From an uncultured Gemmatimonadales bacterium (GTDB taxonomy: Bacteria > Gemmatimonadota > Gemmatimonadetes > Longimicrobiales > RSA9): 64,000 bases of DNA. Made by a program: the position numbers and the translations under genes. The stretch covers positions 192,001 to 256,000 of the forward strand of contig CAWCRS010000009.1 of assembly GCA_963798085.1 (NCBI GenBank). The letters run 5' to 3'. Below, one piece after another: positions 1 to 64,000 of the stretch. Positions within the stretch are counted from its first letter, which is position 1; each line of letters starts with the position of its first letter. The notes under the pieces were generated by a model. It ran no database searches, was not told the origin of the DNA, and saw only the letters and a list, made by a program, of their open reading frames with translations.

Positions 1-395
1 GCCCCCAGTGCGTTGCGCACCGTGCCGCCGATCAGCGCGTCCGGCGAAGTCGCGAGCGCTCCCTCGAGCACGAGCAGCCAGTCGGCGGCGGGCGCGCAAT
101 CGTCGTCCGTGAAGGCCAGCCATTTTCCCCGCGCGTTCGCGGCGCCGTGATTCCTCGCCGCCGCCGGTCCGGCGTGCGACTGCGTCAGGATACGCACGAC
201 CAGCGCATTGCCGCGGGCCACGCCTTCGGGCACACGGTCGAGTGGCGCCTCGCCACCGTCGTTCACGACGACGATTTCGAAGCCGCCGGCAGGCGGCTGC
301 AGTGCGCCGAGCGCGGCCAGGCACTCGGCCAGGCGGGCGGGTCGGTTCCACGTGGGCACCACGACCGACCATGCGGGCGAGGGCTGGTGGCTCAT
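1..395 (-). CDS. Glycosyltransferase family 2 (5' part; runs off the window)
   Basis: Manual translation from ATG at 395: MSHQPSPAWSVVVPTWNRPARLAECLAAL...FEIVVVNDGG...RNHGAANARGKWLAFTDDDC (GT-A DxD motif). ATGA overlap with the upstream flippase stop. Confidence 0.85.
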   Translation of the reverse strand, partial: MSHQPSPAWSVVVPTWNRPARLAECLAALGALQPPAGGFEIVVVNDGGEAPLDRVPEGVARGNALVVRILTQSHAGPAAARNHGAANARGKWLAFTDDDCAPAADWLLVLEGALATSPDALIGGTVRNALG

Positions 396-1931
396 GCGGC
401 GGATCGGCGAACGGAGCGGAACGCGGACGCGACCCAGCGCTGGAAACGCTGTCGTTCGGCGGGGGTCGGCTCACCCGAGAACGCGAGCGCAGCCAGCGTC
501 GAAATGCCCAGCGCAGCAATGCCCAGGAGTCCGGCGATGCCCGGTGCGGGCAGCAGTGTGGCTCCCGCAGCGAAAGCCGCCGTGCCCAGCAGGACGGTAC
601 GTGCCAGCGTGCCCAGCGGGAAGCGCGCGCCCGTTAGCCTGTGCGCGGCCCCACACGCTCCGGCTGCGGCGGCAATCGCGGTGCCGGCCGTGACGAGCGC
701 CGCGCCGAGCGCGCCGGCGCGCGGCACGGCCAGCAGATAACCCAGTGTTGCGACGGGCAGCATGGGCAGGCTGAACGCAATGGTCCAGCGTGGCCGGCCG
801 GCCGCGACCAGGATGCCGCTGGCGAGGGAGAGCAGCAGCGTGCCCACAGCGCCCAGCACGAGCGCGGCGAAGAGAGGCGAAGTCCGGCGGTAGGCGGGGC
901 CGAACAGCGACTCGACCAGCACCGGCGAAGCGCCCGCGGCGAGCCCGGCGGCCGGCAGCAGCAGGAGTCCGAATGCGCAGCGCGCCCGTCGCGGTGGCCT
1001 GCGCACCGGCACGGTCGCCCGCGGCCAGGCGATAGCTCAGCGCCGCAATGAGTGCCGGTACGAAGGCGCTGCCCAGCAGTCCCGGCCCCAGCGCGAGGTT
1101 CTGCGCCACACCATAGGCGGCCACGGTATCCAGCGGCGTTCCTAACAGCCTGATAGCGAAGAGATCGAGACGGTCGAACAGGCGCAGGCTGATGGCGGAG
1201 ACGGCGAGGGGCGCGGCAAAGGAGAGCAGACGCCGCATGGCGGCCGGGCTCACCGCGCCCCCGGCAATGCCGCCACCCACCCGCCAGCGCGCGACACCCA
1301 GCTCGACCGTCGTCGCGGCAACGATCAGCGCGGCCAGCGCGGTGAGCGGGAAGCCGAGCAGCGCGCCGCCGGCGACGAGCAGCAGGCGAGCGCACCAGCG
1401 CGTGGCCGCGACCGCCGCGCGCTCGCCATGCCGGCCTCGCCCGATGAGCACTGCTCGCCATGCCTGCGCAGCCGTGAACAGCGGGATCTCGAGTGACAGC
1501 ACACGCAGCAAAGGCGCAAGTGCGGGAACGCGCATGAGCGAGGCCGCGGGATCGGCCAGGGCAAAGACAATGATGCCGAACAGCAGGCCGGCGCCCACGT
1601 AGCAGCGAACCACCGCGCGAGCCACGCCTCGCCAGTCGGCCGGCTCGGCAACGAGCTTGTACGCCGCGCGCGAGAACAGCGAGACCACCGACCATTCCAG
1701 CCACGCAATGGCGGCCATGCCCAGAGCGAGTGCGCCGTAATCGCCTGTTCTGAGGTGCCGCGTGAGCAGGATGGTGGTGATCAATCCGGCGGGGAACGCG
1801 AGCGCCTCGGCCGCAGTCACCATGACGGTGCCACGCGCCAGGCCAATGTGCGGCCCCGGGCTCGAGGGTGGCGCATGCAATGCGGCCGGGATCGTGGACT
1901 CTTCGTCGTCGGCTACGCGGGGGCGGGTCAC
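392..1931 (-). CDS. Oligosaccharide flippase (Wzx-like), one frameshift near 973
   Basis: Multi-TM protein split between ORFs 471..2171 and 392..1012 (LARGTVMVTAAEALAFPAGLITTILLTRHL...; FAAPLAVSAISLRLFDRLDLF). GTGA overlap with the oxidoreductase stop. Confidence 0.8.
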
Positions 1932-3028
1932 GGGCCGCTCTCCTGCAGGCTCGCGTGTCTCGAGGGCGAAGTGGGCGGGCGGGCGTCGACGACTTCGCGC
2001 CGACCGCTGCGCGCGGAACGCTCGGCGGCAGCGATCACGGCAAGACAGGCGAGGCCCGCATCGAGATCGGCGGCATCGGCATCCAGCCGGCGCGAGCGTA
2101 CCGCGGCGACGAAGCGATCCAGCGCGATGGCGTAGCCGGGCTCGCGCAGCGGGGAGCGCCGTGCCCGCCACGCGGCAGGCAACTGCCGCAGCGCGCCCAC
2201 GCGGCGCAGCATGCGAGCGGCGGCACCGCCGCCCTCGCCCGGGTTGTCGACAATGGCGACGTCCAGCGAAGTGAAGCGCGACACGGCGAGGCGTGCGCGC
2301 TCCCCGAACACCTCGATCTGGTCGTGTTCGGCGGCGGCCAGCGAGAAGAAGCCCTGCACGCGCGGGCCCTCCTCCAGCTCCAGCTCGACTAACACGGTAT
2401 CATCTTCGGTGCGGCGTGACTCGATCGTGGCCTGCACGGCCACCACCTCGCGGCCGAAGAGAAAGCGCATCAGGTCAATGCGGTGCGAGCCCAGGTCGAG
2501 CAGCGCACCGCCACCCGTGGCGCGCCGGCGCTTCCAGTCCGGCACGGCCGCCGCGCCGACGCTGAAGACGGTGCGCGCAAACACGGGATTGCCGGCGCGG
2601 CCGGAGCGCAGCAGATCGCGCAGCCGGCAATGCAGCGGATTGAACCGCTCGTTGAAACCCATCATGCCAATGCGCCCGCTGGCCCGCCATGCATCCAGCA
2701 CGGGCGCAGCCTCTGTCAACCCGGCTGTCAGCGGCTTCTCCAGGTACAGATCGCAGCCGGCGTGGAGGACCGCGCTCGCCGCAAGCGCGTGTTCCGCTGT
2801 GGGCAGCGCGACGATCACCGCATCCGGGCGCGACTCGGCGAGCATGTCCGCAATGGTGGCGTACGGTCGTGCGCCGCGTACCCGCGTGCTCGCTTCGGAC
2901 AGCGCATCAATGTCCGCGTCGACCAGCGCGTGGATCGCGACATCAGGCCGGGCCGCGAGCAACGGAAGGTGAACCTGCCGCGCGATCGCGCCGCAGCCCG
3001 CAATGCCGACCTTCAGGCGATCCGTCAT
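1928..3028 (-). CDS. Gfo/Idh/MocA family oxidoreductase
   Basis: KVGIAGCGAIA Rossmann motif, LEKP, GGGALLDLGSHRID. Confidence 0.9.
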   Translation of the reverse strand: MTDRLKVGIAGCGAIARQVHLPLLAARPDVAIHALVDADIDALSEASTRVRGARPYATIADMLAESRPDAVIVALPTAEHALAASAVLHAGCDLYLEKPLTAGLTEAAPVLDAWRASGRIGMMGFNERFNPLHCRLRDLLRSGRAGNPVFARTVFSVGAAAVPDWKRRRATGGGALLDLGSHRIDLMRFLFGREVVAVQATIESRRTEDDTVLVELELEEGPRVQGFFSLAAAEHDQIEVFGERARLAVSRFTSLDVAIVDNPGEGGGAAARMLRRVGALRQLPAAWRARRSPLREPGYAIALDRFVAAVRSRRLDADAADLDAGLACLAVIAAAERSARSGRREVVDARPPTSPSRHASLQESGP

Positions 3029-4015
3029 TCAGTTCGACTCGGCCCTGACCGACGTTTCCGGCGTGTGTCGCGGCCGCGAAGGTCGCAGCAGCTCGACCGC
3101 AGCGCCCAGGGCGGTTGCGGCCTGCGCCACCGCGATCAGGAATGCACAGCGCCACGCGGCCGGGTTCCACCAGCGGCGCAGCGGGTGCAGCACGAGTCGC
3201 ATGTAGAACCACGGACCGGGTACGGGATGCTGTACCCGGCGGGCGGCGTGGCGCTGGCGTACACGCAGCAGGCCGCGGCCATAGCGGAAGTGCTGGCGCA
3301 CGAAGCCGCTCAGGGTCAGCTCGTGGTAATGCACGACCGTCGCTTCAGGAACGAACTGCGCGTTACCACCAGACTCCTGCCAGCGCCAGCACAAGTCGTA
3401 ATCTTCGCCGGCTGCATCCGGGAATTCGGGACTGAAGCCGCCAATCGCGTGGAATCCGGCCGCCGGCAGACTCAGGTTGCTCGTGCTGAACAGTCGCGCA
3501 CCGTATCGGCGTGTATGCTCGCTGTACACGAAGTCCATGATCGCGTGCGTCGCAGCCGCGCCATCATTGGCGGGAACGCCGTTGCGCAGGCCGCCGCCGA
3601 GCAGTGCATCGGGCGTCGCCTCGAAACGCGTCTGCAGCCCTTGCAGCCAGTCGGGCGAGGGCTCGCAGTCATCGTCGGTAAAGGCGAGGTAGCGGCCGCT
3701 CGCGGCTTCCGCCGCGAGGTTGCGTGTCGAAGCGGGCCCCGTGTTAGCCTGCCGCACCACACGAACGGACACCGTCCGGTTCAGCTCGGACAGCAGATCG
3801 GCGTGCTGTATCGAAACGGGCATTGCACACCCATCGTCGCCCACGATCACTTCGAAGCTGGCGGGCGAAAGCGTCTGAGCCGCGAGCGCACGCAGACACG
3901 CGGCCAGTGCGTGGGGCCGGCTGAATGTGGGCACGATGGCCGAGAAGATGGGCGCGCCCGGCCGGCCTGCGGACCGTTGTCCGGTGGGCGCGAGAACAGT
4001 GCCGGTCCGCGTCAT
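3029..4015 (-). CDS. Glycosyltransferase family 2
   Basis: FSAIVPTFSR, VIVGDDG, GPASTRN, LAFTDDDC, GEDYDL. Start placed at MTRTG (uncertain). Confidence 0.88.
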   Translation of the reverse strand: MTRTGTVLAPTGQRSAGRPGAPIFSAIVPTFSRPHALAACLRALAAQTLSPASFEVIVGDDGCAMPVSIQHADLLSELNRTVSVRVVRQANTGPASTRNLAAEAASGRYLAFTDDDCEPSPDWLQGLQTRFEATPDALLGGGLRNGVPANDGAAATHAIMDFVYSEHTRRYGARLFSTSNLSLPAAGFHAIGGFSPEFPDAAGEDYDLCWRWQESGGNAQFVPEATVVHYHELTLSGFVRQHFRYGRGLLRVRQRHAARRVQHPVPGPWFYMRLVLHPLRRWWNPAAWRCAFLIAVAQAATALGAAVELLRPSRPRHTPETSVRAESN

Positions 4016-4412
4016 TTGCGGGCCCATCGCCACAGGTCCCGGTGCCGCCGTCGGTTCGCCATCGCCGTTCGCACCTCCGTAGCGGAGCCGCCGGTACGCG
4101 AGGGAGCCGCAGCCCGACGTTCGGGAGTAACGCAAGAATAATGGCACCGCAGCAAAGGGCAGGCCGATCGGGCCCGAGCAGGCGCCGGGCACGCCACGGT
4201 CGCCGTATGCAGGCGACGGCGCTGTTTCGGACCGGCCGGTGTCCCCCCGGGCGGCCTCGCCTGCCGGCCCTGGCGGGGCTCCACTGGAACCGGCCCGGGA
4301 ACCGGCCACAACGCGACCGTGGACGCAACCGTGTACTATTCCGGAGTTGGGCGCGTCACGATTTCAGTCGACCGGCGATCTCGAAGGTATCCGGCAACTC
4401 CCTGTTTGCAAG

Positions 4413-6616
4413 ATGAGCCCACTGTCACGGCGTGCGTTCTTCCAGATTGCCGGCACCGGCGGCGCCGTTCTGCTGCTCGGCGTCGTCGCGCGCGACCTGC
4501 ACATCGCGCGCATCACGGGGCGTACCGCGGCGGGGCTCGAGCGTTTCGATTTCGGCGCCTTCCTGCGCATGGATGAAAGCGGTCGCGTCACTGTCTGGAT
4601 CTCGCGTTCGGAGATGGGGCAGGGCGTCAGCACCGCGCTACCCATGCTCGTGGCAGAGGAACTGGAAATCGAGTGGTCCGCCGTGAGCATCGCGTTAGCG
4701 GACCTCGACGCCCGCCTGGGCGAGCAGGGCACGTCGGGCAGCTTCAGCATGCGCACGCTCTGGGAGCCTCTGCGCAAGGCGGGCGCGAGCGCGCGTCAGA
4801 TGCTGATTGCCGCCGCTGCGGCGCGCTGGAACGTTCCGGCGGCGGAGTGTCGCGCGGCAGCAGGGCGTGTGACGCATGAGCCCGGCCGCCGCGCCGCAAC
4901 CTACGGCGAGCTGGTGCGCGAAGCCGCACTGCTGCCGGTGCCGGAAGATGTGCCGCTGAAACCGCCGGAGCAGTATCGCCTGCTCGGTCGACGGCTGCCC
5001 CGCCAGGGAATGCGCGCCATCGTGCGCGGCGCTATGGAGTACGGCATCAATGTGCGCGTGCCCGGCATGCTGTTCGCCAGCGTCGAGCACCCGCCGCAGC
5101 ACGGCGGGCGCATTGCGCATCTCGATGATGCGGCCGCCCTCGCGCTGCGCGGTGTGCGCTCGGTCCTGGTGATCGAGCCGTCTTCGCCGCCGCAACATCG
5201 CTGGGGCGGCGTGGCGGTCGTGGCGGAGAGTACGTGGGCCGCGTTCCAGGGACGCCGGGCGCTGCGCATCGAGTGGACCGCTCCGGCCGGCAGTGCCGGC
5301 GACAGCAGCGCGCAGCTCGATGCGGCGCTGGACCGCGCGCTCCTCGAATCCGGCAGCGTGGTTCGCAGGGAAGGCGATGCCGCGGCTGTGCTCGCGCACC
5401 CGGCGCATTGTGTCGAGGCGACGTACGCACTGCCCTTCCTGGCGCACGCCACGATGGAGCCGATGAACTGCACCGCGCACGTGACCGGCGATCGCTGCGA
5501 GGTGTGGGCGCCGACGCAGTCGCCGGGCGGCGTTGCCGGCAATGTGTCGCGGGCGCTGGGCATTGCGCGCGACCATGTGACCGTGCACGTGGTGCGCATG
5601 GGTGGAGGTTTCGGGCGACGCAGTTTCCCCGACGTTGCCGTCGAAGCCGCCCTGATCTCCCGCCATGCCGACGTGCCGGTGCAGGTCATTGGACACGCGA
5701 GGATGACATGCGCAACGACTACTACCGGCCCGCGAGCCGTCACAGACTGCGGGCGGCAATCGACAATGCGGGTCGCGTGATCGCGTGGGAGCACCGCTTC
5801 GCTTCGACCGCCATTGCCGGGTTCACGGATCCGGGCGGCCCCGCCAATGTGATGGAGCTGGGCGGCGCCGCCGATGTGCCTTTCGCGATTCCCAACGTGC
5901 GCGTCGAGTATCGCGCGGTGCCGTCGGCCATGCCGCGCGGCTGGCTGCGCTCCGTCGAGCACGGGCCCAACGCCTTCGCCGTGCAATCGTTCGTGGGCGA
6001 GCTGGCGGCTGCGACGGGCCGCGATGCGCATGCGCTGTTAGTCGAGCTGATCGGTCCGCCCCGGCTGATCCCGCCGCCGCTGGACGATGGCGGCTACTCG
6101 CTGCCGCTCGACACGGCAAGACTGCGGCGCGTCCTCGATCTCGCCGCGCAACGTGCGGGCTGGGGCTCCACCGTTCCCGCCGGCACGGGCCGCGGCATCG
6201 CCGCGCACTGCTCGCGCAGCTACGCGGCTGCCGTGGTCGATGCCTCCGTCAGCGAATCCGGAATCGTGAAAGTGCAGCGCGTGGTGTGCGCCGTCGACTG
6301 CGGCTTCGTGATCGACCCCGGCGGCGTCGAAGCAAACCTCGAAGGCGGCATCGTGTTCGCGCTCTCGGCCGCACTGGGCGGGCTGATCACGGTGGCGAAC
6401 GGCGAGGTCGAGCAGGGCAACTTCGATCGCTATCCCGTGCTGCGCCTGGCAGACACGCCCTCCATTGAAGTGCACCTGACACCGAGCCAGGATCCGCCAC
6501 TGGGCGTGGGCGAAGCCGCGGTGCCGCCGGTCGCGCCCGCACTGGCCAACGCCATCTTCGCCGCCACCGGCCGGCGGGTCCGACGGCTGCCCATCCTGCC
6601 GGACGATCTGCGCTGA
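4413..6616 (+). CDS. Xanthine dehydrogenase family molybdopterin-binding subunit (IorB-like), Tat signal, frameshift near 5690
   Basis: SRRAFF Tat motif; SEMGQG, HATMEP, GGGFGRR, WTREDD, GVGEAAVPPVAPALANAIFAATGRR. Split over ORFs 4239..5780 and 5234..6616. Confidence 0.88.
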
Positions 6617-6947
6617 AAGAAACGCAGCTGCGCCGCCATAACAGTCAGTTATAGCAGGCGACTGGCTGGCAGCGTGACGGTGGCGCCGCCGCCGCTCAGC
6701 CCGGACGCCGCGCGTGGCCGGCGATGCGTTCTTTCCCCGCTTCGATACAGGGTTCAAGCTCGGGATCGCCAGTCTTCAGGACGTCGAGGGAATCGGACAA
6801 CCTCCCACGTTCGGCCGAGGAGCGGCAGACCCCGCAGCGCCGCTCGATCGGACCGGGCGCAGGACAAGGGTGAGACCGGGGTCGGGGGCTCGACGGCGCC
6901 AGAGAGTCGCGGTGTTGTGCGACCATTGCACGCTGTGGCGTCTGGCG

Positions 6948-6972
6948 CTATACATGCTCGAAACATGTATAG
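6948..6972. promoter_or_regulatory. Perfect AT-rich inverted repeat, probable PadR operator
   Basis: CTATACATG-N7-CATGTATAG lies immediately upstream of the padR ATG at 6979. Confidence 0.6.
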
Positions 6973-6978
6973 GCGGCC

Positions 6979-7340
6979 ATGAACACGAAAACCTCGCGTC
7001 GGGCGCCACTCGCGCCCGCGGATTTCCACGTGCTGCTCGTGCTGCTGGAGGACGAGTTGTACGGCTACGCGATCCGCAAGGCGGTGGCACGCGAGAGCGG
7101 TGGCCGGATCGTCCCCGAGATCGGTTCGCTCTATCGCGTGCTGGCGCGCCTGATGAGTGAGGGGCTGGTGGAGGAGACGTCCCGCACGGGCGGGGGCGCA
7201 GTGCACCCGGTCGGTCGCGGAAGTATTTCCGGCTCACCGCGGCAGGCCGGGTGGCGATCAAGGCGGAAGCGAAGCGTCTGCGCGAGGTGCTGGCGCTGGC
7301 AGAGGCGAGGAACGTGCTGCCGCAGCGTGGTGGCGCGTGA
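6979..7340 (+). CDS. PadR family transcriptional regulator, frameshift near 7210
   Basis: FHVLLVL...YGYAIRKAV...GSLYRVLARL, then in the shifted frame RKYFRLTAAGRVAIKAEAKRLREVL. Confidence 0.85.
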
Positions 7341-10056
7341 GTGGCGGTGGGGGACATGGCGGCCGGGGCGGTGCCGGGCCGGGGTTGCGGACATCAGTGG
7401 CGCTGCTGGCTGTTCCGGAGTGTGCTGCGGCTCGCGCCGGGCCGGTTCCGCGACCGGTTCGGCGCCGCGATGGTGGCGGATTTCCGCGAGCAGCTGGCGG
7501 AATCGTGCGGTCCGGGCCGGCTGTCGTGGGTGCGGGTAACAGCGCGTTCGCTGGCGGATCTGCTGGGGGTGGTAGCGCGGGAGCGAATCGCGCCGGCGGT
7601 CCGCGCGGCCGGCGACCCCCCGATGGAGCGATGGGTGTGGCGCGGCTCGCGGGACGCGCTCGGGCCGGATCTGAGGATCGGGCTGCGGTCGCTCGCCCGC
7701 CGGCCGCGCTTTGTGGCGCTGGTGCTCGCCACGCTGGGTGTGGGGGTGGGTGCTAACACGGCGTTGTTCTCCATGGTGAACGCCGTGCTGCTGCGGCCGC
7801 TGCCGTTGCGCGCGCCGGACCGGCTGGTGTCGGTGTGGCAGGAGGACCTGAGCGCGGCGGCGGCAGCATGGCGGCGCCGGCGAGCCTCGATGCGTGGCGC
7901 GCGCAGGTCGCCTCGTTCGCGGCCGTGGGTGCATACGGGACTCGCCTGGGCTGGACCGTCGTGTCCGGCGGGGACGAGCCCAGGGCACTGAAGACTGCAT
8001 GGGTGACGGGCAATTTCCTTGATGTCCTGGGCGTGGCGGTGTTGCGGGGTCGCACGTTCCACGACGAGGAAACGTGGAGCGACGCGGCGCCCGTCGTGAT
8101 CGTGAGCGACGAGTACCGCGCGCGCCGTTTCGGGCCGGGTGTGGATGTGATCGGCAGGACGATCACGGTGGACGATGCGCAGCGTACGATCGTGGGGGTT
8201 CTGCCGGCGGGCCTGTCGTTCCCCGAGAGCGGGATCGCACTTTGGCTGCCGCTGGGCTGGGACCGGAGGCCGTGGGCGCGGCGTGGTTCCGGCAGGACCG
8301 CTTCGTGAGCGTGGTGGCGCGGCTGCGGCCGGGCGTGAGCCTCGAACGCGCGGCGTTGGAACTGTCGGTCGTGCGTCCGCCCGTCGGGGGGATCGCCTCC
8401 GTGCGCAATCGCATTGCGCCGCTGCAGGCGGCACTGGCCACTGAGGCGAGGACACCACTGCTGCTCCTCTTCGGATTCACGACGCTGCTGCTCGTATTGA
8501 CATGCGCGAATCTCGCCAACCTGATGCTGCTGCGGGCAGCAGAGAGGGCGCACGAGGTCGCGGTGCGCGCAGCGCTGGGTGCGGGGCGGCGTCGCATTCT
8601 GCGCGAGCTGCTGATCGAGACGCTTCTGCTGGCGGCGGGTGGCGGGATCGCGGCACTCGTGGTGGCGCGGATCTCGATCCGCCTGCTGCACCTTCTGCGC
8701 CCGCCTGACGCGTGGCGGCTGCAGGCGGTGCCGCTCGATAGTCACGTGTTAGTATGGGCCTGTGGGGCGACGCTGGGGTGCACCGTCTTCTTCGGGATGC
8801 TGCCTGCCTGGCGAGGCCTCCGTTCCGCGGCCGGTGCGGGCACCAGCCGCATGACGACGGGCCCGCAGGGCCGGCGGGTGGCGCGCATCCTCGTGGGCAG
8901 CGAGATCGCGCTCGCGCTCGTGCTCGCCACCGGCGCCACGCTGCTGCTGCGCAGCTTCGCGGCCCTGACCCGCGTCGACGCCGGCTTCCGGACGACCGAT
9001 CGCTTCGCCGCACAGCTCCTCGTTCCGCTGCGCTACAACTCGGATCCGCAGCAGCTCGCGCTCGCGGAACGCGTCACCGCGTCGCTGGCTGCGCTGCCGG
9101 GCGTGGCCGACGTCACGTACACGAGCCGGCTGCCGTTCACGGGCACGACGATCCTGATGGGCAACGTTGTGGCGGACCCGGCCGAGCCCGGCTCGGCGCC
9201 TGTGCCGGTGGGCGCGCGCACCATTGCGGACGACTATTTCCGCGTGCTGGATGTGCCGGTCGTCGAGGGGCGCGCGTTCTCGACGACCGACGGTCTCGAT
9301 ACCGAGCCAGTCGTCATTGTGAACGAGACGTTCCGGCGACATTACTTCCCGGCCGGACGCGCTGTGGGCGCGCGCATCACATGGGACAAGGATCCGGGCC
9401 CACGCTCCGACTGGTATCGCATCGTCGGCGTCGTGCCGGACCAGCTCCAGCTGGATCCGCGATCCGCCACGCGGCTGGAAGTATTCTTCGCGTTCCGGCA
9501 GAAGCCCGGCCGCTTCCTCAACATGCTGTTGCGGGTTCGTCCGGGTACGCGTTCGCTCGAGCCGGCGATTCGCGAGCGACTGTCCGCGGTCGACCCGGCG
9601 CTGGCCGTCTTTTCGTTCCGTTCGCTGGAATCCGTCCACGCGGAGACGCTGAGCCCCGACCGCTCGCTCACGCTGCTCACTGCGATCTTCGCCAGTGTCG
9701 CGCTCTTCCTCGCCGTGATCGGCATCCATGGCGCCACCGCCGAAACCGTCCGGCGGCGGACGAAAGAGATCGGCATCCGTGTGGCGCTGGGCGCGCAGTC
9801 CCGCGATATCGCCGGGCTCGCGCTGCGCGAGAGCGCACGGCTTGCGGGCATGGGCACGATCGCGGGCCTGGTCCTCGCTCTCGCCGGTTCCCGCATCCTG
9901 GCGAGTGTCCTCTTTGCGGTCGACGTGCACGACATCACGACCTGGATACTGGTGCCCACTGGACTTCTCATCACGGCCATTGCCGCGAGCGGCCGACCCG
10001 CGTTGCAGGCCGCGCGCATTGACCCCCTCGACGCGCTGGGCCGCGACGCAACCTGA
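7337..10056 (+). CDS. ADOP-type duplicated MacB/FtsX ABC permease, frameshifts near 7400, 7865 and 8270
   Basis: FRDRFGAAM N-terminus; LGVGANTALFSMVNAVLLRPLP; CANLANLMLLRA..R..EVAVRAALGA; RRTKEIGIRVALGA; AARIDPLDAL. Confidence 0.85.
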
Positions 10057-10141
10057 TGTCGCTGGAAACACGGGATTTCAGGCGGCGGCTGGCGCAGCAG
10101 GCCCACCGGGAGTCGCAGCTTCAGCACAGCGTCGCCGACCG

Positions 10142-10756
10142 CTATGCCGGTGCCGTCGGCCGCAGGTCCAGCACTTCGCCGTTGATGTACCCGGCATCGG
10201 GCGACAGCAGGAAACACGCTGTTTGAACGGCGGCTTCGGCAGCCGCCTCGCCATCCTGTGGAACGATCACGGCATTGCAGGTGATGCTGCGCCGGCCGTA
10301 CTCGATGGCGATGGCGCGGGCCAGGCAGACCAGGGCCTCACACAACGATGCGGGGATGGTGGCGGGCTCGCGCGGGCAGCGCACGAACACCAGCAGCCGG
10401 CCGCCTTCACCGCCGGCCATGAACTCGTCGACCACGCGGCGGGCCACGAGGAACGCGGCGCGCAGCGGCGAGGTGAGCGCGGCATGCCACGCGGCAGTGC
10501 AGCCGCCGGTGAGTGATACATCCTTCGCGGACGTGTCGGCGAGGAGGATCATGCCGGCGGGCGTTCCCATCCCGGCGAGCACGTTGTCGAGCGCGTCGTC
10601 GACATTCTGCTCTTCCGACAGATCACGCGTGTGGCGCAGGTTTTCGGTGCGCCAGCCTTCGCGCGCGAGCGCCTCGGTCAACGCGCAGCCCAGGCCGCCG
10701 GCAGCGCCGGTCACGTCTGCGACGACCAGACCGCCGGGCGAAGCCTGCAGCATCAT
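10142..10756 (-). CDS. Short, degenerate SDR-like protein
   Basis: VTGAAGGLG Rossmann motif and C-terminal FLLSPDAGYINGEVL, but no YxxxK motif. Confidence 0.7.
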   Translation of the reverse strand: MMLQASPGGLVVADVTGAAGGLGCALTEALAREGWRTENLRHTRDLSEEQNVDDALDNVLAGMGTPAGMILLADTSAKDVSLTGGCTAAWHAALTSPLRAAFLVARRVVDEFMAGGEGGRLLVFVRCPREPATIPASLCEALVCLARAIAIEYGRRSITCNAVIVPQDGEAAAEAAVQTACFLLSPDAGYINGEVLDLRPTAPA

Positions 10757-11679
10757 GCGACGCGCACAGCGCTGACGCTGGCGTCAGCGAACGTGGAGCA
10801 TGCCGCGGCGGGGAACTGTCGCCGCACGCAGCGCAGCAGCACATCGCCGGGCCCGCACTGAATGAACGTCGCTACGCCCAGCGCGCGCACGGCCTCAATG
10901 CTTTCCTGGAAGAGCACCGGCGCCGTCAGCTGGCGCAGAATCGATGCGCGCACGGCACGCGCCGTGGTGAGCGGGTGCGCGGTCACATTGTCGATGACGA
11001 CCGCCTGCGGATCGGCGATCGGGCAGCGCGCGACGACGGGCGCGAGCGCATCGGCCGCGGGGCGCAGCAGTTCCGAGTGCGTGGCGATGGACACCGCCAG
11101 CGGTACCACGCCGAAGCCCGCGGCATCGAGTGCGTCGCCTACCGCGTCGACGGCGGGACGCGTGCCCGAGATGACCGTCTGGTCCGGAGCGTTGTGGCAG
11201 GCCACGCCGACCACGCCGAGAGCCTGTCCCTGGCGGCACGCCGCGTACACGGCCGCGCGGTCGGCTCCCAGAATAGCGGCCATGGCGCCGCCTTCGGGCG
11301 GCATGGCGGCGGCCATTGCTCTTGCCCTTGCCTGCAGCAGCTCGAGCGCCGGCTCGAACGCAATGGCGCCGGCCGCCACCAGTGCTGCGAATTGCCCGAC
11401 GCTGTGACCGATGAGCATGCGCGGCTCGATGCCCTGCGCGCGCAGCCGGAGCGCGTGCAGCACGCCGATGGTGAGGAGCGCAGGCTGGGCTAACTCCGTG
11501 TTTAGCAGTGCTTCGGCCGGTCCTTCGCGCATCAGCCGGGAGAGCGGCCGACTCAGGCGGGCATCCGCGGCCGCCAGCAGATCCTGCGCAAAAGGCGCGC
11601 TTGCCAGCGCGTCATCGAGCATGCCTGCGGCCTGACTGCCCTGGCCGGCGAAGAGCAGCGCCACGCCGTGCGGAGTCAC
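10753..11679 (-). CDS. fabD: ACP S-malonyltransferase (FabD-like free-standing acyltransferase)
   Basis: LFAGQGSQ, TELAQPAL, GHSVGQ active site, NAPDQTVISG, QLTAPVLF. Confidence 0.9.
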   Translation of the reverse strand: MTPHGVALLFAGQGSQAAGMLDDALASAPFAQDLLAAADARLSRPLSRLMREGPAEALLNTELAQPALLTIGVLHALRLRAQGIEPRMLIGHSVGQFAALVAAGAIAFEPALELLQARARAMAAAMPPEGGAMAAILGADRAAVYAACRQGQALGVVGVACHNAPDQTVISGTRPAVDAVGDALDAAGFGVVPLAVSIATHSELLRPAADALAPVVARCPIADPQAVVIDNVTAHPLTTARAVRASILRQLTAPVLFQESIEAVRALGVATFIQCGPGDVLLRCVRRQFPAAACSTFADASVSAVRVA

Positions 11680-12956
11680 GATGCCCGTCCCACCACGAGC
11701 GATGTGCTCAGCCCGCCGAAGCCGAAGGAGTTGGACAGGGCAATGTCAATGGGCTGTTCGCGCGCGTGGTTGGGCACGAAATCGAGATCCAGCGCCGGAT
11801 CGGGGTCATCGAGGTTAATGGTCGGATGCAGCACGCCCTGCTCGAGTTGCATGACGGTGGCGACCAGCTCGACAATGCCCGCGGCGCTCAGGCAGTGACC
11901 GGTCAGGGACTTTGTCGAATTGATAGCGAGGTTCCATGCGTGGCGGCCGAACACCTCCTTGAGCGAATCCACCTCGGTGGCATCACCCAGCGGCGTGGAG
12001 GCGGCGTGTGCGTTCACATAGTCGACCTGATCGGGCGTCACGCGCGCGTCGTCCAGCGCGCCGCGAATGGCGCGCACCTGTCCGGCAATGCGCGGTTTGG
12101 GCAGCCGCGAAGCGTCCGACGCGGCGGCGCCGCCCAGCATGTGCGCCCGCAGATGGGCGCCGCGCGCCCGCGCGCTGGCTTCCGTTTCCAGCACTACGGC
12201 CGCGCCCGCGTGACTGGGGACGAAGCCCTCACGGCGCATGTCGAAGGGACGGCTGGCGCGGTTCGGCTCGTCGTTGAAGGAACGGTACGAGATGGCATCG
12301 AGCATGGCCCACGCGTGCAGCGTCACGGGGTCGACATCGCCCAGCGCGCCGGTCACTAACACGGCATCAGCACGGCCCAGGCGCAGCATGTCCATGGCCG
12401 TGAGCATGGCCACGTTGCCGCTGGCGCAGGCGTTGCCCGCCAGCAGGCTGGGTCCGCCCAGGCCGAGGATCTCGCAGACAATGGCCACGACGTCGGTGTC
12501 CATTGCCAGCACGCCGTACAGCGGGTCGATGAACTCGGGCTCCTCCTGGAAGGCGAGGTGGTTCCGGTAGGAGAAGCCCGCGACGATGTTGTTGCCGCCC
12601 GTGACATGACCCACGCGCTCGAGGTTCACCGAGCCATCGAGGATGCCGGCATCCACCGCGGCCTGGCAGGCGGCCGAGGCCGTCACCCGCCCGGAGAGCG
12701 TGCAGGCGCGCAACGAGCGCCGTGCGCGCTCGATCAGCTGCGATGGATAGCAGGCGCCCGCGCAATCCAGATGCGCAGTGAGGTCGAAGTCACTCAGGTC
12801 GCCGAGCAGCAGTGCGTACTCGTCGTCGCGCACGTTGCGGCGCCGCGAGATGCCCGACCTGCCCGCCACCAGCGAGGCGAAGAACTGGTCCGGGGTCTGC
12901 CCGATCGTGGACACGATCCCAATGCCGGTAATGACGATTCCCCGATCATGCTTCAC
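11676..12956 (-). CDS. Free-standing beta-ketoacyl-ACP synthase, PksF-like
   Basis: IVITGIG; GNACASG (Cys), NAHAASTPLGD (His), NSTKSLTGHCLSAAG (His), SNSFGFGG. Confidence 0.9.
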   Translation of the reverse strand: MKHDRGIVITGIGIVSTIGQTPDQFFASLVAGRSGISRRRNVRDDEYALLLGDLSDFDLTAHLDCAGACYPSQLIERARRSLRACTLSGRVTASAACQAAVDAGILDGSVNLERVGHVTGGNNIVAGFSYRNHLAFQEEPEFIDPLYGVLAMDTDVVAIVCEILGLGGPSLLAGNACASGNVAMLTAMDMLRLGRADAVLVTGALGDVDPVTLHAWAMLDAISYRSFNDEPNRASRPFDMRREGFVPSHAGAAVVLETEASARARGAHLRAHMLGGAAASDASRLPKPRIAGQVRAIRGALDDARVTPDQVDYVNAHAASTPLGDATEVDSLKEVFGRHAWNLAINSTKSLTGHCLSAAGIVELVATVMQLEQGVLHPTINLDDPDPALDLDFVPNHAREQPIDIALSNSFGFGGLSTSLVVGRAS

Positions 12957-13030
12957 GGCTCATACCTCCTCTGCCACGGCGAGGAACAGGACTCAGTCAG
13001 CGGACGTCACGCGCAATGCCCAGGATGTAC

Positions 13031-13729
13031 TCACCATCCGTCCGTCTCAGCGTGCGCAGTCTCACGTACAACTGTGTTAGTGGTCCGCCCCGGCCAGGTT
13101 CGTCGCGCCCGCACGATGGCGCGGCCCGCCTCTGCATCGAATGACTCCAGCTCGACCACGTCGGGCCCGGCTGCGGGCGGCAGGCGGAGTGCCTTCCATG
13201 CGGCTTCCTTCGCCACCCACGCGCACAATCCCGCGCGCGATTCAGCGAGGCCGGACGACAGGATCAGGCGCTGCTCCCGGCGCGAGAACGCGTAGGGGCT
13301 GTGCGCGACGTCGGTCTCACGCGCCCGCTCGAGATCAATGCCAACGCGCGTGGTCGTGGGTGCACGCTTCCCGGTGCCCACCTCGCCGCGCCAGGCCAGT
13401 GCCACGGCAAGGCGTGCCGAATGGGCAATCGCCACGCGCATCCCGACCGCCCCCGCGACTTCGGGAGCGCCGTGCGCGTCGTTGCGCACCCATGCGTGCG
13501 CTGACGCAATGTCGCCCAGTCGCGCGATGGCGAGCTGTGCGGCGCGGCGCCCGAGAGCGAACTGGCGCCGCCGGCCGGCTTCATGCGCGGCAGCGGCGGC
13601 CCGCTCGTTCTCGTGCAATGGCGCTTCCAGCGCAGCGAGCGTGCGGCCGGCATCGGCGCAGAGGGCGATCGCGAACCCGGAGCTGCGTCGTCGCCTGTCA
13701 GGCAGGGCGTCAGCCACAGGCGTGGACAT
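13031..13729 (-). CDS. Sfp-type 4'-phosphopantetheinyl transferase
   Basis: FALGRRAA, GAPEV, VAIAHS, VGIDLE, WVAKEAAWKA motifs. C-terminus may be frameshifted. Confidence 0.85.
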   Translation of the reverse strand: MSTPVADALPDRRRRSSGFAIALCADAGRTLAALEAPLHENERAAAAAHEAGRRRQFALGRRAAQLAIARLGDIASAHAWVRNDAHGAPEVAGAVGMRVAIAHSARLAVALAWRGEVGTGKRAPTTTRVGIDLERARETDVAHSPYAFSRREQRLILSSGLAESRAGLCAWVAKEAAWKALRLPPAAGPDVVELESFDAEAGRAIVRARRTWPGRTTNTVVRETAHAETDGW

Positions 13730-13735
13730 TCGCGA

Positions 13736-13997
13736 TCACACCGGCTGGGTGGTGACTTCGGGTGCGTTCTCCAGCAGTGTCAGCAGGTCGCCCAGGTTCT
13801 TCGCCTGCGCGAGGTCCGTGCGCTTGATCTTGCGACGACACTGCTTCATGCTGCGCGACACGACCTCCACCATTCTCGAGCGAGTCCGCGCCGAAGTCGC
13901 GCATGGAGTGCTGCTCGGTGATCTCCTTGCCGCGGGCACCCTCGATGATCGCCTGGATGTTGCCCTTGATCACCTCGAAGATCGCTTCTCTGGTCAC
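13736..13997 (-). CDS. Acyl carrier protein, AcpK-like (donor-ACP type), frameshift near 13873
   Basis: MTREAIFEVIKGNIQAII...MRDFGADSLE|MVEVVSRSM...KIKRTDLAQAKNLGDLLTLL. GADS phosphopantetheine site; AGAGGAGG RBS. Confidence 0.85.
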
Positions 13998-14013
13998 AGT
14001 CGCCTCCTCTGTC

Positions 14014-14565
14014 TCAGGTTGCGGGAACGTACGCCGAAAGCGCAGTCGCCGAGCACACCTCGCCGCGCTGCAGACACTGTCCGACCACGGTGTAGAACAG
14101 CCCATCCTCGGCGCCGGCGACGATGATCTCGACCGGTGCGCCGGGCGTGATGGGGCGCACGAAGCGCGCGCCCAGGATGTGCGTAGCCGCGACTTCCACC
14201 AGCGGCTCATCGCGCTGCAGTGCGAGGAGCAGACAGCCCGCCTGTGCCACGGCCTCCGCCTGCAGCACGCCCGGCCACAGCGGCCTTCCGGGGAAATGGC
14301 CCGCTAACACCGCAGCAGCACGGGCAATGTCGTAGCAGGCCACCATCAGGCCCGCTTCGCGGTCGAGCGCGGTCACCTGATCCACGAGCAGAAACGGATC
14401 GCGGTGCGGCAGCAGACGTTCGATGCCGGCGAGGTCGAGCAGCGGCAGCGCTGCTTCCGTTGCCGGCGGCACCAGCCGCGAGCGGCTGGCCTCGCGCAGC
14501 AGTGCTGCCACCGCATCCGGATCGAGCGGCGTCACGAGGCGGGCGGACGAGACGAGAGCCGTCAC
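14014..14565 (-). CDS. fabZ: FabZ-like 3-hydroxyacyl-ACP dehydratase
   Basis: LLPHRDPFLLVD and GHFPGRPLWPGVLQAEAVAQ motifs. GTGA overlap with the upstream SDR. Confidence 0.88.
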   Translation of the reverse strand: MTALVSSARLVTPLDPDAVAALLREASRSRLVPPATEAALPLLDLAGIERLLPHRDPFLLVDQVTALDREAGLMVACYDIARAAAVLAGHFPGRPLWPGVLQAEAVAQAGCLLLALQRDEPLVEVAATHILGARFVRPITPGAPVEIIVAGAEDGLFYTVVGQCLQRGEVCSATALSAYVPAT

Positions 14566-15392
14566 GGTGTCGTCGCCTGCAATGGGGCGGCGGATTCCGT
14601 GCGTGCCTTGTCGAACAGGAAATGCGTGGGCCCGAGCAGCGACCAGCCTTCGTCCACGACAATGACCTGTCCTGTGACCGCGTCCATCAGACCGGAGCAC
14701 AGCGCCACGCATACGCCTGCCACCCGCCGCGGATCGAGCAGCATTTCCGACGCGTCGCGCGCCAGCGCATCGACCGCGGCATCGCCCAGTACGGCGCGCA
14801 GGCTGGCGGTGTCCATGAAGCCCGGCCGCACGGCATTCACGCACACGCCCTCGGAGCGCAGCCGGACAGCGAGGTAGCGGACCATCGTCTCGAGTGTGGC
14901 CTTGGCCGCGCCGGCGAGGTCGTAGCCGGGATGGCAGACGATGCCGCCGTCGCTGCTCACCGCGATCACATGGCGAGGCATTCGGGGCAGCACGTCGCGG
15001 GCCAGCTGGACCAGCTCGACCAGCGGCCACGATGAATAGCGCAGCGACAGCTCGAGCGCACCGCGCCGCAGATCGTCCAGCTCGCCGGTCACCTTGGCAA
15101 ACGCGACATTACTCACGATCGCGTCGAGACGGCCGTAGCGGCGCGCGATGCCCTGCAGCAACTCGCGGGTCGAGTCGGCATCGCTGGCATCGCACTCGAG
15201 GATCCAGGGCGGAAGGCCGCCCTCGGCGCCGAATTCGGCGAGCAGCTCATCCTCGTCCGCGCTGCCCCAGCGGTGCGTCAGCACGACCTGCGCGCCACGG
15301 CGGGCGAACTCGAGGCCCACGGCCTTGCCGAAGCCGCGCGTGCCGCCCGTGATCAGCACCACCTGGTACATCGCGCCATCGTGCATCGTCAT
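14562..15392 (-). CDS. SDR, FabL/FabI-like enoyl-ACP reductase
   Basis: ITGGTRGFG; SSDGGIVCHPGYDLAGAAKATLE shows the Y-x6-K spacing typical of enoyl-ACP reductases. Confidence 0.75.
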   Translation of the reverse strand: MTMHDGAMYQVVLITGGTRGFGKAVGLEFARRGAQVVLTHRWGSADEDELLAEFGAEGGLPPWILECDASDADSTRELLQGIARRYGRLDAIVSNVAFAKVTGELDDLRRGALELSLRYSSWPLVELVQLARDVLPRMPRHVIAVSSDGGIVCHPGYDLAGAAKATLETMVRYLAVRLRSEGVCVNAVRPGFMDTASLRAVLGDAAVDALARDASEMLLDPRRVAGVCVALCSGLMDAVTGQVIVVDEGWSLLGPTHFLFDKARTESAAPLQATTP

Positions 15393-16156
15393 TCCTCCGC
15401 CGCCCCGGTGGGTGCACCGTACACCGCCGCAATGCGGGACTGGATTCTGGTCATGCCCATGAGCGTGATCTGCGCGCGGCGCTCCTGCTCCGCCGCGCCC
15501 AGCACGGCGTCACGACGGCGTTGCAGTATCAGCCGCTTGAGTGCGACCAGCGTCTCGCGCGGCACATCGGCGATCTCGCCCGCGATCTCGAGCGCGCGCG
15601 ATCGGACATGCGTGCGCGGCAGCACTGCGTGCGCGAGTGGCGTGCCCGCGCGCGCCAGCTCGCGTCCCTTCATGAGCCGGCCTGTGAACAGCATCTCGCG
15701 CGCGAGCGGCTCGCCCATTGCCTCGGCCAGCAGCACGCTCGAGCCCATGCCGGGCGTGAAGCCGAGCGACACGAAGTTGGCGCCGTAGAGACTCTCCTCC
15801 GCGAGCAGCGTGATGTCGCAGCAGAGCGCCATGGCGAGGCCGCCGCCCAGCGCGTGGCCGGCGGCGACTGCGATCAGGGGCAGCTCGATCCCGAACAGCA
15901 CACGCGGTATCTCGGCGACCAGCGCGGGCACCGCGCTCTGTGCATCGGGTCCCACCAGCAGCTCGCGGCTGCCGCCCGCCGAGAAGTAGGTCGCGCCGCC
16001 TTCGAGCAGGATCACGCGCGTGTCCGGCTCGGCCGCTGCCGCGTGCAGCACAGCGGCCAGCTCGGCGGGCGTCCAGTCGAAGTGCGACTCCGCATTCGTC
16101 GACACCGCGACCGAGAGCACGCCCGGCGAGAGGCTGCGCAGCACGGGCATCGTCAT
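15389..16156 (-). CDS. Enoyl-CoA hydratase-like decarboxylase (PksI/ECH2-like)
   Basis: YFSAGGSRELL, GHALGGG, ANFVSLGFTPGMG (PksI-type signature). C-terminal part of ORF 15389..17020. Confidence 0.85.
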   Translation of the reverse strand: MTMPVLRSLSPGVLSVAVSTNAESHFDWTPAELAAVLHAAAAEPDTRVILLEGGATYFSAGGSRELLVGPDAQSAVPALVAEIPRVLFGIELPLIAVAAGHALGGGLAMALCCDITLLAEESLYGANFVSLGFTPGMGSSVLLAEAMGEPLAREMLFTGRLMKGRELARAGTPLAHAVLPRTHVRSRALEIAGEIADVPRETLVALKRLILQRRRDAVLGAAEQERRAQITLMGMTRIQSRIAAVYGAPTGAAEE

Positions 16157-16950
16157 GCGACGCACTGCAGCAGCCCGCCCGTCGCCAGCAGCGCCTGCCC
16201 GTTGAAGTGACGCGACGCATCCGACGCCAGGAACAGCACGGTGCCGGCCATCTCCGCGGCCGAGCCCGCGCGCCGCTGCGGGCAGTACTCGAGCCAGAAG
16301 GCACGGGTGCGCGGGTTCAGGCCCTGCGCCAGCTCCGTGTCGACATAACCGGCGATTACCATGTTGGCGCGGATCCGGTCGCCGGCGAACTCCCGGGCAA
16401 TGGCCTGCGTCATGCCCAGCAGAGCGCCCTTGCTGGCGCCGTAGCTGCTGTTGTTCGCAGTGCCCTGCTGCGCGATCGAGCCGACCGTGACGAGGGTCGC
16501 CGGCCGGCCGGCGGCGCGCGCACCGCACACCAGCTCGCGCGCCACCAGCAGACAGCCTGTCAGGTTGGTGGCGACGACACGGTCCCATTCCGCGACGCTG
16601 TGCGAGACCAGCAGCTCGGCAGCGCTCGTGCCGGCGTTGTTGATCGCCACATCGACGGGCCCGAACCGGGTCCGCGCAGTCTCGAACAGCCGCGCCACAT
16701 CGTCGGCGTTCGACACATCCGCCTGCAGCGTGCACACGCGGCCTTCGCCCACGAGTGTGGCCGCCGCAGCTTCGACCTGAGAACCGCCGCGTTCGATCTG
16801 GCGCGCGCAGCACATCACGCGTGCACCCCGGCTCGCCGCTTCCAGCACAATGGCCCGGCCGATGCCGCGCGTGCCACCGGTCACGATGACAACGCGGTCT
16901 TCCAGCGCGCGCGCAGCCTGCGCGTGCCGCACGGGCGCGGTCGCGCTCAC
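16153..16950 (-). CDS. SDR, FabG-like 3-oxoacyl-ACP reductase
   Basis: VTGGTRGIG, INNAG, YGASK catalytic motif. Confidence 0.88.
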   Translation of the reverse strand: MSATAPVRHAQAARALEDRVVIVTGGTRGIGRAIVLEAASRGARVMCCARQIERGGSQVEAAAATLVGEGRVCTLQADVSNADDVARLFETARTRFGPVDVAINNAGTSAAELLVSHSVAEWDRVVATNLTGCLLVARELVCGARAAGRPATLVTVGSIAQQGTANNSSYGASKGALLGMTQAIAREFAGDRIRANMVIAGYVDTELAQGLNPRTRAFWLEYCPQRRAGSAAEMAGTVLFLASDASRHFNGQALLATGGLLQCVA

Positions 16951-17699
16951 GCGGTCGCTCCCGCCAGCCAGGGCGCATCGCCCGCGACGAACCGCGCCAT
17001 CCGGTCACGCGTCGCTTCACTAACGCCGAGCTTGATCGCCTCGGCGCGCGCCGCGCTAGCGTACGGCGAGTCGAACAGACAGGTATCCGCCACCACGCGC
17101 TTCACGGCGGCAATCGAGCGGGCGTCCATGCGGCGGAAACGCGCCGCGTACCTTGCGGCGGCGGCGTCGAGGTCGTCGACAACCTCATCGACGAGGCCAA
17201 TGCGCAGTGCGGCTTCCGCATCGAGCGTGGGCCCGCCCATGGCGAGCCGTCGCGCGTGCGCGCTGCTGACGCGCGTACGCAGCGACACGAACGCGAACAC
17301 GGGAATGAGTCCAATGAGGGCTTCGGGCAGCGCGAAGACCGCGCGTCGTGTGGCCAGCACCACGTCAGCGGCGGCGGCCACGCCCAGGCCTCCGCCCATC
17401 GCGGGGCCATCCACGAGTGCCAGCACGGGCCGCGCACAGCGACCGATCGCGGTCACCAGCTCGCCATAGCGGTCGAGGGCTTCACCCAGTGTGGCTGCCG
17501 CCGCCGTTTCGAGCAGCGGCGCGATGGTCTCGAGCGGCAGCCCCCGGCAGAACTCGCCGTCAGCGCCTTCGAGCGTCACTACGCTCGGCGCTTGCGCACC
17601 GCGCAACGCCGCTGACACGCGTGCTACGAGGTCGGGGCTCAGCCGTGGCTGGCCCTCGCCATCGCGCAGCACGAGGCGCAGCCGGTCAGCTGCGGACAT
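16947..17699 (-). CDS. Enoyl-CoA hydratase-like dehydratase (PksH/ECH1-like)
   Basis: FCRG, DGPAMGGGLGVAAAAD, FALPEALIGLIP, C-terminal RFVAGDAPW. Confidence 0.85.
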   Translation of the reverse strand: MSAADRLRLVLRDGEGQPRLSPDLVARVSAALRGAQAPSVVTLEGADGEFCRGLPLETIAPLLETAAAATLGEALDRYGELVTAIGRCARPVLALVDGPAMGGGLGVAAAADVVLATRRAVFALPEALIGLIPVFAFVSLRTRVSSAHARRLAMGGPTLDAEAALRIGLVDEVVDDLDAAAARYAARFRRMDARSIAAVKRVVADTCLFDSPYASAARAEAIKLGVSEATRDRMARFVAGDAPWLAGATA

Positions 17700-18912
17700 A
17701 GTGACGGAAGAAGTTGTCGACACGATCCAGGACGAGCCGGTCGCGTGACTCATACGCTTCGTGGTAGCGCCACGCCGCCACGGAGCGGTCCGGAACAAAG
17801 CTGTCGGCAGTAAGGCTGCCGTACACACCGGCGGCCGCCGCATCCAGCTCCGCGACCGAGACTTCGTGACGCGCAGCCAGCGCTGCGCCGACGCGGCGCT
17901 TCGCCATGATGGCACTCGCTGTCGGCGCCACCGTGCCGCTGAGCACTTCCGCCAATGCGCCCGATCCGTAGGAGAACATGCCAATGCGCTCGCCGGCATC
18001 GCCTTCCGCGAGACTGTCGAGAATGCCGATCAGCGAGAGGAACACGCAGCCGGAGTAGGTATTGCCCACCAGTCGCGTGTAGGTGAGCGAAGGCCTGACC
18101 ATGCGCTCGAAGCTGGCGGACACATCGGCATCGGACGCGTCGGGCTTGTCACCCTGCATCAGCGCGCGATGCGCCTGCTGCACCAGCCAGACCAGCGGCG
18201 TGTGGAACGCCATGTAGCGGAAATGCTGCTCGAAGCGCACCGGTCCCGCCTGGTTGCGATACTGCTCCCACGCCAGGTCGAGCATGTCGAGGTACGCCGA
18301 GACGGAACGCAGCGGATCGCCTGCTTCCTGCAACGGGCGAGGCCGGCGCAGGTCACGCACGTCATCCGCCGCGCAGCCTTCCACGGGATCGAGATTCAGA
18401 ACACGCGGGTCGCTCGACACCACGATCGCCACAGACCCCTCGCCCGACGTCATCTCCGCCGGGTGATGCGGGCGGCGTCCGGCCAGATCCGTGGTGACCA
18501 CGAGCGCCCGGCGGCCGCGCGCAATGCCCGAACGCACCCATGCGGCGGCCAGCTGGAGCGCAGTGACACCCGCATAACACGCGTTTTTCAGTTCGACATG
18601 CCGGCACGACGTGGACAGGCCGAGTCCCTGATGGACGTGCGTGCTGATGGGAATGCCGTAGTCCAGCGCCGTTTCGGTTGCGACCAGCAGCAGGCCGAAG
18701 CTTTCGCGGCCGGCCGCGCGCACCAGCGGATCCGCCGAGTTGACCGCCAGCGTCACGGGGTCCTCGAAAGGCGGCACCACCGACCGGCGCACGAACTGCG
18801 CGTGCCCACGCTCGCGTTCCGTCAGCCCGCGCTCGCGCGCGATCGCGTCATAACTGATGGTCAGCGGACCCGTGTACAGATTGATGTCGTCGATTCCGAC
18901 CGCACCGATCAT
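17686..18912 (-). CDS. HMG-CoA synthase-like protein (PksG/HMGS-like)
   Basis: EDPVTLAVN, ATET (Glu), ELKNACYAG (Cys), MAFHTP (His), VGNTYSG, FSYGSG. Confidence 0.92.
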   Translation of the reverse strand: MIGAVGIDDINLYTGPLTISYDAIARERGLTERERGHAQFVRRSVVPPFEDPVTLAVNSADPLVRAAGRESFGLLLVATETALDYGIPISTHVHQGLGLSTSCRHVELKNACYAGVTALQLAAAWVRSGIARGRRALVVTTDLAGRRPHHPAEMTSGEGSVAIVVSSDPRVLNLDPVEGCAADDVRDLRRPRPLQEAGDPLRSVSAYLDMLDLAWEQYRNQAGPVRFEQHFRYMAFHTPLVWLVQQAHRALMQGDKPDASDADVSASFERMVRPSLTYTRLVGNTYSGCVFLSLIGILDSLAEGDAGERIGMFSYGSGALAEVLSGTVAPTASAIMAKRRVGAALAARHEVSVAELDAAAAGVYGSLTADSFVPDRSVAAWRYHEAYESRDRLVLDRVDNFFRHYVRS

Positions 18913-19147
18913 GGGCCGTGCTCCTCGCAGCGGGTGACTGCTCGCTCCCCGCAGAAGTAACGGACCCTCGGCGCGCGATTCTCACGGGGTCGTCCGCCCA
19001 GGCGTCACGCCGCGGGGAGTCCGCGACGCGTCCGGGTGGCCGCCGTGGCGCCCGGCGTCGCCGGGGACAGGCACCCGACCCCGCGAGCGCCGCCATCCAT
19101 CACTGCCGGGTCGCCCTCGGGACAGGCTGGCTGTTAGGGTTGCGGGC

Positions 19148-20320
19148 ATGTCGACATCGACGCTTCGCCTGGATTACGCCGGCCGACTGCTCTGCGTGCC
19201 GGCATTCGGCCTGCTCGCGGGTGCGCTCGCCGCACGCGCGCAGGCGCCGCTGGAAGCGCCCCGGCTGGAGACAGTCGCCACGGGCGTGTACGTGCTGCAC
19301 AACCCGCGCGCCAACGAGTCCTGGCCACAGGGTAACACGGTGATAGTGGTGGGCGACCGGGCGGCGCTGGTTGTCGACGCGGACTACCTGCCCGGCACCG
19401 CACGCGCCGATATCGACATCATCCGTCGTCTCACCGACAAGCCTGTGCGCTACCTCGTCAACACGCACTGGCACTACGACCACACCAACGGCAACTACGT
19501 GTATCGCGCGGCGTTTCCGGGCCTCTCGATCATTGCGCACCCGGAGACGCGGCGACTGCTGCGCGAGAACGCGCCGCGCTACCTCGCCTCGGTACTCGCG
19601 CCCGAGTCGCCCGTGCGCAAGTCGGTGGCGAATTCGAAGAAGGTGCTGGCCGATCTCGCCGCGAAGGGCGACACGACGGGTCGCGCGCTGTACCAGCAGC
19701 GCCTGGCACAGCGCGAGCTGGAGCTGCGCGAAATTGCGCAGGTGCACGTCGACCTGCCCGACCTGCTGGTGGAACACGAATTGACGATCGACCTGGGCGG
19801 GCGCGAGGTGGTCATTCGACACCTGGGCCGGGGCAACACACCAGGCGATCTCGTGATCTGGCTGCCGCAGGAGCACATCATCGCCACGGGCGACATCGTC
19901 GTCTCACCCATGCCGTACGCCTACAACTCGAGTCCCGGCAGCTGGCTCGGCGTGCTGGATGCGATCCTCGCGCTGCAGCCGCGCGCGCTGCTGCCCGGCC
20001 ACGGCGAAGTGCAGCGCCCGGCCGATGCACCAGGCGCAGCCCATGCGGGTACCGGCGCGGCGGAGCCTGCTAATGTCGCGTTCGTGCGATCGCTGGACTA
20101 CACGCGCGCCGTGCGCGACATGATCGCGGATGTGGTGGACAGAGTGCGCACCGCGTATCGCGCCGGGAAAACGGAAGACGAAGCACGCGCGTCGATCGAC
20201 TTCACCGCGTACCTGCGGCGCCTTGCCGGCGAGGACGAGTTCCTGCAGCAGGTGTTTACCAGCTCGATCGTGACGGCACTGGTGGACCGCGCGTGGGCGG
20301 AGGCGGGGGGCGGCACGTAG
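19148..20320 (+). CDS. Exported MBL-fold metallo-hydrolase (cyclase-like)
   Basis: Signal-peptide-like N-terminus; NTHWHYDH, TGD, PGHG motifs. Confidence 0.85.
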   Translation: MSTSTLRLDYAGRLLCVPAFGLLAGALAARAQAPLEAPRLETVATGVYVLHNPRANESWPQGNTVIVVGDRAALVVDADYLPGTARADIDIIRRLTDKPVRYLVNTHWHYDHTNGNYVYRAAFPGLSIIAHPETRRLLRENAPRYLASVLAPESPVRKSVANSKKVLADLAAKGDTTGRALYQQRLAQRELELREIAQVHVDLPDLLVEHELTIDLGGREVVIRHLGRGNTPGDLVIWLPQEHIIATGDIVVSPMPYAYNSSPGSWLGVLDAILALQPRALLPGHGEVQRPADAPGAAHAGTGAAEPANVAFVRSLDYTRAVRDMIADVVDRVRTAYRAGKTEDEARASIDFTAYLRRLAGEDEFLQQVFTSSIVTALVDRAWAEAGGGT

Positions 20321-20490
20321 CGGAGCAGGTCGAGGACCTCAGCGCGCGTGCGTGAGAGCACGGGCGAACCGGCTGCCGCAGGGCGGGTAGCAACGGCGCA
20401 CCCACACGCCGGCGGACTGCTGATGCGCCACCCGGAAAGACACGGCTGCCTCATCGGCGCGCACACTGCGCCCGCCGCACACGCGCCCTC

Positions 20491-21858
20491 GTGACAACCA
20501 GCCAGGCGCCCGCCAGAGCACACACGGGCAGCGTCGGCTTCCTCGAGGCCACGGCGCTGGGGATCGGCGGCATGGTTGGCGGCGGCATCTTCGCGGTGCT
20601 CGGACTCGCCGTGCAGCTGGCCGGCGGAGGCACACCACTGGCGTTTCTGCTGGGCGGCGGCGTCGCGCTGCTCACGGCGTACGCGTACAGCAGGCTCTCC
20701 GTGACCTTCCCCAGCCAGGGCGGCACGGTTTCCTTTCTCAACCTCGCCTTCGGCGATGGGCCGCTCACCGGTTCGCTCAATGTGCTGCTCTGGCTCAGCT
20801 ATATCATCATGTTAGCGCTATACGCATTCGCCTTCGGCAGCTACGGCGCCACCTTCTTCGCGCCGGCAGCGCGTGCGCTCTGGCAGCACATCCTGATGAG
20901 CGGCATCATCATTGCCATGGCCGCGCTCAACCTGCTGAGCACGCGCATCGTGGGCGACGTGGAAGACTGGGTGGTCGCCATCAAGCTCGTGATCCTGCTG
21001 CTCTTCGTCGGGGTGGGCATGGCCGGCGTGCAGGCGGCTCGCCTGTCACCTGCCAGCTGGGAATCACCATTCCGCCTGGCCGCCGGCGGCATGATCATCT
21101 TCGTCGCCTACGAGGGCTTCGAGCTGATTGCCAACATGGCGGCGGACGTGCGGGACGCACAGCGTACGCTGCCGCGCGCCTTCTTCACTTCCGTCGGCTT
21201 CGTCATTGCGCTCTACGTGCTGGTGGCCGCGGTGACGGTCGGCAATCTGCCCGTCGATCGTATCATTGCGGCGAAGGACTACGCGCTGGCTGCCGCCGCA
21301 CGTCCGTTCCTCGGGCCGGCAGGCTTCACGCTGATTGCCGTTGCCGCAATGCTGTCCACCGCGTCCGCCATCAACGCCACACTCTACGGTTCCGCCCGCC
21401 TGAGTTACATCATGGCGAAGGATGGGGAACTGCCCGCGCAGCTGGAGCGAAAAATCTGGAACCAGCCGGCGGAGGGCCTGCTCATCACGACCGCGCTGGC
21501 GCTGCTCGCCGCCAACCTGCTCGACCTGTCCAGCATTTCGACAATGGGCAGCGCGGGATTCCTGCTTCTCTTCGCGGCCGTCAACGTTGCGGGTGTGCGA
21601 CTCGCCGCACGCAGTGGTGCGCGGCCATGGATCGGCGTGCTCGGCGGCGGCGCCTGCCTGACGGCGCTCGCGGCGCTGTTGTGGCAGACCGCATCGACGC
21701 ATCCTTCCCGCCTCTGGATTCTCGCGCTCCTCGTCGCGCTGGCCGTGGTCGTGGAGTTCACGTACCGGGGCATCACGGGCCGCACCATGCGCGTCGCGCG
21801 CGGTCTCGTGCCTGCAGCCGCACCGCGGAGGAGCCCGGCGGACACGCCGTCGTCGTAG
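20491..21858 (+). CDS. APC family amino acid permease
   Basis: GIGGMVGGGIF, FVAYEGFE, about 12 hydrophobic segments. Confidence 0.9.
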   Translation: MTTSQAPARAHTGSVGFLEATALGIGGMVGGGIFAVLGLAVQLAGGGTPLAFLLGGGVALLTAYAYSRLSVTFPSQGGTVSFLNLAFGDGPLTGSLNVLLWLSYIIMLALYAFAFGSYGATFFAPAARALWQHILMSGIIIAMAALNLLSTRIVGDVEDWVVAIKLVILLLFVGVGMAGVQAARLSPASWESPFRLAAGGMIIFVAYEGFELIANMAADVRDAQRTLPRAFFTSVGFVIALYVLVAAVTVGNLPVDRIIAAKDYALAAAARPFLGPAGFTLIAVAAMLSTASAINATLYGSARLSYIMAKDGELPAQLERKIWNQPAEGLLITTALALLAANLLDLSSISTMGSAGFLLLFAAVNVAGVRLAARSGARPWIGVLGGGACLTALAALLWQTASTHPSRLWILALLVALAVVVEFTYRGITGRTMRVARGLVPAAAPRRSPADTPSS

Positions 21859-21941
21859 CGCGCACGCTGCCGCGGTTTCGCCTGCGGGCGTCTCTGCGTA
21901 CCATATTGCGATTCCGTGGATGATGATGATCGCTGAGTCGT

Positions 21942-24260
21942 GTGGTTGCGGCCTTCGCCGGCCTTTACACCATCGAGCGCGAGCTGGGGCGTGGTGGCAT
22001 GGCGACGGTGTACCTTGCGACCGATCAGAAGCACGACCGCCGAGTCGCCATCAAGGTGCTCGACCCCGAATTCGCCAGTGTCATTGGCCCGCAGCGCTTC
22101 GTTCAGGAAATCGAGATCGCGTCTCGCCTCACGCATCCACACATCCTGCCGCTCTACGCCTCGGGCAGCGCCGACGGGCTGCTGTACTACGTCATGCCGT
22201 ACGTGGATGGTGAGAGCCTGCGGGTCCGTCTCGAGCGGGAACGCAACCTGAGCCTGCAGGACGCTGTCGCGATTGTGCGCAGCGTGGCGAGTGCGCTGAC
22301 ACTCGCGCACCGCGAGGGTGTCATCCACCGCGACATCAAGCCCGAGAATATTCTGCTCGCGGAAGGCGAGGCGGTGGTGGCTGATTTCGGCATCGCGCGC
22401 GCCATCGGCGCTGCGGGGCCCGAGCGGATGACGGCGACCGGCCTCGTGATCGGCACGCCCGCCTACATGAGTCCGGAGCAGGTAGGCGGCGAGCGCGCGC
22501 TGGACGAGCGCAGCGACGTCTACAGTCTCGGTTGCGTTGCGTACGAGATGCTGGGCGGCCAGCCGCCATTCACGGGACCCAGCGCGCAAGCCGTGATGGC
22601 ACGGCACGTCGCCGACCCGGTGCCGCCGCTGCGCACGCTGCGTCCGGGAACGCCGCTCGGTGTCGAGCGCGCCATCGAGAAGGCGCTGGCGAAAGTGCCG
22701 GCGGATCGCTTCGCCACTGCGGACGCATTCGCGGCGGCGCTCGAACGTGCCAGCACTGATGTCGCGATCGAAGCGGAACGCGGCCGCGCAGGGCGGAATC
22801 GCCGGCGCTGGGCCGCCGCACTCGTCGCCGGCGCCACATTGATCACTGCGGCGACCTGGTGGTTCCTGCGCCTCGCCGCTGCGCCGGCCATCCAGCGTTT
22901 CGCGGTGCTGCCATTCGCCGCCACCGCTGTGGACACGCAGCAGGTGTACTTCGCGGAGGGCATCCACGACGGCCTGATCTCCGAGCTGGCGCGCGATGGC
23001 CTGGGCGTCATTGCGCGCACATCCGTGATGCAGTACCGGAACACGGACAAGCCCGTGCGTGTGATCGCGCAGGAGCTCGGCGTCGATGCCGTCGTCGAAG
23101 CCTCACTGACACGCACCGCGGACAGCGTGTCGATCGAAGCCGGGCTCGTCGATGGCCGCACCGAGCAGTACCTGTGGTCGCATGTGTACGCAGGCGGCGT
23201 GCGTCAGGTCCCCGTCTTGACGCGTGACATGGCGCTCGCCATTGCGCATGCGCTTCAGCCTCGTCGCGCGCCGTCCGCAACATTGCCTGCGCCAGTCGCG
23301 GAAGTCGATCCCGAGGCATACGATGCCTACCTGAAAGGGCAGTTCCATTTGCACCGGCCCGGTCGCGAGGAGCTGGAAACTGCACGGCAGTACTTCGAGC
23401 TGGCGCTGGCCCGCGACTCGACGTACGCGCCGGCATGGGCTGGCATCAGCAGTGTCTGGGGCATTGGCCGGCAGCGCGGCTACTTCTCGCCGCAGCAGGC
23501 CACGCCACTGTCGGACTCGGCGGCGTTCCGCTCGATCGCACTGGACAGCACACTGGCCGATCCGCACTACGCGTTAGCGGAAGGCGACATGTATGCGCGC
23601 TGGGACTGGCAGGGCGCGGATCGCGAATTCCGCCGCGCCAGCGCGCTTCGCCCCGATTATGCAGAAGTGCGGGCCTTCTACGCACACCTGCTCTGCGTGC
23701 TGGGCCGGCCGCGCGAAGCGATTCAGCAGATGGACCGCGCGCTGCAGCTGGACCCGTTCGATCCATTGCTGCAATGGCTGTACGGCGCCGTGCTCACGCT
23801 CGTGGGTCGCTACGACGATGCTGCCACACTCTACCGGCGCGCGCTGCAGAGTTCACCCGACAATCCCGCTCCGGCGTGGCTGCTCTGGGTGACGCTGCAT
23901 GTCGCCGGCCGCTTCGACCAGGCCTGGGTCGAAGCGCAGAACTGGGCCCGCGCAGACGGCAGTCCCGGCGTCGAGGAAGCCCTGCATTGCGGCTACCAAC
24001 AGGGCGGTTATGCAGGCGCCATGCGCGCGGTCGCCGACAACCAGGCCGAGCAGTCGAAGACACGCTACGTCGAGGCCTGGAGCATCGCCATTTGGTACGC
24101 CGCTGCCGGCGACAATGAGAGGACCATCGAGTGGCTGGAGCGCGCCTTCACGGAGCACGATCCCACCATGCCCTATCTGGCCGTGCACCCTGCGTTCAAG
24201 CACGTGCACGGCGACCCGCGCTTCCAGGATCTGCTGCGCCGCATGAACCTCCCGGGCTGA
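21942..24260 (+). CDS. Ser/Thr protein kinase with TM helix, TolB-N-like domain and TPR repeats
   Basis: [39 protein letters not shown]...; TPR C-terminus ending [14 protein letters not shown]. True start may be slightly upstream. Confidence 0.92.
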
Positions 24261-24343
24261 GCGGACCTCGCCCGCACTGGACGCCGACACGCTGTCGCTG
24301 TACAGTGCCCGTATCGCATCGGCTTCCGCGCGGGAGAGTACCC

Positions 24344-24802
24344 ATGGCTACCTACGCCCTCCGCATCAACGGCCGCACGCAGCAGGTCGACGTCGAGCCG
24401 GATACGCCGCTCCTCTGGGTCGTGCGTGATGCACTCGGCCTCACTGGCACCAAGTACGGCTGCGGCATTGGCCAGTGCGGCGCGTGTACCGTGCACATCG
24501 ATGGCCAGCCCGTGCGCTCCTGCCGCACGGCCGTCTCGACGGTGGGCAACAAGGCGATCACCACGATCGAAGGCCTCTCCGCGGACGCCAGCCATCCGAT
24601 CCAGAAAGCATGGATCGCGGAGGAAGTGCCGCAGTGCGGCTACTGCCAGTCGGGCCAGATCATGGCGGCGGCCGCACTGCTCGCGTCCAACAGGAGTCCC
24701 TCGGACGCCGAGATCGACACTGCCATGAACCGCAACATCTGCCGCTGCGGCACCTACGATCGCATCCGGCGCGCCATCCATCGCGCAGCGAAGGAGGGCT
24801 GA
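24344..24802 (+). CDS. (2Fe-2S)-binding subunit, IorA-like
   Basis: [32 protein letters not shown]. Confidence 0.93.
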
Positions 24803-24804
24803 CC

Positions 24805-26939
24805 ATGAGCCGCAATACCAGCATGGACCGCCGCGACTTCATCCGGCTGGGCACGCTCGCGGGCAGCGGCCTGCTGCTCGGCGTCTACGTTCCGGGCGGC
24901 ACCCGCCGCTGGCTGGGCGACGACGCCACCGCCGCCACCTCGCTCCAGCCTAACGCCTTCGTACAGGTCGACACGGACGGCACCGTGACCATCTGGTCGG
25001 CACGCTCCGACATGGGGCAGGGCGTACGCACCGCCATGCCCATGATCGTGGCCGATGAGCTGGATGCGGACTGGAGCACCGTGCACATCCGCCAGGCCGA
25101 TGCGCACCCCACGCAGTACGGCCGCATGATGACGGTGGGCAGCTCGAGCGTGCGCGGCAACGCCTGGATGGCGCTGCGCCAGGCCGGGCGCCACCGCGCG
25201 CCAGATGCTGGTCGCCGCCGCAGCCGCGCGCTGGGGTGTGAGTGCGGCCGAGTGCCGCACCGATAACAGTCGTGTTATCCACGACGCCTCGCACCGCTCG
25301 CTCGGCTACGGCGAAGTCGCAGCAGCGGCCGCCGCACTGCCCGTACCTGCAGAGCCTCGCCTCAAGGACCCGAAGGACTTCAAGCTCATCGGCAAACGCG
25401 TGCCGCTGGTCGACACGAAAGAGAAAGTCAGCGGGCAGGCGAAGTACGGCATCGACGCGCGCACACCGGGCATGCTGTTCGCCACGGTCGTGCATCCGCC
25501 CGTCTTCGGCGACACCGTGAAGTCCTTCGACGCCAGCGCCGCGAAGGCAGTGCGCGGCGTGCGCCATGTCGTCCAGATCTCACAGGGCGTGGCCGTTGTC
25601 GGCGATAACACCTGGGCCGCGCTCAAGGGCGCGAAGGCGCTGACTGTCGAGTGGCAGAGCGGCGGCTTCGCCATGAGCAGTGACGACATTTTCGCCAGCC
25701 TGGCGCAGCTCGCGCAGAAGCCCGGCGCCGAAGCCCACAAGTCGGGCGATGCCGATGCCGGTCTCGCGCGCGCCGCTCACAAGGTCGACGCCGTCTACAA
25801 GGCGCCGTACCTGGCGCACGCGACGATGGAGCCGATGAACTGCACCGCCGATGTGCGCGCCGGATCACTGCGAGATCTGGGCGCCCACGCAGAATCCGCA
25901 GGGCACCCAGAGCGCGGCCGCGCAGATCACGGGCCTGCCTGTCGAGAAGGTCACGGTGCACGTGCCGTACCTGGGCTGCGGCTGGGGCCGCCGTTCGCGC
26001 ACCGACTTCGTGCAGGACGCGGTGGAAGTGTCGAAGCAGATCGGCGCGCCGGTGCAGGTGCTCTGGACGCGCGAAGAGGATATGCGACACGACCAGTACC
26101 GTCCCGCCGCCCACGTCGAGTTCCACGGTGGCGTCGATGCCGCCGGCAGGGTCAGCGCACTGCGCGCCCGCATTGCCACGCCGCCCATCGCAGGCGGCCG
26201 CGGCCGCGTGGACGGCCCCGCCGTCGATGCCATTGCTAACACGCCGTATGCAATCCCGGACCTGGCCGTCGAGTACTGCCAGCCGGACATTGACGTGCCC
26301 GTCGGCTACTGGCGCTCCGTGGGACCGTCGCAGAACGCGTTCTTCCTCGAGAGCTTCATGGATGAGCTGGCCCACGCCGCCAACCGTGATCCGCTCGACG
26401 TGCGACTCGAGCTGCTCGCCAATGCGCCCCGCCTGCGCAACGTGCTGCAGCTGGCGGCCCAGCGAGCGGACTGGAAGACGCCGCCGCCCGCCGGTCACGC
26501 CCGCGGCATCGGCCTGGCCGAGCTGGATGGCTCCCATGTCGCGGAGATCGCAGAAGTCTCGCTGCAGAACGGCCGCGTGCGCGTGCACAAGGTCTGGTGC
26601 GTCGCCGACTGCGGCCGCGTCATGCACCCGGGCATCGTCGAAGCCCAGCTCATGGGTTCCATCATCGGTGGCCTGACCGCCGCGCTCTACGGCGAGATCA
26701 CCATTGAGAAGGGCGCCGCCAAGCAGGGCAACTTCAACGACTACCGCATGGTGCGCATCAGCGAAGCGCCGGAGTACGACATTCACATCGTGGCCAGCGA
26801 CGAGGAGCCGGGCGGCGCGGGAGAGCCGGGCGTGCCCCAGATCGCACCGGCCGTGGCTAACGCGCTGTTCAAGCTCACCGGCACGCGCATCCGGCAGCTG
26901 CCCATCAGTCAGCAGGCGCTGGCCTCGACACAGCAGTAG
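24805..26939 (+). CDS. Molybdopterin-binding subunit, IorB-like, Tat signal, frameshifts near 25188 and 25862
   Basis: DRRDFIR Tat motif; [35 protein letters not shown]. Confidence 0.88.
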
Positions 26940-27014
26940 CGCGCTACTTGTTGCCGAAGGCTTTCGCCGGCACGCTGCGCAGGTGCAGCCTGGGCGCGTG
27001 CACCCCGGCGTCCG

Positions 27015-27788
27015 TCATGCCTGCGTACTCTCGCCGCCCAGCAGCTGGCGCACCGCATCCTGGTAGTGTCGGCCCGTATGGACGCGCGTGCCATCCGCCA
27101 GAATCACGATGTACTCGCCACGGAACCAGCGCTGCATTTCACGGATGCGTGTACGATTCACGATCGTCGAGCGATGAATGCGCAGGAAGCGCGTGGGATT
27201 CAGACGCTGCTGGAGGCTGCCCAGCGTCTCGCGCGTCGTGATGACGTTCTTGCCGACATGCAGCCGCGATTCCTTGCCGTTCGCTTCGATCCAGTCGATC
27301 TGCCGCTGCTCGACGAACAGGTGCCGGCCATCCACCTTCACGACGATCTGGCCACCGTCCACGCCGCGCAGGTCGAGCAGCGCATTCCACCAGAGCGGCG
27401 GCTCGGCCGCCCTGGCCTTGCCCAGCCGCTCGACGGCGCGCTGCACCGCCTGACCGAGCCGCTCCTCGTCGAACGGCTTGAGCAGATAGTCGCAGGCATT
27501 CACCTCGAACGCGCGCAGTGCGTACTGATCGTACGCTGTCACGAAGATCACGAGCGGCGGCGGCGCGCCGCTCATCGCTTCAATGATGTCGAAGCCGTTG
27601 AGCGTGGGGATCTGTACATCGAGGAAGATCAGATCCGGATGCTCACGACGGATCAGCTCCAGCGCGGCTTCGCCATCGGCAGCTTCTCCGACCACATCGA
27701 TGACCGGCCACACGCGCAGCATCGAGCGCAGCAGCCGGCGCGCCGGCTCTTCATCATCCACTACCACGCAGCGCAGCACGCCGCTCAT
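27015..27788 (-). CDS. LytTR family response regulator
   Basis: VVDDE, FLDVQ, FVTAYD, DYLLKPF; C-terminal FLRIHRSTIVN. Confidence 0.93.
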   Translation of the reverse strand: MSGVLRCVVVDDEEPARRLLRSMLRVWPVIDVVGEAADGEAALELIRREHPDLIFLDVQIPTLNGFDIIEAMSGAPPPLVIFVTAYDQYALRAFEVNACDYLLKPFDEERLGQAVQRAVERLGKARAAEPPLWWNALLDLRGVDGGQIVVKVDGRHLFVEQRQIDWIEANGKESRLHVGKNVITTRETLGSLQQRLNPTRFLRIHRSTIVNRTRIREMQRWFRGEYIVILADGTRVHTGRHYQDAVRQLLGGESTQA

Positions 27789-28930
27789 GCTGTGGCTCCC
27801 GGGCGCTCGGCCGCACCCATGCGCAGCGGAATGCTCAGCTGCACGCGATACCCGCCGGCCAGCGGTGCGGCTTGGAACGTGTGCGCATCGGGATAGAGCT
27901 GCTCCAGCCGGCGCGCCACATTGTCCAGACCAATGCCTCTCCCCGGAACGGCCGCCGCCGCCGCCATCGCATCACCCGATGCACCAGTCCAGTTCGTCAC
28001 GCTGATGACAATGCGCCCGTTCTCGGGCCGCGCGGCAATCTCGATGCGGCCGGGCGACGGATGCGGCTCGATGCCGTGCTTCACCGCATTCTCGATCAGC
28101 GGCTGCAGCACCAGGCTGGGCACGAGCGCGGCTTCGAGCGCCTCGGGCACGGCGTACTGCACGGTCAACCGGTCATGGAAGCGCGCCAGCTGGATGTCGA
28201 GATAGCGACGCGCGAAGCTCAGCTCCTCGCGCAACTCGATCTCGTGTTCGCCCGCATGATCGATCGACATGCGCAGCAGATCGCCCAGCAATGCAAGCAC
28301 ACGGCGGGCCGCCAGCACGTCGCTCTCCATCAGAGCCGACACGGTGTGCAGCGTGTTGAAGAAGAAATGCGGCTGCAGCTGCGCGCGCAGGATCTGCAGT
28401 TCCGCATGCGCCAGCCTCGCCTCCAGCTGCGCCTGCCGCACCCGCCTCGCCTGCAGGTCGCGCGCGAACACGATCGCAAGGCACGCCATGGCGATCGCCG
28501 CGAACGTGAAGAGATTGAGCAGCGTGCCGCTCGAGAGACGCACGCGGAACTGCTGCCCCGGGCTCAGCGCGCGGAGACCCGGAGCGAACTGCTGGTAGTG
28601 CAGAAGGCTCGCCACGCCGCTGGCGATCACGGCCTGCACCAGCACGCAGACCGCCGCCGATAACAGCCAGACCAGTACGCCGAGTGTGGCCGGCGCGGTG
28701 CGCGTGCGCTGCACCATGGCGTAGATCCCGGGCGCGAGCACGGTCCACCCGGCCCAGTACGTCAGGTTGTTCTTCGCCATGTCCGTCCACGTGATCTCGA
28801 TCGCGCGCGGACCCGCGTTGCCCGCCTGGATGGCCTTTTCCAGCACCGTGAACACCGCGGCGATCACGAGCCAGGCGAGCAGACCGGCGCCGAGAATACC
28901 GAACACACGCGCGGGACCGGTCCGCTTCAT
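27785..28930 (-). CDS. LytS/YehU-type sensor histidine kinase
   Basis: N-terminal TM helices; AQLQPHFFFNTL, LQPLIENAVKHG, GIGLDNV. Confidence 0.92.
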   Translation of the reverse strand: MKRTGPARVFGILGAGLLAWLVIAAVFTVLEKAIQAGNAGPRAIEITWTDMAKNNLTYWAGWTVLAPGIYAMVQRTRTAPATLGVLVWLLSAAVCVLVQAVIASGVASLLHYQQFAPGLRALSPGQQFRVRLSSGTLLNLFTFAAIAMACLAIVFARDLQARRVRQAQLEARLAHAELQILRAQLQPHFFFNTLHTVSALMESDVLAARRVLALLGDLLRMSIDHAGEHEIELREELSFARRYLDIQLARFHDRLTVQYAVPEALEAALVPSLVLQPLIENAVKHGIEPHPSPGRIEIAARPENGRIVISVTNWTGASGDAMAAAAAVPGRGIGLDNVARRLEQLYPDAHTFQAAPLAGGYRVQLSIPLRMGAAERPGATA

Positions 28931-29038
28931 TGCACCGGTCCCGCGCGGTTCGCGTGCAGCCCCGGATTGCAGGCAGCGATAGCGTGCGTGTTCTCGATCC
29001 CTCTCAGTCGCGCCTCCCGGATATCATGCCGCAACGGC

Positions 29039-29800
29039 TCATTTCGACGCCACCTGCTGATCCAGTGTCATGGTCGAGCCATCCGGCCGGTTGATCACCC
29101 AGCGCACCAGGCTGGGCGGGCCATCGATCAGCCACATGGTGCCCCTCACGGTGCCATCCATTCCCAGATCCCGCAGCAGCCAGGCCTGCTTGTGAGTGGT
29201 GCCCAGTACTTCGACATCCTCCCGCCGCACGAACTGGAATAGCCGCGTCTCCAGCGTGGGCGGATTCGCCGGCCGGATCGTCGGTACACGATACACCACG
29301 CCCGTCCGCCGCGGCAGCGACTCCACGACGAGATCGATGAGCGGGCCGAAGAAGGCCGGCTGCGGCAGCGTTGCATCGATGCCGACCGCCTGGCCGCCCG
29401 GCTGCGGCATGGTTCCCCTGATGCTCGCGCCATCCACGTCGAGCGTCGGAGCCGGACCCGGCGTTGCGCCGGTGGGCCGCACGCTCAGCAGCGCCAGGGT
29501 GCGGCGGTTGAACGTGTACTCGGCACCCGGCGGGTTGCCTTCCATCTCCGAGGTGACATGCAGCAGCGGTTTGCCGGCCGTATCCGTGAAGACAAAGCGC
29601 CAGATCACGACCGGCGACTGTCTGCCCGGCATCGATTGGACGGCGCGCGACGCCGACTGCGTGTGCTTGCTGAAATCGACGTACTTCGAGCCGACCGGTA
29701 CATCGACCGTGTCCACCCGCGCCGGCCGGGCCTGTTGCGCCACCAGTGGCGCCGCACTCAGGAGCAGCGCCATGGCGAGACTGTAGGGCCGTGTTAGCAT
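29039..29800 (-). CDS. Exported hypothetical protein
   Basis: Signal peptide (LAMALLLSAAPLVAQQ), GGGAG RBS, coding-like composition. Confidence 0.75.
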   Translation of the reverse strand: MLTRPYSLAMALLLSAAPLVAQQARPARVDTVDVPVGSKYVDFSKHTQSASRAVQSMPGRQSPVVIWRFVFTDTAGKPLLHVTSEMEGNPPGAEYTFNRRTLALLSVRPTGATPGPAPTLDVDGASIRGTMPQPGGQAVGIDATLPQPAFFGPLIDLVVESLPRRTGVVYRVPTIRPANPPTLETRLFQFVRREDVEVLGTTHKQAWLLRDLGMDGTVRGTMWLIDGPPSLVRWVINRPDGSTMTLDQQVASK

Positions 29801-29860
29801 GCGATCACTCCCGTGTGATGTGTAAAGGAGACTCCTGTCGGGTCAGGTCGATCCCACGGT

Positions 29861-29920
29861 GGCACGAGTGAGCGCGAGGTCGCTACGAAAACGGCACGAG
29901 AGGAGCACGGCAGGGCACGA
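29861..29920. promoter_or_regulatory. Six phased direct repeats (GGCACGA-like), candidate LytTR binding array
   Basis: ggcacga 29861, agcgcga 29871, gctacga 29882, ggcacga 29893, agcacgg 29904, ggcacga 29914; spacing 10-11 bp. Confidence 0.55.
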
Positions 29921-30265
29921 AAACGCCCGGCCGGGGTGCGGGCGCGTGCCGGTGTATGGCGGTCTGCGGAGCTACGAAGTGCGCGGCGGCGTCAAATTTC
30001 AAGCCCGGTCTTCATGGTTGTGCGCGCCGCGGCAGATCTCCGGCCTGAATTGCGTGCGTTGGGCCGGCAGATCCAACGCGCGCGTCTGGCGTCTGATCCC
30101 CGATGCGCGCGCGCGGGTCAGTCGTCCGATGAAGCATCCCGGTGGCGGGTCGCGCAGTCGACCAGAATACCGGCTTCAAGCCGGCGACACACTCCGCTGC
30201 AGTGGGAGTGGGAAGCCTTCGTTGGCCAGGCGCCGCTGCCCAATCCGACCGCGCCGGCCCGCGCA

Positions 30266-30826
30266 TCAGCGATTCGTACGCGGCATCGCCGACGGCGGTA
30301 CCATGCCCAGCAACCGCATATAACTCGCCACCTGGGCGTAGTGCTCGGCGAGGTCCGTGACGAACGCGAGCAGATACGCCGAGCGCACCACGGTACGCCC
30401 GGATCCGCCGGTGGGCAGCGCATCGTTCAGTTTCGAGTCATCCACATTGGCCAGCGCACGGTCGCAGAACGCGAGTGACGCCTTGAGCCGCACCACCAGC
30501 GTGTCCTTCGGCCACTGCGCCTTCACGGTATCCGGCAGTGCGTCGCGCTCGCTCTTCGTCCGCTGCAGCCCGCCGATCGGCTCGCACAGCTGGTAGTTGG
30601 CATCCTCCAGATGTTGCGCAATGTATCCGACCGACTGCTGCACCGGTGTCGGCTTGAACCCGTACTTCGCGGCCGGAATCGAGTCGAACGCGGCCGCCAG
30701 CCAGCCGCCGTAGCGGCCCGCGAAGGACCGGAACGACATCGACGTCGCATTCGGCGTCGACTGCTGCGCCGCCAGACCCACCGGAAAGACCGCGACCGCC
30801 AGGCCGATCGCACAGATGCGCCTCAT
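30266..30826 (-). CDS. Exported DinB-like protein
   Basis: Signal peptide; YGFKPTP..QSVGYIAQH...EHYAQVASYMRLLGMVPPS. Confidence 0.85.
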   Translation of the reverse strand: MRRICAIGLAVAVFPVGLAAQQSTPNATSMSFRSFAGRYGGWLAAAFDSIPAAKYGFKPTPVQQSVGYIAQHLEDANYQLCEPIGGLQRTKSERDALPDTVKAQWPKDTLVVRLKASLAFCDRALANVDDSKLNDALPTGGSGRTVVRSAYLLAFVTDLAEHYAQVASYMRLLGMVPPSAMPRTNR

Positions 30827-31137
30827 GCACGCCTCCAGAGACTGCAGATCCGTCGCTGCTGCGAGCGAAACCTTCGCTCGACCGCGTCAACCTCTCCCGC
30901 ATTCGCATTCCCTGTCAATCGCGGTTCCAGCCGACTGCACCCGAAAACAGGCTGTTCGCCAATCCCCTGCCGCGTCGCAGGATCGGTCCCCACAAGCCAC
31001 GTGCCCCACCTTCGGCCCCACGAAAAGAACGTGGTTTCCCAGCCCCGGTCCGAGCCCCAGCAACGCCTCTTGCGCCGCCCGCCACGATGCGCCACAATGC
31101 TCACTCCATTAGATCGGTATAGGGAAGAAGAAACGAC

Positions 31138-31493
31138 GTGTTCTCGAAAGACGCCGCACTGCTCCAGGGCACCGTCGAGCTGCTCGTGCTCAAGCGCCTG
31201 TCATGGGGGCCCATGCACGGCTACGGCATTGCCAGCTGGATCGAGACCGCGACCGATGATGCGCTCCGCGTCGAGGAAGGCTCGCTCTATCCCGCGCTCT
31301 ATCGCATGACGCGCAAGGGCTGGATCAAGGGCGAGTGGGGCGTCTCGGACAACAACCGGCGCGCGAAGTTCTATCGGCTGACCAGAGCGGGGCGGCGTCA
31401 GTTCGAGGAGCAGGCGACCGGCTGGCGCCGGCTGACGGAGGCCGTCAACCGCGCCGTCACGTCCACCGATCTGCCCGACGGAGCGCGTGTCTG

Positions 31494-31494
<1 letters not shown>
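31138..31494 (+). CDS. PadR family regulator (acidobacterial type)
   Basis: LLQGTVELLVLK..MHGYGI..EEGSLYPALYR..NNRRAKFYRLT. Confidence 0.93.
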
Positions 31495-35508
<4,014 letters not shown>

Positions 35509-35521
35509 TTCCGGAGACTGC

Positions 35522-37454
<1,933 letters not shown>

Positions 37455-37622
37455 CCACGAAACTAGCTTGCCCGCCTCGCGCCGGTCAATGATTCAGCCC
37501 TCGCCGGCGGCAGCGCGTGTCCATTCCGGCAGGCATGGGCCGCACGCCCGCCGCCATCCGCTGCAACGGCTTGCGCGCCGACGCCGTCACACAAGCAACG
37601 ACACCCGTGAGCGAGGCGAAGC

Positions 37623-38774
37623 GTGACACGACATGGCCGGCACACGCTGACTTTGCTGTTTGTGATTCTCGTGAGCGCCTGCAGTGGCGCGGTGCACGAT
37701 GCCGCCGACAGGGCCGAGGTTCCGCATCGCACGGGCTCACAGGAGCTGCTCATTGGCGATGAGGCTTCAGGCGATACGGTGACGTTCGCCCGCATCTCGG
37801 GAATCGCCACCGACTCGCAGGGCCGGATCTTCGTCGCCGATGTGCAGGATGACGTGATACGCGTGTTCGCGCCCGACGGCCGCCTGCTGTTCCACTTCGG
37901 GCGCAACGGCGGCGGTCCCGGTGAATTCAGCGGCGTGTGCTGCCTGGGCATTGATGCGCAGGGCCGGCTCTGGGCGCGGGACGGTGGCAACGGCCGCTAC
38001 GACGTGTTCGCGTTGCGCACCGACAGCGCCGCGCCGCTCTTCACCGTACGCATGGCGAATCTCGATCAGAACTACTGGGCGCCCGTCCAGTTCGATTCCG
38101 CCGGCCGCCTGGTCGACACCGGCCACAGCGTGCGCGACAGCCATCCTGATCTCATGCATTTCCACCTTGACACCGCAGGCGTCGTGCGGGACTCCGTCCG
38201 TATACCGGCGGTGCCATTCGACAGCCTGGGCGTGAAGACGGTGAATCTCAAGGTGAGCGGCGGCGTGGCCACGCGGTTCCTGTATCCGCCGTACGGCCCG
38301 AACGATCTGGTGGCGCACGGCCCGCTGGGCCAGTACGCACGCGCGGTGTCTTCGTCCTACCGCGTGTCCTGGTTCGACGCGCAGGGCAGGCTGATACGCG
38401 TCATAGAACAGCCGCACCAGGAAGGTCCGCTGCTGGATGCGGACGAGCGTGCCCGCGCCGAGAAGCAGGTTGCCGATGCGGCCAAGCGCTTCAGCCTGTC
38501 CGCCGGCGATCGCTTCGCCGTGCCCGCGCGCAAGCAGCCGCTCGCCGGCCTCTGGTTCGATGAGCACGGCCGCGTGTGGGTACAGCGCAGCACGTCTGCG
38601 AAGCTGCCCCGCCAGGCCAATGTCTGGGACCGCGACGGTAACCTCGTGTTTACGGCTGAATGGCCCGCAGGCACGGACCTCGGCTATACCTCGACGATCG
38701 GCGATCCCGTGGCGCTCGCCGTCGCCGCGGACTCCCTCGGCGTGCAGCGCGTCGTCCGCCTGCGCTGGCGGTGA
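37623..38774 (+). CDS. NHL/6-bladed beta-propeller lipoprotein
   Basis: Lipobox-like VSAC; DSQGRIFVAD, FGRNGGGPGEF, DEHGRVWV repeats. Confidence 0.85.
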   Translation: MTRHGRHTLTLLFVILVSACSGAVHDAADRAEVPHRTGSQELLIGDEASGDTVTFARISGIATDSQGRIFVADVQDDVIRVFAPDGRLLFHFGRNGGGPGEFSGVCCLGIDAQGRLWARDGGNGRYDVFALRTDSAAPLFTVRMANLDQNYWAPVQFDSAGRLVDTGHSVRDSHPDLMHFHLDTAGVVRDSVRIPAVPFDSLGVKTVNLKVSGGVATRFLYPPYGPNDLVAHGPLGQYARAVSSSYRVSWFDAQGRLIRVIEQPHQEGPLLDADERARAEKQVADAAKRFSLSAGDRFAVPARKQPLAGLWFDEHGRVWVQRSTSAKLPRQANVWDRDGNLVFTAEWPAGTDLGYTSTIGDPVALAVAADSLGVQRVVRLRWR

Positions 38775-38861
38775 GGCCAAGGCCGCCGTAACCGGTCGTT
38801 AGAACGAAGACCGGCGAGGCGCCGCTCCGGACGGGCTCGCGGACTCCATGAGTCCCGCCCG

Positions 38862-41543
38862 TCACTCCATGCGCAGTGTGTGCAGCGGATCCACTCTCGC
38901 GGCGCGCAGCGCGGGCGCCAGCGCGGCCATCAGCGCGATGCCCAGCAGCAGCACGACCACGGCAACGCACGTCAACGGATCCATCGGGCGCACGCCGTAG
39001 ACCAGTCCCTCCAGGCTGGCGGACAGCAGTGCTGCCAGCAGCAGTCCGCCGGCCAGGCCAATGCCGGCGAGCACTGCCGCCTCTCCCAGGATGCCGCCCA
39101 CCACCTGCCGGGCGCGCGCGCCCAGCGCCATGCGTACGCCGATCTCGCGACTGCGCGCCGCCACCGACCACGCGATCACGCCGTAGACACCCACCGCCGC
39201 CAGGAACAGCGCCACGGCCGCGAACACGCTGAGCAGCAGCATCGTGAAGTGACGCGTCCCCAGCGAAGCCGACAGCACCTGCTCCATGGACTGCGAGTTC
39301 TCGATGGCCACGCCACGTTCCAGCTCGTGGATGGCCGGCTGCAGCGCTGCGCTGACGGCCGCCGGTGCGACTGTCGTCTTCACGACCAGCGTCATCGAGC
39401 GGAACGACGTGTAGGCGCTGCGGAAGCCCTGCGCGTGCGGTACGTACCAGACCGGGCGTGTCTCACGATCCAGACCGTAGTGGCGCACGTCGCGTGCGAT
39501 GCCCACGATCTCCATCCACGGACTGCCGGGCACGAAGGCCCGCATGCGTCTGCCGATGGGGTCTTCGCCCGGGAACAGCGCCTTCGCCATCGCTTCGCTG
39601 ATGATCACGACGAACGGCGAGTTGGCTCCATCCCGATCGTTGAACGCGCGGCCGCGCACGAGCTGCAGGCCCATGACGCGGAAGTAGTCGGGTGTTATCT
39701 GCTCGATGTCCGCGGCCGGCGCTTCGCCCACCGTAGCCGCCTCGCGGCCCTCGATCTGCAGCGACCAGGTACTGATGCCCTGCGTGAGCGGCAGGTTCGA
39801 AATGGCCGCCGCCGCCGTGACACCGGGCAGGGCGGCGGTGCGCTGCAGCAGCTGCTGATAGAACCCGACCAGCTCGGGCGGCGGCTGGTAGCGCGCGCCG
39901 GGCGGCGTCAGGCGCAGGGTCAGCACGTGGTCCGTCTGAATGCCCGGATCCACGCCGTAGAGATTGGCGAGGGTGCGCAGCAGCACGCCCGCCCCCAGCA
40001 CCAGTGCCACCGCCAGTGCCAGCTGCAGCACGACGAGCCCGCGCCGGCCCGCCTGTCGGGCGCGACCGCCAATGCGCCCGGTGCCGCCTTCCTTCATCGC
40101 CTCCGCCGGATCCGTCCTGGCGGCGCCCAGTGCGGGCAGCGTGCCGAACGCCAGACCGGTGAGCAGCACCAGCCCGGAGGAAAAGACGAGCACCACGGGG
40201 TTGATGCCGATGACCTCGAGGCGAGGAATCGATGCCGGAGCGAGCTCGCGCAGCGCGCGCACGCCCAGCCACGCCAGCAGCAGGCCGAGTCCGCCGCCCG
40301 CCGCCGCCAGCCAGCCGCTCTCCGCAAGCGTCAGCCGCACGAGGCGGCCGGAACGGGCGCCCAGCGCCGCGCGCACCGCCAGCTCGCGGCGCTTCGCTTC
40401 GCCGCGCGCTAACAGCAGATTCGCAACGTTGACGCAGGCAATGGCCAGCACCAGAGCCACCGCGCCCAGCAGCACCAGCAAGGCGCCGCGCACCCGGCCC
40501 ACGACGCTCTCGCGCAGCGTGCGCGCCCGCACGCGGTAACCCCATTGCTGGTAGAACTCCGGATAGGTCTTTGCCGAACTCGCGGCCAGCGCGTCCAGGC
40601 GGGCACCGGCCCGCTCGACGCTGACACCCGCCTGCAGCCGGGCGACCACCTCGAGATGATGATTGTTGCGCGCCCACGGATTTACCGTGTCCAGCTGCAG
40701 CGGCACCCACGCCTGCACTTCGGGATCCGGAAACACGAAGCCTCGCGGCATCACACCCACCACCACGACCGGGCGGTCGTTCAGGCGCACAGTCCTGCCG
40801 ATCGCATCGCTGCTGCCGCCGAACAGCTGCTGCCACAGCGACCAGGAGATCACGGCTACGCGCGGCGCGCCGCGCGTGTCTTCCTCGCGCGTGAACACGC
40901 GTCCCAGCACCGGCTTCACGCCCAGCACCGGCATCAGATCGGCGGCGGCCAGCAGCGTCTCGATGCGGCGTGGCTCGGCCGAGTCACCCAGGATGGGCTC
41001 GGCCCAGTCGTACGCGGCCACACCCTGCAGCACATCGTTCAGCCGCCGGAAATCGAGATACTCCGGCTCCGAGTTGCTGAACCAGTTGCCGTCCCGGCCG
41101 CCCGCATTCAGCGTCACCAGCCGCTCGGCGTGCGCGTAGGGCAGGGGGTGCAGCAGCACACCATCCACAACGCTGAAGATCGCCGTGGTCGCGCCCACGC
41201 CGAACGCCAGCGTCAGCACCGCAAGAAAGCTGAGCAGCGGCGTCGCCAGGACGCGACGCAGACCGTACCGGACATCGTCGCCTGCCGTGCCGTTCATCCG
41301 TGTTTTCCGCGGTGTCCCGCGCCTCCGCATGGGTTCCGCCTGCCGCACCGAACGCCGCAGTCGCAGCGGATGCGAGCGCAGCAGCTCGCTCCAGTACCAG
41401 AGTCCCGCGCGCCAGGCGCCCCGCGCCGCACGCTCCGCGGCATGACGCTCGGCCAGGTCGCCCAGAAACGGCTCGCGCAGCTCCGCCGGTAACAGCCGTG
41501 TCAGCAGCCAGCGGGCGCCCGCCGGCGGTCGCTCACGAGCCAT
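38862..41543 (-). CDS. ADOP-type duplicated ABC permease
   Basis: [71 protein letters not shown]. Confidence 0.9.
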   Translation of the reverse strand: MARERPPAGARWLLTRLLPAELREPFLGDLAERHAAERAARGAWRAGLWYWSELLRSHPLRLRRSVRQAEPMRRRGTPRKTRMNGTAGDDVRYGLRRVLATPLLSFLAVLTLAFGVGATTAIFSVVDGVLLHPLPYAHAERLVTLNAGGRDGNWFSNSEPEYLDFRRLNDVLQGVAAYDWAEPILGDSAEPRRIETLLAAADLMPVLGVKPVLGRVFTREEDTRGAPRVAVISWSLWQQLFGGSSDAIGRTVRLNDRPVVVVGVMPRGFVFPDPEVQAWVPLQLDTVNPWARNNHHLEVVARLQAGVSVERAGARLDALAASSAKTYPEFYQQWGYRVRARTLRESVVGRVRGALLVLLGAVALVLAIACVNVANLLLARGEAKRRELAVRAALGARSGRLVRLTLAESGWLAAAGGGLGLLLAWLGVRALRELAPASIPRLEVIGINPVVLVFSSGLVLLTGLAFGTLPALGAARTDPAEAMKEGGTGRIGGRARQAGRRGLVVLQLALAVALVLGAGVLLRTLANLYGVDPGIQTDHVLTLRLTPPGARYQPPPELVGFYQQLLQRTAALPGVTAAAAISNLPLTQGISTWSLQIEGREAATVGEAPAADIEQITPDYFRVMGLQLVRGRAFNDRDGANSPFVVIISEAMAKALFPGEDPIGRRMRAFVPGSPWMEIVGIARDVRHYGLDRETRPVWYVPHAQGFRSAYTSFRSMTLVVKTTVAPAAVSAALQPAIHELERGVAIENSQSMEQVLSASLGTRHFTMLLLSVFAAVALFLAAVGVYGVIAWSVAARSREIGVRMALGARARQVVGGILGEAAVLAGIGLAGGLLLAALLSASLEGLVYGVRPMDPLTCVAVVVLLLGIALMAALAPALRAARVDPLHTLRME

Positions 41544-41874
41544 GGGAGCCGGACGCCGCAGCGCCCCCCGGCGCCAGCCCATCCCACATGCGGGCCAGCG
41601 TCTCCCGCGCCGAGCGCAGCGCCGTGATGCCCGCGCGCTCCACCCGGTAGTGCCGCCGCGGCTTGCCACCCCGCACGGGCGTCGGATCACCCAGCCACGA
41701 GCTGACCAGCCCCTTGTTCTCCAGCCGCATCAGCGTGACGTAGACCGTGCCCAGCGAAATCCGCCGCTTCGCCCGCACTGCCAGCTCCCGCTGTATGGCC
41801 GCGCCATACGCCTCGCCCTCGAGACGCAGCACCGCCAGCATGATCAGCTGCTCGAGTTCGCCCAGTGACGGCAT
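41533..41874 (-). CDS. PadR family regulator
   Basis: LGELEQLIMLAVLRL..AYG..GTVYVTLMRLENKG..RGGKPRRHY. Confidence 0.92.
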   Translation of the reverse strand: MPSLGELEQLIMLAVLRLEGEAYGAAIQRELAVRAKRRISLGTVYVTLMRLENKGLVSSWLGDPTPVRGGKPRRHYRVERAGITALRSARETLARMWDGLAPGGAAASGSHGS

Positions 41875-41952
41875 GGTTGTCCTGGCTCCGTGTTAGTAGT
41901 GGAAACTGCGTTGCCCCGGCAACCAGCCCCGGCAACACAGTTCTCCAAGACA

Positions 41953-44656
41953 CTATTCCGACCTCAGCGTCCGCGCCGGTTCCGTGGCAGCCGCGCGCCA
42001 GCCGGGGACCAGGCAGGCCAGTACAGCGACGATCAGCGTGCCCGCGAACACTGCTGTCAGCGTCGCCGGATCGCCCGGCTTCACGCCGAAGAGCAGGGTG
42101 CGCAGCAGCCGGCTGGCGGCCAGCGCGCCCGCCACGCCCAGTACGGCGCCCCCGAGGCCCAGCCACACGCCCTCGCGCAGCACCATGAGCAACACAGCGC
42201 GCGGGCGCGCGCCCAGCGCCAGCCGGATGCCGATCTCGCGCCGCCGGTGATTCACCGCCCACGAGAGAATGCCGTAAATGCCAATGGCCGCAAGCGTGAG
42301 CGCCAGCCCGGCAAATACGGCAAGCACGAACATGACCAGGCGAGGCGGATCGGCGGGGGCGGCCAGCACGTGCTGCAGTGGCTGCGCATCCGCCAGCGGC
42401 AGCGTCGGATCGATGCGGTGGACTTCTGCGCTCAGTGTGCGCAGCAGCGAAGCGGCATCGCCCGCGCCCCGCACGTAGAGGTGCATTCTGAGGAATGGGA
42501 ACTGCCGGAACGTGAAGAAGACCGCTGGCTCGGGAGCGCTCGCTAATGACGTGTTCATGACGTCGCGCACCACACCGATGATCTGGTGGTCGCGCGCGGG
42601 CTTGATGCGCTGACCCAGTGGGCCAATGGCGACCGTCACAATGTCGATGTGCCGGCCAATGGGGTCCTGATCCGCGAAATACCGCCTCGCCAGCGCTTCG
42701 TTGATCACCACCACGGAGGGGCGCGTGCTGTCGTCCTGCGCCTCGAACGTGCGACCACGCACCAGCGGCACACGCAGCGCCTCGAACCAGCCTTCATCCA
42801 CCGTGTGAAACTGCGCTTCGGGTTCCTTGCCCTCCACGACGGGTTCACCCGGCAGCAGGAACGTCGAGCGCCAGCCCGGCTGCAGCGGCAGGAAATTCGA
42901 GGTGGCCGCCGCGCCGATCTGCGGCTGCTGGCGCAGATTCGTGAGCAGCGCGTCGTAGAAGCGCACTACCGCGCCCCAGTCCTTGTAGGTGCCGCCCGGC
43001 AGTGAGAGATCGGCTGTCGCCACCGAGGTCGGGATCGAGACCCGAATTCACGTGCAGCATGCTCGCCACGCTGCGGATCAGCAGCGACGCGCCCGAGAGC
43101 AGCATCACGGCGAGCGCGACTTCCGCCGCCACCAGCAGACTGCGCATGCGGCCGCCCGCGCCGCCGCTGCCCGCGCCGCGCGAGGCGCGCAACGCGTTGC
43201 GCATGTGCGTGCGCGAGAGCACGAACGCGGGCGCCAGACCGAAGGCCAGCGCCGTCGCCACCGAGAGCAGCAGCGCGAAACCCAGCACGCTCGCGTTGAC
43301 ACCCACCTGCTCCGCGCGCGGAATCTCGACCGGCGTCCACGCCAGGAAAGCGCGTACGCCGCCCACGGCCACCAGCGTGCCCAGCAGCGCGCCCGCCCCG
43401 GCCAGCAGCAGGCTCTCGATGAGCAGCTGGCCCAGCAGGCGCAGCCGGCTGGCGCCCAGCGCCGAGCGCACCGCCACCTCCGTGGTCCGCGCCGTGGCCC
43501 TCGCCAACAGCAGGTTAGCCACGTTGATGCACGCGATCAGCAGCAGCAGGCCGGCCGCGCCCAGCAGCACCAGCAGCGCCGGCCGGAACACGCCCGTCAC
43601 CTCGACGTCCAGCGGCGTGGCGCGCACGCCCCGGCCCAGGTTGCTGTCGCGATACTCCCGCTCCAGCCGCGTGCCCAGCGCCGCCAGCTCCGCGTTGGCC
43701 CGCTCCAGCGTCACGCCCGGCCGCAGCCGCGCCACTGCCTGCATGAAGTGCGCGTAGCGTGAGTGCGCGGCCAGATTCCAGCTCAGCCGCCGCCAGACGT
43801 CGGTCGTTTCGGGGAACTGGAAGCCCGGCGGCATCACGCCCACGATCGTGAAGGGCCGGCCGTTCAGCCGCACCGTGCGGCCCAGCACCGTCTGCGCGCC
43901 CGCGAACCGCGTCCGCCAGAGGCGATGGCTGATCACCACTTCGCTCTCGTTGCCGTACAGCGTCGAATCGCGCGGGAACGCACGCCCCACGGCCGGATGC
44001 ACGCCCAGCACGTCGAAGAAATTCTCCGAAACCTCGATCGTCGAGACGCGGATGGGCTCGCCCGCGTCATCCGCCAGGTTGTACTCGGGACGCCACCACG
44101 CCGCGGCATCCTCGAACACGCGGTCCAGCCCGCGATAGTCGAGGAAATTCACCGGCGAGATCGGCTCGTGCGTCAGCGACTTCGGCCGGTTCGTCTCCCA
44201 CAGCATCACCAGCCGGTCCGGCTGCGCGAACGGCAGCGGCCGCAGCACCACGCCCTCTACCACGCTGAACACCGCGGTTCCGGCTCCCGTGCCCAGACCC
44301 AGGGTCAACACCGCCGCCGCCGTGAACGCCGGTGTTCGCAGCAGCCCGCGCATGCCCTGTCGCGTGTCCCGCCACACCGCATCCAGCAGTCGATCCGCCA
44401 TGCTCCGCCTCCGCCGTGGGTCCGGTTCGCGATTCCCGCCCGCCGCCAGCGCCGCCTGACGCGTCGCCCGGCGCAGCGCCAGCGGCCGCGATCGCAGCAC
44501 CTCCAGCCAGTACCACGCGTGCGCCGCCCGCCGCCCGCGCTCCCGCAGCACCACCGCGTAGCGCTCCGCCAGGTCGCCCGTGAACGACGCCCGCAACGAC
44601 TCCGGCAGCCACTGCTCGATCAGCCATCGCGCCATGCCTGGCGGTGTGCCGCGCAC
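41953..44656 (-). CDS. ADOP-type duplicated ABC permease, frameshift near 43030
   Basis: ORFs 42845..44656 and 41953..43023 together give a full ADOP architecture. Confidence 0.88.
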
Positions 44657-44911
44657 GTCGATTGCCTCCGTCCGTGGTGCGTATGACGATTATTTTGACA
44701 TCGTCGATTATACCAAGGGTTGCATCCCGCCACCACGCTGGCCCTTGCACGCACTGCGCCACGCCCGTTCCTTGGTGTGGGCGACGACGTGGCCTCCGGG
44801 TTCCGGCGCCGGCCGCAGGCGGCGCCTCGGTCCGCCATCGGGCGAGGGAGCGACGGTGGGGCAGGCCAATGTCCGGCCGCCGCGCGATCACACGCACAAC
44901 GGATGGGCGAG

Positions 44912-45514
44912 ATGAGCCGTTACGATTTCCTGATCGATACCTACGACACGGAGCGCATCAAGACGTTGAGCATCTGGTCGCAGTTCGACGATGCGGACCT
45001 GGAGTTCCGGCCCGAGCCGCGTGCGCGCACGCCGCACGAGCACATGGTGCACCAGTGCGTGGGCGAGGACCTGTGGATGCGCAGCATGCTGGGCATCGAG
45101 CTGAGCGAACCGGCGCTGCCGCAGGCGGAGGGGCGCCTCGACTTCATTCGCCGCTACGCACGCTCCTCGGCGCAGCGCGCGGAGCAGCTGCGTCGCATGA
45201 CGTACGCGTGGTGGGAGCAGACCACGCAGTTCTTCGACGTGGAGCGTTCGCGTGCGTGGGTGCTGACGCGGCGCATCGCGCACACCGCGCATCATCGCGG
45301 GCAGCTGACCACGTACCTGCGCCTGCTGGGGCGGGACCTGTACTCGACGTACGGCCCGACCGCGGACACGGGCGGTCTGCTGCAGAACCAGGCGCACGTC
45401 ATCTACCGCTACGCATCGATCGACGAGCTGCTGCAAGCGGAAGCGACGGGTGGTCGTCATCGGCCGTTGCCCGGTCCGGGCGCGAAGAACCCGACCGAAC
45501 GCCCGCGCGGCTGA
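44912..45514 (+). CDS. DinB family protein
   Basis: RTPHEHMVH...RRIAHTAHHRGQLTTYLRLLG..YSTYGPTAD. Confidence 0.9.
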   Translation: MSRYDFLIDTYDTERIKTLSIWSQFDDADLEFRPEPRARTPHEHMVHQCVGEDLWMRSMLGIELSEPALPQAEGRLDFIRRYARSSAQRAEQLRRMTYAWWEQTTQFFDVERSRAWVLTRRIAHTAHHRGQLTTYLRLLGRDLYSTYGPTADTGGLLQNQAHVIYRYASIDELLQAEATGGRHRPLPGPGAKNPTERPRG

Positions 45515-45551
45515 CGCGCTGCGCTCCTTACACGGAATCGAGGCGACCGTC

Positions 45552-47198
45552 CTGGCCCGCACGCCGCTGTTCCGACTGGTGCGCCGCGCACTGGCGCAGG
45601 CGGGCGCGGCCAACCGTGCGGATCGGACGACGGCCGAATTCCTGGAGCAGCAGCGCGCGCAGGCGCTTGCGCCCATCACGCGCCGTCGCTTCGTCGGCAT
45701 CTCCGCGGCGGGTGCGGCCGCGACACTGGCCGGCTGCGCCACGACAGGGGCGGGCCGCGCGCCACGTTCGGACCCCGTGCTCATTGTCGGCGCCGGCATT
45801 GCCGGGCTGACGGCTGCGCAGCGACTGCGCCAGGCCGGTGTTCCGGTGCGCGTATTCGAAGCACAGAATCGCGTGGGCGGGCGCATGTTCAGCCTGCGCG
45901 ACTTCTTCGCCGACGGGCAGGTGTGCGAGCTGGGCGGCGAGCTGATCGACACGAACCACGCGCACATCCGCGCGCTCGCCGCCGAGCTGGAGCTGCCGCT
46001 CGATGATCTGTCGCAGGAGGCGCCGGATGTGGCCACGGACTTCTGGTATTTCGGCGGCGCGCGGCGCACGGAGATCGAGCTGGTCGATGGCTTCCGCCCC
46101 ATGGCCGCGCGCCTGGCCGCCGATAATGATACGTTAGGCGGCGACGTCACCTGGCGTACCCCCGTGCATGCCGCCGCCCTGGACCGGCTCACCATTGACG
46201 AGTGGCTGGAGCGCAACGACGTGAACGGCTGGCTGCGCGACCTCTTCCGCGTCGCCTACACGACCGAGTACGGCCTGGAGACGGACCAGCAGTCCGCGCT
46301 CAACCTGCTGCTGCTGATCGACAGCGATCCCTCGCCGTTCCGCATCTTCGGCGAGAGCGATGAGCGCTTCCACGTGCGCGGCGGCAATGACAGCATACCG
46401 CGCCGGCTCGCGGAACGGCTCGAGGACGCCATCGAGCCGGCCACCGTGCTGGAGGCCGTGCGCGTGCGTGCCGGTGGCGACATCGTGTGCAGCTTCAAGC
46501 GGAACAGCGGCGGCTTCGACGCGGCCTCGCCGGATGTCATTCTCGCGCTGCCGTTCACGTTGTTGCGTCAGGTGCGCATCGATGCCGTGCTGCCTCCCGC
46601 CAAGCGCCGCGTCATCGACGAGCTGGGCTACGGCACCAACGCCAAACTCATGGTTGGGTTTTCCAGCCGGCTCTGGCGCGAGCGCTATCGCTCGAACGGC
46701 AGCGTCTTCAGTGATCTGCCCTTCCAGCTGACCTGGGAGACCAGTCGCGCACAGCCGGGCGCGGCCGGCATCCTCACGAATTTCACGGGCGGGCATCACG
46801 GTGAGGAGCTGGGCGCCGGCACACCCGCCGCGCGTGCCGCCGACCTGGTGCGCGACCTCGAGCACGTGTTCCCCGGCATCGCGGCGCAGCGCGCGGGCAT
46901 GCGGGAAGTGCGCATGCACTGGCCCACGCATCCGTGGACGCAGGGCAGCTACTCCTGTTATCGGCCGGGACAGTGGACCGCGTTCCGCGGGATCGAAGGG
47001 GAGCCCGTGGGCCGGCTGTATTTCGCAGGTGAACACTGTTCGCTCGCGGCGCAGGGATTCATGGAAGGCGGGTGCGAGACGGGTGAACGTGTGGCGCGGG
47101 AAGTGTTGCGCGCGCGTGGCAGACGCGTGGGTGCAAAGTCTCGGCGAGGCCTGCTGCTGGCCGGCACGCGGGCAGTAATGGGGCGAGTCACAGCTTGA
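45552..47198 (+). CDS. Flavin monoamine oxidase family protein
   Basis: IVGAGIAGL, FEAQNRVGGR, ELGGELID, YFAGEH, GFMEGG; Tat-like TRRRF. Start uncertain. Confidence 0.88.
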   Translation: MARTPLFRLVRRALAQAGAANRADRTTAEFLEQQRAQALAPITRRRFVGISAAGAAATLAGCATTGAGRAPRSDPVLIVGAGIAGLTAAQRLRQAGVPVRVFEAQNRVGGRMFSLRDFFADGQVCELGGELIDTNHAHIRALAAELELPLDDLSQEAPDVATDFWYFGGARRTEIELVDGFRPMAARLAADNDTLGGDVTWRTPVHAAALDRLTIDEWLERNDVNGWLRDLFRVAYTTEYGLETDQQSALNLLLLIDSDPSPFRIFGESDERFHVRGGNDSIPRRLAERLEDAIEPATVLEAVRVRAGGDIVCSFKRNSGGFDAASPDVILALPFTLLRQVRIDAVLPPAKRRVIDELGYGTNAKLMVGFSSRLWRERYRSNGSVFSDLPFQLTWETSRAQPGAAGILTNFTGGHHGEELGAGTPAARAADLVRDLEHVFPGIAAQRAGMREVRMHWPTHPWTQGSYSCYRPGQWTAFRGIEGEPVGRLYFAGEHCSLAAQGFMEGGCETGERVAREVLRARGRRVGAKSRRGLLLAGTRAVMGRVTA

Positions 47199-47230
47199 CG
47201 CGCCCGGCTCGACCCGGTATCCATCGGCTC

Positions 47231-47677
47231 ATGCTGAACGCACGGGTTCGCTGGCGTGCACGCTGTCTGCGCATGGCACTGGGTGCGGCCTTCCTGGTCC
47301 GCCCCCTCGTCATGCAGCCGTTCATGATGGCGGACAATGCCGCCGCCATGGCGGGCGGCAGCATGGCACGGCATGCGGGCACGATGCCGGGCATGGATCC
47401 GATGCGCGCGCCCGCCGCAACACCGGCGGCGCACGAGCACGACGGCTCGGACCACGGTCAGAGTCACGACCACGGCGGCGGCGACTGCTGCTGCCCCGCA
47501 TGCGTCGGCGCCTGCGCCCTGCTGGCGCCCGAAAACGCAGTCGATACCGCCGCGCGCGTTCCGTTCGCGCGTATCGTTGTTACGCCTGTCGGTCGCGCCA
47601 CGGGCCGCCGGCTGCCTCGCCGGGCGATTCGCTACCTGCTCCCTCTCGCCATTGGTCCCCCAGCGCTCCACGCCTGA
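47231..47677 (+). CDS. DUF2946-like (CruR/CutF-like) Met/His-rich protein with CxxC
   Basis: Hydrophobic N-terminus, Met/His-rich linker, CCCPACVGAC, C-terminal LLPLAIGPP; directly precedes a TonB-dependent receptor. Confidence 0.7.
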   Translation: MLNARVRWRARCLRMALGAAFLVRPLVMQPFMMADNAAAMAGGSMARHAGTMPGMDPMRAPAATPAAHEHDGSDHGQSHDHGGGDCCCPACVGACALLAPENAVDTAARVPFARIVVTPVGRATGRRLPRRAIRYLLPLAIGPPALHA

Positions 47678-47791
47678 TCACGACTGAGGGGACGCCTCCC
47701 GCGTCCGCCTGTGCCGGCGGTCGTTTCCGTCGTGCACACAACAGTGATTTTCGAGCAATAAAATGTCGCCTCGAACAGCGTGGAGATCAGC

Positions 47792-49816
47792 ATGCCATTG
47801 CGATCGCCGTTTCTCGTGCTGCTGCTGCTGGCGCCGTGCGTACCGCACGCACTCGCCGCGCAGGTGCCGCCACCTGTACGCCGGGACACCATGCATCAGC
47901 ACGGTGACTCGCTGTCCCGGCCCGTCGTGCCGCTGCGCGAAATCACCGTGGCCGCCACTCGCGCACGCCGCGACGAGCCCATGGGCGCGACGCAGGTCAC
48001 GCCGCTGGAGCTGCAGCGTACGCCCTCGATCGACACTTATGAGCTGCTGCGCCAGACTGCGGGCCTCGAGGTGCACGACCAGGGACAGGGCCCCGGCTTT
48101 GCCTCCGATGCTTCCCTGCGTGGCTTCAGCTCCGACCATTCCACCGACCTCGCGCTCTGGATCGACGGCGTGCCCATCAACGAGCCGGTGAACGGCCACG
48201 CCGAGGGCTACAACGACTGGAACCTGCTCTTCCCGGAGGCCGTGAGCAGCATTGACGTGATCAAGGGCCCGTCCAGTCCGCTCTATGGTAATTTCGCGTT
48301 AGCGGGCGCCGTCAACGTGCGTACCCTCGAGCGCATGCAGGGCAGCCGCGCCTGGCTCTCGGGCGGCGCATACGGCCGCGCCGAAGGCGGTCTCATGGCG
48401 GGTTTCGATCACGGCACGTCGGGCGGCGTGTTCGGGTTCCGTGGCCAGCGGGAGGACGGCTGGCGCCCCAACAGCCGCAATACGCTGGGCCAGGGCCATG
48501 CCCGTCTGGTGCAGGCGCTTTCCGCCAGCACCACGCTGGATGCCGGCCTCGAGCTGTACGGCGCCGGCTGGGACTCGCCCGGCTTCCTGACACTCGACCA
48601 GTTCAATGACAACCAGTTCGATCTCGTGTCCGATCCCACCGATGGCGGTTACAAGCGGCACGCGCAGGAGCGCGTCAGCCTGCGCACGCTGCTGCCCGAC
48701 GGTGTGCTGTGGCGCACGACGCTCTACGGCACGCAGGGTCGCTGGCAGCTGTTCCTCACCACGCCGCCCGAAGGCGGCGGCGAAGAGGGCACCGGCAGTC
48801 AGACCGAAGAAGAAGATCATCGCTACGGTTTCGGCCTGACCAGCGCGCTGACCACCGTGCGCGGTCGCGTGGAAGCCACGGCCGGTGTGGAAGGACGCTG
48901 GGATCACTCCGACTACGAGAACTGGCTGACCACGCACCGCGTGCGTGACGAAGCGCAGGCCGATGTGGTGGCGCACCAGGTTTCGGGTGCGGCGTTCGTC
49001 GAAAGCCTCATCGACGTGACCCGGCATTTCCGACTCACCGCCGGCGGCCGCTACGATGTGCTCGGCACGCGCTCCACGCCACAGGGCGCGACCGAAACGC
49101 TGAGTGACACGAAGGCCCTGCTCTCACCCAAGCTGGGTGCACTGCTGCACCTGCGCCACGGAGCCGAGCTCTACGTCAATGCTTCGCGCGGCTTCCGTCA
49201 GACGGATGGCGTGATCGACGACCCGACACTGCCGTTCATCACGGCGTGGGCGTACGAGAGCGGCCTGAAGCTGGACGCCGGCCGCGTAAGCGCCGATGTC
49301 GCCCTGTTCCGCATGGATGTGAGCAACGAGCAGACATTCGACCCGATAACACTTGCGTCGACGAGTGGCGGACGCAGCCGCCGGCAGGGTGTCGAGCTGG
49401 GACTGCGCGCCGATCTCTCCGATGCGCTGTCGCTGGATGGCGACTGGACCTTCAACGACGCGAAGTACCGCGAGCTGGTCACCGAAGACGGCGACACGCT
49501 TTCCGGCGCACGCGTCTTCAACACCGCCAAGTACGTCGGCTCGGCGGCGCTGCAGCTGGAGCCTCCCGCATCCATCTGGAACGTGCGCCTGGGCACAAAC
49601 GTGGTCGGGCCGTACACGCCGTTCGATGAGCCCGGCACCGTGGTCTCCGCCTACGGGCTGCTGCACGTGAGTGGGGGCGTACGCATCCAGCGCGCGCTGC
49701 TCGAACTGGGTGTGCGCAACATGCTGGATCACAAATACGCCGAGCTGCGCGCGGGTGGCTTCGTTTCGCCCGGACAGCCACGCTCCGTGTATGCCACGCT
49801 GCGGTACGCGTTCTAG
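47792..49816 (+). CDS. TonB-dependent receptor
   Basis: Signal peptide, EITVAATR TonB box, LRGF..IDGVPIN, IDVIKGPSSPLYG plug motifs, C-terminal YAF. Confidence 0.92.
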   Translation: MPLRSPFLVLLLLAPCVPHALAAQVPPPVRRDTMHQHGDSLSRPVVPLREITVAATRARRDEPMGATQVTPLELQRTPSIDTYELLRQTAGLEVHDQGQGPGFASDASLRGFSSDHSTDLALWIDGVPINEPVNGHAEGYNDWNLLFPEAVSSIDVIKGPSSPLYGNFALAGAVNVRTLERMQGSRAWLSGGAYGRAEGGLMAGFDHGTSGGVFGFRGQREDGWRPNSRNTLGQGHARLVQALSASTTLDAGLELYGAGWDSPGFLTLDQFNDNQFDLVSDPTDGGYKRHAQERVSLRTLLPDGVLWRTTLYGTQGRWQLFLTTPPEGGGEEGTGSQTEEEDHRYGFGLTSALTTVRGRVEATAGVEGRWDHSDYENWLTTHRVRDEAQADVVAHQVSGAAFVESLIDVTRHFRLTAGGRYDVLGTRSTPQGATETLSDTKALLSPKLGALLHLRHGAELYVNASRGFRQTDGVIDDPTLPFITAWAYESGLKLDAGRVSADVALFRMDVSNEQTFDPITLASTSGGRSRRQGVELGLRADLSDALSLDGDWTFNDAKYRELVTEDGDTLSGARVFNTAKYVGSAALQLEPPASIWNVRLGTNVVGPYTPFDEPGTVVSAYGLLHVSGGVRIQRALLELGVRNMLDHKYAELRAGGFVSPGQPRSVYATLRYAF

Positions 49817-49935
49817 CAGTCCGTAACCGGAATTTCCGCTACGGTCGAGCGCCGCGACTGGCGCCCGCGCGCCACGGGGCCGCATATACAGGTGGAGACG
49901 GTCCACGGGCGGGTTCTCGACCATGCGGGGGCGCC

Positions 49936-51040
49936 ATGCGATTCAGCAGGTTGTTGTGCGGGGGGGCGGTACTGGCAGTGCTGGCGTGCAATCGCGTGCC
50001 TCGCCGTGACGGCAGAATCGAGCTGAACATCGGCTCGGGCGCGGGCGATGCGCCCGAGCGCATTGGCGAGGTATCAGGGCTCGCGCAGGACAGCGCGGGT
50101 CGCATTTGGATCGCCGAGCCGCTGGCCAGTGAAGTGCGGGTGTTCGGTCGCGACGGCGCTTTCCTGTTCGCCTTCGGCGGGCGAGGCGAGGCTCAGGGTC
50201 AGCTGGACACACCCTGCTGCATCAACTTCGACGCGCAGGGCCGGCTCTGGGTCCACGACGTGGGCAATGCCCGATACACGGTGTTTGCCCCGGGCGCATC
50301 CGGGGCGACACCGCTGTTCTCCGTTCCCAGCATCAAAGTCGATCGCACGTTCCGCGCACCCATCCGTTTCGATGCCCAGGGCCAGCTCATCGATGTGCGC
50401 CCCGGCGCAGCCACGGGCGGTGGTGGCTTCCTGCTCTTCCGCGTCGACACCACGGGCGCCACGCACGGCTTCACGCAGATCCCCGATGCACCCTCCGACA
50501 GCCTGGGCGTGATAACACTGCGCAACCGTGGCGACCTGGTCTTCATCCATCTGCCCTTCGGGCCTCATCTGCTCGTCGCCTACGCGCCCGACGGCGGCTT
50601 CGCCCGCGCCCTTTCGCAGTACTATCGCGTGGCCTGGTACGACGCGCGCGCCACATTCCTGCGCCGACTCGAGGAAAGCGGGCACGGACCCGTGCTGGAA
50701 CAGGATCAGCGCACCGAGGCGGCCCGTCAGATCACCGCCGATGCGCGTCAGTCCGGCATGGACCCCGCCGAGCTGGCCGCGGTCGTACCGCTGCGCAACC
50801 AGAATGCTGGCCGGCCTCTGGTTCGACCGCGCCGGCCAGTTGTGGGTCGAGCGCGTCGCACGCGTGGGCCAGCCCCGCCATGCCGACGTGTACGATCCGT
50901 CGGGTAACAAGGTGTTTACGGCAAGGTGGCCGAAGGAAGTGGATTTCTCGAAAGTGAACTGGATGGGCGCGGACTACGCACTCGGCATCATGCCTGACAC
51001 CACCGGCATCACGCACGTCGTGCGCGTCGTCTGGCATTGA
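49936..51040 (+). CDS. NHL/6-bladed beta-propeller lipoprotein, frameshift near 50803
   Basis: VLAC lipobox; paralog of 37623..38774 (CC doublet, PDSLGV, LAGLWFD). Confidence 0.82.
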
Positions 51041-51187
51041 ACCCGCGGCGCACGAACCCGCGGGCTGATCCCCGCTGCCGTAGCGGCAGCAACAGCGGTC
51101 CCGGTTCCTGTCCGTTGCGTCGACAGCGCGCCATCAGGTGAAGTCGGCAGGCGACGCGCTGCCGACAGTGTGACGCCCGGCGCAGCC

Positions 51188-52627
51188 TCAGCGCAGGCCC
51201 ACGGTCCCGCGCACGGACGCGATCAGGCGCGCGGGGTCGTAGCCGGTGCCGTCCTTGAAGACGATCTCCACGTTCTCCACATCCGCAATGCGCGTGGCGG
51301 GATCACCGCGCACGACAATGAGGTCGGCGGCCTTGCCGACCGCAATGGAGCCGGTGTGGTCCTGCACGCCCAGGAACGTGGCGCCATTGAGCGTCGCCAC
51401 ACGCACGGCCTCCACGGGAGAGAGCCCCGCCTCGACCAGAAGTTCGACCTCGCGCTGATTCGAGAATCCGGCCACCACCCCGCCGTAGCCCGTGGGGTCC
51501 GTACCCGAAACCAGCAGACCGCCCGCGCGCACGTACGCGACCTCCATGTCCATCATGTTGCGGAAACGCCGTCGCGCCTCGCTCAATGTGTCCGGTGCAA
51601 TGCGCGAGAACTGGCGCAGATACTGGTCGCGCACATCGGGCAGCATCGCATCCAGCGCGCGATCCGGCGCGCGCGGCCGGCCGGGCACGGTGGTCTCGAA
51701 TATCGTGAGCGTCGACGTGATGGCGACGTGCGCGCGCACCAGGTCCTGGATCAGGCTGCGCGCCGCATCGCCCTGCGGGTCGAGTTGCGTGAGTGAGGCG
51801 CTGGCGCCGCCCGGACAGCGGTCCGGCTGCTTGTCCGTAACGAAATCCGTGCTGGCAAAGAAGCCGTGCTCCAGATTGTCGATCCCGATCGCCGCTGCCT
51901 CACGATACGTGACCGAACACAGATGCCCCGTCACTTTGAGTCCGCGGCGGTGCGCTTCTGCCACCACGGCGCGCAGCTCATCACGCGTGATGTGCATGTA
52001 CGCCTTGAACGACGTGAACCCCTCATCCGCCCAGTACGCCGTCATGCGCTGAGCGTCCGCCACATCGCGCAGTGCCTTCACTGCCGGTATGGGCAGGCCG
52101 GGGCCGTTCAGATAAGGCAATGTCAGGAACATCTTCGGTCCGGGTGTCGCGCCTTCATCGATCGACTTCTTGATGTTGACGTCGGCGTACGGCACCATGC
52201 TGCCGCCCGTGCGGATCGTCGTCGCGCCGCCCGCCAGGTACAGCCGCGGGAAACTGTAGCCCAGCTCGTTGTACATCGCATTGCCGGCCGGATAGAACAT
52301 GTGTTCGTGCAGCATGACAAAACCCGGCAGCACCGTGCGCCCCGCCAGATCAATGACTTCCGCGCCGGCCAGCGACGCACCTGCTGCATCGCCTGCGTAC
52401 ACGATCACGCCGTCCCGGATCACGATCGTCTGGTTCGCCTTCGCAGGAGAGCCCGTGCCATCAATGACCCGCACATTGGTGAGCGCGATCGTCGGCGCAC
52501 TCGTGCGCACGAACGCCTGCACCTGCGGCCCCAGCGTTCGCTGTCCCCGTACCGGCGCAGCCAGCCCCAGCCATACCACAGTGAGCAGACAGGTCTGCCA
52601 CAGCACGAATCGACAATGCACGCGCAT
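51188..52627 (-). CDS. Exported amidohydrolase (imidazolonepropionase-like)
   Basis: LPGFVMLHEH, VTGHL, LEHG, SGTD, GSIAVGKAADL. Confidence 0.9.
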   Translation of the reverse strand: MRVHCRFVLWQTCLLTVVWLGLAAPVRGQRTLGPQVQAFVRTSAPTIALTNVRVIDGTGSPAKANQTIVIRDGVIVYAGDAAGASLAGAEVIDLAGRTVLPGFVMLHEHMFYPAGNAMYNELGYSFPRLYLAGGATTIRTGGSMVPYADVNIKKSIDEGATPGPKMFLTLPYLNGPGLPIPAVKALRDVADAQRMTAYWADEGFTSFKAYMHITRDELRAVVAEAHRRGLKVTGHLCSVTYREAAAIGIDNLEHGFFASTDFVTDKQPDRCPGGASASLTQLDPQGDAARSLIQDLVRAHVAITSTLTIFETTVPGRPRAPDRALDAMLPDVRDQYLRQFSRIAPDTLSEARRRFRNMMDMEVAYVRAGGLLVSGTDPTGYGGVVAGFSNQREVELLVEAGLSPVEAVRVATLNGATFLGVQDHTGSIAVGKAADLIVVRGDPATRIADVENVEIVFKDGTGYDPARLIASVRGTVGLR

Positions 52628-52791
52628 GGAGAATCCAGCCTCGTCTGATGGAAGAATGTCAGCGCAAGATAAAGCCGGCATCCGATCCGCACAGCAGGCG
52701 AGGGACACAACGCCTCCTGCGTTGCACCACTGCCAGCTGCTAGTGCCCGGTTATCAATCCGCGCAACGGAAAAGGGCCGGGACCCAACTCG

Positions 52792-52892
52792 TCCCAGCCC
52801 CCGGCCCCAGCCCGCCGTTCAGTCCGATCCCGGCCCCAGCCCGAGCCCCAGCCCGCCGTTCATCCGTTCCCGAGCAACCAGCCCCAGCAACG
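52792..52892. repeat. C-rich CCCAGCCC(G) tandem/dispersed repeat
   Basis: cggccccagcccg and ccagcccgccgttca repeated; related units at about 31038, 41913 and 57323. Confidence 0.65.
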
Positions 52893-52908
52893 TCTTCCAG
52901 CAGTTCAA

Positions 52909-54408
52909 TCAATACCGCGGCACCGCAGGATCGACCTCGTCGGACCATGCGAGGATCCCGCCCTTGAGGTTCCAGAGCCGGCGGAAGCCCGCGTCACGCA
53001 GCTGGCGGAGTGCCTTGCCGCTGCGCGCGCCCGAGCGGCAGTACAGCACGATTTCGTCGGCGCTGCTCAGCTCGTTCATGTGCTCGGGCAACGTGCCAAG
53101 CGGGATCAGTCGTGCGCCATACAGTCCGAGATTGCCGATTTCCCATTCGTGCGGCTCCCGCACATCGACGAGGACCAGCGGCTCCTCTCTGTCGAGGCGC
53201 TGCTTCAGCGTCGTCGCCGTGATCTCCGGGATAGTCTTCTGCTCGGCCTCTTCCGCCGCGTGTGCCTGCGGGATGCCGCAGAACTCATCGTAGTCGATGA
53301 GGCCGGTGAGCGTGGGGTGCTCGCCGCAGATCGGGCAATTGGGATCCTTGCGCACCTTCAGCTCGCGGAACCGCATGGCCAGCGCATCGAACAGCAGCAG
53401 CCGGCCGATCATGGCGTTGCCGCGATCGATGATGAGCTTGATGCCCTCGAGCGCCTGCAGCGTACCGACGATGCCGGGCAGCACACCCAGCACGCCGCCC
53501 TCGGCGCAGCTGGGCACCAGTCCGGGCGGCGGCGGTTCGCGGAAGAGGCAGCGGTAGCACGGCCCCTCCTTCGCGTAGAATACGGAGAGCTGCCCCTCGA
53601 AGCGGAAAATCGAGCCGTAAACATTGGGTTTGCCCAGCAGCACACAGGCATCATTGACGAGGTACCGTGTGGGGAAATTGTCGGTGCCATCGATCACGAT
53701 ATCCCAGGGCTCGAGGATCTCCAGCGCATTGTCGCTGCGCAGCGGCGTCTCATGCCCGATCACATCAATGTGCGGATTGATGTCGAGCAGCCGGTCGCGC
53801 GCGGATGCGATCTTGGGCCGGCCCACATCCTTCGTGCCGTGCAGCACCTGGCGCTGCAGGTTGGTTTCGTCGACGACATCGAAGTCCACGATCCCAATGG
53901 TGCCCACACCCGCCGCGGCGAGGTAGAGACCCAGCGGCGAGCCCAGACCGCCCGCGCCCACGCACAGGACCTTCGCCGCCTTCAGCCGCTTCTGCCCCTC
54001 CATGCCCACTTCCGGCATGATCGAGATGGCGGCTGTAGCGGCGGATCTCCTCCGCCGACAATGCGACATCACCCGCGCGTGCCGCGAGCAATGCCGAGAG
54101 TAATGTCGCCTCTTCCAATGCGGTTCCCCCTGTTGCCCCGCCGGCAATGCTGGGCACAATGGTAATGGTGTCGCCCTCGTGGATGCGCGCAGCCGCGCCA
54201 CCCAGCGCGCGCGCGTCATCCTCGTTGATGTACGCGTTCACGAAATTGCGCAGACTGCCGCGCTCATCATAGAGGTGCGGCCGGAGCGATGGATGCTGCG
54301 TCACCAATGCTCCAGCGCCTCGCCCACCGTGGCCGCCGCAACACTGACCTCCTGTCCGCCGCCCGCGTACTGTTTCAGCGCCGCCGGTATCCGTATGGTC
54401 ACGCTCAT
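52909..54408 (-). CDS. moeB: MoaD/CysO-like sulfur carrier fused to MoeB/MoeZ E1 enzyme and rhodanese, frameshifts near 54305 and 54023
   Basis: MSVTIRIPAALK...TIVPSIAGG continues in frame to LSAEEIRRYSRHL; then GAGGLG, NLQRQ, CYRC, CPIC and rhodanese CRSGARS. Confidence 0.85.
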
Positions 54409-54430
54409 TCTGACCCCGCAGTCTCGTGTC

Positions 54431-54856
54431 TCAGTCCTCGACGTGCATGACTTCTTCTGCGAACGACGACCGGTCCTCCGCCATGCGCCAGGCTCTGGTC
54501 TCCGCCGGCTCACCCTGACGCACGCTGACGATCAGGTAGGTATACCACGGCCACGAGTGCTCGAGGTCGAAAGCCGAAGGCGATGCCGGATGGTCGGGGT
54601 GCGAGTGGTAGAAGCCCACGATCTCGAGGTCATCACGCGCGGCCGCGCGCTCGATCTGCAGCATGGCATCGGGGGGAATCAGGTAGCGCCGCTCGCGCTC
54701 ATCCGTGCGCGCGTTCGCCACACTCGCCACGCCCGCAATGCGGCGCATGGCGCCGTCCTGATCACGGCCCAGCAGCACGCCGCAGATCTCCTCGGGATAA
54801 CCGTCCCTTGCGGCCTCACGAATGACCGCGAGATGCAGCTGCTCAATGCGTATCAA
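54431..54856 (-). CDS. JAB/MPN+ (M67, Mec-like) metallopeptidase
   Basis: YPEEICG and YHSHPDHPASPSAFD (JAMM motif). Confidence 0.92.
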   Translation of the reverse strand: MIRIEQLHLAVIREAARDGYPEEICGVLLGRDQDGAMRRIAGVASVANARTDERERRYLIPPDAMLQIERAAARDDLEIVGFYHSHPDHPASPSAFDLEHSWPWYTYLIVSVRQGEPAETRAWRMAEDRSSFAEEVMHVED

Positions 54857-54915
54857 TCCAGGCTCCCGTCGCTCAGGGTCTCAGCAAACCCGTATTCAGC
54901 AATCGGCCGGCCGCT

Positions 54916-55875
54916 TCATGCGCCCGGTCCGTTCTCGGCGCGCAGCCAGGCTTCCGAGAGGTAGCGCTCGCCCGAGTCCGGCAGCAGCGTGGCGATCACC
55001 GAATGCACCGGCGCTTCCGCGGCAACGCGCAGCGCGGCCACGACGTTGGCGCCGCCCGATACGCCCGCCAGCAGGCCCTCTTCGCGCGCCAGCCGACGGG
55101 CCATCCGCTGCGCATCCTCGGTCTCGATCTCCATCATCCGATCCGCCAGCGAAGGGTCGTAAATGCCCGGCACGATCGCCGTGGGCATGTGCTTCAGACC
55201 TTCCAGCCCGTGAAACGACGAAGCCGGCTGCACCGCGATGAGCACGATGTCATCACGGTACATGCGCAGCCGGCGGCCCGTCCCCACGAAGGTGCCGCTC
55301 GTACCCAGGCCGGCCACGAAATGCGTGATGCGACCGCGCGTCTGCTGCCACAGCTCGTAACCCGTGCCCTCGAAATGCGACTGCACGTTCGCCCGATTGT
55401 TGTACTGGTCCGCGTAGAAGTAGCGCTCCGGAAACTCTGCGGCACGCCGTCTTGCCTCACGGATGGCGCCGTCCGATCCGAATTCCGCCGGCGTGATCAC
55501 GAGCCGCGCGCCGTACGCCCGCAGCATCTGCTTGCGCTCCTCACTGGCTGTTGCCGGCAGGCAGATCTCGCAGCCGTAGCCGCGTTCCGCGCACAACATG
55601 GCGTATGCGATCCCGGTGTTACCCGAGCTGGCGTCGAGGAGTGTGCGACCGGCACGCAGCAATCCCTGCCGCTCGGCCGCACGCACGATCGCCAGCGCCG
55701 GCCTCGCCTTCACACTGCCGCCGGGATTCTGCCCTTCCAGCTTGACCAGCACGCGCGCACCACCCGCCGGAGCCAGGCGCTGCAGCGGCACCAGCGGTGT
55801 GTGGCCAATGGCCGCCTCCAGCCGGCCAGCGGGCTCATCCAGCTCGGAGATGACGACGTGGGGCATGGATGACAT
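54916..55875 (-). CDS. cysM: PLP-dependent cysteine synthase (CysM/CysK family)
   Basis: IGHTPLV, KLEGQNPGGSVKAR, SSGNTG, GLGTSGT, GVSGGAN, LPDSGERYLS. Confidence 0.9.
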   Translation of the reverse strand: MSSMPHVVISELDEPAGRLEAAIGHTPLVPLQRLAPAGGARVLVKLEGQNPGGSVKARPALAIVRAAERQGLLRAGRTLLDASSGNTGIAYAMLCAERGYGCEICLPATASEERKQMLRAYGARLVITPAEFGSDGAIREARRRAAEFPERYFYADQYNNRANVQSHFEGTGYELWQQTRGRITHFVAGLGTSGTFVGTGRRLRMYRDDIVLIAVQPASSFHGLEGLKHMPTAIVPGIYDPSLADRMMEIETEDAQRMARRLAREEGLLAGVSGGANVVAALRVAAEAPVHSVIATLLPDSGERYLSEAWLRAENGPGA

Positions 55876-55891
55876 CGTCGCGTACTCCAGG

Positions 55892-55936
55892 AAAAAAGAA
55901 CGGCCGCGGGCTTCAGAATATCTGGCCCACGGCCGC
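55892..55936 (-). terminator. Intrinsic terminator in the 5' leader of the cysteine operon (attenuator terminator)
   Basis: GCGGCCGTGGGC-loop-GCCCGCGGCCGT followed by TCTTTTTT, about 16 nt upstream of the cysteine synthase start. Confidence 0.8.
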
Positions 55937-56050
55937 TGGGTTCGGAGAACCGACCGCCCCCTGAATGGGCGGCCTCAGCCGTCGGCCCCAGGGGCGCCGC
56001 ATCATGGCGCCCAGGCTCGAACAACAGCAGCTGCGACGGCAATCGTGCAT
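55913..56050 (-). CDS. Cys-rich leader peptide (MHDCRRSCCCSSLGAMMRR...)
   Basis: Four Cys codons in the first ten, including TGC TGT TGT, upstream of a terminator and a cysteine synthase. Confidence 0.65.
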   Translation of the reverse strand: MHDCRRSCCCSSLGAMMRRPWGRRLRPPIQGAVGSPNPAAVGQIF

Positions 56051-56492
56051 CACGTTTTTCGGTCCCCGCCAGGTTTCACGAGCGGGCCCATCCGGCACCC
56101 GCTTCACAGCCCTTCAAACCCGCGCGCCGCGATTCCGGTTCCAGACCTTCGCCAGTGTCGGCAACACATCCTGCCGCCGCGTCGCTCGCCGCAGCACGAT
56201 CTCGCTCCCCGCGCGCGTCCGCTGATCGAGTTCGCTGGCCTCTGCACGTCGACAGGGTCAGCCGTACGGATTTGCTCACACCGGGGTCACAGGGGGACTG
56301 AGGGGCGCAGTTCGGGGCTGCGGCTGGCCGTCCGCGAGGGGCTTGGTGAGGCAGTTCGATTTTCCGCATCCCCGGCAACCCGCCGGGACGTGGAGCTGCA
56401 ATTCGAGGTGATGTCGGCCGGCGCGGCGCCCGCTAACTCAACGTTACAACCGCCGCCCGGCCATCCCTCTGCTCTCCGGGTGGACGGAGAGG

Positions 56493-57135
56493 TCAGGCGG
56501 TCTTGCGCTCGAACGCGGCGGCTTTCACCTCGCTGCGCGACAGGCCCTTCTGCTTGCGCCACGCCATCTCGTCGGTGTAGGCGTCAGCGAAGAACTGCGC
56601 CACCTCGTCGGCCGGTGTCGCGATCATGGGGGCAGTGGGCCGCTCCCGCGTGAACCGCAGGTGCAGCGCGGCGGGTGTCAGTCCGGGTGCACGCACCTTC
56701 GTGCGTCCCGGATGCTCGTCCAGTCCGCCGCCCATGCGGGCATTCGTCACCGTGAAGCTGGTGCCGTCCTGGTAGCGGCAGCAGAATGTCGCAGAACACG
56801 CCCGCCTGCGGATGCTCGTAGACCACCGCGATCGCCGCCTCATCCTCTTTCACGAGAAAGTGCAGGGGCAGGTTCTTCATCTCGGGTACGGTGAAGCTGC
56901 CCGCCGCCACGAAGCCTCGCCGCTGCAGGGATTCCACCGCCGACCTCGCCTCGGGCCTGGCGGGGGGGCCGCTGGCAGGATTCAGCGTGATCGCATCCGG
57001 CTGACTCGCCAGCGCCGCCTTGCCGATCGCATTCCCCGCCACCGCGACCACCAGCCTGTGGAACAGGTCCGGCCGCAGCTTGATGATGGCGTAGATGAGG
57101 CAGAGGATACCGATCCAGAGAAGATCGCGACTCAT
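56493..57135 (-). CDS. Hypothetical membrane-anchored protein, frameshift near 56786
   Basis: MSRDLLWIGILCLIYAII TM segment; joins ORFs 56584..57579 and 56493..56843. Confidence 0.65.
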
Positions 57136-57499
57136 GGCCGTTTCCGCGTCCGCAGCACGGGTCACCCGGGGAACGGGCGTATGGTCCCAGTATCGACAGC
57201 GCCCGGATACGGGGTGAATCGCGACTGGAACGCCCCCAGCCGCTTCACCATGCCTATCCGACTGCAATCGCCAGTCGAAAAACCGTTCTCGATCTCCGGC
57301 CAGCCCGACTCCCAGGGTCGTTCCCAGCAACCAGCCCGAGCCCCAGCCCAAGCGACGCCGTTGCAGTCCGCCTGCCCAACCCTCATGGAAAAACGCCTCA
57401 TTGCGATGCGCCCGACCGCGAGTCCAGATTCGGCGGTCGCCAACCAGTCGGGTGGCGATCCCGCAAGGAATCAACGCCTGGAAAGCGAGCGGAACCGCA

Positions 57500-58916
57500 G
57501 TGCTGACGCTGGGTGGACCCGGGGTCTCGATCCGGCTGGGACACTGGCACGAGCCGGTCGTCTGCGATGGCGAAGACACCCGCCAGACAGCGCTCCGCTT
57601 CGGGGATCTCGTGGAGGCGACGACGCTGCTTCGCGCCTTCGTCGAAACGCCGCTCGCATGGCAGGGCCTGCGCCAGCTGCTGACTGAAGCCGCGCCCTCC
57701 GAGACTGGCGTCCACGACGTCGCATCGGACAGCGTGCAGCGCGCCGCCGAACTGCTGCTCGAGGGCCGCCTGCAGGCGTTGCGCTGTGAGCGTGAGTTCT
57801 GGGCCGAATCGGTAATTGGCCCGGAGCCACGCCCGGAACCCGAGCCGCCTCGCCCGGCGCCGCCTCCGCCCGGACCCCGGCGCGAGCCTGCGCCTGTGCT
57901 CTCCTTCTACGAGGTGGCACTGCTGGATGAGCTGGAAGCGGGCATTGCCGGCGTGACGCTCGAGCTGAACACGCCGGGCGGCCGGCGCCAGCTGAAGACG
58001 GACGGTTCGGGCAAGGTGCGCATCGACAACGAGCCGCCCGGGCAGGGCACGGCGCGCATTGCCAGCGCCACGCAGCTGGCGCAGGCGCTGCAGGACCGCC
58101 TGTCGCGGCCCGTCCGTAACAAGCCGTTACCAGAACCGGCCAATGACCTCGTGATCGTGACACCCGCGAAGGCAGCGGGCACCGTGTCGTTCCCTGATGC
58201 TCGACCGCAGCGCATCATGATCGTGGCGCGCACCAACGTCGTGTCCGCCACGACGAGTCAGGCGTGGGGCGACCTCGCGCCCGCCGACGACGGCGGACCC
58301 TGGGATTTCGCGCAGGACCTGTGCAGTCTGCTCAAGCTGTGCTCCACCGGCGAAGGCACCGGCACCGTGATCGGGCAGCGCCCCCTCGACCCGCTCGAGC
58401 CCCCCGAAGCATCGCCCTCGCCCGACCCGCTGCCCAATACACTCTGGCCTTCGCCGGATACCTGCATCGCACAACCGGACGACACGTTCGCGACCCTTGC
58501 ACAGCGTTACCTCGGTGATGCGGAGCGCGGCAGCGAGATCCAGCAGCGGAATCCGCTGCTGGCCGCGCTCGCGCTGTTCGCGCCCATTCCGCCGGGAACA
58601 CCCGTGCTGATGCCGTCCGGTTCAATGCCTTCGTTCATGCAGTCCTCGTCGCCAGGCGAATGGCCCGCGGCCGAGGCGGCGCCGCAATCGCCCTGGCTCA
58701 ATGTCGACGTCGAATGCGCTGCACGACGACCTTTTCAACAGCGCGTACGACGCGGTGATCAGCACCTTGAGCGGCGCGCTCGAGGAACCGCCGCCGCCGC
58801 CCCCGCCGGACTGGCCGCCGCCTGTTGGCGAATCGGTCGAGTTCGCCAACCAAATGCTGGTTCTGGCAATGCAGGGCTACGTGGACTCACCCATCGAGCC
58901 CGAGGAGCCGGCGTGA
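57500..58916 (+). CDS. Pro-rich hypothetical protein with LysM-like domain, frameshift near 58713
   Basis: FYEVALLDELEAGIAGVTLELNTPGGRRQLKTDGSG beta-sandwich-like segment; TCIAQPDDTFATLAQRYLGD..EIQQRNP..PGTPVLMP LysM-like segment. Confidence 0.6.
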
Positions 58917-58965
58917 ACCCGTCGCCTCGATCGGGAACGGGGCTCAGCGTGATCCGGCCGCCTTC

Positions 58966-60411
58966 ATGACCATTCGCCTGCAGGTCCAGTGGCCCAACGC
59001 AGACCACCCGCTGCTGCAGGGCGTGTCCGTCGACATGACCATCGATGGCTCGCCCAACCTGCCCATCTCGGCGACACCGGGTAAGATCCTGTTTGATATC
59101 GACGAGGGCAGTTCGCACGTTCTGCTCAAGGTGAAGTTCGAGCCTACCCTGCCGATCCCCGATCTGGAAACGGTTCCGATCGAAGTGCTGAGCGCGGACC
59201 AGGCCTGGAACGTCGAAGGCAACACGCTGCGTCCGGACCCGACACCGTTCCACCTCGAAGACGGCGAGATCATCCTGCAGAATGTCCACCCGCTCATTGA
59301 CACGATCAGTGCCGGCAACGCGGCCTCGGGTGTGACCATTGCCGAAGTGCGTACGGAGTATGTGGACTCTACCGACATCTGGGGCCTGGTCGCGAATGGC
59401 TATTTCCTGAGCGAGTACACGGCGGACAAGGAGCCCGGCATCAACCTGGTGTCGATAGCGGCCACAGGAAAACGAGGGCCGCCGCTCTGGTTCGCGAACT
59501 TCCCGACAGGCCTGATGCCGCCCACGCCGGAAGTCGGCACGTTCATTTTCTTCCGGCCCACCATGCAGTACGACTACAGCACGGCATGGGACAAGCGGCA
59601 CGGCGGCGACTGGGGACAGTCGCTGCTGAACCGGTACATGCTGGCCGGCGGCGATCCCAATGTTCCGGTCATACGCTGGTACACGAGCTTGATGGATCGT
59701 CCCGGCGGCGCCATGTGGCTGATCCGCGATGCCTATGCACTGCGCTGTTCCATGCAGAGCGCCATGCTGAAGAGTGGCCGGCCCATCGTCGCGCTGCATC
59801 CCTGGCCCACGGGCGGTACGAATTTCGGCGACGCAATGAATGCCAACCTGCCCGAGGCGCTGCGCGGGATTCTGCGGATGCTGCGCGGCCTGGGTTACGT
59901 CGGCATCAATCACCCGGCCATCGTGCCCGGACGGGTCGGCATTGGCGGTTTCAGCGCGGGTGGCAGGCCCGTGTTCGCGTCGCTCCTGGCGAATCGCACA
60001 CTGGTCAAGGAGCTGTATCTCTGGGACCCGATGGGTCTCGCTGCGGTGGCGCCATTCATCATTCAGTGGGCACGACACACGCCGGATTTCCGACTGCACA
60101 TGACCGGGCTCAACGCCTACGCTTCGATGATGGGCATCTACAACGCCGTACGCGCGGGTGTGAGCGGTGAGGCCGGCGATCTTTTTCTGTCCGCGCAGCC
60201 CCAGGACCAGCGCTTCTGGAACCCCGTCGACAAAGGCGGCAGTCCCTACTGGAACTTCGTGATCCAGGAACATCCCGAGATGCAGCACGACTGGAGCGTC
60301 ATGCACCAGTTCATGATGTTCGGAGGCAGCGAGATCCAGGTGAACGAAGCCAACAAGATCGACAACAACGTGACCTGGTTCGAGAAGTTTCTGAACGCGT
60401 CGGGATTCTGA
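58966..60411 (+). CDS. Hypothetical protein with C-terminal alpha/beta-hydrolase-like domain
   Basis: Long clean ORF; VGIGGFSAGG (GxSxG), LYLWDP and a C-terminal His. Confidence 0.65.
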   Translation: MTIRLQVQWPNADHPLLQGVSVDMTIDGSPNLPISATPGKILFDIDEGSSHVLLKVKFEPTLPIPDLETVPIEVLSADQAWNVEGNTLRPDPTPFHLEDGEIILQNVHPLIDTISAGNAASGVTIAEVRTEYVDSTDIWGLVANGYFLSEYTADKEPGINLVSIAATGKRGPPLWFANFPTGLMPPTPEVGTFIFFRPTMQYDYSTAWDKRHGGDWGQSLLNRYMLAGGDPNVPVIRWYTSLMDRPGGAMWLIRDAYALRCSMQSAMLKSGRPIVALHPWPTGGTNFGDAMNANLPEALRGILRMLRGLGYVGINHPAIVPGRVGIGGFSAGGRPVFASLLANRTLVKELYLWDPMGLAAVAPFIIQWARHTPDFRLHMTGLNAYASMMGIYNAVRAGVSGEAGDLFLSAQPQDQRFWNPVDKGGSPYWNFVIQEHPEMQHDWSVMHQFMMFGGSEIQVNEANKIDNNVTWFEKFLNASGF

Positions 60412-60427
60412 AGCAGAGCCGTCGCCT

Positions 60428-60469
60428 GAAATACGAAAGGGGGTACGCGCCTCTCGGCACGCACCCCCT
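60428..60469 (-). terminator. Intrinsic terminator downstream of lon
   Basis: AGGGGGTGCGTGCC-GAGA-GGCGCGTACCCCCT followed by TTCGTATTT. Confidence 0.75.
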
Positions 60470-60493
60470 GATGCTGCCATTCCCGCGCCGGAC

Positions 60494-63068
60494 TCAGTGC
60501 ATCGTGGTTTCCTGCGAGGGCAGCCGGGTCTCGGGGAACACGAGTGATCCCTTCTCCAGACTCGCGCCGCGCAGGGCCAGCGCCAGCACCTCGCCCAGAT
60601 CGCGCACCGTGTGGAACTTCATCTGCGCGTGCACCTCGCGCGGCAGATCATCGAGATACGCCTCGTTGTCCTTGGGCAGAATGATTTCGCGGATCCCGGC
60701 ACGGTAGGCGCCGAGCACTTTCTCCTTCAGCCCGCCGATGGGCAGCACGCGACCGGTGAGCGTGATTTCGCCGGTCATGGAAACGTCGCTGCGCACGGGT
60801 CGCGCCGACAACGCGGACACGATCGCCGTCGCCATTGTCACGCCCGCCGACGGACCATCCTTGGGAATGGCGCCGGCCGGCACGTGAATGTGCAGCTCGA
60901 CTGTCCTTCAGATTCTCCTCCGGAATGCCCAGCCGGTCGTAATGCGTCTTGGCGTACGTAAGCGCCGCACGCGCGGACTCCTTCATCACGTCGCCCAGCT
61001 GTCCGGTGAGAATCAGTCCATCGCGGCCCTTGGCCACGCTGGCTTCGACGAACATGATGTCACCGCCCACGGGCGTGTAGAACATGCCTGTTGCGACGCC
61101 CACCATGTCTTCGCCCGCCGCCCGCTCCGGATGGACCCTCGCGCGGCCCAGCAGGTCATCCATGTCAGCTGGTCGATCGTCACGTGCTCCGACTTCGCCG
61201 GCCGCAATGCGACGCGCCGCCTTGCGCGCGACCTTGCCCAGCTCGCGCTCGAGTTGGCGCACGCCGGCTTCGCGCGTGTACTCACTGATCACGGTCTCCA
61301 GGCGCCGTGTCCGTGACATCGATCTGCTCCTCACCCAGCCCGTTCTCATCGCGCTGGCGAGGAATCAGGTAACGGCGTGCGATCTCCTTCTTCTCCAGCT
61401 CGGTGTAGCCGGTGAACTCGACCGTCTCCATGCGGTCGAGCAGCGGCGCCGGGATCTGATCCCGGTAGTTCGCCGTGGCAATGAACAGCACCTCGGACAG
61501 ATCGAACGGCAGACCGAGGTAATGGTCGACGAACGAGTGGTTCTGCGCCGGATCGAGCACCTCGAGCAGTGCCGCCGAGGGATCGCCCTGCAGACTGACA
61601 CCGAGCTTGTCGACCTCGTCGAGCAGGAACACGGGATTCTTGGTGGCTGCCTGGCGCAGGCCCTGGATGATGCGGCCCGGCATGGCACCCACGTAGGTAC
61701 GCCGGTGTCCGCGGATGTCGGCTTCATCGCGCGCGCCGCCCAGGGCGATGCGCACGTACTTGCGCGAGAGCGCGCGCGCAATCGACTTGGCGATGGATGT
61801 CTTGCCCACACCCGGCGGTCCCACGAAGAGCAGGATCGGTCCGCGACCCACCGCCTTCGCCTTCGCGCGCACCTCGCTCTTGTGCGACCTCCTTCACGCC
61901 CTCGCCCTTGCCGAACTCGTCCAGCGGACCAATCTCCTCGGCGCCGCCGTTCTTCGAACTTCGGCGGCGCGACACCTGCGTCTCTTCCTCCACTTCGACC
62001 TTCAGCTTCTCCTCTTCCGCAGCCTCCCTCGCCGCCCGCTCCATCTGGCAGCTTGCGCACGGCCAGGAACTCGAGAATGCGATCCTTCACATCTTCGAGA
62101 CCGTAATGGTCCTCCTCGAGGATGCGCTCGGCTTCGGGCAGATCGATCTTGTCTTCCGTGCGCTCGTTCCAGGGCAGCTCGGCGACCAGCTCGAGATACG
62201 TACGCACCACCTGGTATTCCGCGGACTGCGGGTTCGTGCGCCGCAGTCTGCCCAACTCGCGCTCGATCTCGGTCCTGGCTTCGGGCGGAAGCTCGAGGGA
62301 GTGCAGGCGCTCCTCCAGCTCCTCGATCTCGGAGCCTTCGTCCTCTTCACCCAGCTCTTTCTGAATCGCCTTCATCTGTTCGCGCAGCACCATCTCGCGC
62401 TGCTTCTCGCCCAGCTCTTCCTGCACCTTCTGCTGGATCTCCTGCTGCGCCTCGAGGCGCACGAGATCGCGCTCCACGCCGACGAGCACGCGGCGCATGC
62501 GCTCGGGCACGGGAAACAGCTCGAGCAGCTGCTGCTTCTCGCCCGCGGGCATGTCCAGATAGAAGGCGACGAGGTCCGCGAACGCGCCCGGCTCCTCGAC
62601 ACCCTGTACGATCTGCGCCAGCGCCTCGCGGGGCATGCCGCGACGCCGGCCCAGCTCGACCGCGCGCTCACGCAGCTCGCGATCGAGTGCGATCACCGCA
62701 GGCTCGTACGGCTTCGACGGCTCCTGCGGATCGATGACCCAGATGTCGGCCTCGAGCATGGAATCACCCTTGCGCGTGTACGTAAGGGCCTTCGCACGCT
62801 TTTCGCCGTGAATCAGTACCTGGAGTCCGCCCGTCGAGCGCTGCACCTGCACCACGCGCACGATCACACCCATTTCGTACAGCACTTCGGGAACGGCCTC
62901 GTCTACGTTCTCCCGCTGGCAGGCCGCGAACAGCAGGCGGTCGCCATCGAGCACTTTTTCGATTGCTTCCAGCGTGCCCGGCCGGCCGGCACTGATAGGA
63001 AGCGCCACGCCGGGGAACACGACGGTCTCCCGCATGGGGAGCACGGGCATTTTCAGTCGCTCAGCCAT
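60494..63068 (-). CDS. lon: ATP-dependent Lon protease, about 5 frameshifts
   Basis: [13 protein letters not shown]-domain, [50 protein letters not shown]. Confidence 0.93.
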
Positions 63069-63386
63069 TGTTCTTCTTCAGTTGAAAGTCCGGTCCCGCC
63101 GACACGGCAGTATCCGGATGAGTCTCGACAGCAGGGAGCAGGAATCTTGCCATCCGCGGTGGCTTTTCTTTCACGCGTGTTATTGCTGGAGATGCACGCG
63201 GCGAGGCGCGAAGCCGGGTCGCCGCGGGTTCGAGCGTGAGGCTGGCTGCGCGTCGCGCACGGTGCCGAATGCCGGCCGATTTGGCAAGGATCGCCGCGCG
63301 ACTGTCTGCGCGGCAGGCGAGCAGCGGCTCGCGATTCGTGCGGCCGTGAATCGTGACGCAGGAGCGGTCCGTGCAACCGCGCCGCG

Positions 63387-64000
63387 TCAGCGGATCAGAT
63401 CGCCGATGCGACTCCAGCGGATGTGATTGAAGAGCGGAATCGGACCCAGTGCGTTACGGTCGTAGGAGAAGTAGAGCACGACGGCCTTGCCCTTCATCCA
63501 CGACGGATCGACGAAGCCCCAGTAGCGCGAGTCGAGGCTCTCATCGCGGTTGTCGCCCATGACGAAGTACTTCCCCAGCGGCACGACGAGCGGGCCCCAG
63601 TTGTCGCGCGTGGGCTGATACGTGCGCGGATCGATGGTGTCCGCGAGGTAGCTCGACTGCCAGCCCATCCAGTTGGGTGCGGGTGCGTCGCCCGTCGGAT
63701 CGGTGTGCCGCACATAGGGCTCGATTTGAGCCACGCCGTCGATCGATAACACACCGTCCTTCATCGACAGCGTGTCGCCCGGCATGCCGATGAGTCGCTT
63801 CACCAGATCGATCGGCTCGTGGTGCCCGCGGAACACGATGACATCACCGCGCTGCGGATGCGTGTAGCCGGGCAGATGCATGTGCGTGCCGGGAATGGTC
63901 GCGCCGTACGCCGACTTGCTGAGCACGAGGAAGTCACCCACCAGCAGGGTGTTTTCCATCGAACCCGATGTGATGGTGAAGGTCTGGATCAGGAAGGTGC
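63387..64000 (-). CDS. lepB: Signal peptidase I (5' end outside the window)
   Basis: TFTITSGSMENTLLVGD, VKRLIGMPGD, MGDNRDESLDSRYWG. Confidence 0.95.
   Translation of the reverse strand, partial: TFLIQTFTITSGSMENTLLVGDFLVLSKSAYGATIPGTHMHLPGYTHPQRGDVIVFRGHHEPIDLVKRLIGMPGDTLSMKDGVLSIDGVAQIEPYVRHTDPTGDAPAPNWMGWQSSYLADTIDPRTYQPTRDNWGPLVVPLGKYFVMGDNRDESLDSRYWGFVDPSWMKGKAVVLYFSYDRNALGPIPLFNHIRWSRIGDLIR

Follow-up and report, generated by a model that had tools for sequence, protein, structure and literature searches.

Gene content and genomic context

The gene list, together with Pfam/NCBIfam profile searches, places an operon of 11 genes, all on the minus strand, from position 18912 down to position 10142 of the window (the whole 64-kb stretch of DNA that was analysed), in the order HMG-ACP synthase (HMGS), ECH1, KR, ECH2, ER, DH, ACP, PPTase, ketosynthase (KS), AT and a degenerate SDR. 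Adjacent genes overlap by 4 or 14 nt at 7 of the 10 junctions and the remaining gaps measure 16, 6 and 74 nt, in agreement with the original prediction of 11 co-oriented, mostly overlapping genes. To judge from the sequence, the operon is a single, apparently translationally coupled unit that combines a complete type II FAS (FAS-II) set (AT, KS, KR, DH, ER, ACP and PPTase) with HMGS, ECH1 and ECH2. No promoter or terminator signals beyond chance level were found at the operon. Both flanks are unrelated to it, as had been proposed: a divergent gene encodes an MBL-fold hydrolase (19148-20320) and a convergent one an FtsX/MacB permease. The MBL-fold gene, which has two paralogs elsewhere in the operon's genome (G000), was considered as a PksB-like release enzyme and set aside for want of real similarity, with E-values of 0.05 and 6e-4 against PksB/BaeB and the MBL-fold protein near locus L003.

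The window gene list contains no megasynthase, as originally noted, and the surroundings of the operon are free of NRPS, PKS, transporter and tailoring genes. A modular PKS elsewhere in the genome, which would count against a self-contained, dissociated ACP-dependent pathway, was not found in the 90% complete assembly of G000: PF00109 gave 7 matches, every one in an open frame of 363-462 aa; searches with three modular PKS proteins matched just three discrete KS loci and crotonases; and PF00550 had 3 matches in total, all in short frames. Nor is co-occurrence with a PKS constant among relatives, since no modular KS was found in 4 of the 11 cluster-bearing genomes (G000, G474, G518 and G012). 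These results support the earlier view of a self-contained pathway that needs no modular PKS. The housekeeping fab locus of G000 sits apart from the operon.

Carrier protein, loading and reductive enzymes

The single ACP (13736..13997) is of the AcpK (donor) type and carries the GADSL motif. The AcpK-like assignment made earlier thus stands, but the gene is frameshifted: one surplus base near 13874, directly after GADSLE, splits it over two frames, and in the alignment an X bridges the break. The frameshift is probably an assembly error. Run X1 returned a few short near-identical contigs, none spanning the break; intact ACP orthologs in loci L083 and L003 match PRK07117.

All elongation activities are encoded by discrete genes with intact motifs. 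The Sfp-type PPTase (13031..13729; PF01648/PF17837) has both signature motifs, and the AT (10753..11679; PF00698) is a FabD-like malonyl transacylase (TIGR00128, 242 bits) with GHSVG, the conserved Arg and ATHS. The FabG-like KR (16153..16950) has YxxxK, and the FabZ-like DH (14014..14565), which bears an N-terminal extension, has the LPHR and GHF..PGV...E motifs. The ER (14562..15392) is of the FabL/FabI type with Yx6K; its best NCBIfam match, FabL PRK08063, is under the cut-off, and alignment and tree place it in a cluster-specific SDR clade with support of 100. The last gene (10142..10756) encodes a degenerate FabG-type SDR that is missing YxxxK, groups with KRs in the tree and occurs in L083 too, at 35% identity. 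A 2:2 model of this protein with the KR scored 0.92 against 0.43 for the best control, a difference that likeness to solved SDR tetramers may explain; the degenerate SDR is a probable non-catalytic partner of the KR. No FabH, CLF or ligase was found among the 11 genes, and the genes listed for related clusters likewise include neither FabH nor a ligase nor any other starter enzyme.

Ketosynthase and HMG-ACP synthase

The KS (11676..12956) is related to PksF, its best NCBIfam match being the PksF-like PRK07103 at 390 bits, short of the cut-off of 445, and tree and alignment derive both KS and ACP from the PksF/AcpK lineage rather than from FabF/AcpP. The KS had been listed as a PksF-type cassette member. 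However, it retains Cys177-His317-His354 and is therefore not a decarboxylase-only KS0, so that it can in principle condense. The KS0s of HCS cassettes are described as condensation-inactive (PMC10006238). The active-site Cys is found in 120 of 120 proteins, and it is present in all 10 loci of a sister lineage versus none of five PKS-linked KS0s (four Ser, one Met). In the tree, the KS clade is separate from the PKS-linked KSs.

The HMGS (17686..18912; 408 aa; PF01154/PF08540) has a complete Glu/Cys/His triad in the aligned columns and is the sole HMGS in G000. Its best PDB matches are CurD, VirC and PksG, ranked over mevalonate HMGCSs, and its clade is likewise separate from the PKS-linked HMGSs. 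A loop comparison did not discriminate chain-length preference. A mevalonate role was rejected: HMG-CoA reductase (PF00368) was not found in the one genome searched (0/1), while the control was positive in 5 of 14.

It is extremely improbable that the missing 10% of the genome encodes a modular PKS which these genes serve in trans as an ordinary HCS cassette. Among characterised families, HMGS, ECH1, ECH2 and ACP are indeed closest to PKS cassette proteins, and unlinked modular KSs occur in 7 of the 11 cluster-bearing genomes; however, none was found in the other four, a Cys-bearing KS with KR, DH and ER would be superfluous to such a cassette, and the HMGS and KS clades lie apart from the PKS-linked ones.

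Dehydratase and decarboxylase homologs

The ECH1 dehydratase (16947..17699; PF00378) is PksH-like, with PRK07112 as its best NCBIfam match, under cut-off. It has the equivalent of Glu137, and Pro stands at the equivalent of Asp68; in an alignment of the best 36 of 150 listed representatives, the first of these columns is Glu throughout and the second is Asp in 29 proteins. The ECH2 decarboxylase homolog (15389..16156) is a PksI/CurF-like crotonase (best NCBIfam PRK07110, PksI-like, under cut-off), but its catalytic His is replaced: in the alignment with PDB structures, Gln229 occupies the position of PksI His230. Across 99 proteins, query included, the column holds 77 His, 20 Gln, one Ile and one gap; Gln also occurs in the 10 closest full-length relatives (57-79% identity), and no His or Lys column changes in step with it as if to compensate. 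The His/Gln switch takes about four changes on the FastTree topology, of which the starred branches force only one. PksI requires His230, a residue called universally conserved and essential in the account of that enzyme, which also reports some activity left in H230A on a CoA substrate (PMC7501309). Because ECH2 has Gln for His230 and ECH1 is without Asp68, decarboxylation is doubtful.

In this sub-lineage ECH2 may therefore no longer decarboxylate, leaving a beta-carboxymethyl branch (3-methylglutaconyl/3-methylglutaryl-type) and a diacid-type acyl product, a model beyond the isovaleryl/C5 unit and the iterative branching first proposed. HCS cassettes are known to yield carboxy branches (PMC11350588), and both substitutions point the same way, yet we consider this outcome unlikely. 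The substitution is nearly always Gln and looks like a tolerated hydrogen-bonding variant rather than a dead gene, it seems to recur on the FastTree topology, the PksI H230A variant is partly active on a CoA substrate, and the ECH2 of L083, a locus with the same gene order, keeps His.

The two lost residues, the ACP frameshift, the degenerate SDR and the absence of an off-loading gene could also mean that the operon is decaying in G000 and has no product, which is very unlikely. The essential fabF and fabD genes are also split by frameshifts in the same assembly, the 10 frames other than ACP are open with normal GC3, the Gln-bearing ECH2 and the degenerate SDR are common to relatives, and proteins 66-84% identical to KS, HMGS and ECH2 exist. 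One HMGS relative bears the name of Kibdelosporangium philippinense.

Relatives and distribution

All 10 loci of the sister lineage, which is defined by phylogeny, encode an alpha-oxoamine synthase; some of these synthases are ACP-fused and some adjoin a fatty-acid hydroxylase or desaturase. All nine complete sister-lineage loci have two FabL-like enoyl-reductase paralogs, whereas the operon here has one ER, and no alpha-oxoamine synthase was found in the 64-kb window. G000 has three oxoamine synthases, none within either cluster-type clade in the tree; an SPT-like gene elsewhere in this genome lies between a reductase gene and an acyltransferase-like gene. For the window's own lineage, the DNA context comes from three loci, two of them on short contigs. 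In L083, the window-type locus with its 3' end covered, the next gene encodes a FeeM-type N-acyl amino acid synthase; FeeM was not found in G000. No megasynthase occurs in the examined flanks of any related locus.

The cluster occurs in 2 of 73 family genomes, and the operon region ranks 190 of 210 genome windows by tetranucleotide distance; the distribution is patchy and probably mobile. In a search of 401 genomes of the phylum, with four candidates scored per genome, G000 was the sole match. No cluster relatives were found in 231 Chloroflexota, 251 genomes from G1228's phylum or 171 genomes of family f4, nor in 250 Acidobacteriota other than the centre genome of that search. The KS had no match in plasmids at 1e-70 and the HMGS none in viral contigs, while the ESM Atlas gave known families only. 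A generic KS-motif scan of genome and metagenome contigs gave at least 160 loci; among those listed, L003, L083 and L084 are family members; by the KS tree, L112 (a Ser-KS0 in a canonical cassette) and L004 (a FabF) were rejected. A role of the cluster as primary FAS was likewise discarded: canonical FabF is missing in three of five genomes (G518, G527 and G558), but the control negated this, FabF being over the cut-off in 0 of 43 genomes of the family of G527, cluster-bearing or not, and G000 has a fab locus of its own.

The patchy distribution and the FeeM gene adjoining L083 would suit a small diffusible metabolite, in which the branched acyl-ACP serves as starter or side chain for unlinked enzymes and not for a membrane lipid. 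This is distinctly improbable given that NRPS, PKS, transporter and tailoring genes are absent nearby, that the three PF00550 matches in G000 lie in short frames and that oxoamine synthases accompany the sister lineage.

A predicted route to a branched acyl chain

Tentatively, we prefer to read the operon as a self-priming, ACP-bound type II FAS with HMG-type beta-branching, which could use malonyl-CoA as the sole precursor of a branched acyl-ACP destined for lipid. In its favour are the joint FAS-II and HMGS/ECH set, the Cys of the KS, the lack of a modular PKS in four genomes, the oxoamine synthases of the sister lineage, the FeeM gene beside L083 and the SPT-like gene of G000. With no starter enzyme seen in the operon or in related clusters, acetoacetyl-ACP is expected as the first beta-keto intermediate, and it has the natural substrate size of HMGS. 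In the proposed sequence, the PPTase would activate the ACP and the AT would load malonyl; the Cys-bearing KS would prime by converting malonyl to acetyl and then condense to acetoacetyl-ACP. For HMG-ACP formation, HMGS would draw the acetyl group from another copy of this ACP, which would act as both donor and acceptor, and dehydration by ECH1, decarboxylation by ECH2 and reduction by ER would lead to isovaleryl-ACP. KS, KR, DH and ER, with the degenerate SDR as structural partner of the KR, would elongate this to a long acyl-ACP, presumably iso-branched, which might be taken over in trans by a lipid enzyme, for instance that of the SPT-like ceramide locus of G000 or an acyltransferase. An off-loading enzyme is missing from the operon, a point against this reading, as are the doubtful decarboxylation and the frameshifted ACP. 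The product is probably a branched lipid chain built from acetate, and its simplest form could be an iso-chain made via isovaleryl-ACP, although we put this somewhat below an even chance. The literature searched holds no description of such a stand-alone pathway.

Leucine, by way of BKD and FabH, is the usual source of iso-chains, so that 11 genes devoted to a plain iso-chain would be redundant, and a dedicated system is more sensible for a chain beyond the housekeeping FAS. Such a chain might arise if HMGS/ECH cycles alternate with KR/DH/ER cycles, yielding isoprenoid-like chains with methyls at C3, C7, C11 and C15, that is, a geranoyl/farnesoyl to phytanoyl pattern made by a fatty-acid route. 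One ACP and one KS offer each beta-keto intermediate to HMGS and KR alike, PKS HMGSs are reported to take long chains (PMC11522927), and the two ERs of the sister lineage could share out the methyl-branched and the plain enoyl intermediates between them. Iterative branching nevertheless seems rather unlikely, as no programming element was seen, two ERs also fit a single-branch model and the operon here has one.

Comparison with known systems

The operon shares the HMGS triad, ECH1, ECH2, an AcpK-type ACP, a free AT and a PksF-related KS with HCS cassettes (bacillaene AcpK/PksF/PksG/PksH/PksI, curacin CurB-F and virginiamycin VirC/D/E). In contrast to them, it has no modular acceptor ACP or megasynthase but its own KR, DH, ER and PPTase; its ECH2 has Gln for His, its HMGS and KS fall in separate clades, and its KS keeps the Cys where the cassettes have a condensation-inactive KS0 or an LnmK-type AT/DC. 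The myxobacterial AIB route (MvaS, LiuC, AibA/B, AibC) shares the proposed logic from HMG through methylglutaconyl and methylcrotonyl to isovaleryl, carried out on CoA and leading to isovaleryl-CoA (PMC5389471). The operon differs in being ACP-bound, in having a crotonase decarboxylase and an SDR reductase in place of AibAB and AibC, and in its private elongation system.

Like the operon, the fogacin type II PKS of Actinoplanes missouriensis places an HMGS cassette in a dissociated type II system, and its product undergoes aromatic cyclisation; the operon, however, has no CLF beside its one KS and encodes all of the reductive KR/DH/ER enzymes. Fogacin biosynthesis is described as beta-alkylation machinery in a type II PKS, with KS-CLF pairs and an LnmK-type AT/DC (PMC11350588). 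As in bacterial type II FAS (FabD/F/G/Z/L, AcpP), all elongation activities of the operon are discrete and carry catalytic motifs, but FabH is absent and the KS and ACP are of the PksF/AcpK lineage. Unlike the oxoamine-synthase-linked sister clusters, the operon has no oxoamine synthase and one ER instead of two.

Significance and possible origin of the cassette

Apart from fogacin, an aromatic type II case, beta-branching is known from giant polyketide assembly lines, where it is a tailoring step. If a PKS-free form with its own FAS is widespread, it would be a second bacterial route to methyl-branched lipid chains, which would bear on the reading of branched and isoprenoid-like environmental lipids as biomarkers. 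The operon is small and fully discrete, so that the competition of HMGS and KR for the same ACP-bound intermediate is testable in vitro; this competition is named as one of the field's open questions (PMC10006238). As natural variants, the PksF relative with its Cys and the ECH2 with its Gln put the accepted mechanisms of both enzymes to the test, and they are relevant to how the cassette arose.

A further proposal, and a rather improbable one, is that a synthase alternating beta-branching with full reduction makes isoprenoid-like chains without isoprenoid precursors, for membrane or amino lipids, and that Cys-KS systems are ancestral to the PKS cassettes. The latter would then have arisen from stand-alone Cys-KS systems by loss of the KS cysteine, a course that the trees permit but do not show. 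When the HMGS tree is rooted on mevalonate HMGCS, the first branch is the window lineage, and the sister and PKS lineages group together with support of 86; the AU test gave a p of 0.1.

Gene content of the operon and its host genome

All 11 genes of the original prediction are present, in the predicted order, in an 8.8-kb stretch of the minus strand (window 10142..18912): HMGS, ECH1, KR, ECH2, FabL-like SDR (ER), FabZ-like DH, ACP, PPTase, KS, AT and a degenerate SDR. The set reads as one operon because seven of its ten gene junctions overlap and the remaining three leave gaps of 16, 6 and 74 nt. Its flanks are unrelated, as predicted, with an MBL-fold hydrolase on one side and an FtsX/MacB permease on the other. 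AT, DH, KR, ER and PPTase all retain their characteristic motifs and the KS keeps its Cys-His-His residues; thus, the operon holds every elongation activity. No FabH, CLF or ligase occurs among the 11 genes.

The absence of a megasynthase extends from the window to the host assembly (G000; 6.23 Mb, 12 contigs, 90% complete), which by its gene content resembles that of a Gemmatimonadota-type bacterium. PF00109 has seven matches, each in a frame between 363 and 462 aa long: the housekeeping FabF, a lone FabF-like KS, the KS of the window and four weak ones of thiolase/FabH type. In tblastn, three modular PKS protein queries match only the first three of these loci and crotonases. PF00550 has three matches, in short frames. 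It is highly improbable that the operon serves a PKS not seen in this genome. The window HMGS is the sole HMGS of G000, in which HMG-CoA reductase was not found. Beside the lone FabF-like KS (G000:C7:61457-63342) stands a small gene of cyclase/START-like type, and no ACP was seen in the vicinity.

Single-base frameshifts split many genes of this assembly, including housekeeping fabF and fabD (window cases: 4239-6616, 7341-10056 and 24823-26939), and its broken genes should be read with caution. The ACP gene has one extra base near 13874, a position that none of the matching public contigs crosses; because fabF and fabD are also frameshifted, the extra base more likely stems from an error in the assembly. 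That the operon is decaying is very unlikely.

The degenerate SDR lacks YxxxK and clusters with FabG-type KRs in a tree carrying a long-branch warning; it also occurs, at 35% identity, in the related locus L083. Its 2:2 model with the KR scores 0.92 (best control 0.43), with at least 91% contact agreement between runs and a partner pLDDT of at least 86; the score mark that it passes lets through 116 of 157 solved complexes along with 2 of 215 mismatched pairs, figures that carry over to this pair only approximately. SDR tetramers are abundant among solved structures, so the pass may stem from resemblance to these, and the model shows likeness, not binding.

Ketosynthase and acyl carrier protein

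The best NCBIfam model for the window KS is PksF-like PRK07103 (390 bits against a cut-off of 445), and the original prediction had assigned it to a PksF-type cassette. The canonical cassette, according to the accessible part of PMC10006238, is defined by a KS0 unable to condense. On this key point the assignment fails: Cys177, His317 and His354 are present, and among the best 120 proteins (query included) they are conserved in 120, 119 and 120, respectively, whereas five plasmid-cassette KSs adjoining modular PKSs have Ser (four) or Met (one) at the Cys position. Judged by these residues, the window KS is not a KS0. A quick IQ-TREE run separates the window lineage (support 98) from the sister lineage (100) and from FabF (100), and the two Cys lineages unite, beside the KS0s, at a support of only 84. 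The Cys-KS homolog pairs P0063/P0071 and P0116/P0118 have equal longest-contig values (22426 and 19889), and therefore some loci may carry two copies.

The operon has a single ACP gene, of AcpK type by alignment (intact orthologs match PRK07117). A Trp six residues past the ACP Ser often marks modular acceptor ACPs, and the window ACP lacks it. Exceptions to this flag are noted in the part of PMC10006238 available. Since there is only one ACP, the same protein must serve as donor and acceptor, a dual role that we infer.

Branching enzymes

The nearest solved structures to the window HMGS are CurD, VirC and PksG, and its Glu/Cys/His triad is intact in the alignment columns. The accessible sections of PMC11522927 describe this triad and link substrate size to flexible loops, so a C4 or long-chain preference is not readable from sequence alone. 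Iterative branching, giving an isoprenoid-like product, is rather unlikely.

ECH1 keeps the Glu137 equivalent and has Pro at the Asp68 equivalent; among the 36 best representatives aligned, of 150 listed, Glu occurs in 36 and Asp in 29. In ECH2, Gln229 aligns with PksI His230, described in the available portion of PMC7501309 as universally conserved and catalytic, with H230A leaving residual activity on a CoA substrate. Across 99 proteins this column holds H in 77, Q in 20, I in one and a gap in one. Gln occurs in the window protein and all 10 of its closest full-length relatives, and His in L083, all nine sister-lineage loci checked and all three PKS-linked ECH2s; a FastTree phylogeny needs four changes, of which starred branches force only one. 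The recurrent His-to-Gln change suggests a tolerated variant, but loss of ECH2 decarboxylation, with the carboxymethyl branch retained, is a credible, though unlikely, alternative.

Related loci, distribution and origin

Two window-lineage relatives keep the window's order: L083 (ECH2-ER-DH-ACP-KS-degenerate SDR), which has no PPTase or AT at the window's positions and is followed by a FeeM-type N-acyl amino acid synthase, and G012/L164 (HMGS-ECH1-KR-ECH2, where the contig ends). Equal longest-contig values (568449, 392381, 78808, 71087, 57347, 44900, 43235, 20056 and 7092) are an indirect sign that, in at least nine cases, a KS relative lies on one contig with an HMGS or ECH2 relative. Homolog sources, known from proteins rather than loci, include by name Kibdelosporangium, Actinokineospora, Thermocrispum, Vicinamibacteria and a cyanobacterium.

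The KS and HMGS trees mark out a sister lineage of 10 loci (L003, L084, L176, L177, L180, L183, L186, L189, L193 and L213) from Myxococcota, Acidobacteriota, a metagenome and the host's own class. All 10 encode an alpha-oxoamine synthase, and two encode two, one of them ACP-fused (fusions at L183:3488-5023 and L186:3298-4923, each beside a free synthase from the other clade). These synthases keep the PLP lysine and form two clades; the two scored (L003, L180) fall below the cut-off of every named family. All nine complete loci have two FabL-like reductases; in L177 (10867-12012) and L193 (11628-12767) one paralog is ~110 residues longer than normal, with a C-terminal extension. Immediately upstream of one cluster come a FabF-type KS gene and another for a squalene-hopene/oxidosqualene cyclase (L183:11916-15346).

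No megasynthase KS occurs in the fetched flanks of related loci. Nor does a modular PKS always accompany the cluster, which would have spoken against the original prediction: four of 11 cluster-bearing genomes (G000, G012, G474 and G518) show no modular KS, and seven contain unlinked ones. The cluster family is patchy, occurring in 2/73 genomes of the host's family, 1/181 and 0/171 of two others, 6/251 Myxococcota and 3/43 of one myxobacterial family, counts that include kin and are not independent samples. None of the 43 genomes of G527's myxobacterial family has a FabF above the TIGR03150 cut-off, so housekeeping fatty-acid synthesis there must rely on other means; in both G527 and G558, a frame of ~2,200 aa contains a KS.

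In an HMGS tree rooted on four mevalonate-type HMGCSs, with PKSs sampled by eight plasmid sequences, window (99), sister (99) and PKS-linked (100) clades are recovered. The window lineage branches first (sister plus PKS-linked, 86), and an AU test (24 of 32 rows) does not reject union of the two stand-alone lineages (p 0.1). These results are compatible with an origin of PKS cassettes from such stand-alone systems.

By homology, the operon would function as an HCS cassette joined with a type II FAS. It nonetheless falls outside the HCS-cassette class on three points, namely KS0, modular acceptor and ECH2 His. The closest precedent is fogacin, as far as the accessible part of PMC11350588 describes it. 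The window adds a lineage free of oxoamine synthases and equipped with a PPTase of its own, a pseudo-KR subunit and a Gln-type ECH2. The operon is real, not an artefact, and is not described in the full-text literature searched, as judged by titles and abstract openings in a collection with few subscription journals.

Predicted product and its fate

The core common to the readings of the mechanism, a self-contained synthase of a branched acyl-ACP, is quite probable. The leading, still tentative, reading, with all reactions assigned by homology, is an isovaleryl-ACP route. The KS would convert malonyl-ACP to acetyl- and acetoacetyl-ACP; the latter would yield HMG-ACP and, via methylglutaconyl- and methylcrotonyl-ACP, isovaleryl-ACP, which would be elongated to an iso-branched acyl-ACP for lipid. 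This would be an ACP-bound counterpart of the AIB route, as outlined in the available part of PMC5389471. The operon product is directly testable; that it is a small-molecule precursor is improbable.

The operon contains no off-loading enzyme, FeeM was not found in G000, and all three oxoamine synthases of G000 fall outside both cluster clades. One, on contig C3, is SPT-like (best NCBIfam SerpalmtaseCFB, 541 bits against a cut-off of 640) and is flanked by an epimerase-type reductase and a frameshifted acyltransferase-like gene, with a PAP2-like frame next in the row (G000:C3:541912-546127; L196:5913-10127). From synteny, its neighbours are presumably cerR and bcerS. This is probably a ceramide locus of the host, matching the spt/cerR/bcerS set in the accessible parts of PMC11087976 and PMC11334938, and it is plausible that the operon hands its branched chain to this candidate SPT-like locus. 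Another oxoamine synthase (G000:C7:259393-264584) belongs to none of the SPT, Kbl and cluster clades; its neighbours are a gene for a zinc-binding dehydrogenase and one that is oxidoreductase-like.

Follow-up and report, generated by a model that had tools for sequence, protein, structure and literature searches.

Classical trp/his attenuators contain a short open reading frame with codons for the end product, a competing antiterminator and an intrinsic terminator located before the first biosynthetic gene (10.1101/834739 and PMC4007540, in their accessible parts). Leaders with cysteine codons have been described in a few lineages, and the following statements refer to the accessible parts of the papers. 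Brewer et al. (2021) reported uORFC-8-2 before cysS in Rhodobacterales, which has a Cys-Cys leader and a predicted intrinsic terminator (PMC8632094), and de Groot et al. (2014) predicted transcription attenuation at a Cys leader of cysS in Deinococcus deserti (PMC4007540). Actinobacterial Cys leaders without terminators were predicted by Seliverstov et al. (2005) (PMC1262725). The mycobacterial polycysteine leaderless small open reading frames of the Ms5788A type were investigated by Canestrari et al., who showed by experiment a response to cysteine that is translational (10.1101/834739). In these accounts, translation is the target of the tested cysteine leader (10.1101/834739), and the leaders taken to control transcription are those predicted for cysS (PMC8632094, PMC4007540). 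In Mycobacterium tuberculosis, the genes mec-cysO-cysM and moeB1 are under direct control of SigH, which has the consensus GGAA-N19-GTT (PMC4803200, accessible part).

The locus described here was found in a window of 64,000 nucleotides (the whole stretch of DNA analysed), the nearest named relatives of which are Longimicrobiales/Gemmatimonadetes. A conserved Cys leader and a terminator precede an operon composed of a cysM-like cysteine synthase gene, a JAB protease gene and a gene for a fused ubiquitin-like sulfur carrier and MoeB-type E1 enzyme (cysM-JAB-Ubl/MoeB). We regard this arrangement as a probable trp/his-type transcription attenuator that reads charged tRNA-Cys and likely lies behind a SigH-type thiol-stress promoter, with a probability of about 0.78 judged from sequence. 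The features are listed in Table 1. The leader MHDCRRSCCC, its Cys codons, the hairpin behind them, the pairing at 11 of 12 positions, the terminator and the stop were all recovered on the minus strand where the original prediction had placed them.

Table 1. Features of the leader, the operon and related loci (window positions unless a contig of the window's genome, G000, is given)
Feature	Position	Strand	Basis
Predicted ECF (SigH/sigmaR-type) promoter: GGAAC 56142-56138, 18-nt spacer, GTT 56119-56117	56117..56142	-	motif match
Leader ORF as sequenced, 45 aa, MHDCRRSCCC...	55913..56050	-	ATG 56050-56048, homolog L111
Cys control codons: Cys4 TGC 56041-56039; Cys8-10 TGC TGT TGT 56029-56021	56021..56041	-	family enrichment of Cys and TGT
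Possible segment 1, GCCGTCG	56034..56040	-	predicted 1:2 helix with 55984-55978 (MFE, centroid, full-length fold); window copy only
Hairpin GGGCGCC 56012-56006 / GGCGCCC 55998-55992	55992..56012	-	folds
Segment 2, predicted antiterminator strand GGCCGACGGCTG	55976..55987	-	predicted pairing with 55935-55924; nascent-RNA fold P 0.91
8-bp hairpin GGCCGCCC / GGGCGGTC, loop holds homologous stop position	55952..55974	-	folds
CAG at the family's leader-stop position, 25 nt before terminator	55961..55963	-	aligns with TAA of L111
Small hairpin GGTTC / GAACC	55939..55951	-	folds; L111 arms identical, loop different
Intrinsic terminator: 5' arm 55935-55925, 3' arm 55911-55901, U tract 55900-55892	55892..55935	-	sequence, folds, covariation in 31 members
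Cysteine synthase, cysM-like PLP enzyme	54916..55875	-	NCBIfam cysKM, Pfam PALP, structure neighbours
JAB-domain protease, mec-like	54431..54856	-	Pfam Prok-JAB
Fused ubiquitin-like sulfur carrier (ThiS fold, ...IAGG) and MoeB/MoeZ-like E1 with rhodanese	52909..54411	-	Pfam ThiS, ThiF, Rhodanese; NCBIfam MoeB/MoeZ
His leader MNRVALHRHHAHHHG..., six His codons, stop and terminator directly before hisG (L245)	G000:C5:160850-161010	+	
Phe/Tyr-rich leader MQSARAFFYYYFYA..., stop and terminator before DAHP synthase (L246)	G000:C12:83030-83170	-	
SigH-like ECF sigma gene (L234)	G000:C12:64658-65200		HxxxCxxC anti-sigma ORF with it
SigH-like ECF sigma gene (L233)	G000:C5:576439-576999		HxxxCxxC anti-sigma ORF with it

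The cysteine synthase scores 344.7 bits on NCBIfam cysKM (over the cut-off of 344.15) and 341.5 bits on cysM (under the cut-off of 394.2), and its nearest solved structures are those of cysteine synthase B. Three-frame translation shows that the Ubl-MoeB gene, as sequenced, is interrupted by two frameshifts, one near 54305 and one near 54023. The list of open reading frames contains a further frameshift in the gene at 63068-60494 on the minus strand of the window, which we take to be Lon-protease-like. The frameshifts in these two genes (54411-52909 and 63068-60494) indicate an error-prone long-read assembly.

An ortholog of this cysM gene was found in six of the 73 genomes of the taxonomic family and in 43 of 401 genomes sampled from the class. 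The resulting set of 47 loci comprises L001-L004, L032 and L111-L152; L031, the sequence of which equals that of L003, and L005, which has no 5' end, were left out. The JAB gene follows cysM in 46 of the 47 loci, the exception being cut at a contig end, and MoeB is present in all 33 loci with enough downstream DNA. A Cys-rich leader with a GGCCG-type terminator was found at 31 of the 47 loci. These 31 members were chosen by eye; the 16 non-members are L113, L114, L116, L132, L135, L137, L141, L142, L144-L148 and L150-L152.

The operon encodes the same four functions as the SigH regulon of M. tuberculosis, namely cysteine synthase, JAB protease, sulfur carrier and E1-rhodanese; unlike in M. tuberculosis, they form one operon, the carrier and E1 are fused, and the attenuator lies between the promoter and the first gene (PMC4803200, accessible part). 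The leader resembles uORFC-8-2 and the D. deserti cysS leader in that a Cys-codon leader is predicted to control transcription, in uORFC-8-2 likewise with a terminator. The cysS leaders have two Cys codons and precede the cysteinyl-tRNA synthetase gene, whereas those described here have 2-9 Cys codons, precede a biosynthetic sulfur-carrier operon and occur in other phyla (PMC8632094 and PMC4007540, accessible parts). The window element is set apart from uORFC-8-2 by gene (cysteine synthase, not cysS) and by lineage (not Rhodobacterales). The original prediction held that Cys-rich leaders had been predicted mainly in Actinobacteria and were not known to have intrinsic terminators. This does not stand, since uORFC-8-2 is predicted with one, and because of the earlier cysS leader predictions the novelty claimed was too strong (PMC8632094, PMC4007540, accessible parts). 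Like the Ms5788A type, the leader is a short open reading frame with runs of Cys codons that precedes cysteine or sulfur genes. That type hides the Shine-Dalgarno sequence, was shown not to use transcription termination and is leaderless, whereas the terminator here covaries, the Shine-Dalgarno-like sequence lies outside it and the window copy is predicted to be leadered (10.1101/834739, accessible part).

In the literature covered, no description was found of such a leader for a cysM operon in Gemmatimonadota, Acidobacteriota or Chloroflexota; this coverage was largely of open papers rather than subscription ones, and further Cys leaders of this kind may be listed in supplements (Table S9 of PMC4007540; the motif tables of PMC8632094 and of PMC11109978). 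The accessible parts of PMC13613805, PMC13236596 and PMC4833913 contain nothing on a Gemmatimonadota cysM leader family. The design is that of the textbook, and the Gemmatimonadota cysM leader family appears to be undescribed.

Judged by its GC stem and U tract, the element between the leader and the first gene is an intrinsic terminator. Its stem has 11 bp, and the 12 bp originally counted are reached with the closing G.U pair; the U tract TTCTTTTTT (55900-55892, minus strand) follows, and only 16 nt separate it from the cysM start. Across the 31 members, 94% of the cells are paired and six of nine pairs show double changes; the covariation score was reached by none of 500 shuffles, and slid registers pair at 30-61%. 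A consensus scan for a sigma-70 promoter and a terminator found nothing at the window locus. In our reading, the simple scan missed the terminator probably because it allows only loops of 3-8 nt and the top of this hairpin is longer and bulged. The Shine-Dalgarno-like GGAG at 55888-55885 (minus strand) lies outside the terminator and is unpaired in the centroid fold; translational control by hiding of this sequence was therefore rejected.

The leader ORF is preceded, about 12 nt 5' of its ATG, by a purine-rich GGGGA, and an in-frame GTG at 56053-56051 (minus strand) is an alternative start. Its closest homolog, L111 (G076:C64), begins with MHDSCRPCGCPC and is the one close homolog among the 73 genomes of the taxonomic family. 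L111 retains the leader, the hairpins and the stop, and its U tract is weak (TTCGATTC). The first hairpin has a counterpart in L111 (GGGCGCG / CGCGCCC) with a double change that retains the pair, and the 8-bp hairpin is retained via compensatory changes (GACTGTCC / GGGCAGTC, with TAA in the loop). A 13-codon ORF (MGPLVKPGGDRKT) at 56091-56050 on the minus strand of the window, the terminal TGA of which overlaps the leader ATG, is not conserved in L111; at locus L002, a longer ORF overlaps the leader start.

At least three Cys codons in eight were found 55-125 nt upstream of 15 of 260 strict terminators in the window's genome, and at least four upstream of two of 260, one of which is the window locus. 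Chance at a single locus is not negligible because the genome is GC-rich. A looser genome scan was not selective enough, with 3593 Cys runs of which 129 had a hairpin, so the strict-terminator count was used instead. Conservation across relatives rules out chance for the Cys leader. Among the 46 loci with sufficient upstream DNA, taken without selection, at least four Cys in eight codons were found in 17 on the sense strand and none on the antisense strand, with 0.1 expected, and at least three in 28 on the sense and three on the antisense strand, with 4.1 expected. Cys is the most enriched of the 20 residues upstream of cysM, and one of 24 paralogous cysK/cbs loci carries a 4-Cys run. The three cysK/cbs paralogs of the window's genome have no Cys leader within 450 nt, and a covariance model (R1) matched the window locus as the sole site in its genome. 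No Rfam riboswitch, T-box or leader model matched (best E 4.2, 18.7 bits against a gathering score of 45). The original prediction had proposed examination of covariation and of Cys-codon conservation, and both bear it out. Of the Cys run and the pairing, on the conservation of which in relatives it had staked its reading, the run is conserved and the pairing is supported at the level of the family. At L029, a paralogous cysteine-synthase locus, the upstream DNA contains a hairpin resembling a terminator and an ORF rich in Cys (CFCCSC).

The same arrangement was detected outside the phylum. The 4-Cys runs occur at 15 of 77 genome loci and nine of 63 metagenome loci from outside the phylum. Among 183 other loci, which include Acidobacteriota and Chloroflexota, a 4-Cys leader is present in 26, 21 of these with a terminator; the distance from stop to hairpin is 13-30 nt in Acidobacteriota and 45-74 nt in Chloroflexota. 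In L035 and L042 (Blastocatellia), an ORF rich in Cys (..CCC..CCCC) extends up to the start of cysM and leaves no space for a terminator; these two loci may represent a variant that acts by translation or by coupling. Four of the non-member loci have a different gene upstream of cysM in place of the leader, and a script filter found a second ORF in three of them. The upstream gene is presumably Rrf2-like and the second ORF sulfurtransferase-like, which suggests that repressor control replaces attenuation in one leader-less lineage (L236-L239).

The stop of the leader lies 24-33 nt before the terminator hairpin in 25 of the 30 members other than the window copy, and upstream of the terminator in all 30. 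In the window copy alone, the in-frame stop as sequenced is TGA 55915-55913 (minus strand), in the top of the terminator. The original prediction proposed that a single indel would move the stop to TGA 55977-55975. This is not preferred: L111 has TGG at that position in the same frame as the window copy (RGRRL vs WGRRL), its TAA aligns with CAG 55963-55961, and the alignment of the two leaders contains a single in-frame gap of 3 nt between start and stop. A stop at 55977-55975 would be 39 nt from the terminator, close to the 43-47 nt of three members, and L111 is a single point of comparison, so that the indel retains some probability. The sequence is best explained by a correct reading frame in which the stop was lost by one substitution or base miscall at 55963-55961, since the TAA of L111 aligns there.

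The family may be a working attenuator of which the window copy is a natural stop-loss allele, with readthrough into the operon whatever the cysteine supply and the promoter as its main point of control. We treat this as a special case of the attenuator reading; it applies to the window copy only and is a tentative possibility that we rate somewhat below even. The in-frame CAG, the next stop within the terminator and the weak U tract of L111, as if the lineage were relaxing the switch, are consistent with it; the Cys run, the hairpins and the full U tract, all retained in the window copy, argue against it. A miscall is plausible, given the assembly errors nearby, namely the two Ubl-MoeB frameshifts and a one-base difference at 56453 between the window and a near-identical contig. 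In our judgement, a miscall or a still-working switch is somewhat more probable than a natural loss. With the sequence as it stands, switching of the window copy may be impaired, since ribosomes would enter the terminator.

In the window copy, GGCCGACGGCTG (55987-55976) pairs with CGGCCGTGGGCC (55935-55924) at 11 of 12 positions, with one G.G. This pairing is not better than in shuffles of the window copy (z -0.4 and z 0.0, p 0.13-0.35, rank 12 of 31). In the nascent RNA ending at the loop, the 5' arm of the terminator is paired upstream with P 0.91 whether the ribosome is stalled or absent, and a ribosome placed at 55963 reduces this pairing to 0.0, partly by construction. At full-length equilibrium, the terminator of the window copy wins in every ribosome state (P 1.0; -64.2 vs -48.3 kcal/mol), and the terminator falls below P 0.3 on stalling in only seven of the 31 members. 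The alternative folding originally proposed is thus seen in the nascent RNA and not at equilibrium; since equilibrium favours the terminator, the switch must be kinetic.

The family provides the evidence for a mutually exclusive antiterminator. Pairing of a leader with the terminator arm of its own locus is 3.15 kcal/mol more favourable than with the arms of other members (0 of 20000 permutations). The mean z against shuffles is -1.57, control windows give +0.16 and -0.41, and windows further upstream are null. The stabilisation is -14.2 kcal/mol compared with -8.5 kcal/mol in shuffles and is better than in shuffles in 29 of the 31 members. Of all 31 leaders, 11 pair their own arm at p<0.05. 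The p-values of these family tests are overstated because the genomes are kin. For the most part, the pairing strand falls in the stretch of the leader ORF that follows the Cys run and precedes the stop. Matched changes of both arms were observed in L143 (GGGTCG with CGACCC) and in L130 (GCTCGC with GCGAGC). In a subset of 17 sequences tested against a structure derived from one member (L123), 82.7% of the cells are paired in the L123 register compared with 28-55% when it is slid; the number of pair types does not exceed that in shuffles (139 of 500), and a slide of -2 equals the register in double-change pairs. The RNAalifold prediction comprised the terminator and one small hairpin and lacked the antiterminator. 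A mutually exclusive antiterminator is therefore supported by sequence comparison across the family and not in the window copy alone.

It is unlikely that no true antiterminator exists, that the leader works through ribosome position, RNA polymerase coupling or Rho, and that the pairing is a by-product of high GC content. The absence of significance in the window copy taken alone, the equilibrium folds and the high baseline, as shuffled leaders already pair the terminator arm with P 0.62, would fit such a leader. They are outweighed by the advantage of own over other arms with null control windows, by the 29 of 31 members that exceed their shuffles and by the matched changes in L143 and L130. 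The trp/his-type logic of the original prediction is supported for the family, by conservation, covariation, the antiterminator tests and the other leaders of the same genome. It is weaker for the window copy, in which the antiterminator is not above shuffles and the stop lies inside the terminator.

The original prediction did not include the SigH-type promoter motif at 56142-56117, which was found in the follow-up. Transcription would start near 56110. The motif ends 66 nt before the window leader ATG, so that a leadered transcript is predicted for the window copy; locus L004 looks leaderless. The sequence GGAAC-N18-GTT has two matches in the window against 0.93 expected, which is not significant alone. 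With a free spacer, the motif occurs before 19 of the 31 leaders (antisense 0; shuffle expectation 0.15), and four other leaders have sigma-70-like boxes; two of the 16 non-member loci carry the motif. In this promoter motif and in the predicted sensing of cysteine, the Gemmatimonadota leader differs from classical trp/his leaders. GGAAY-N18-GTT also precedes thioredoxin genes in 21 of 29 genomes (antisense 0), which points to a probable thiol-stress regulon in Gemmatimonadota. The thioredoxin loci compared are L248 (G000:C7:1375003) and L289-L316. Genes of G000 that we take to be PIG-L/BshB-like also carry GGAAC-N18-GTT. At spacer 18, the motif shows no genome-wide enrichment (85, against 77-186 for other spacers).

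The Gemmatimonadota pattern equals the GGAA-N19-GTT of the SigH regulon and is common to thioredoxin, and the sixth base of its -35 element is mostly a pyrimidine, which is linked to SigE rather than SigH (PMC4803200, accessible part). The promoter is inferred to be a thiol-stress (SigH-type) promoter under stress control. The two SigH-like ECF sigma genes of G000 score 152 and 129 bits, both under the family cut-off of 251.55, and the anti-sigma beside L233 scores 44.3 on RsrA against a cut-off of 62.5. The promoter motif lies 43 nt upstream of L234, an HxxxCxxC ORF follows this gene, and of the two it is the stronger candidate for a cognate, self-inducing sigma factor. The motif precedes three of 31 sigma loci, which is weak evidence for autoregulation of sigma.

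The His and Phe/Tyr leaders of G000 (L245 and L246) are each followed by a stop, a GC hairpin and a U tract, and classical attenuation therefore appears to be in use in this organism. L246 is likely a Phe/Tyr attenuator. The sigma-70-like boxes of L245 end 7 nt before the ATG, and this hisG leader may be leaderless. Near position 77829 of G000:C9 (minus strand), outside the window, a strong terminator follows a sigma-70-like -35 box before a gene that we take to be panB-like; this is a possible further attenuator.

The leaders contain 78 TGT and 64 TGC codons, whereas the cysM genes of the same loci contain 19 and 59, respectively. In 1472 long ORFs of the window's genome, TGT and TGC number 1371 and 5523, and a single tRNA-Cys with anticodon GCA is present. 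TGT occurs in 31 of 31 leaders, the spacing of Cys varies freely, and no other residue is conserved. These properties bear on a reading in which the nascent Cys-rich peptide is itself the sensor, with thiol oxidation or metal binding stalling the ribosome and opening the terminator under thiol stress. The thiol-stress-type promoter motif on the transcript and the CxC or CCxxC spacing in many leaders would suit such a peptide. We nevertheless consider it improbable: the free spacing and the lack of other conserved residues speak against it, the excess of TGT points to decoding rather than peptide chemistry, the downstream genes make cysteine, and the His and Phe/Tyr leaders of the same genome obey the end-product rule. 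Least probable is a stand-alone small protein (one that buffers metal or redox state) encoded by a short stress transcript that the terminator ends with fixed leak-through, since, although promoter motif, short ORF and terminator form a self-contained unit and the leaders carry 2-9 Cys, nothing beyond Cys is conserved, the peptide has no NCBIfam match, fixed spacing and matched pairing would be needless, and the U tract stands so close to cysM.

In the attenuator reading, an ECF sigma factor would start the transcript near 56110. When Cys-tRNA is short, the ribosome would stall at the Cys codons (56041-56021), and the segment 55987-55976 would trap the 5' arm of the terminator before the 3' arm is made. 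RNA polymerase would then read through into the operon, the products of which would make cysteine via the sulfur-carrier route. This route of cysteine synthesis is an established pathway. It is described for M. tuberculosis in PMC4803200 (accessible part). When Cys-tRNA is ample, the ribosome would reach the stop about 25 nt before the terminator and strip segment 2, the terminator would form and transcription would end at 55892-55897. Expression of the operon would thus require stress at the promoter as well as a shortage of cysteine. Nascent-RNA folds form the antiterminator without a ribosome in 23 of 31 members, so that loss of leader translation may give readthrough and not super-attenuation, in contrast to the classical systems. 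In the window copy, a real loss of the stop would carry the ribosome into the terminator and probably make it leaky, whereas a miscall at CAG would leave the switch intact.

We lean slightly towards a wider picture, in which the Gemmatimonadota operon is a two-input gate of a thiol-stress ECF sigma factor and a Cys attenuator with a true antiterminator, the same attenuator family operates in Acidobacteriota and Chloroflexota, and an Rrf2-type regulator replaces it in one lineage; it would then be the first attenuator of cysteine biosynthesis demonstrated to act by transcription termination. The mechanism is that of the textbook, and the surprise is therefore moderate. With its dozens of naturally varying copies, in which antiterminator and terminator arms match, the family permits a direct test of classical attenuation by Cys codons before a biosynthetic operon. 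For a soil phylum that has received little study, it also provides an initial outline of gene regulation, in which a thiol-stress motif is common to thioredoxin and the cysteine operon and is accompanied by His and Phe/Tyr attenuators.
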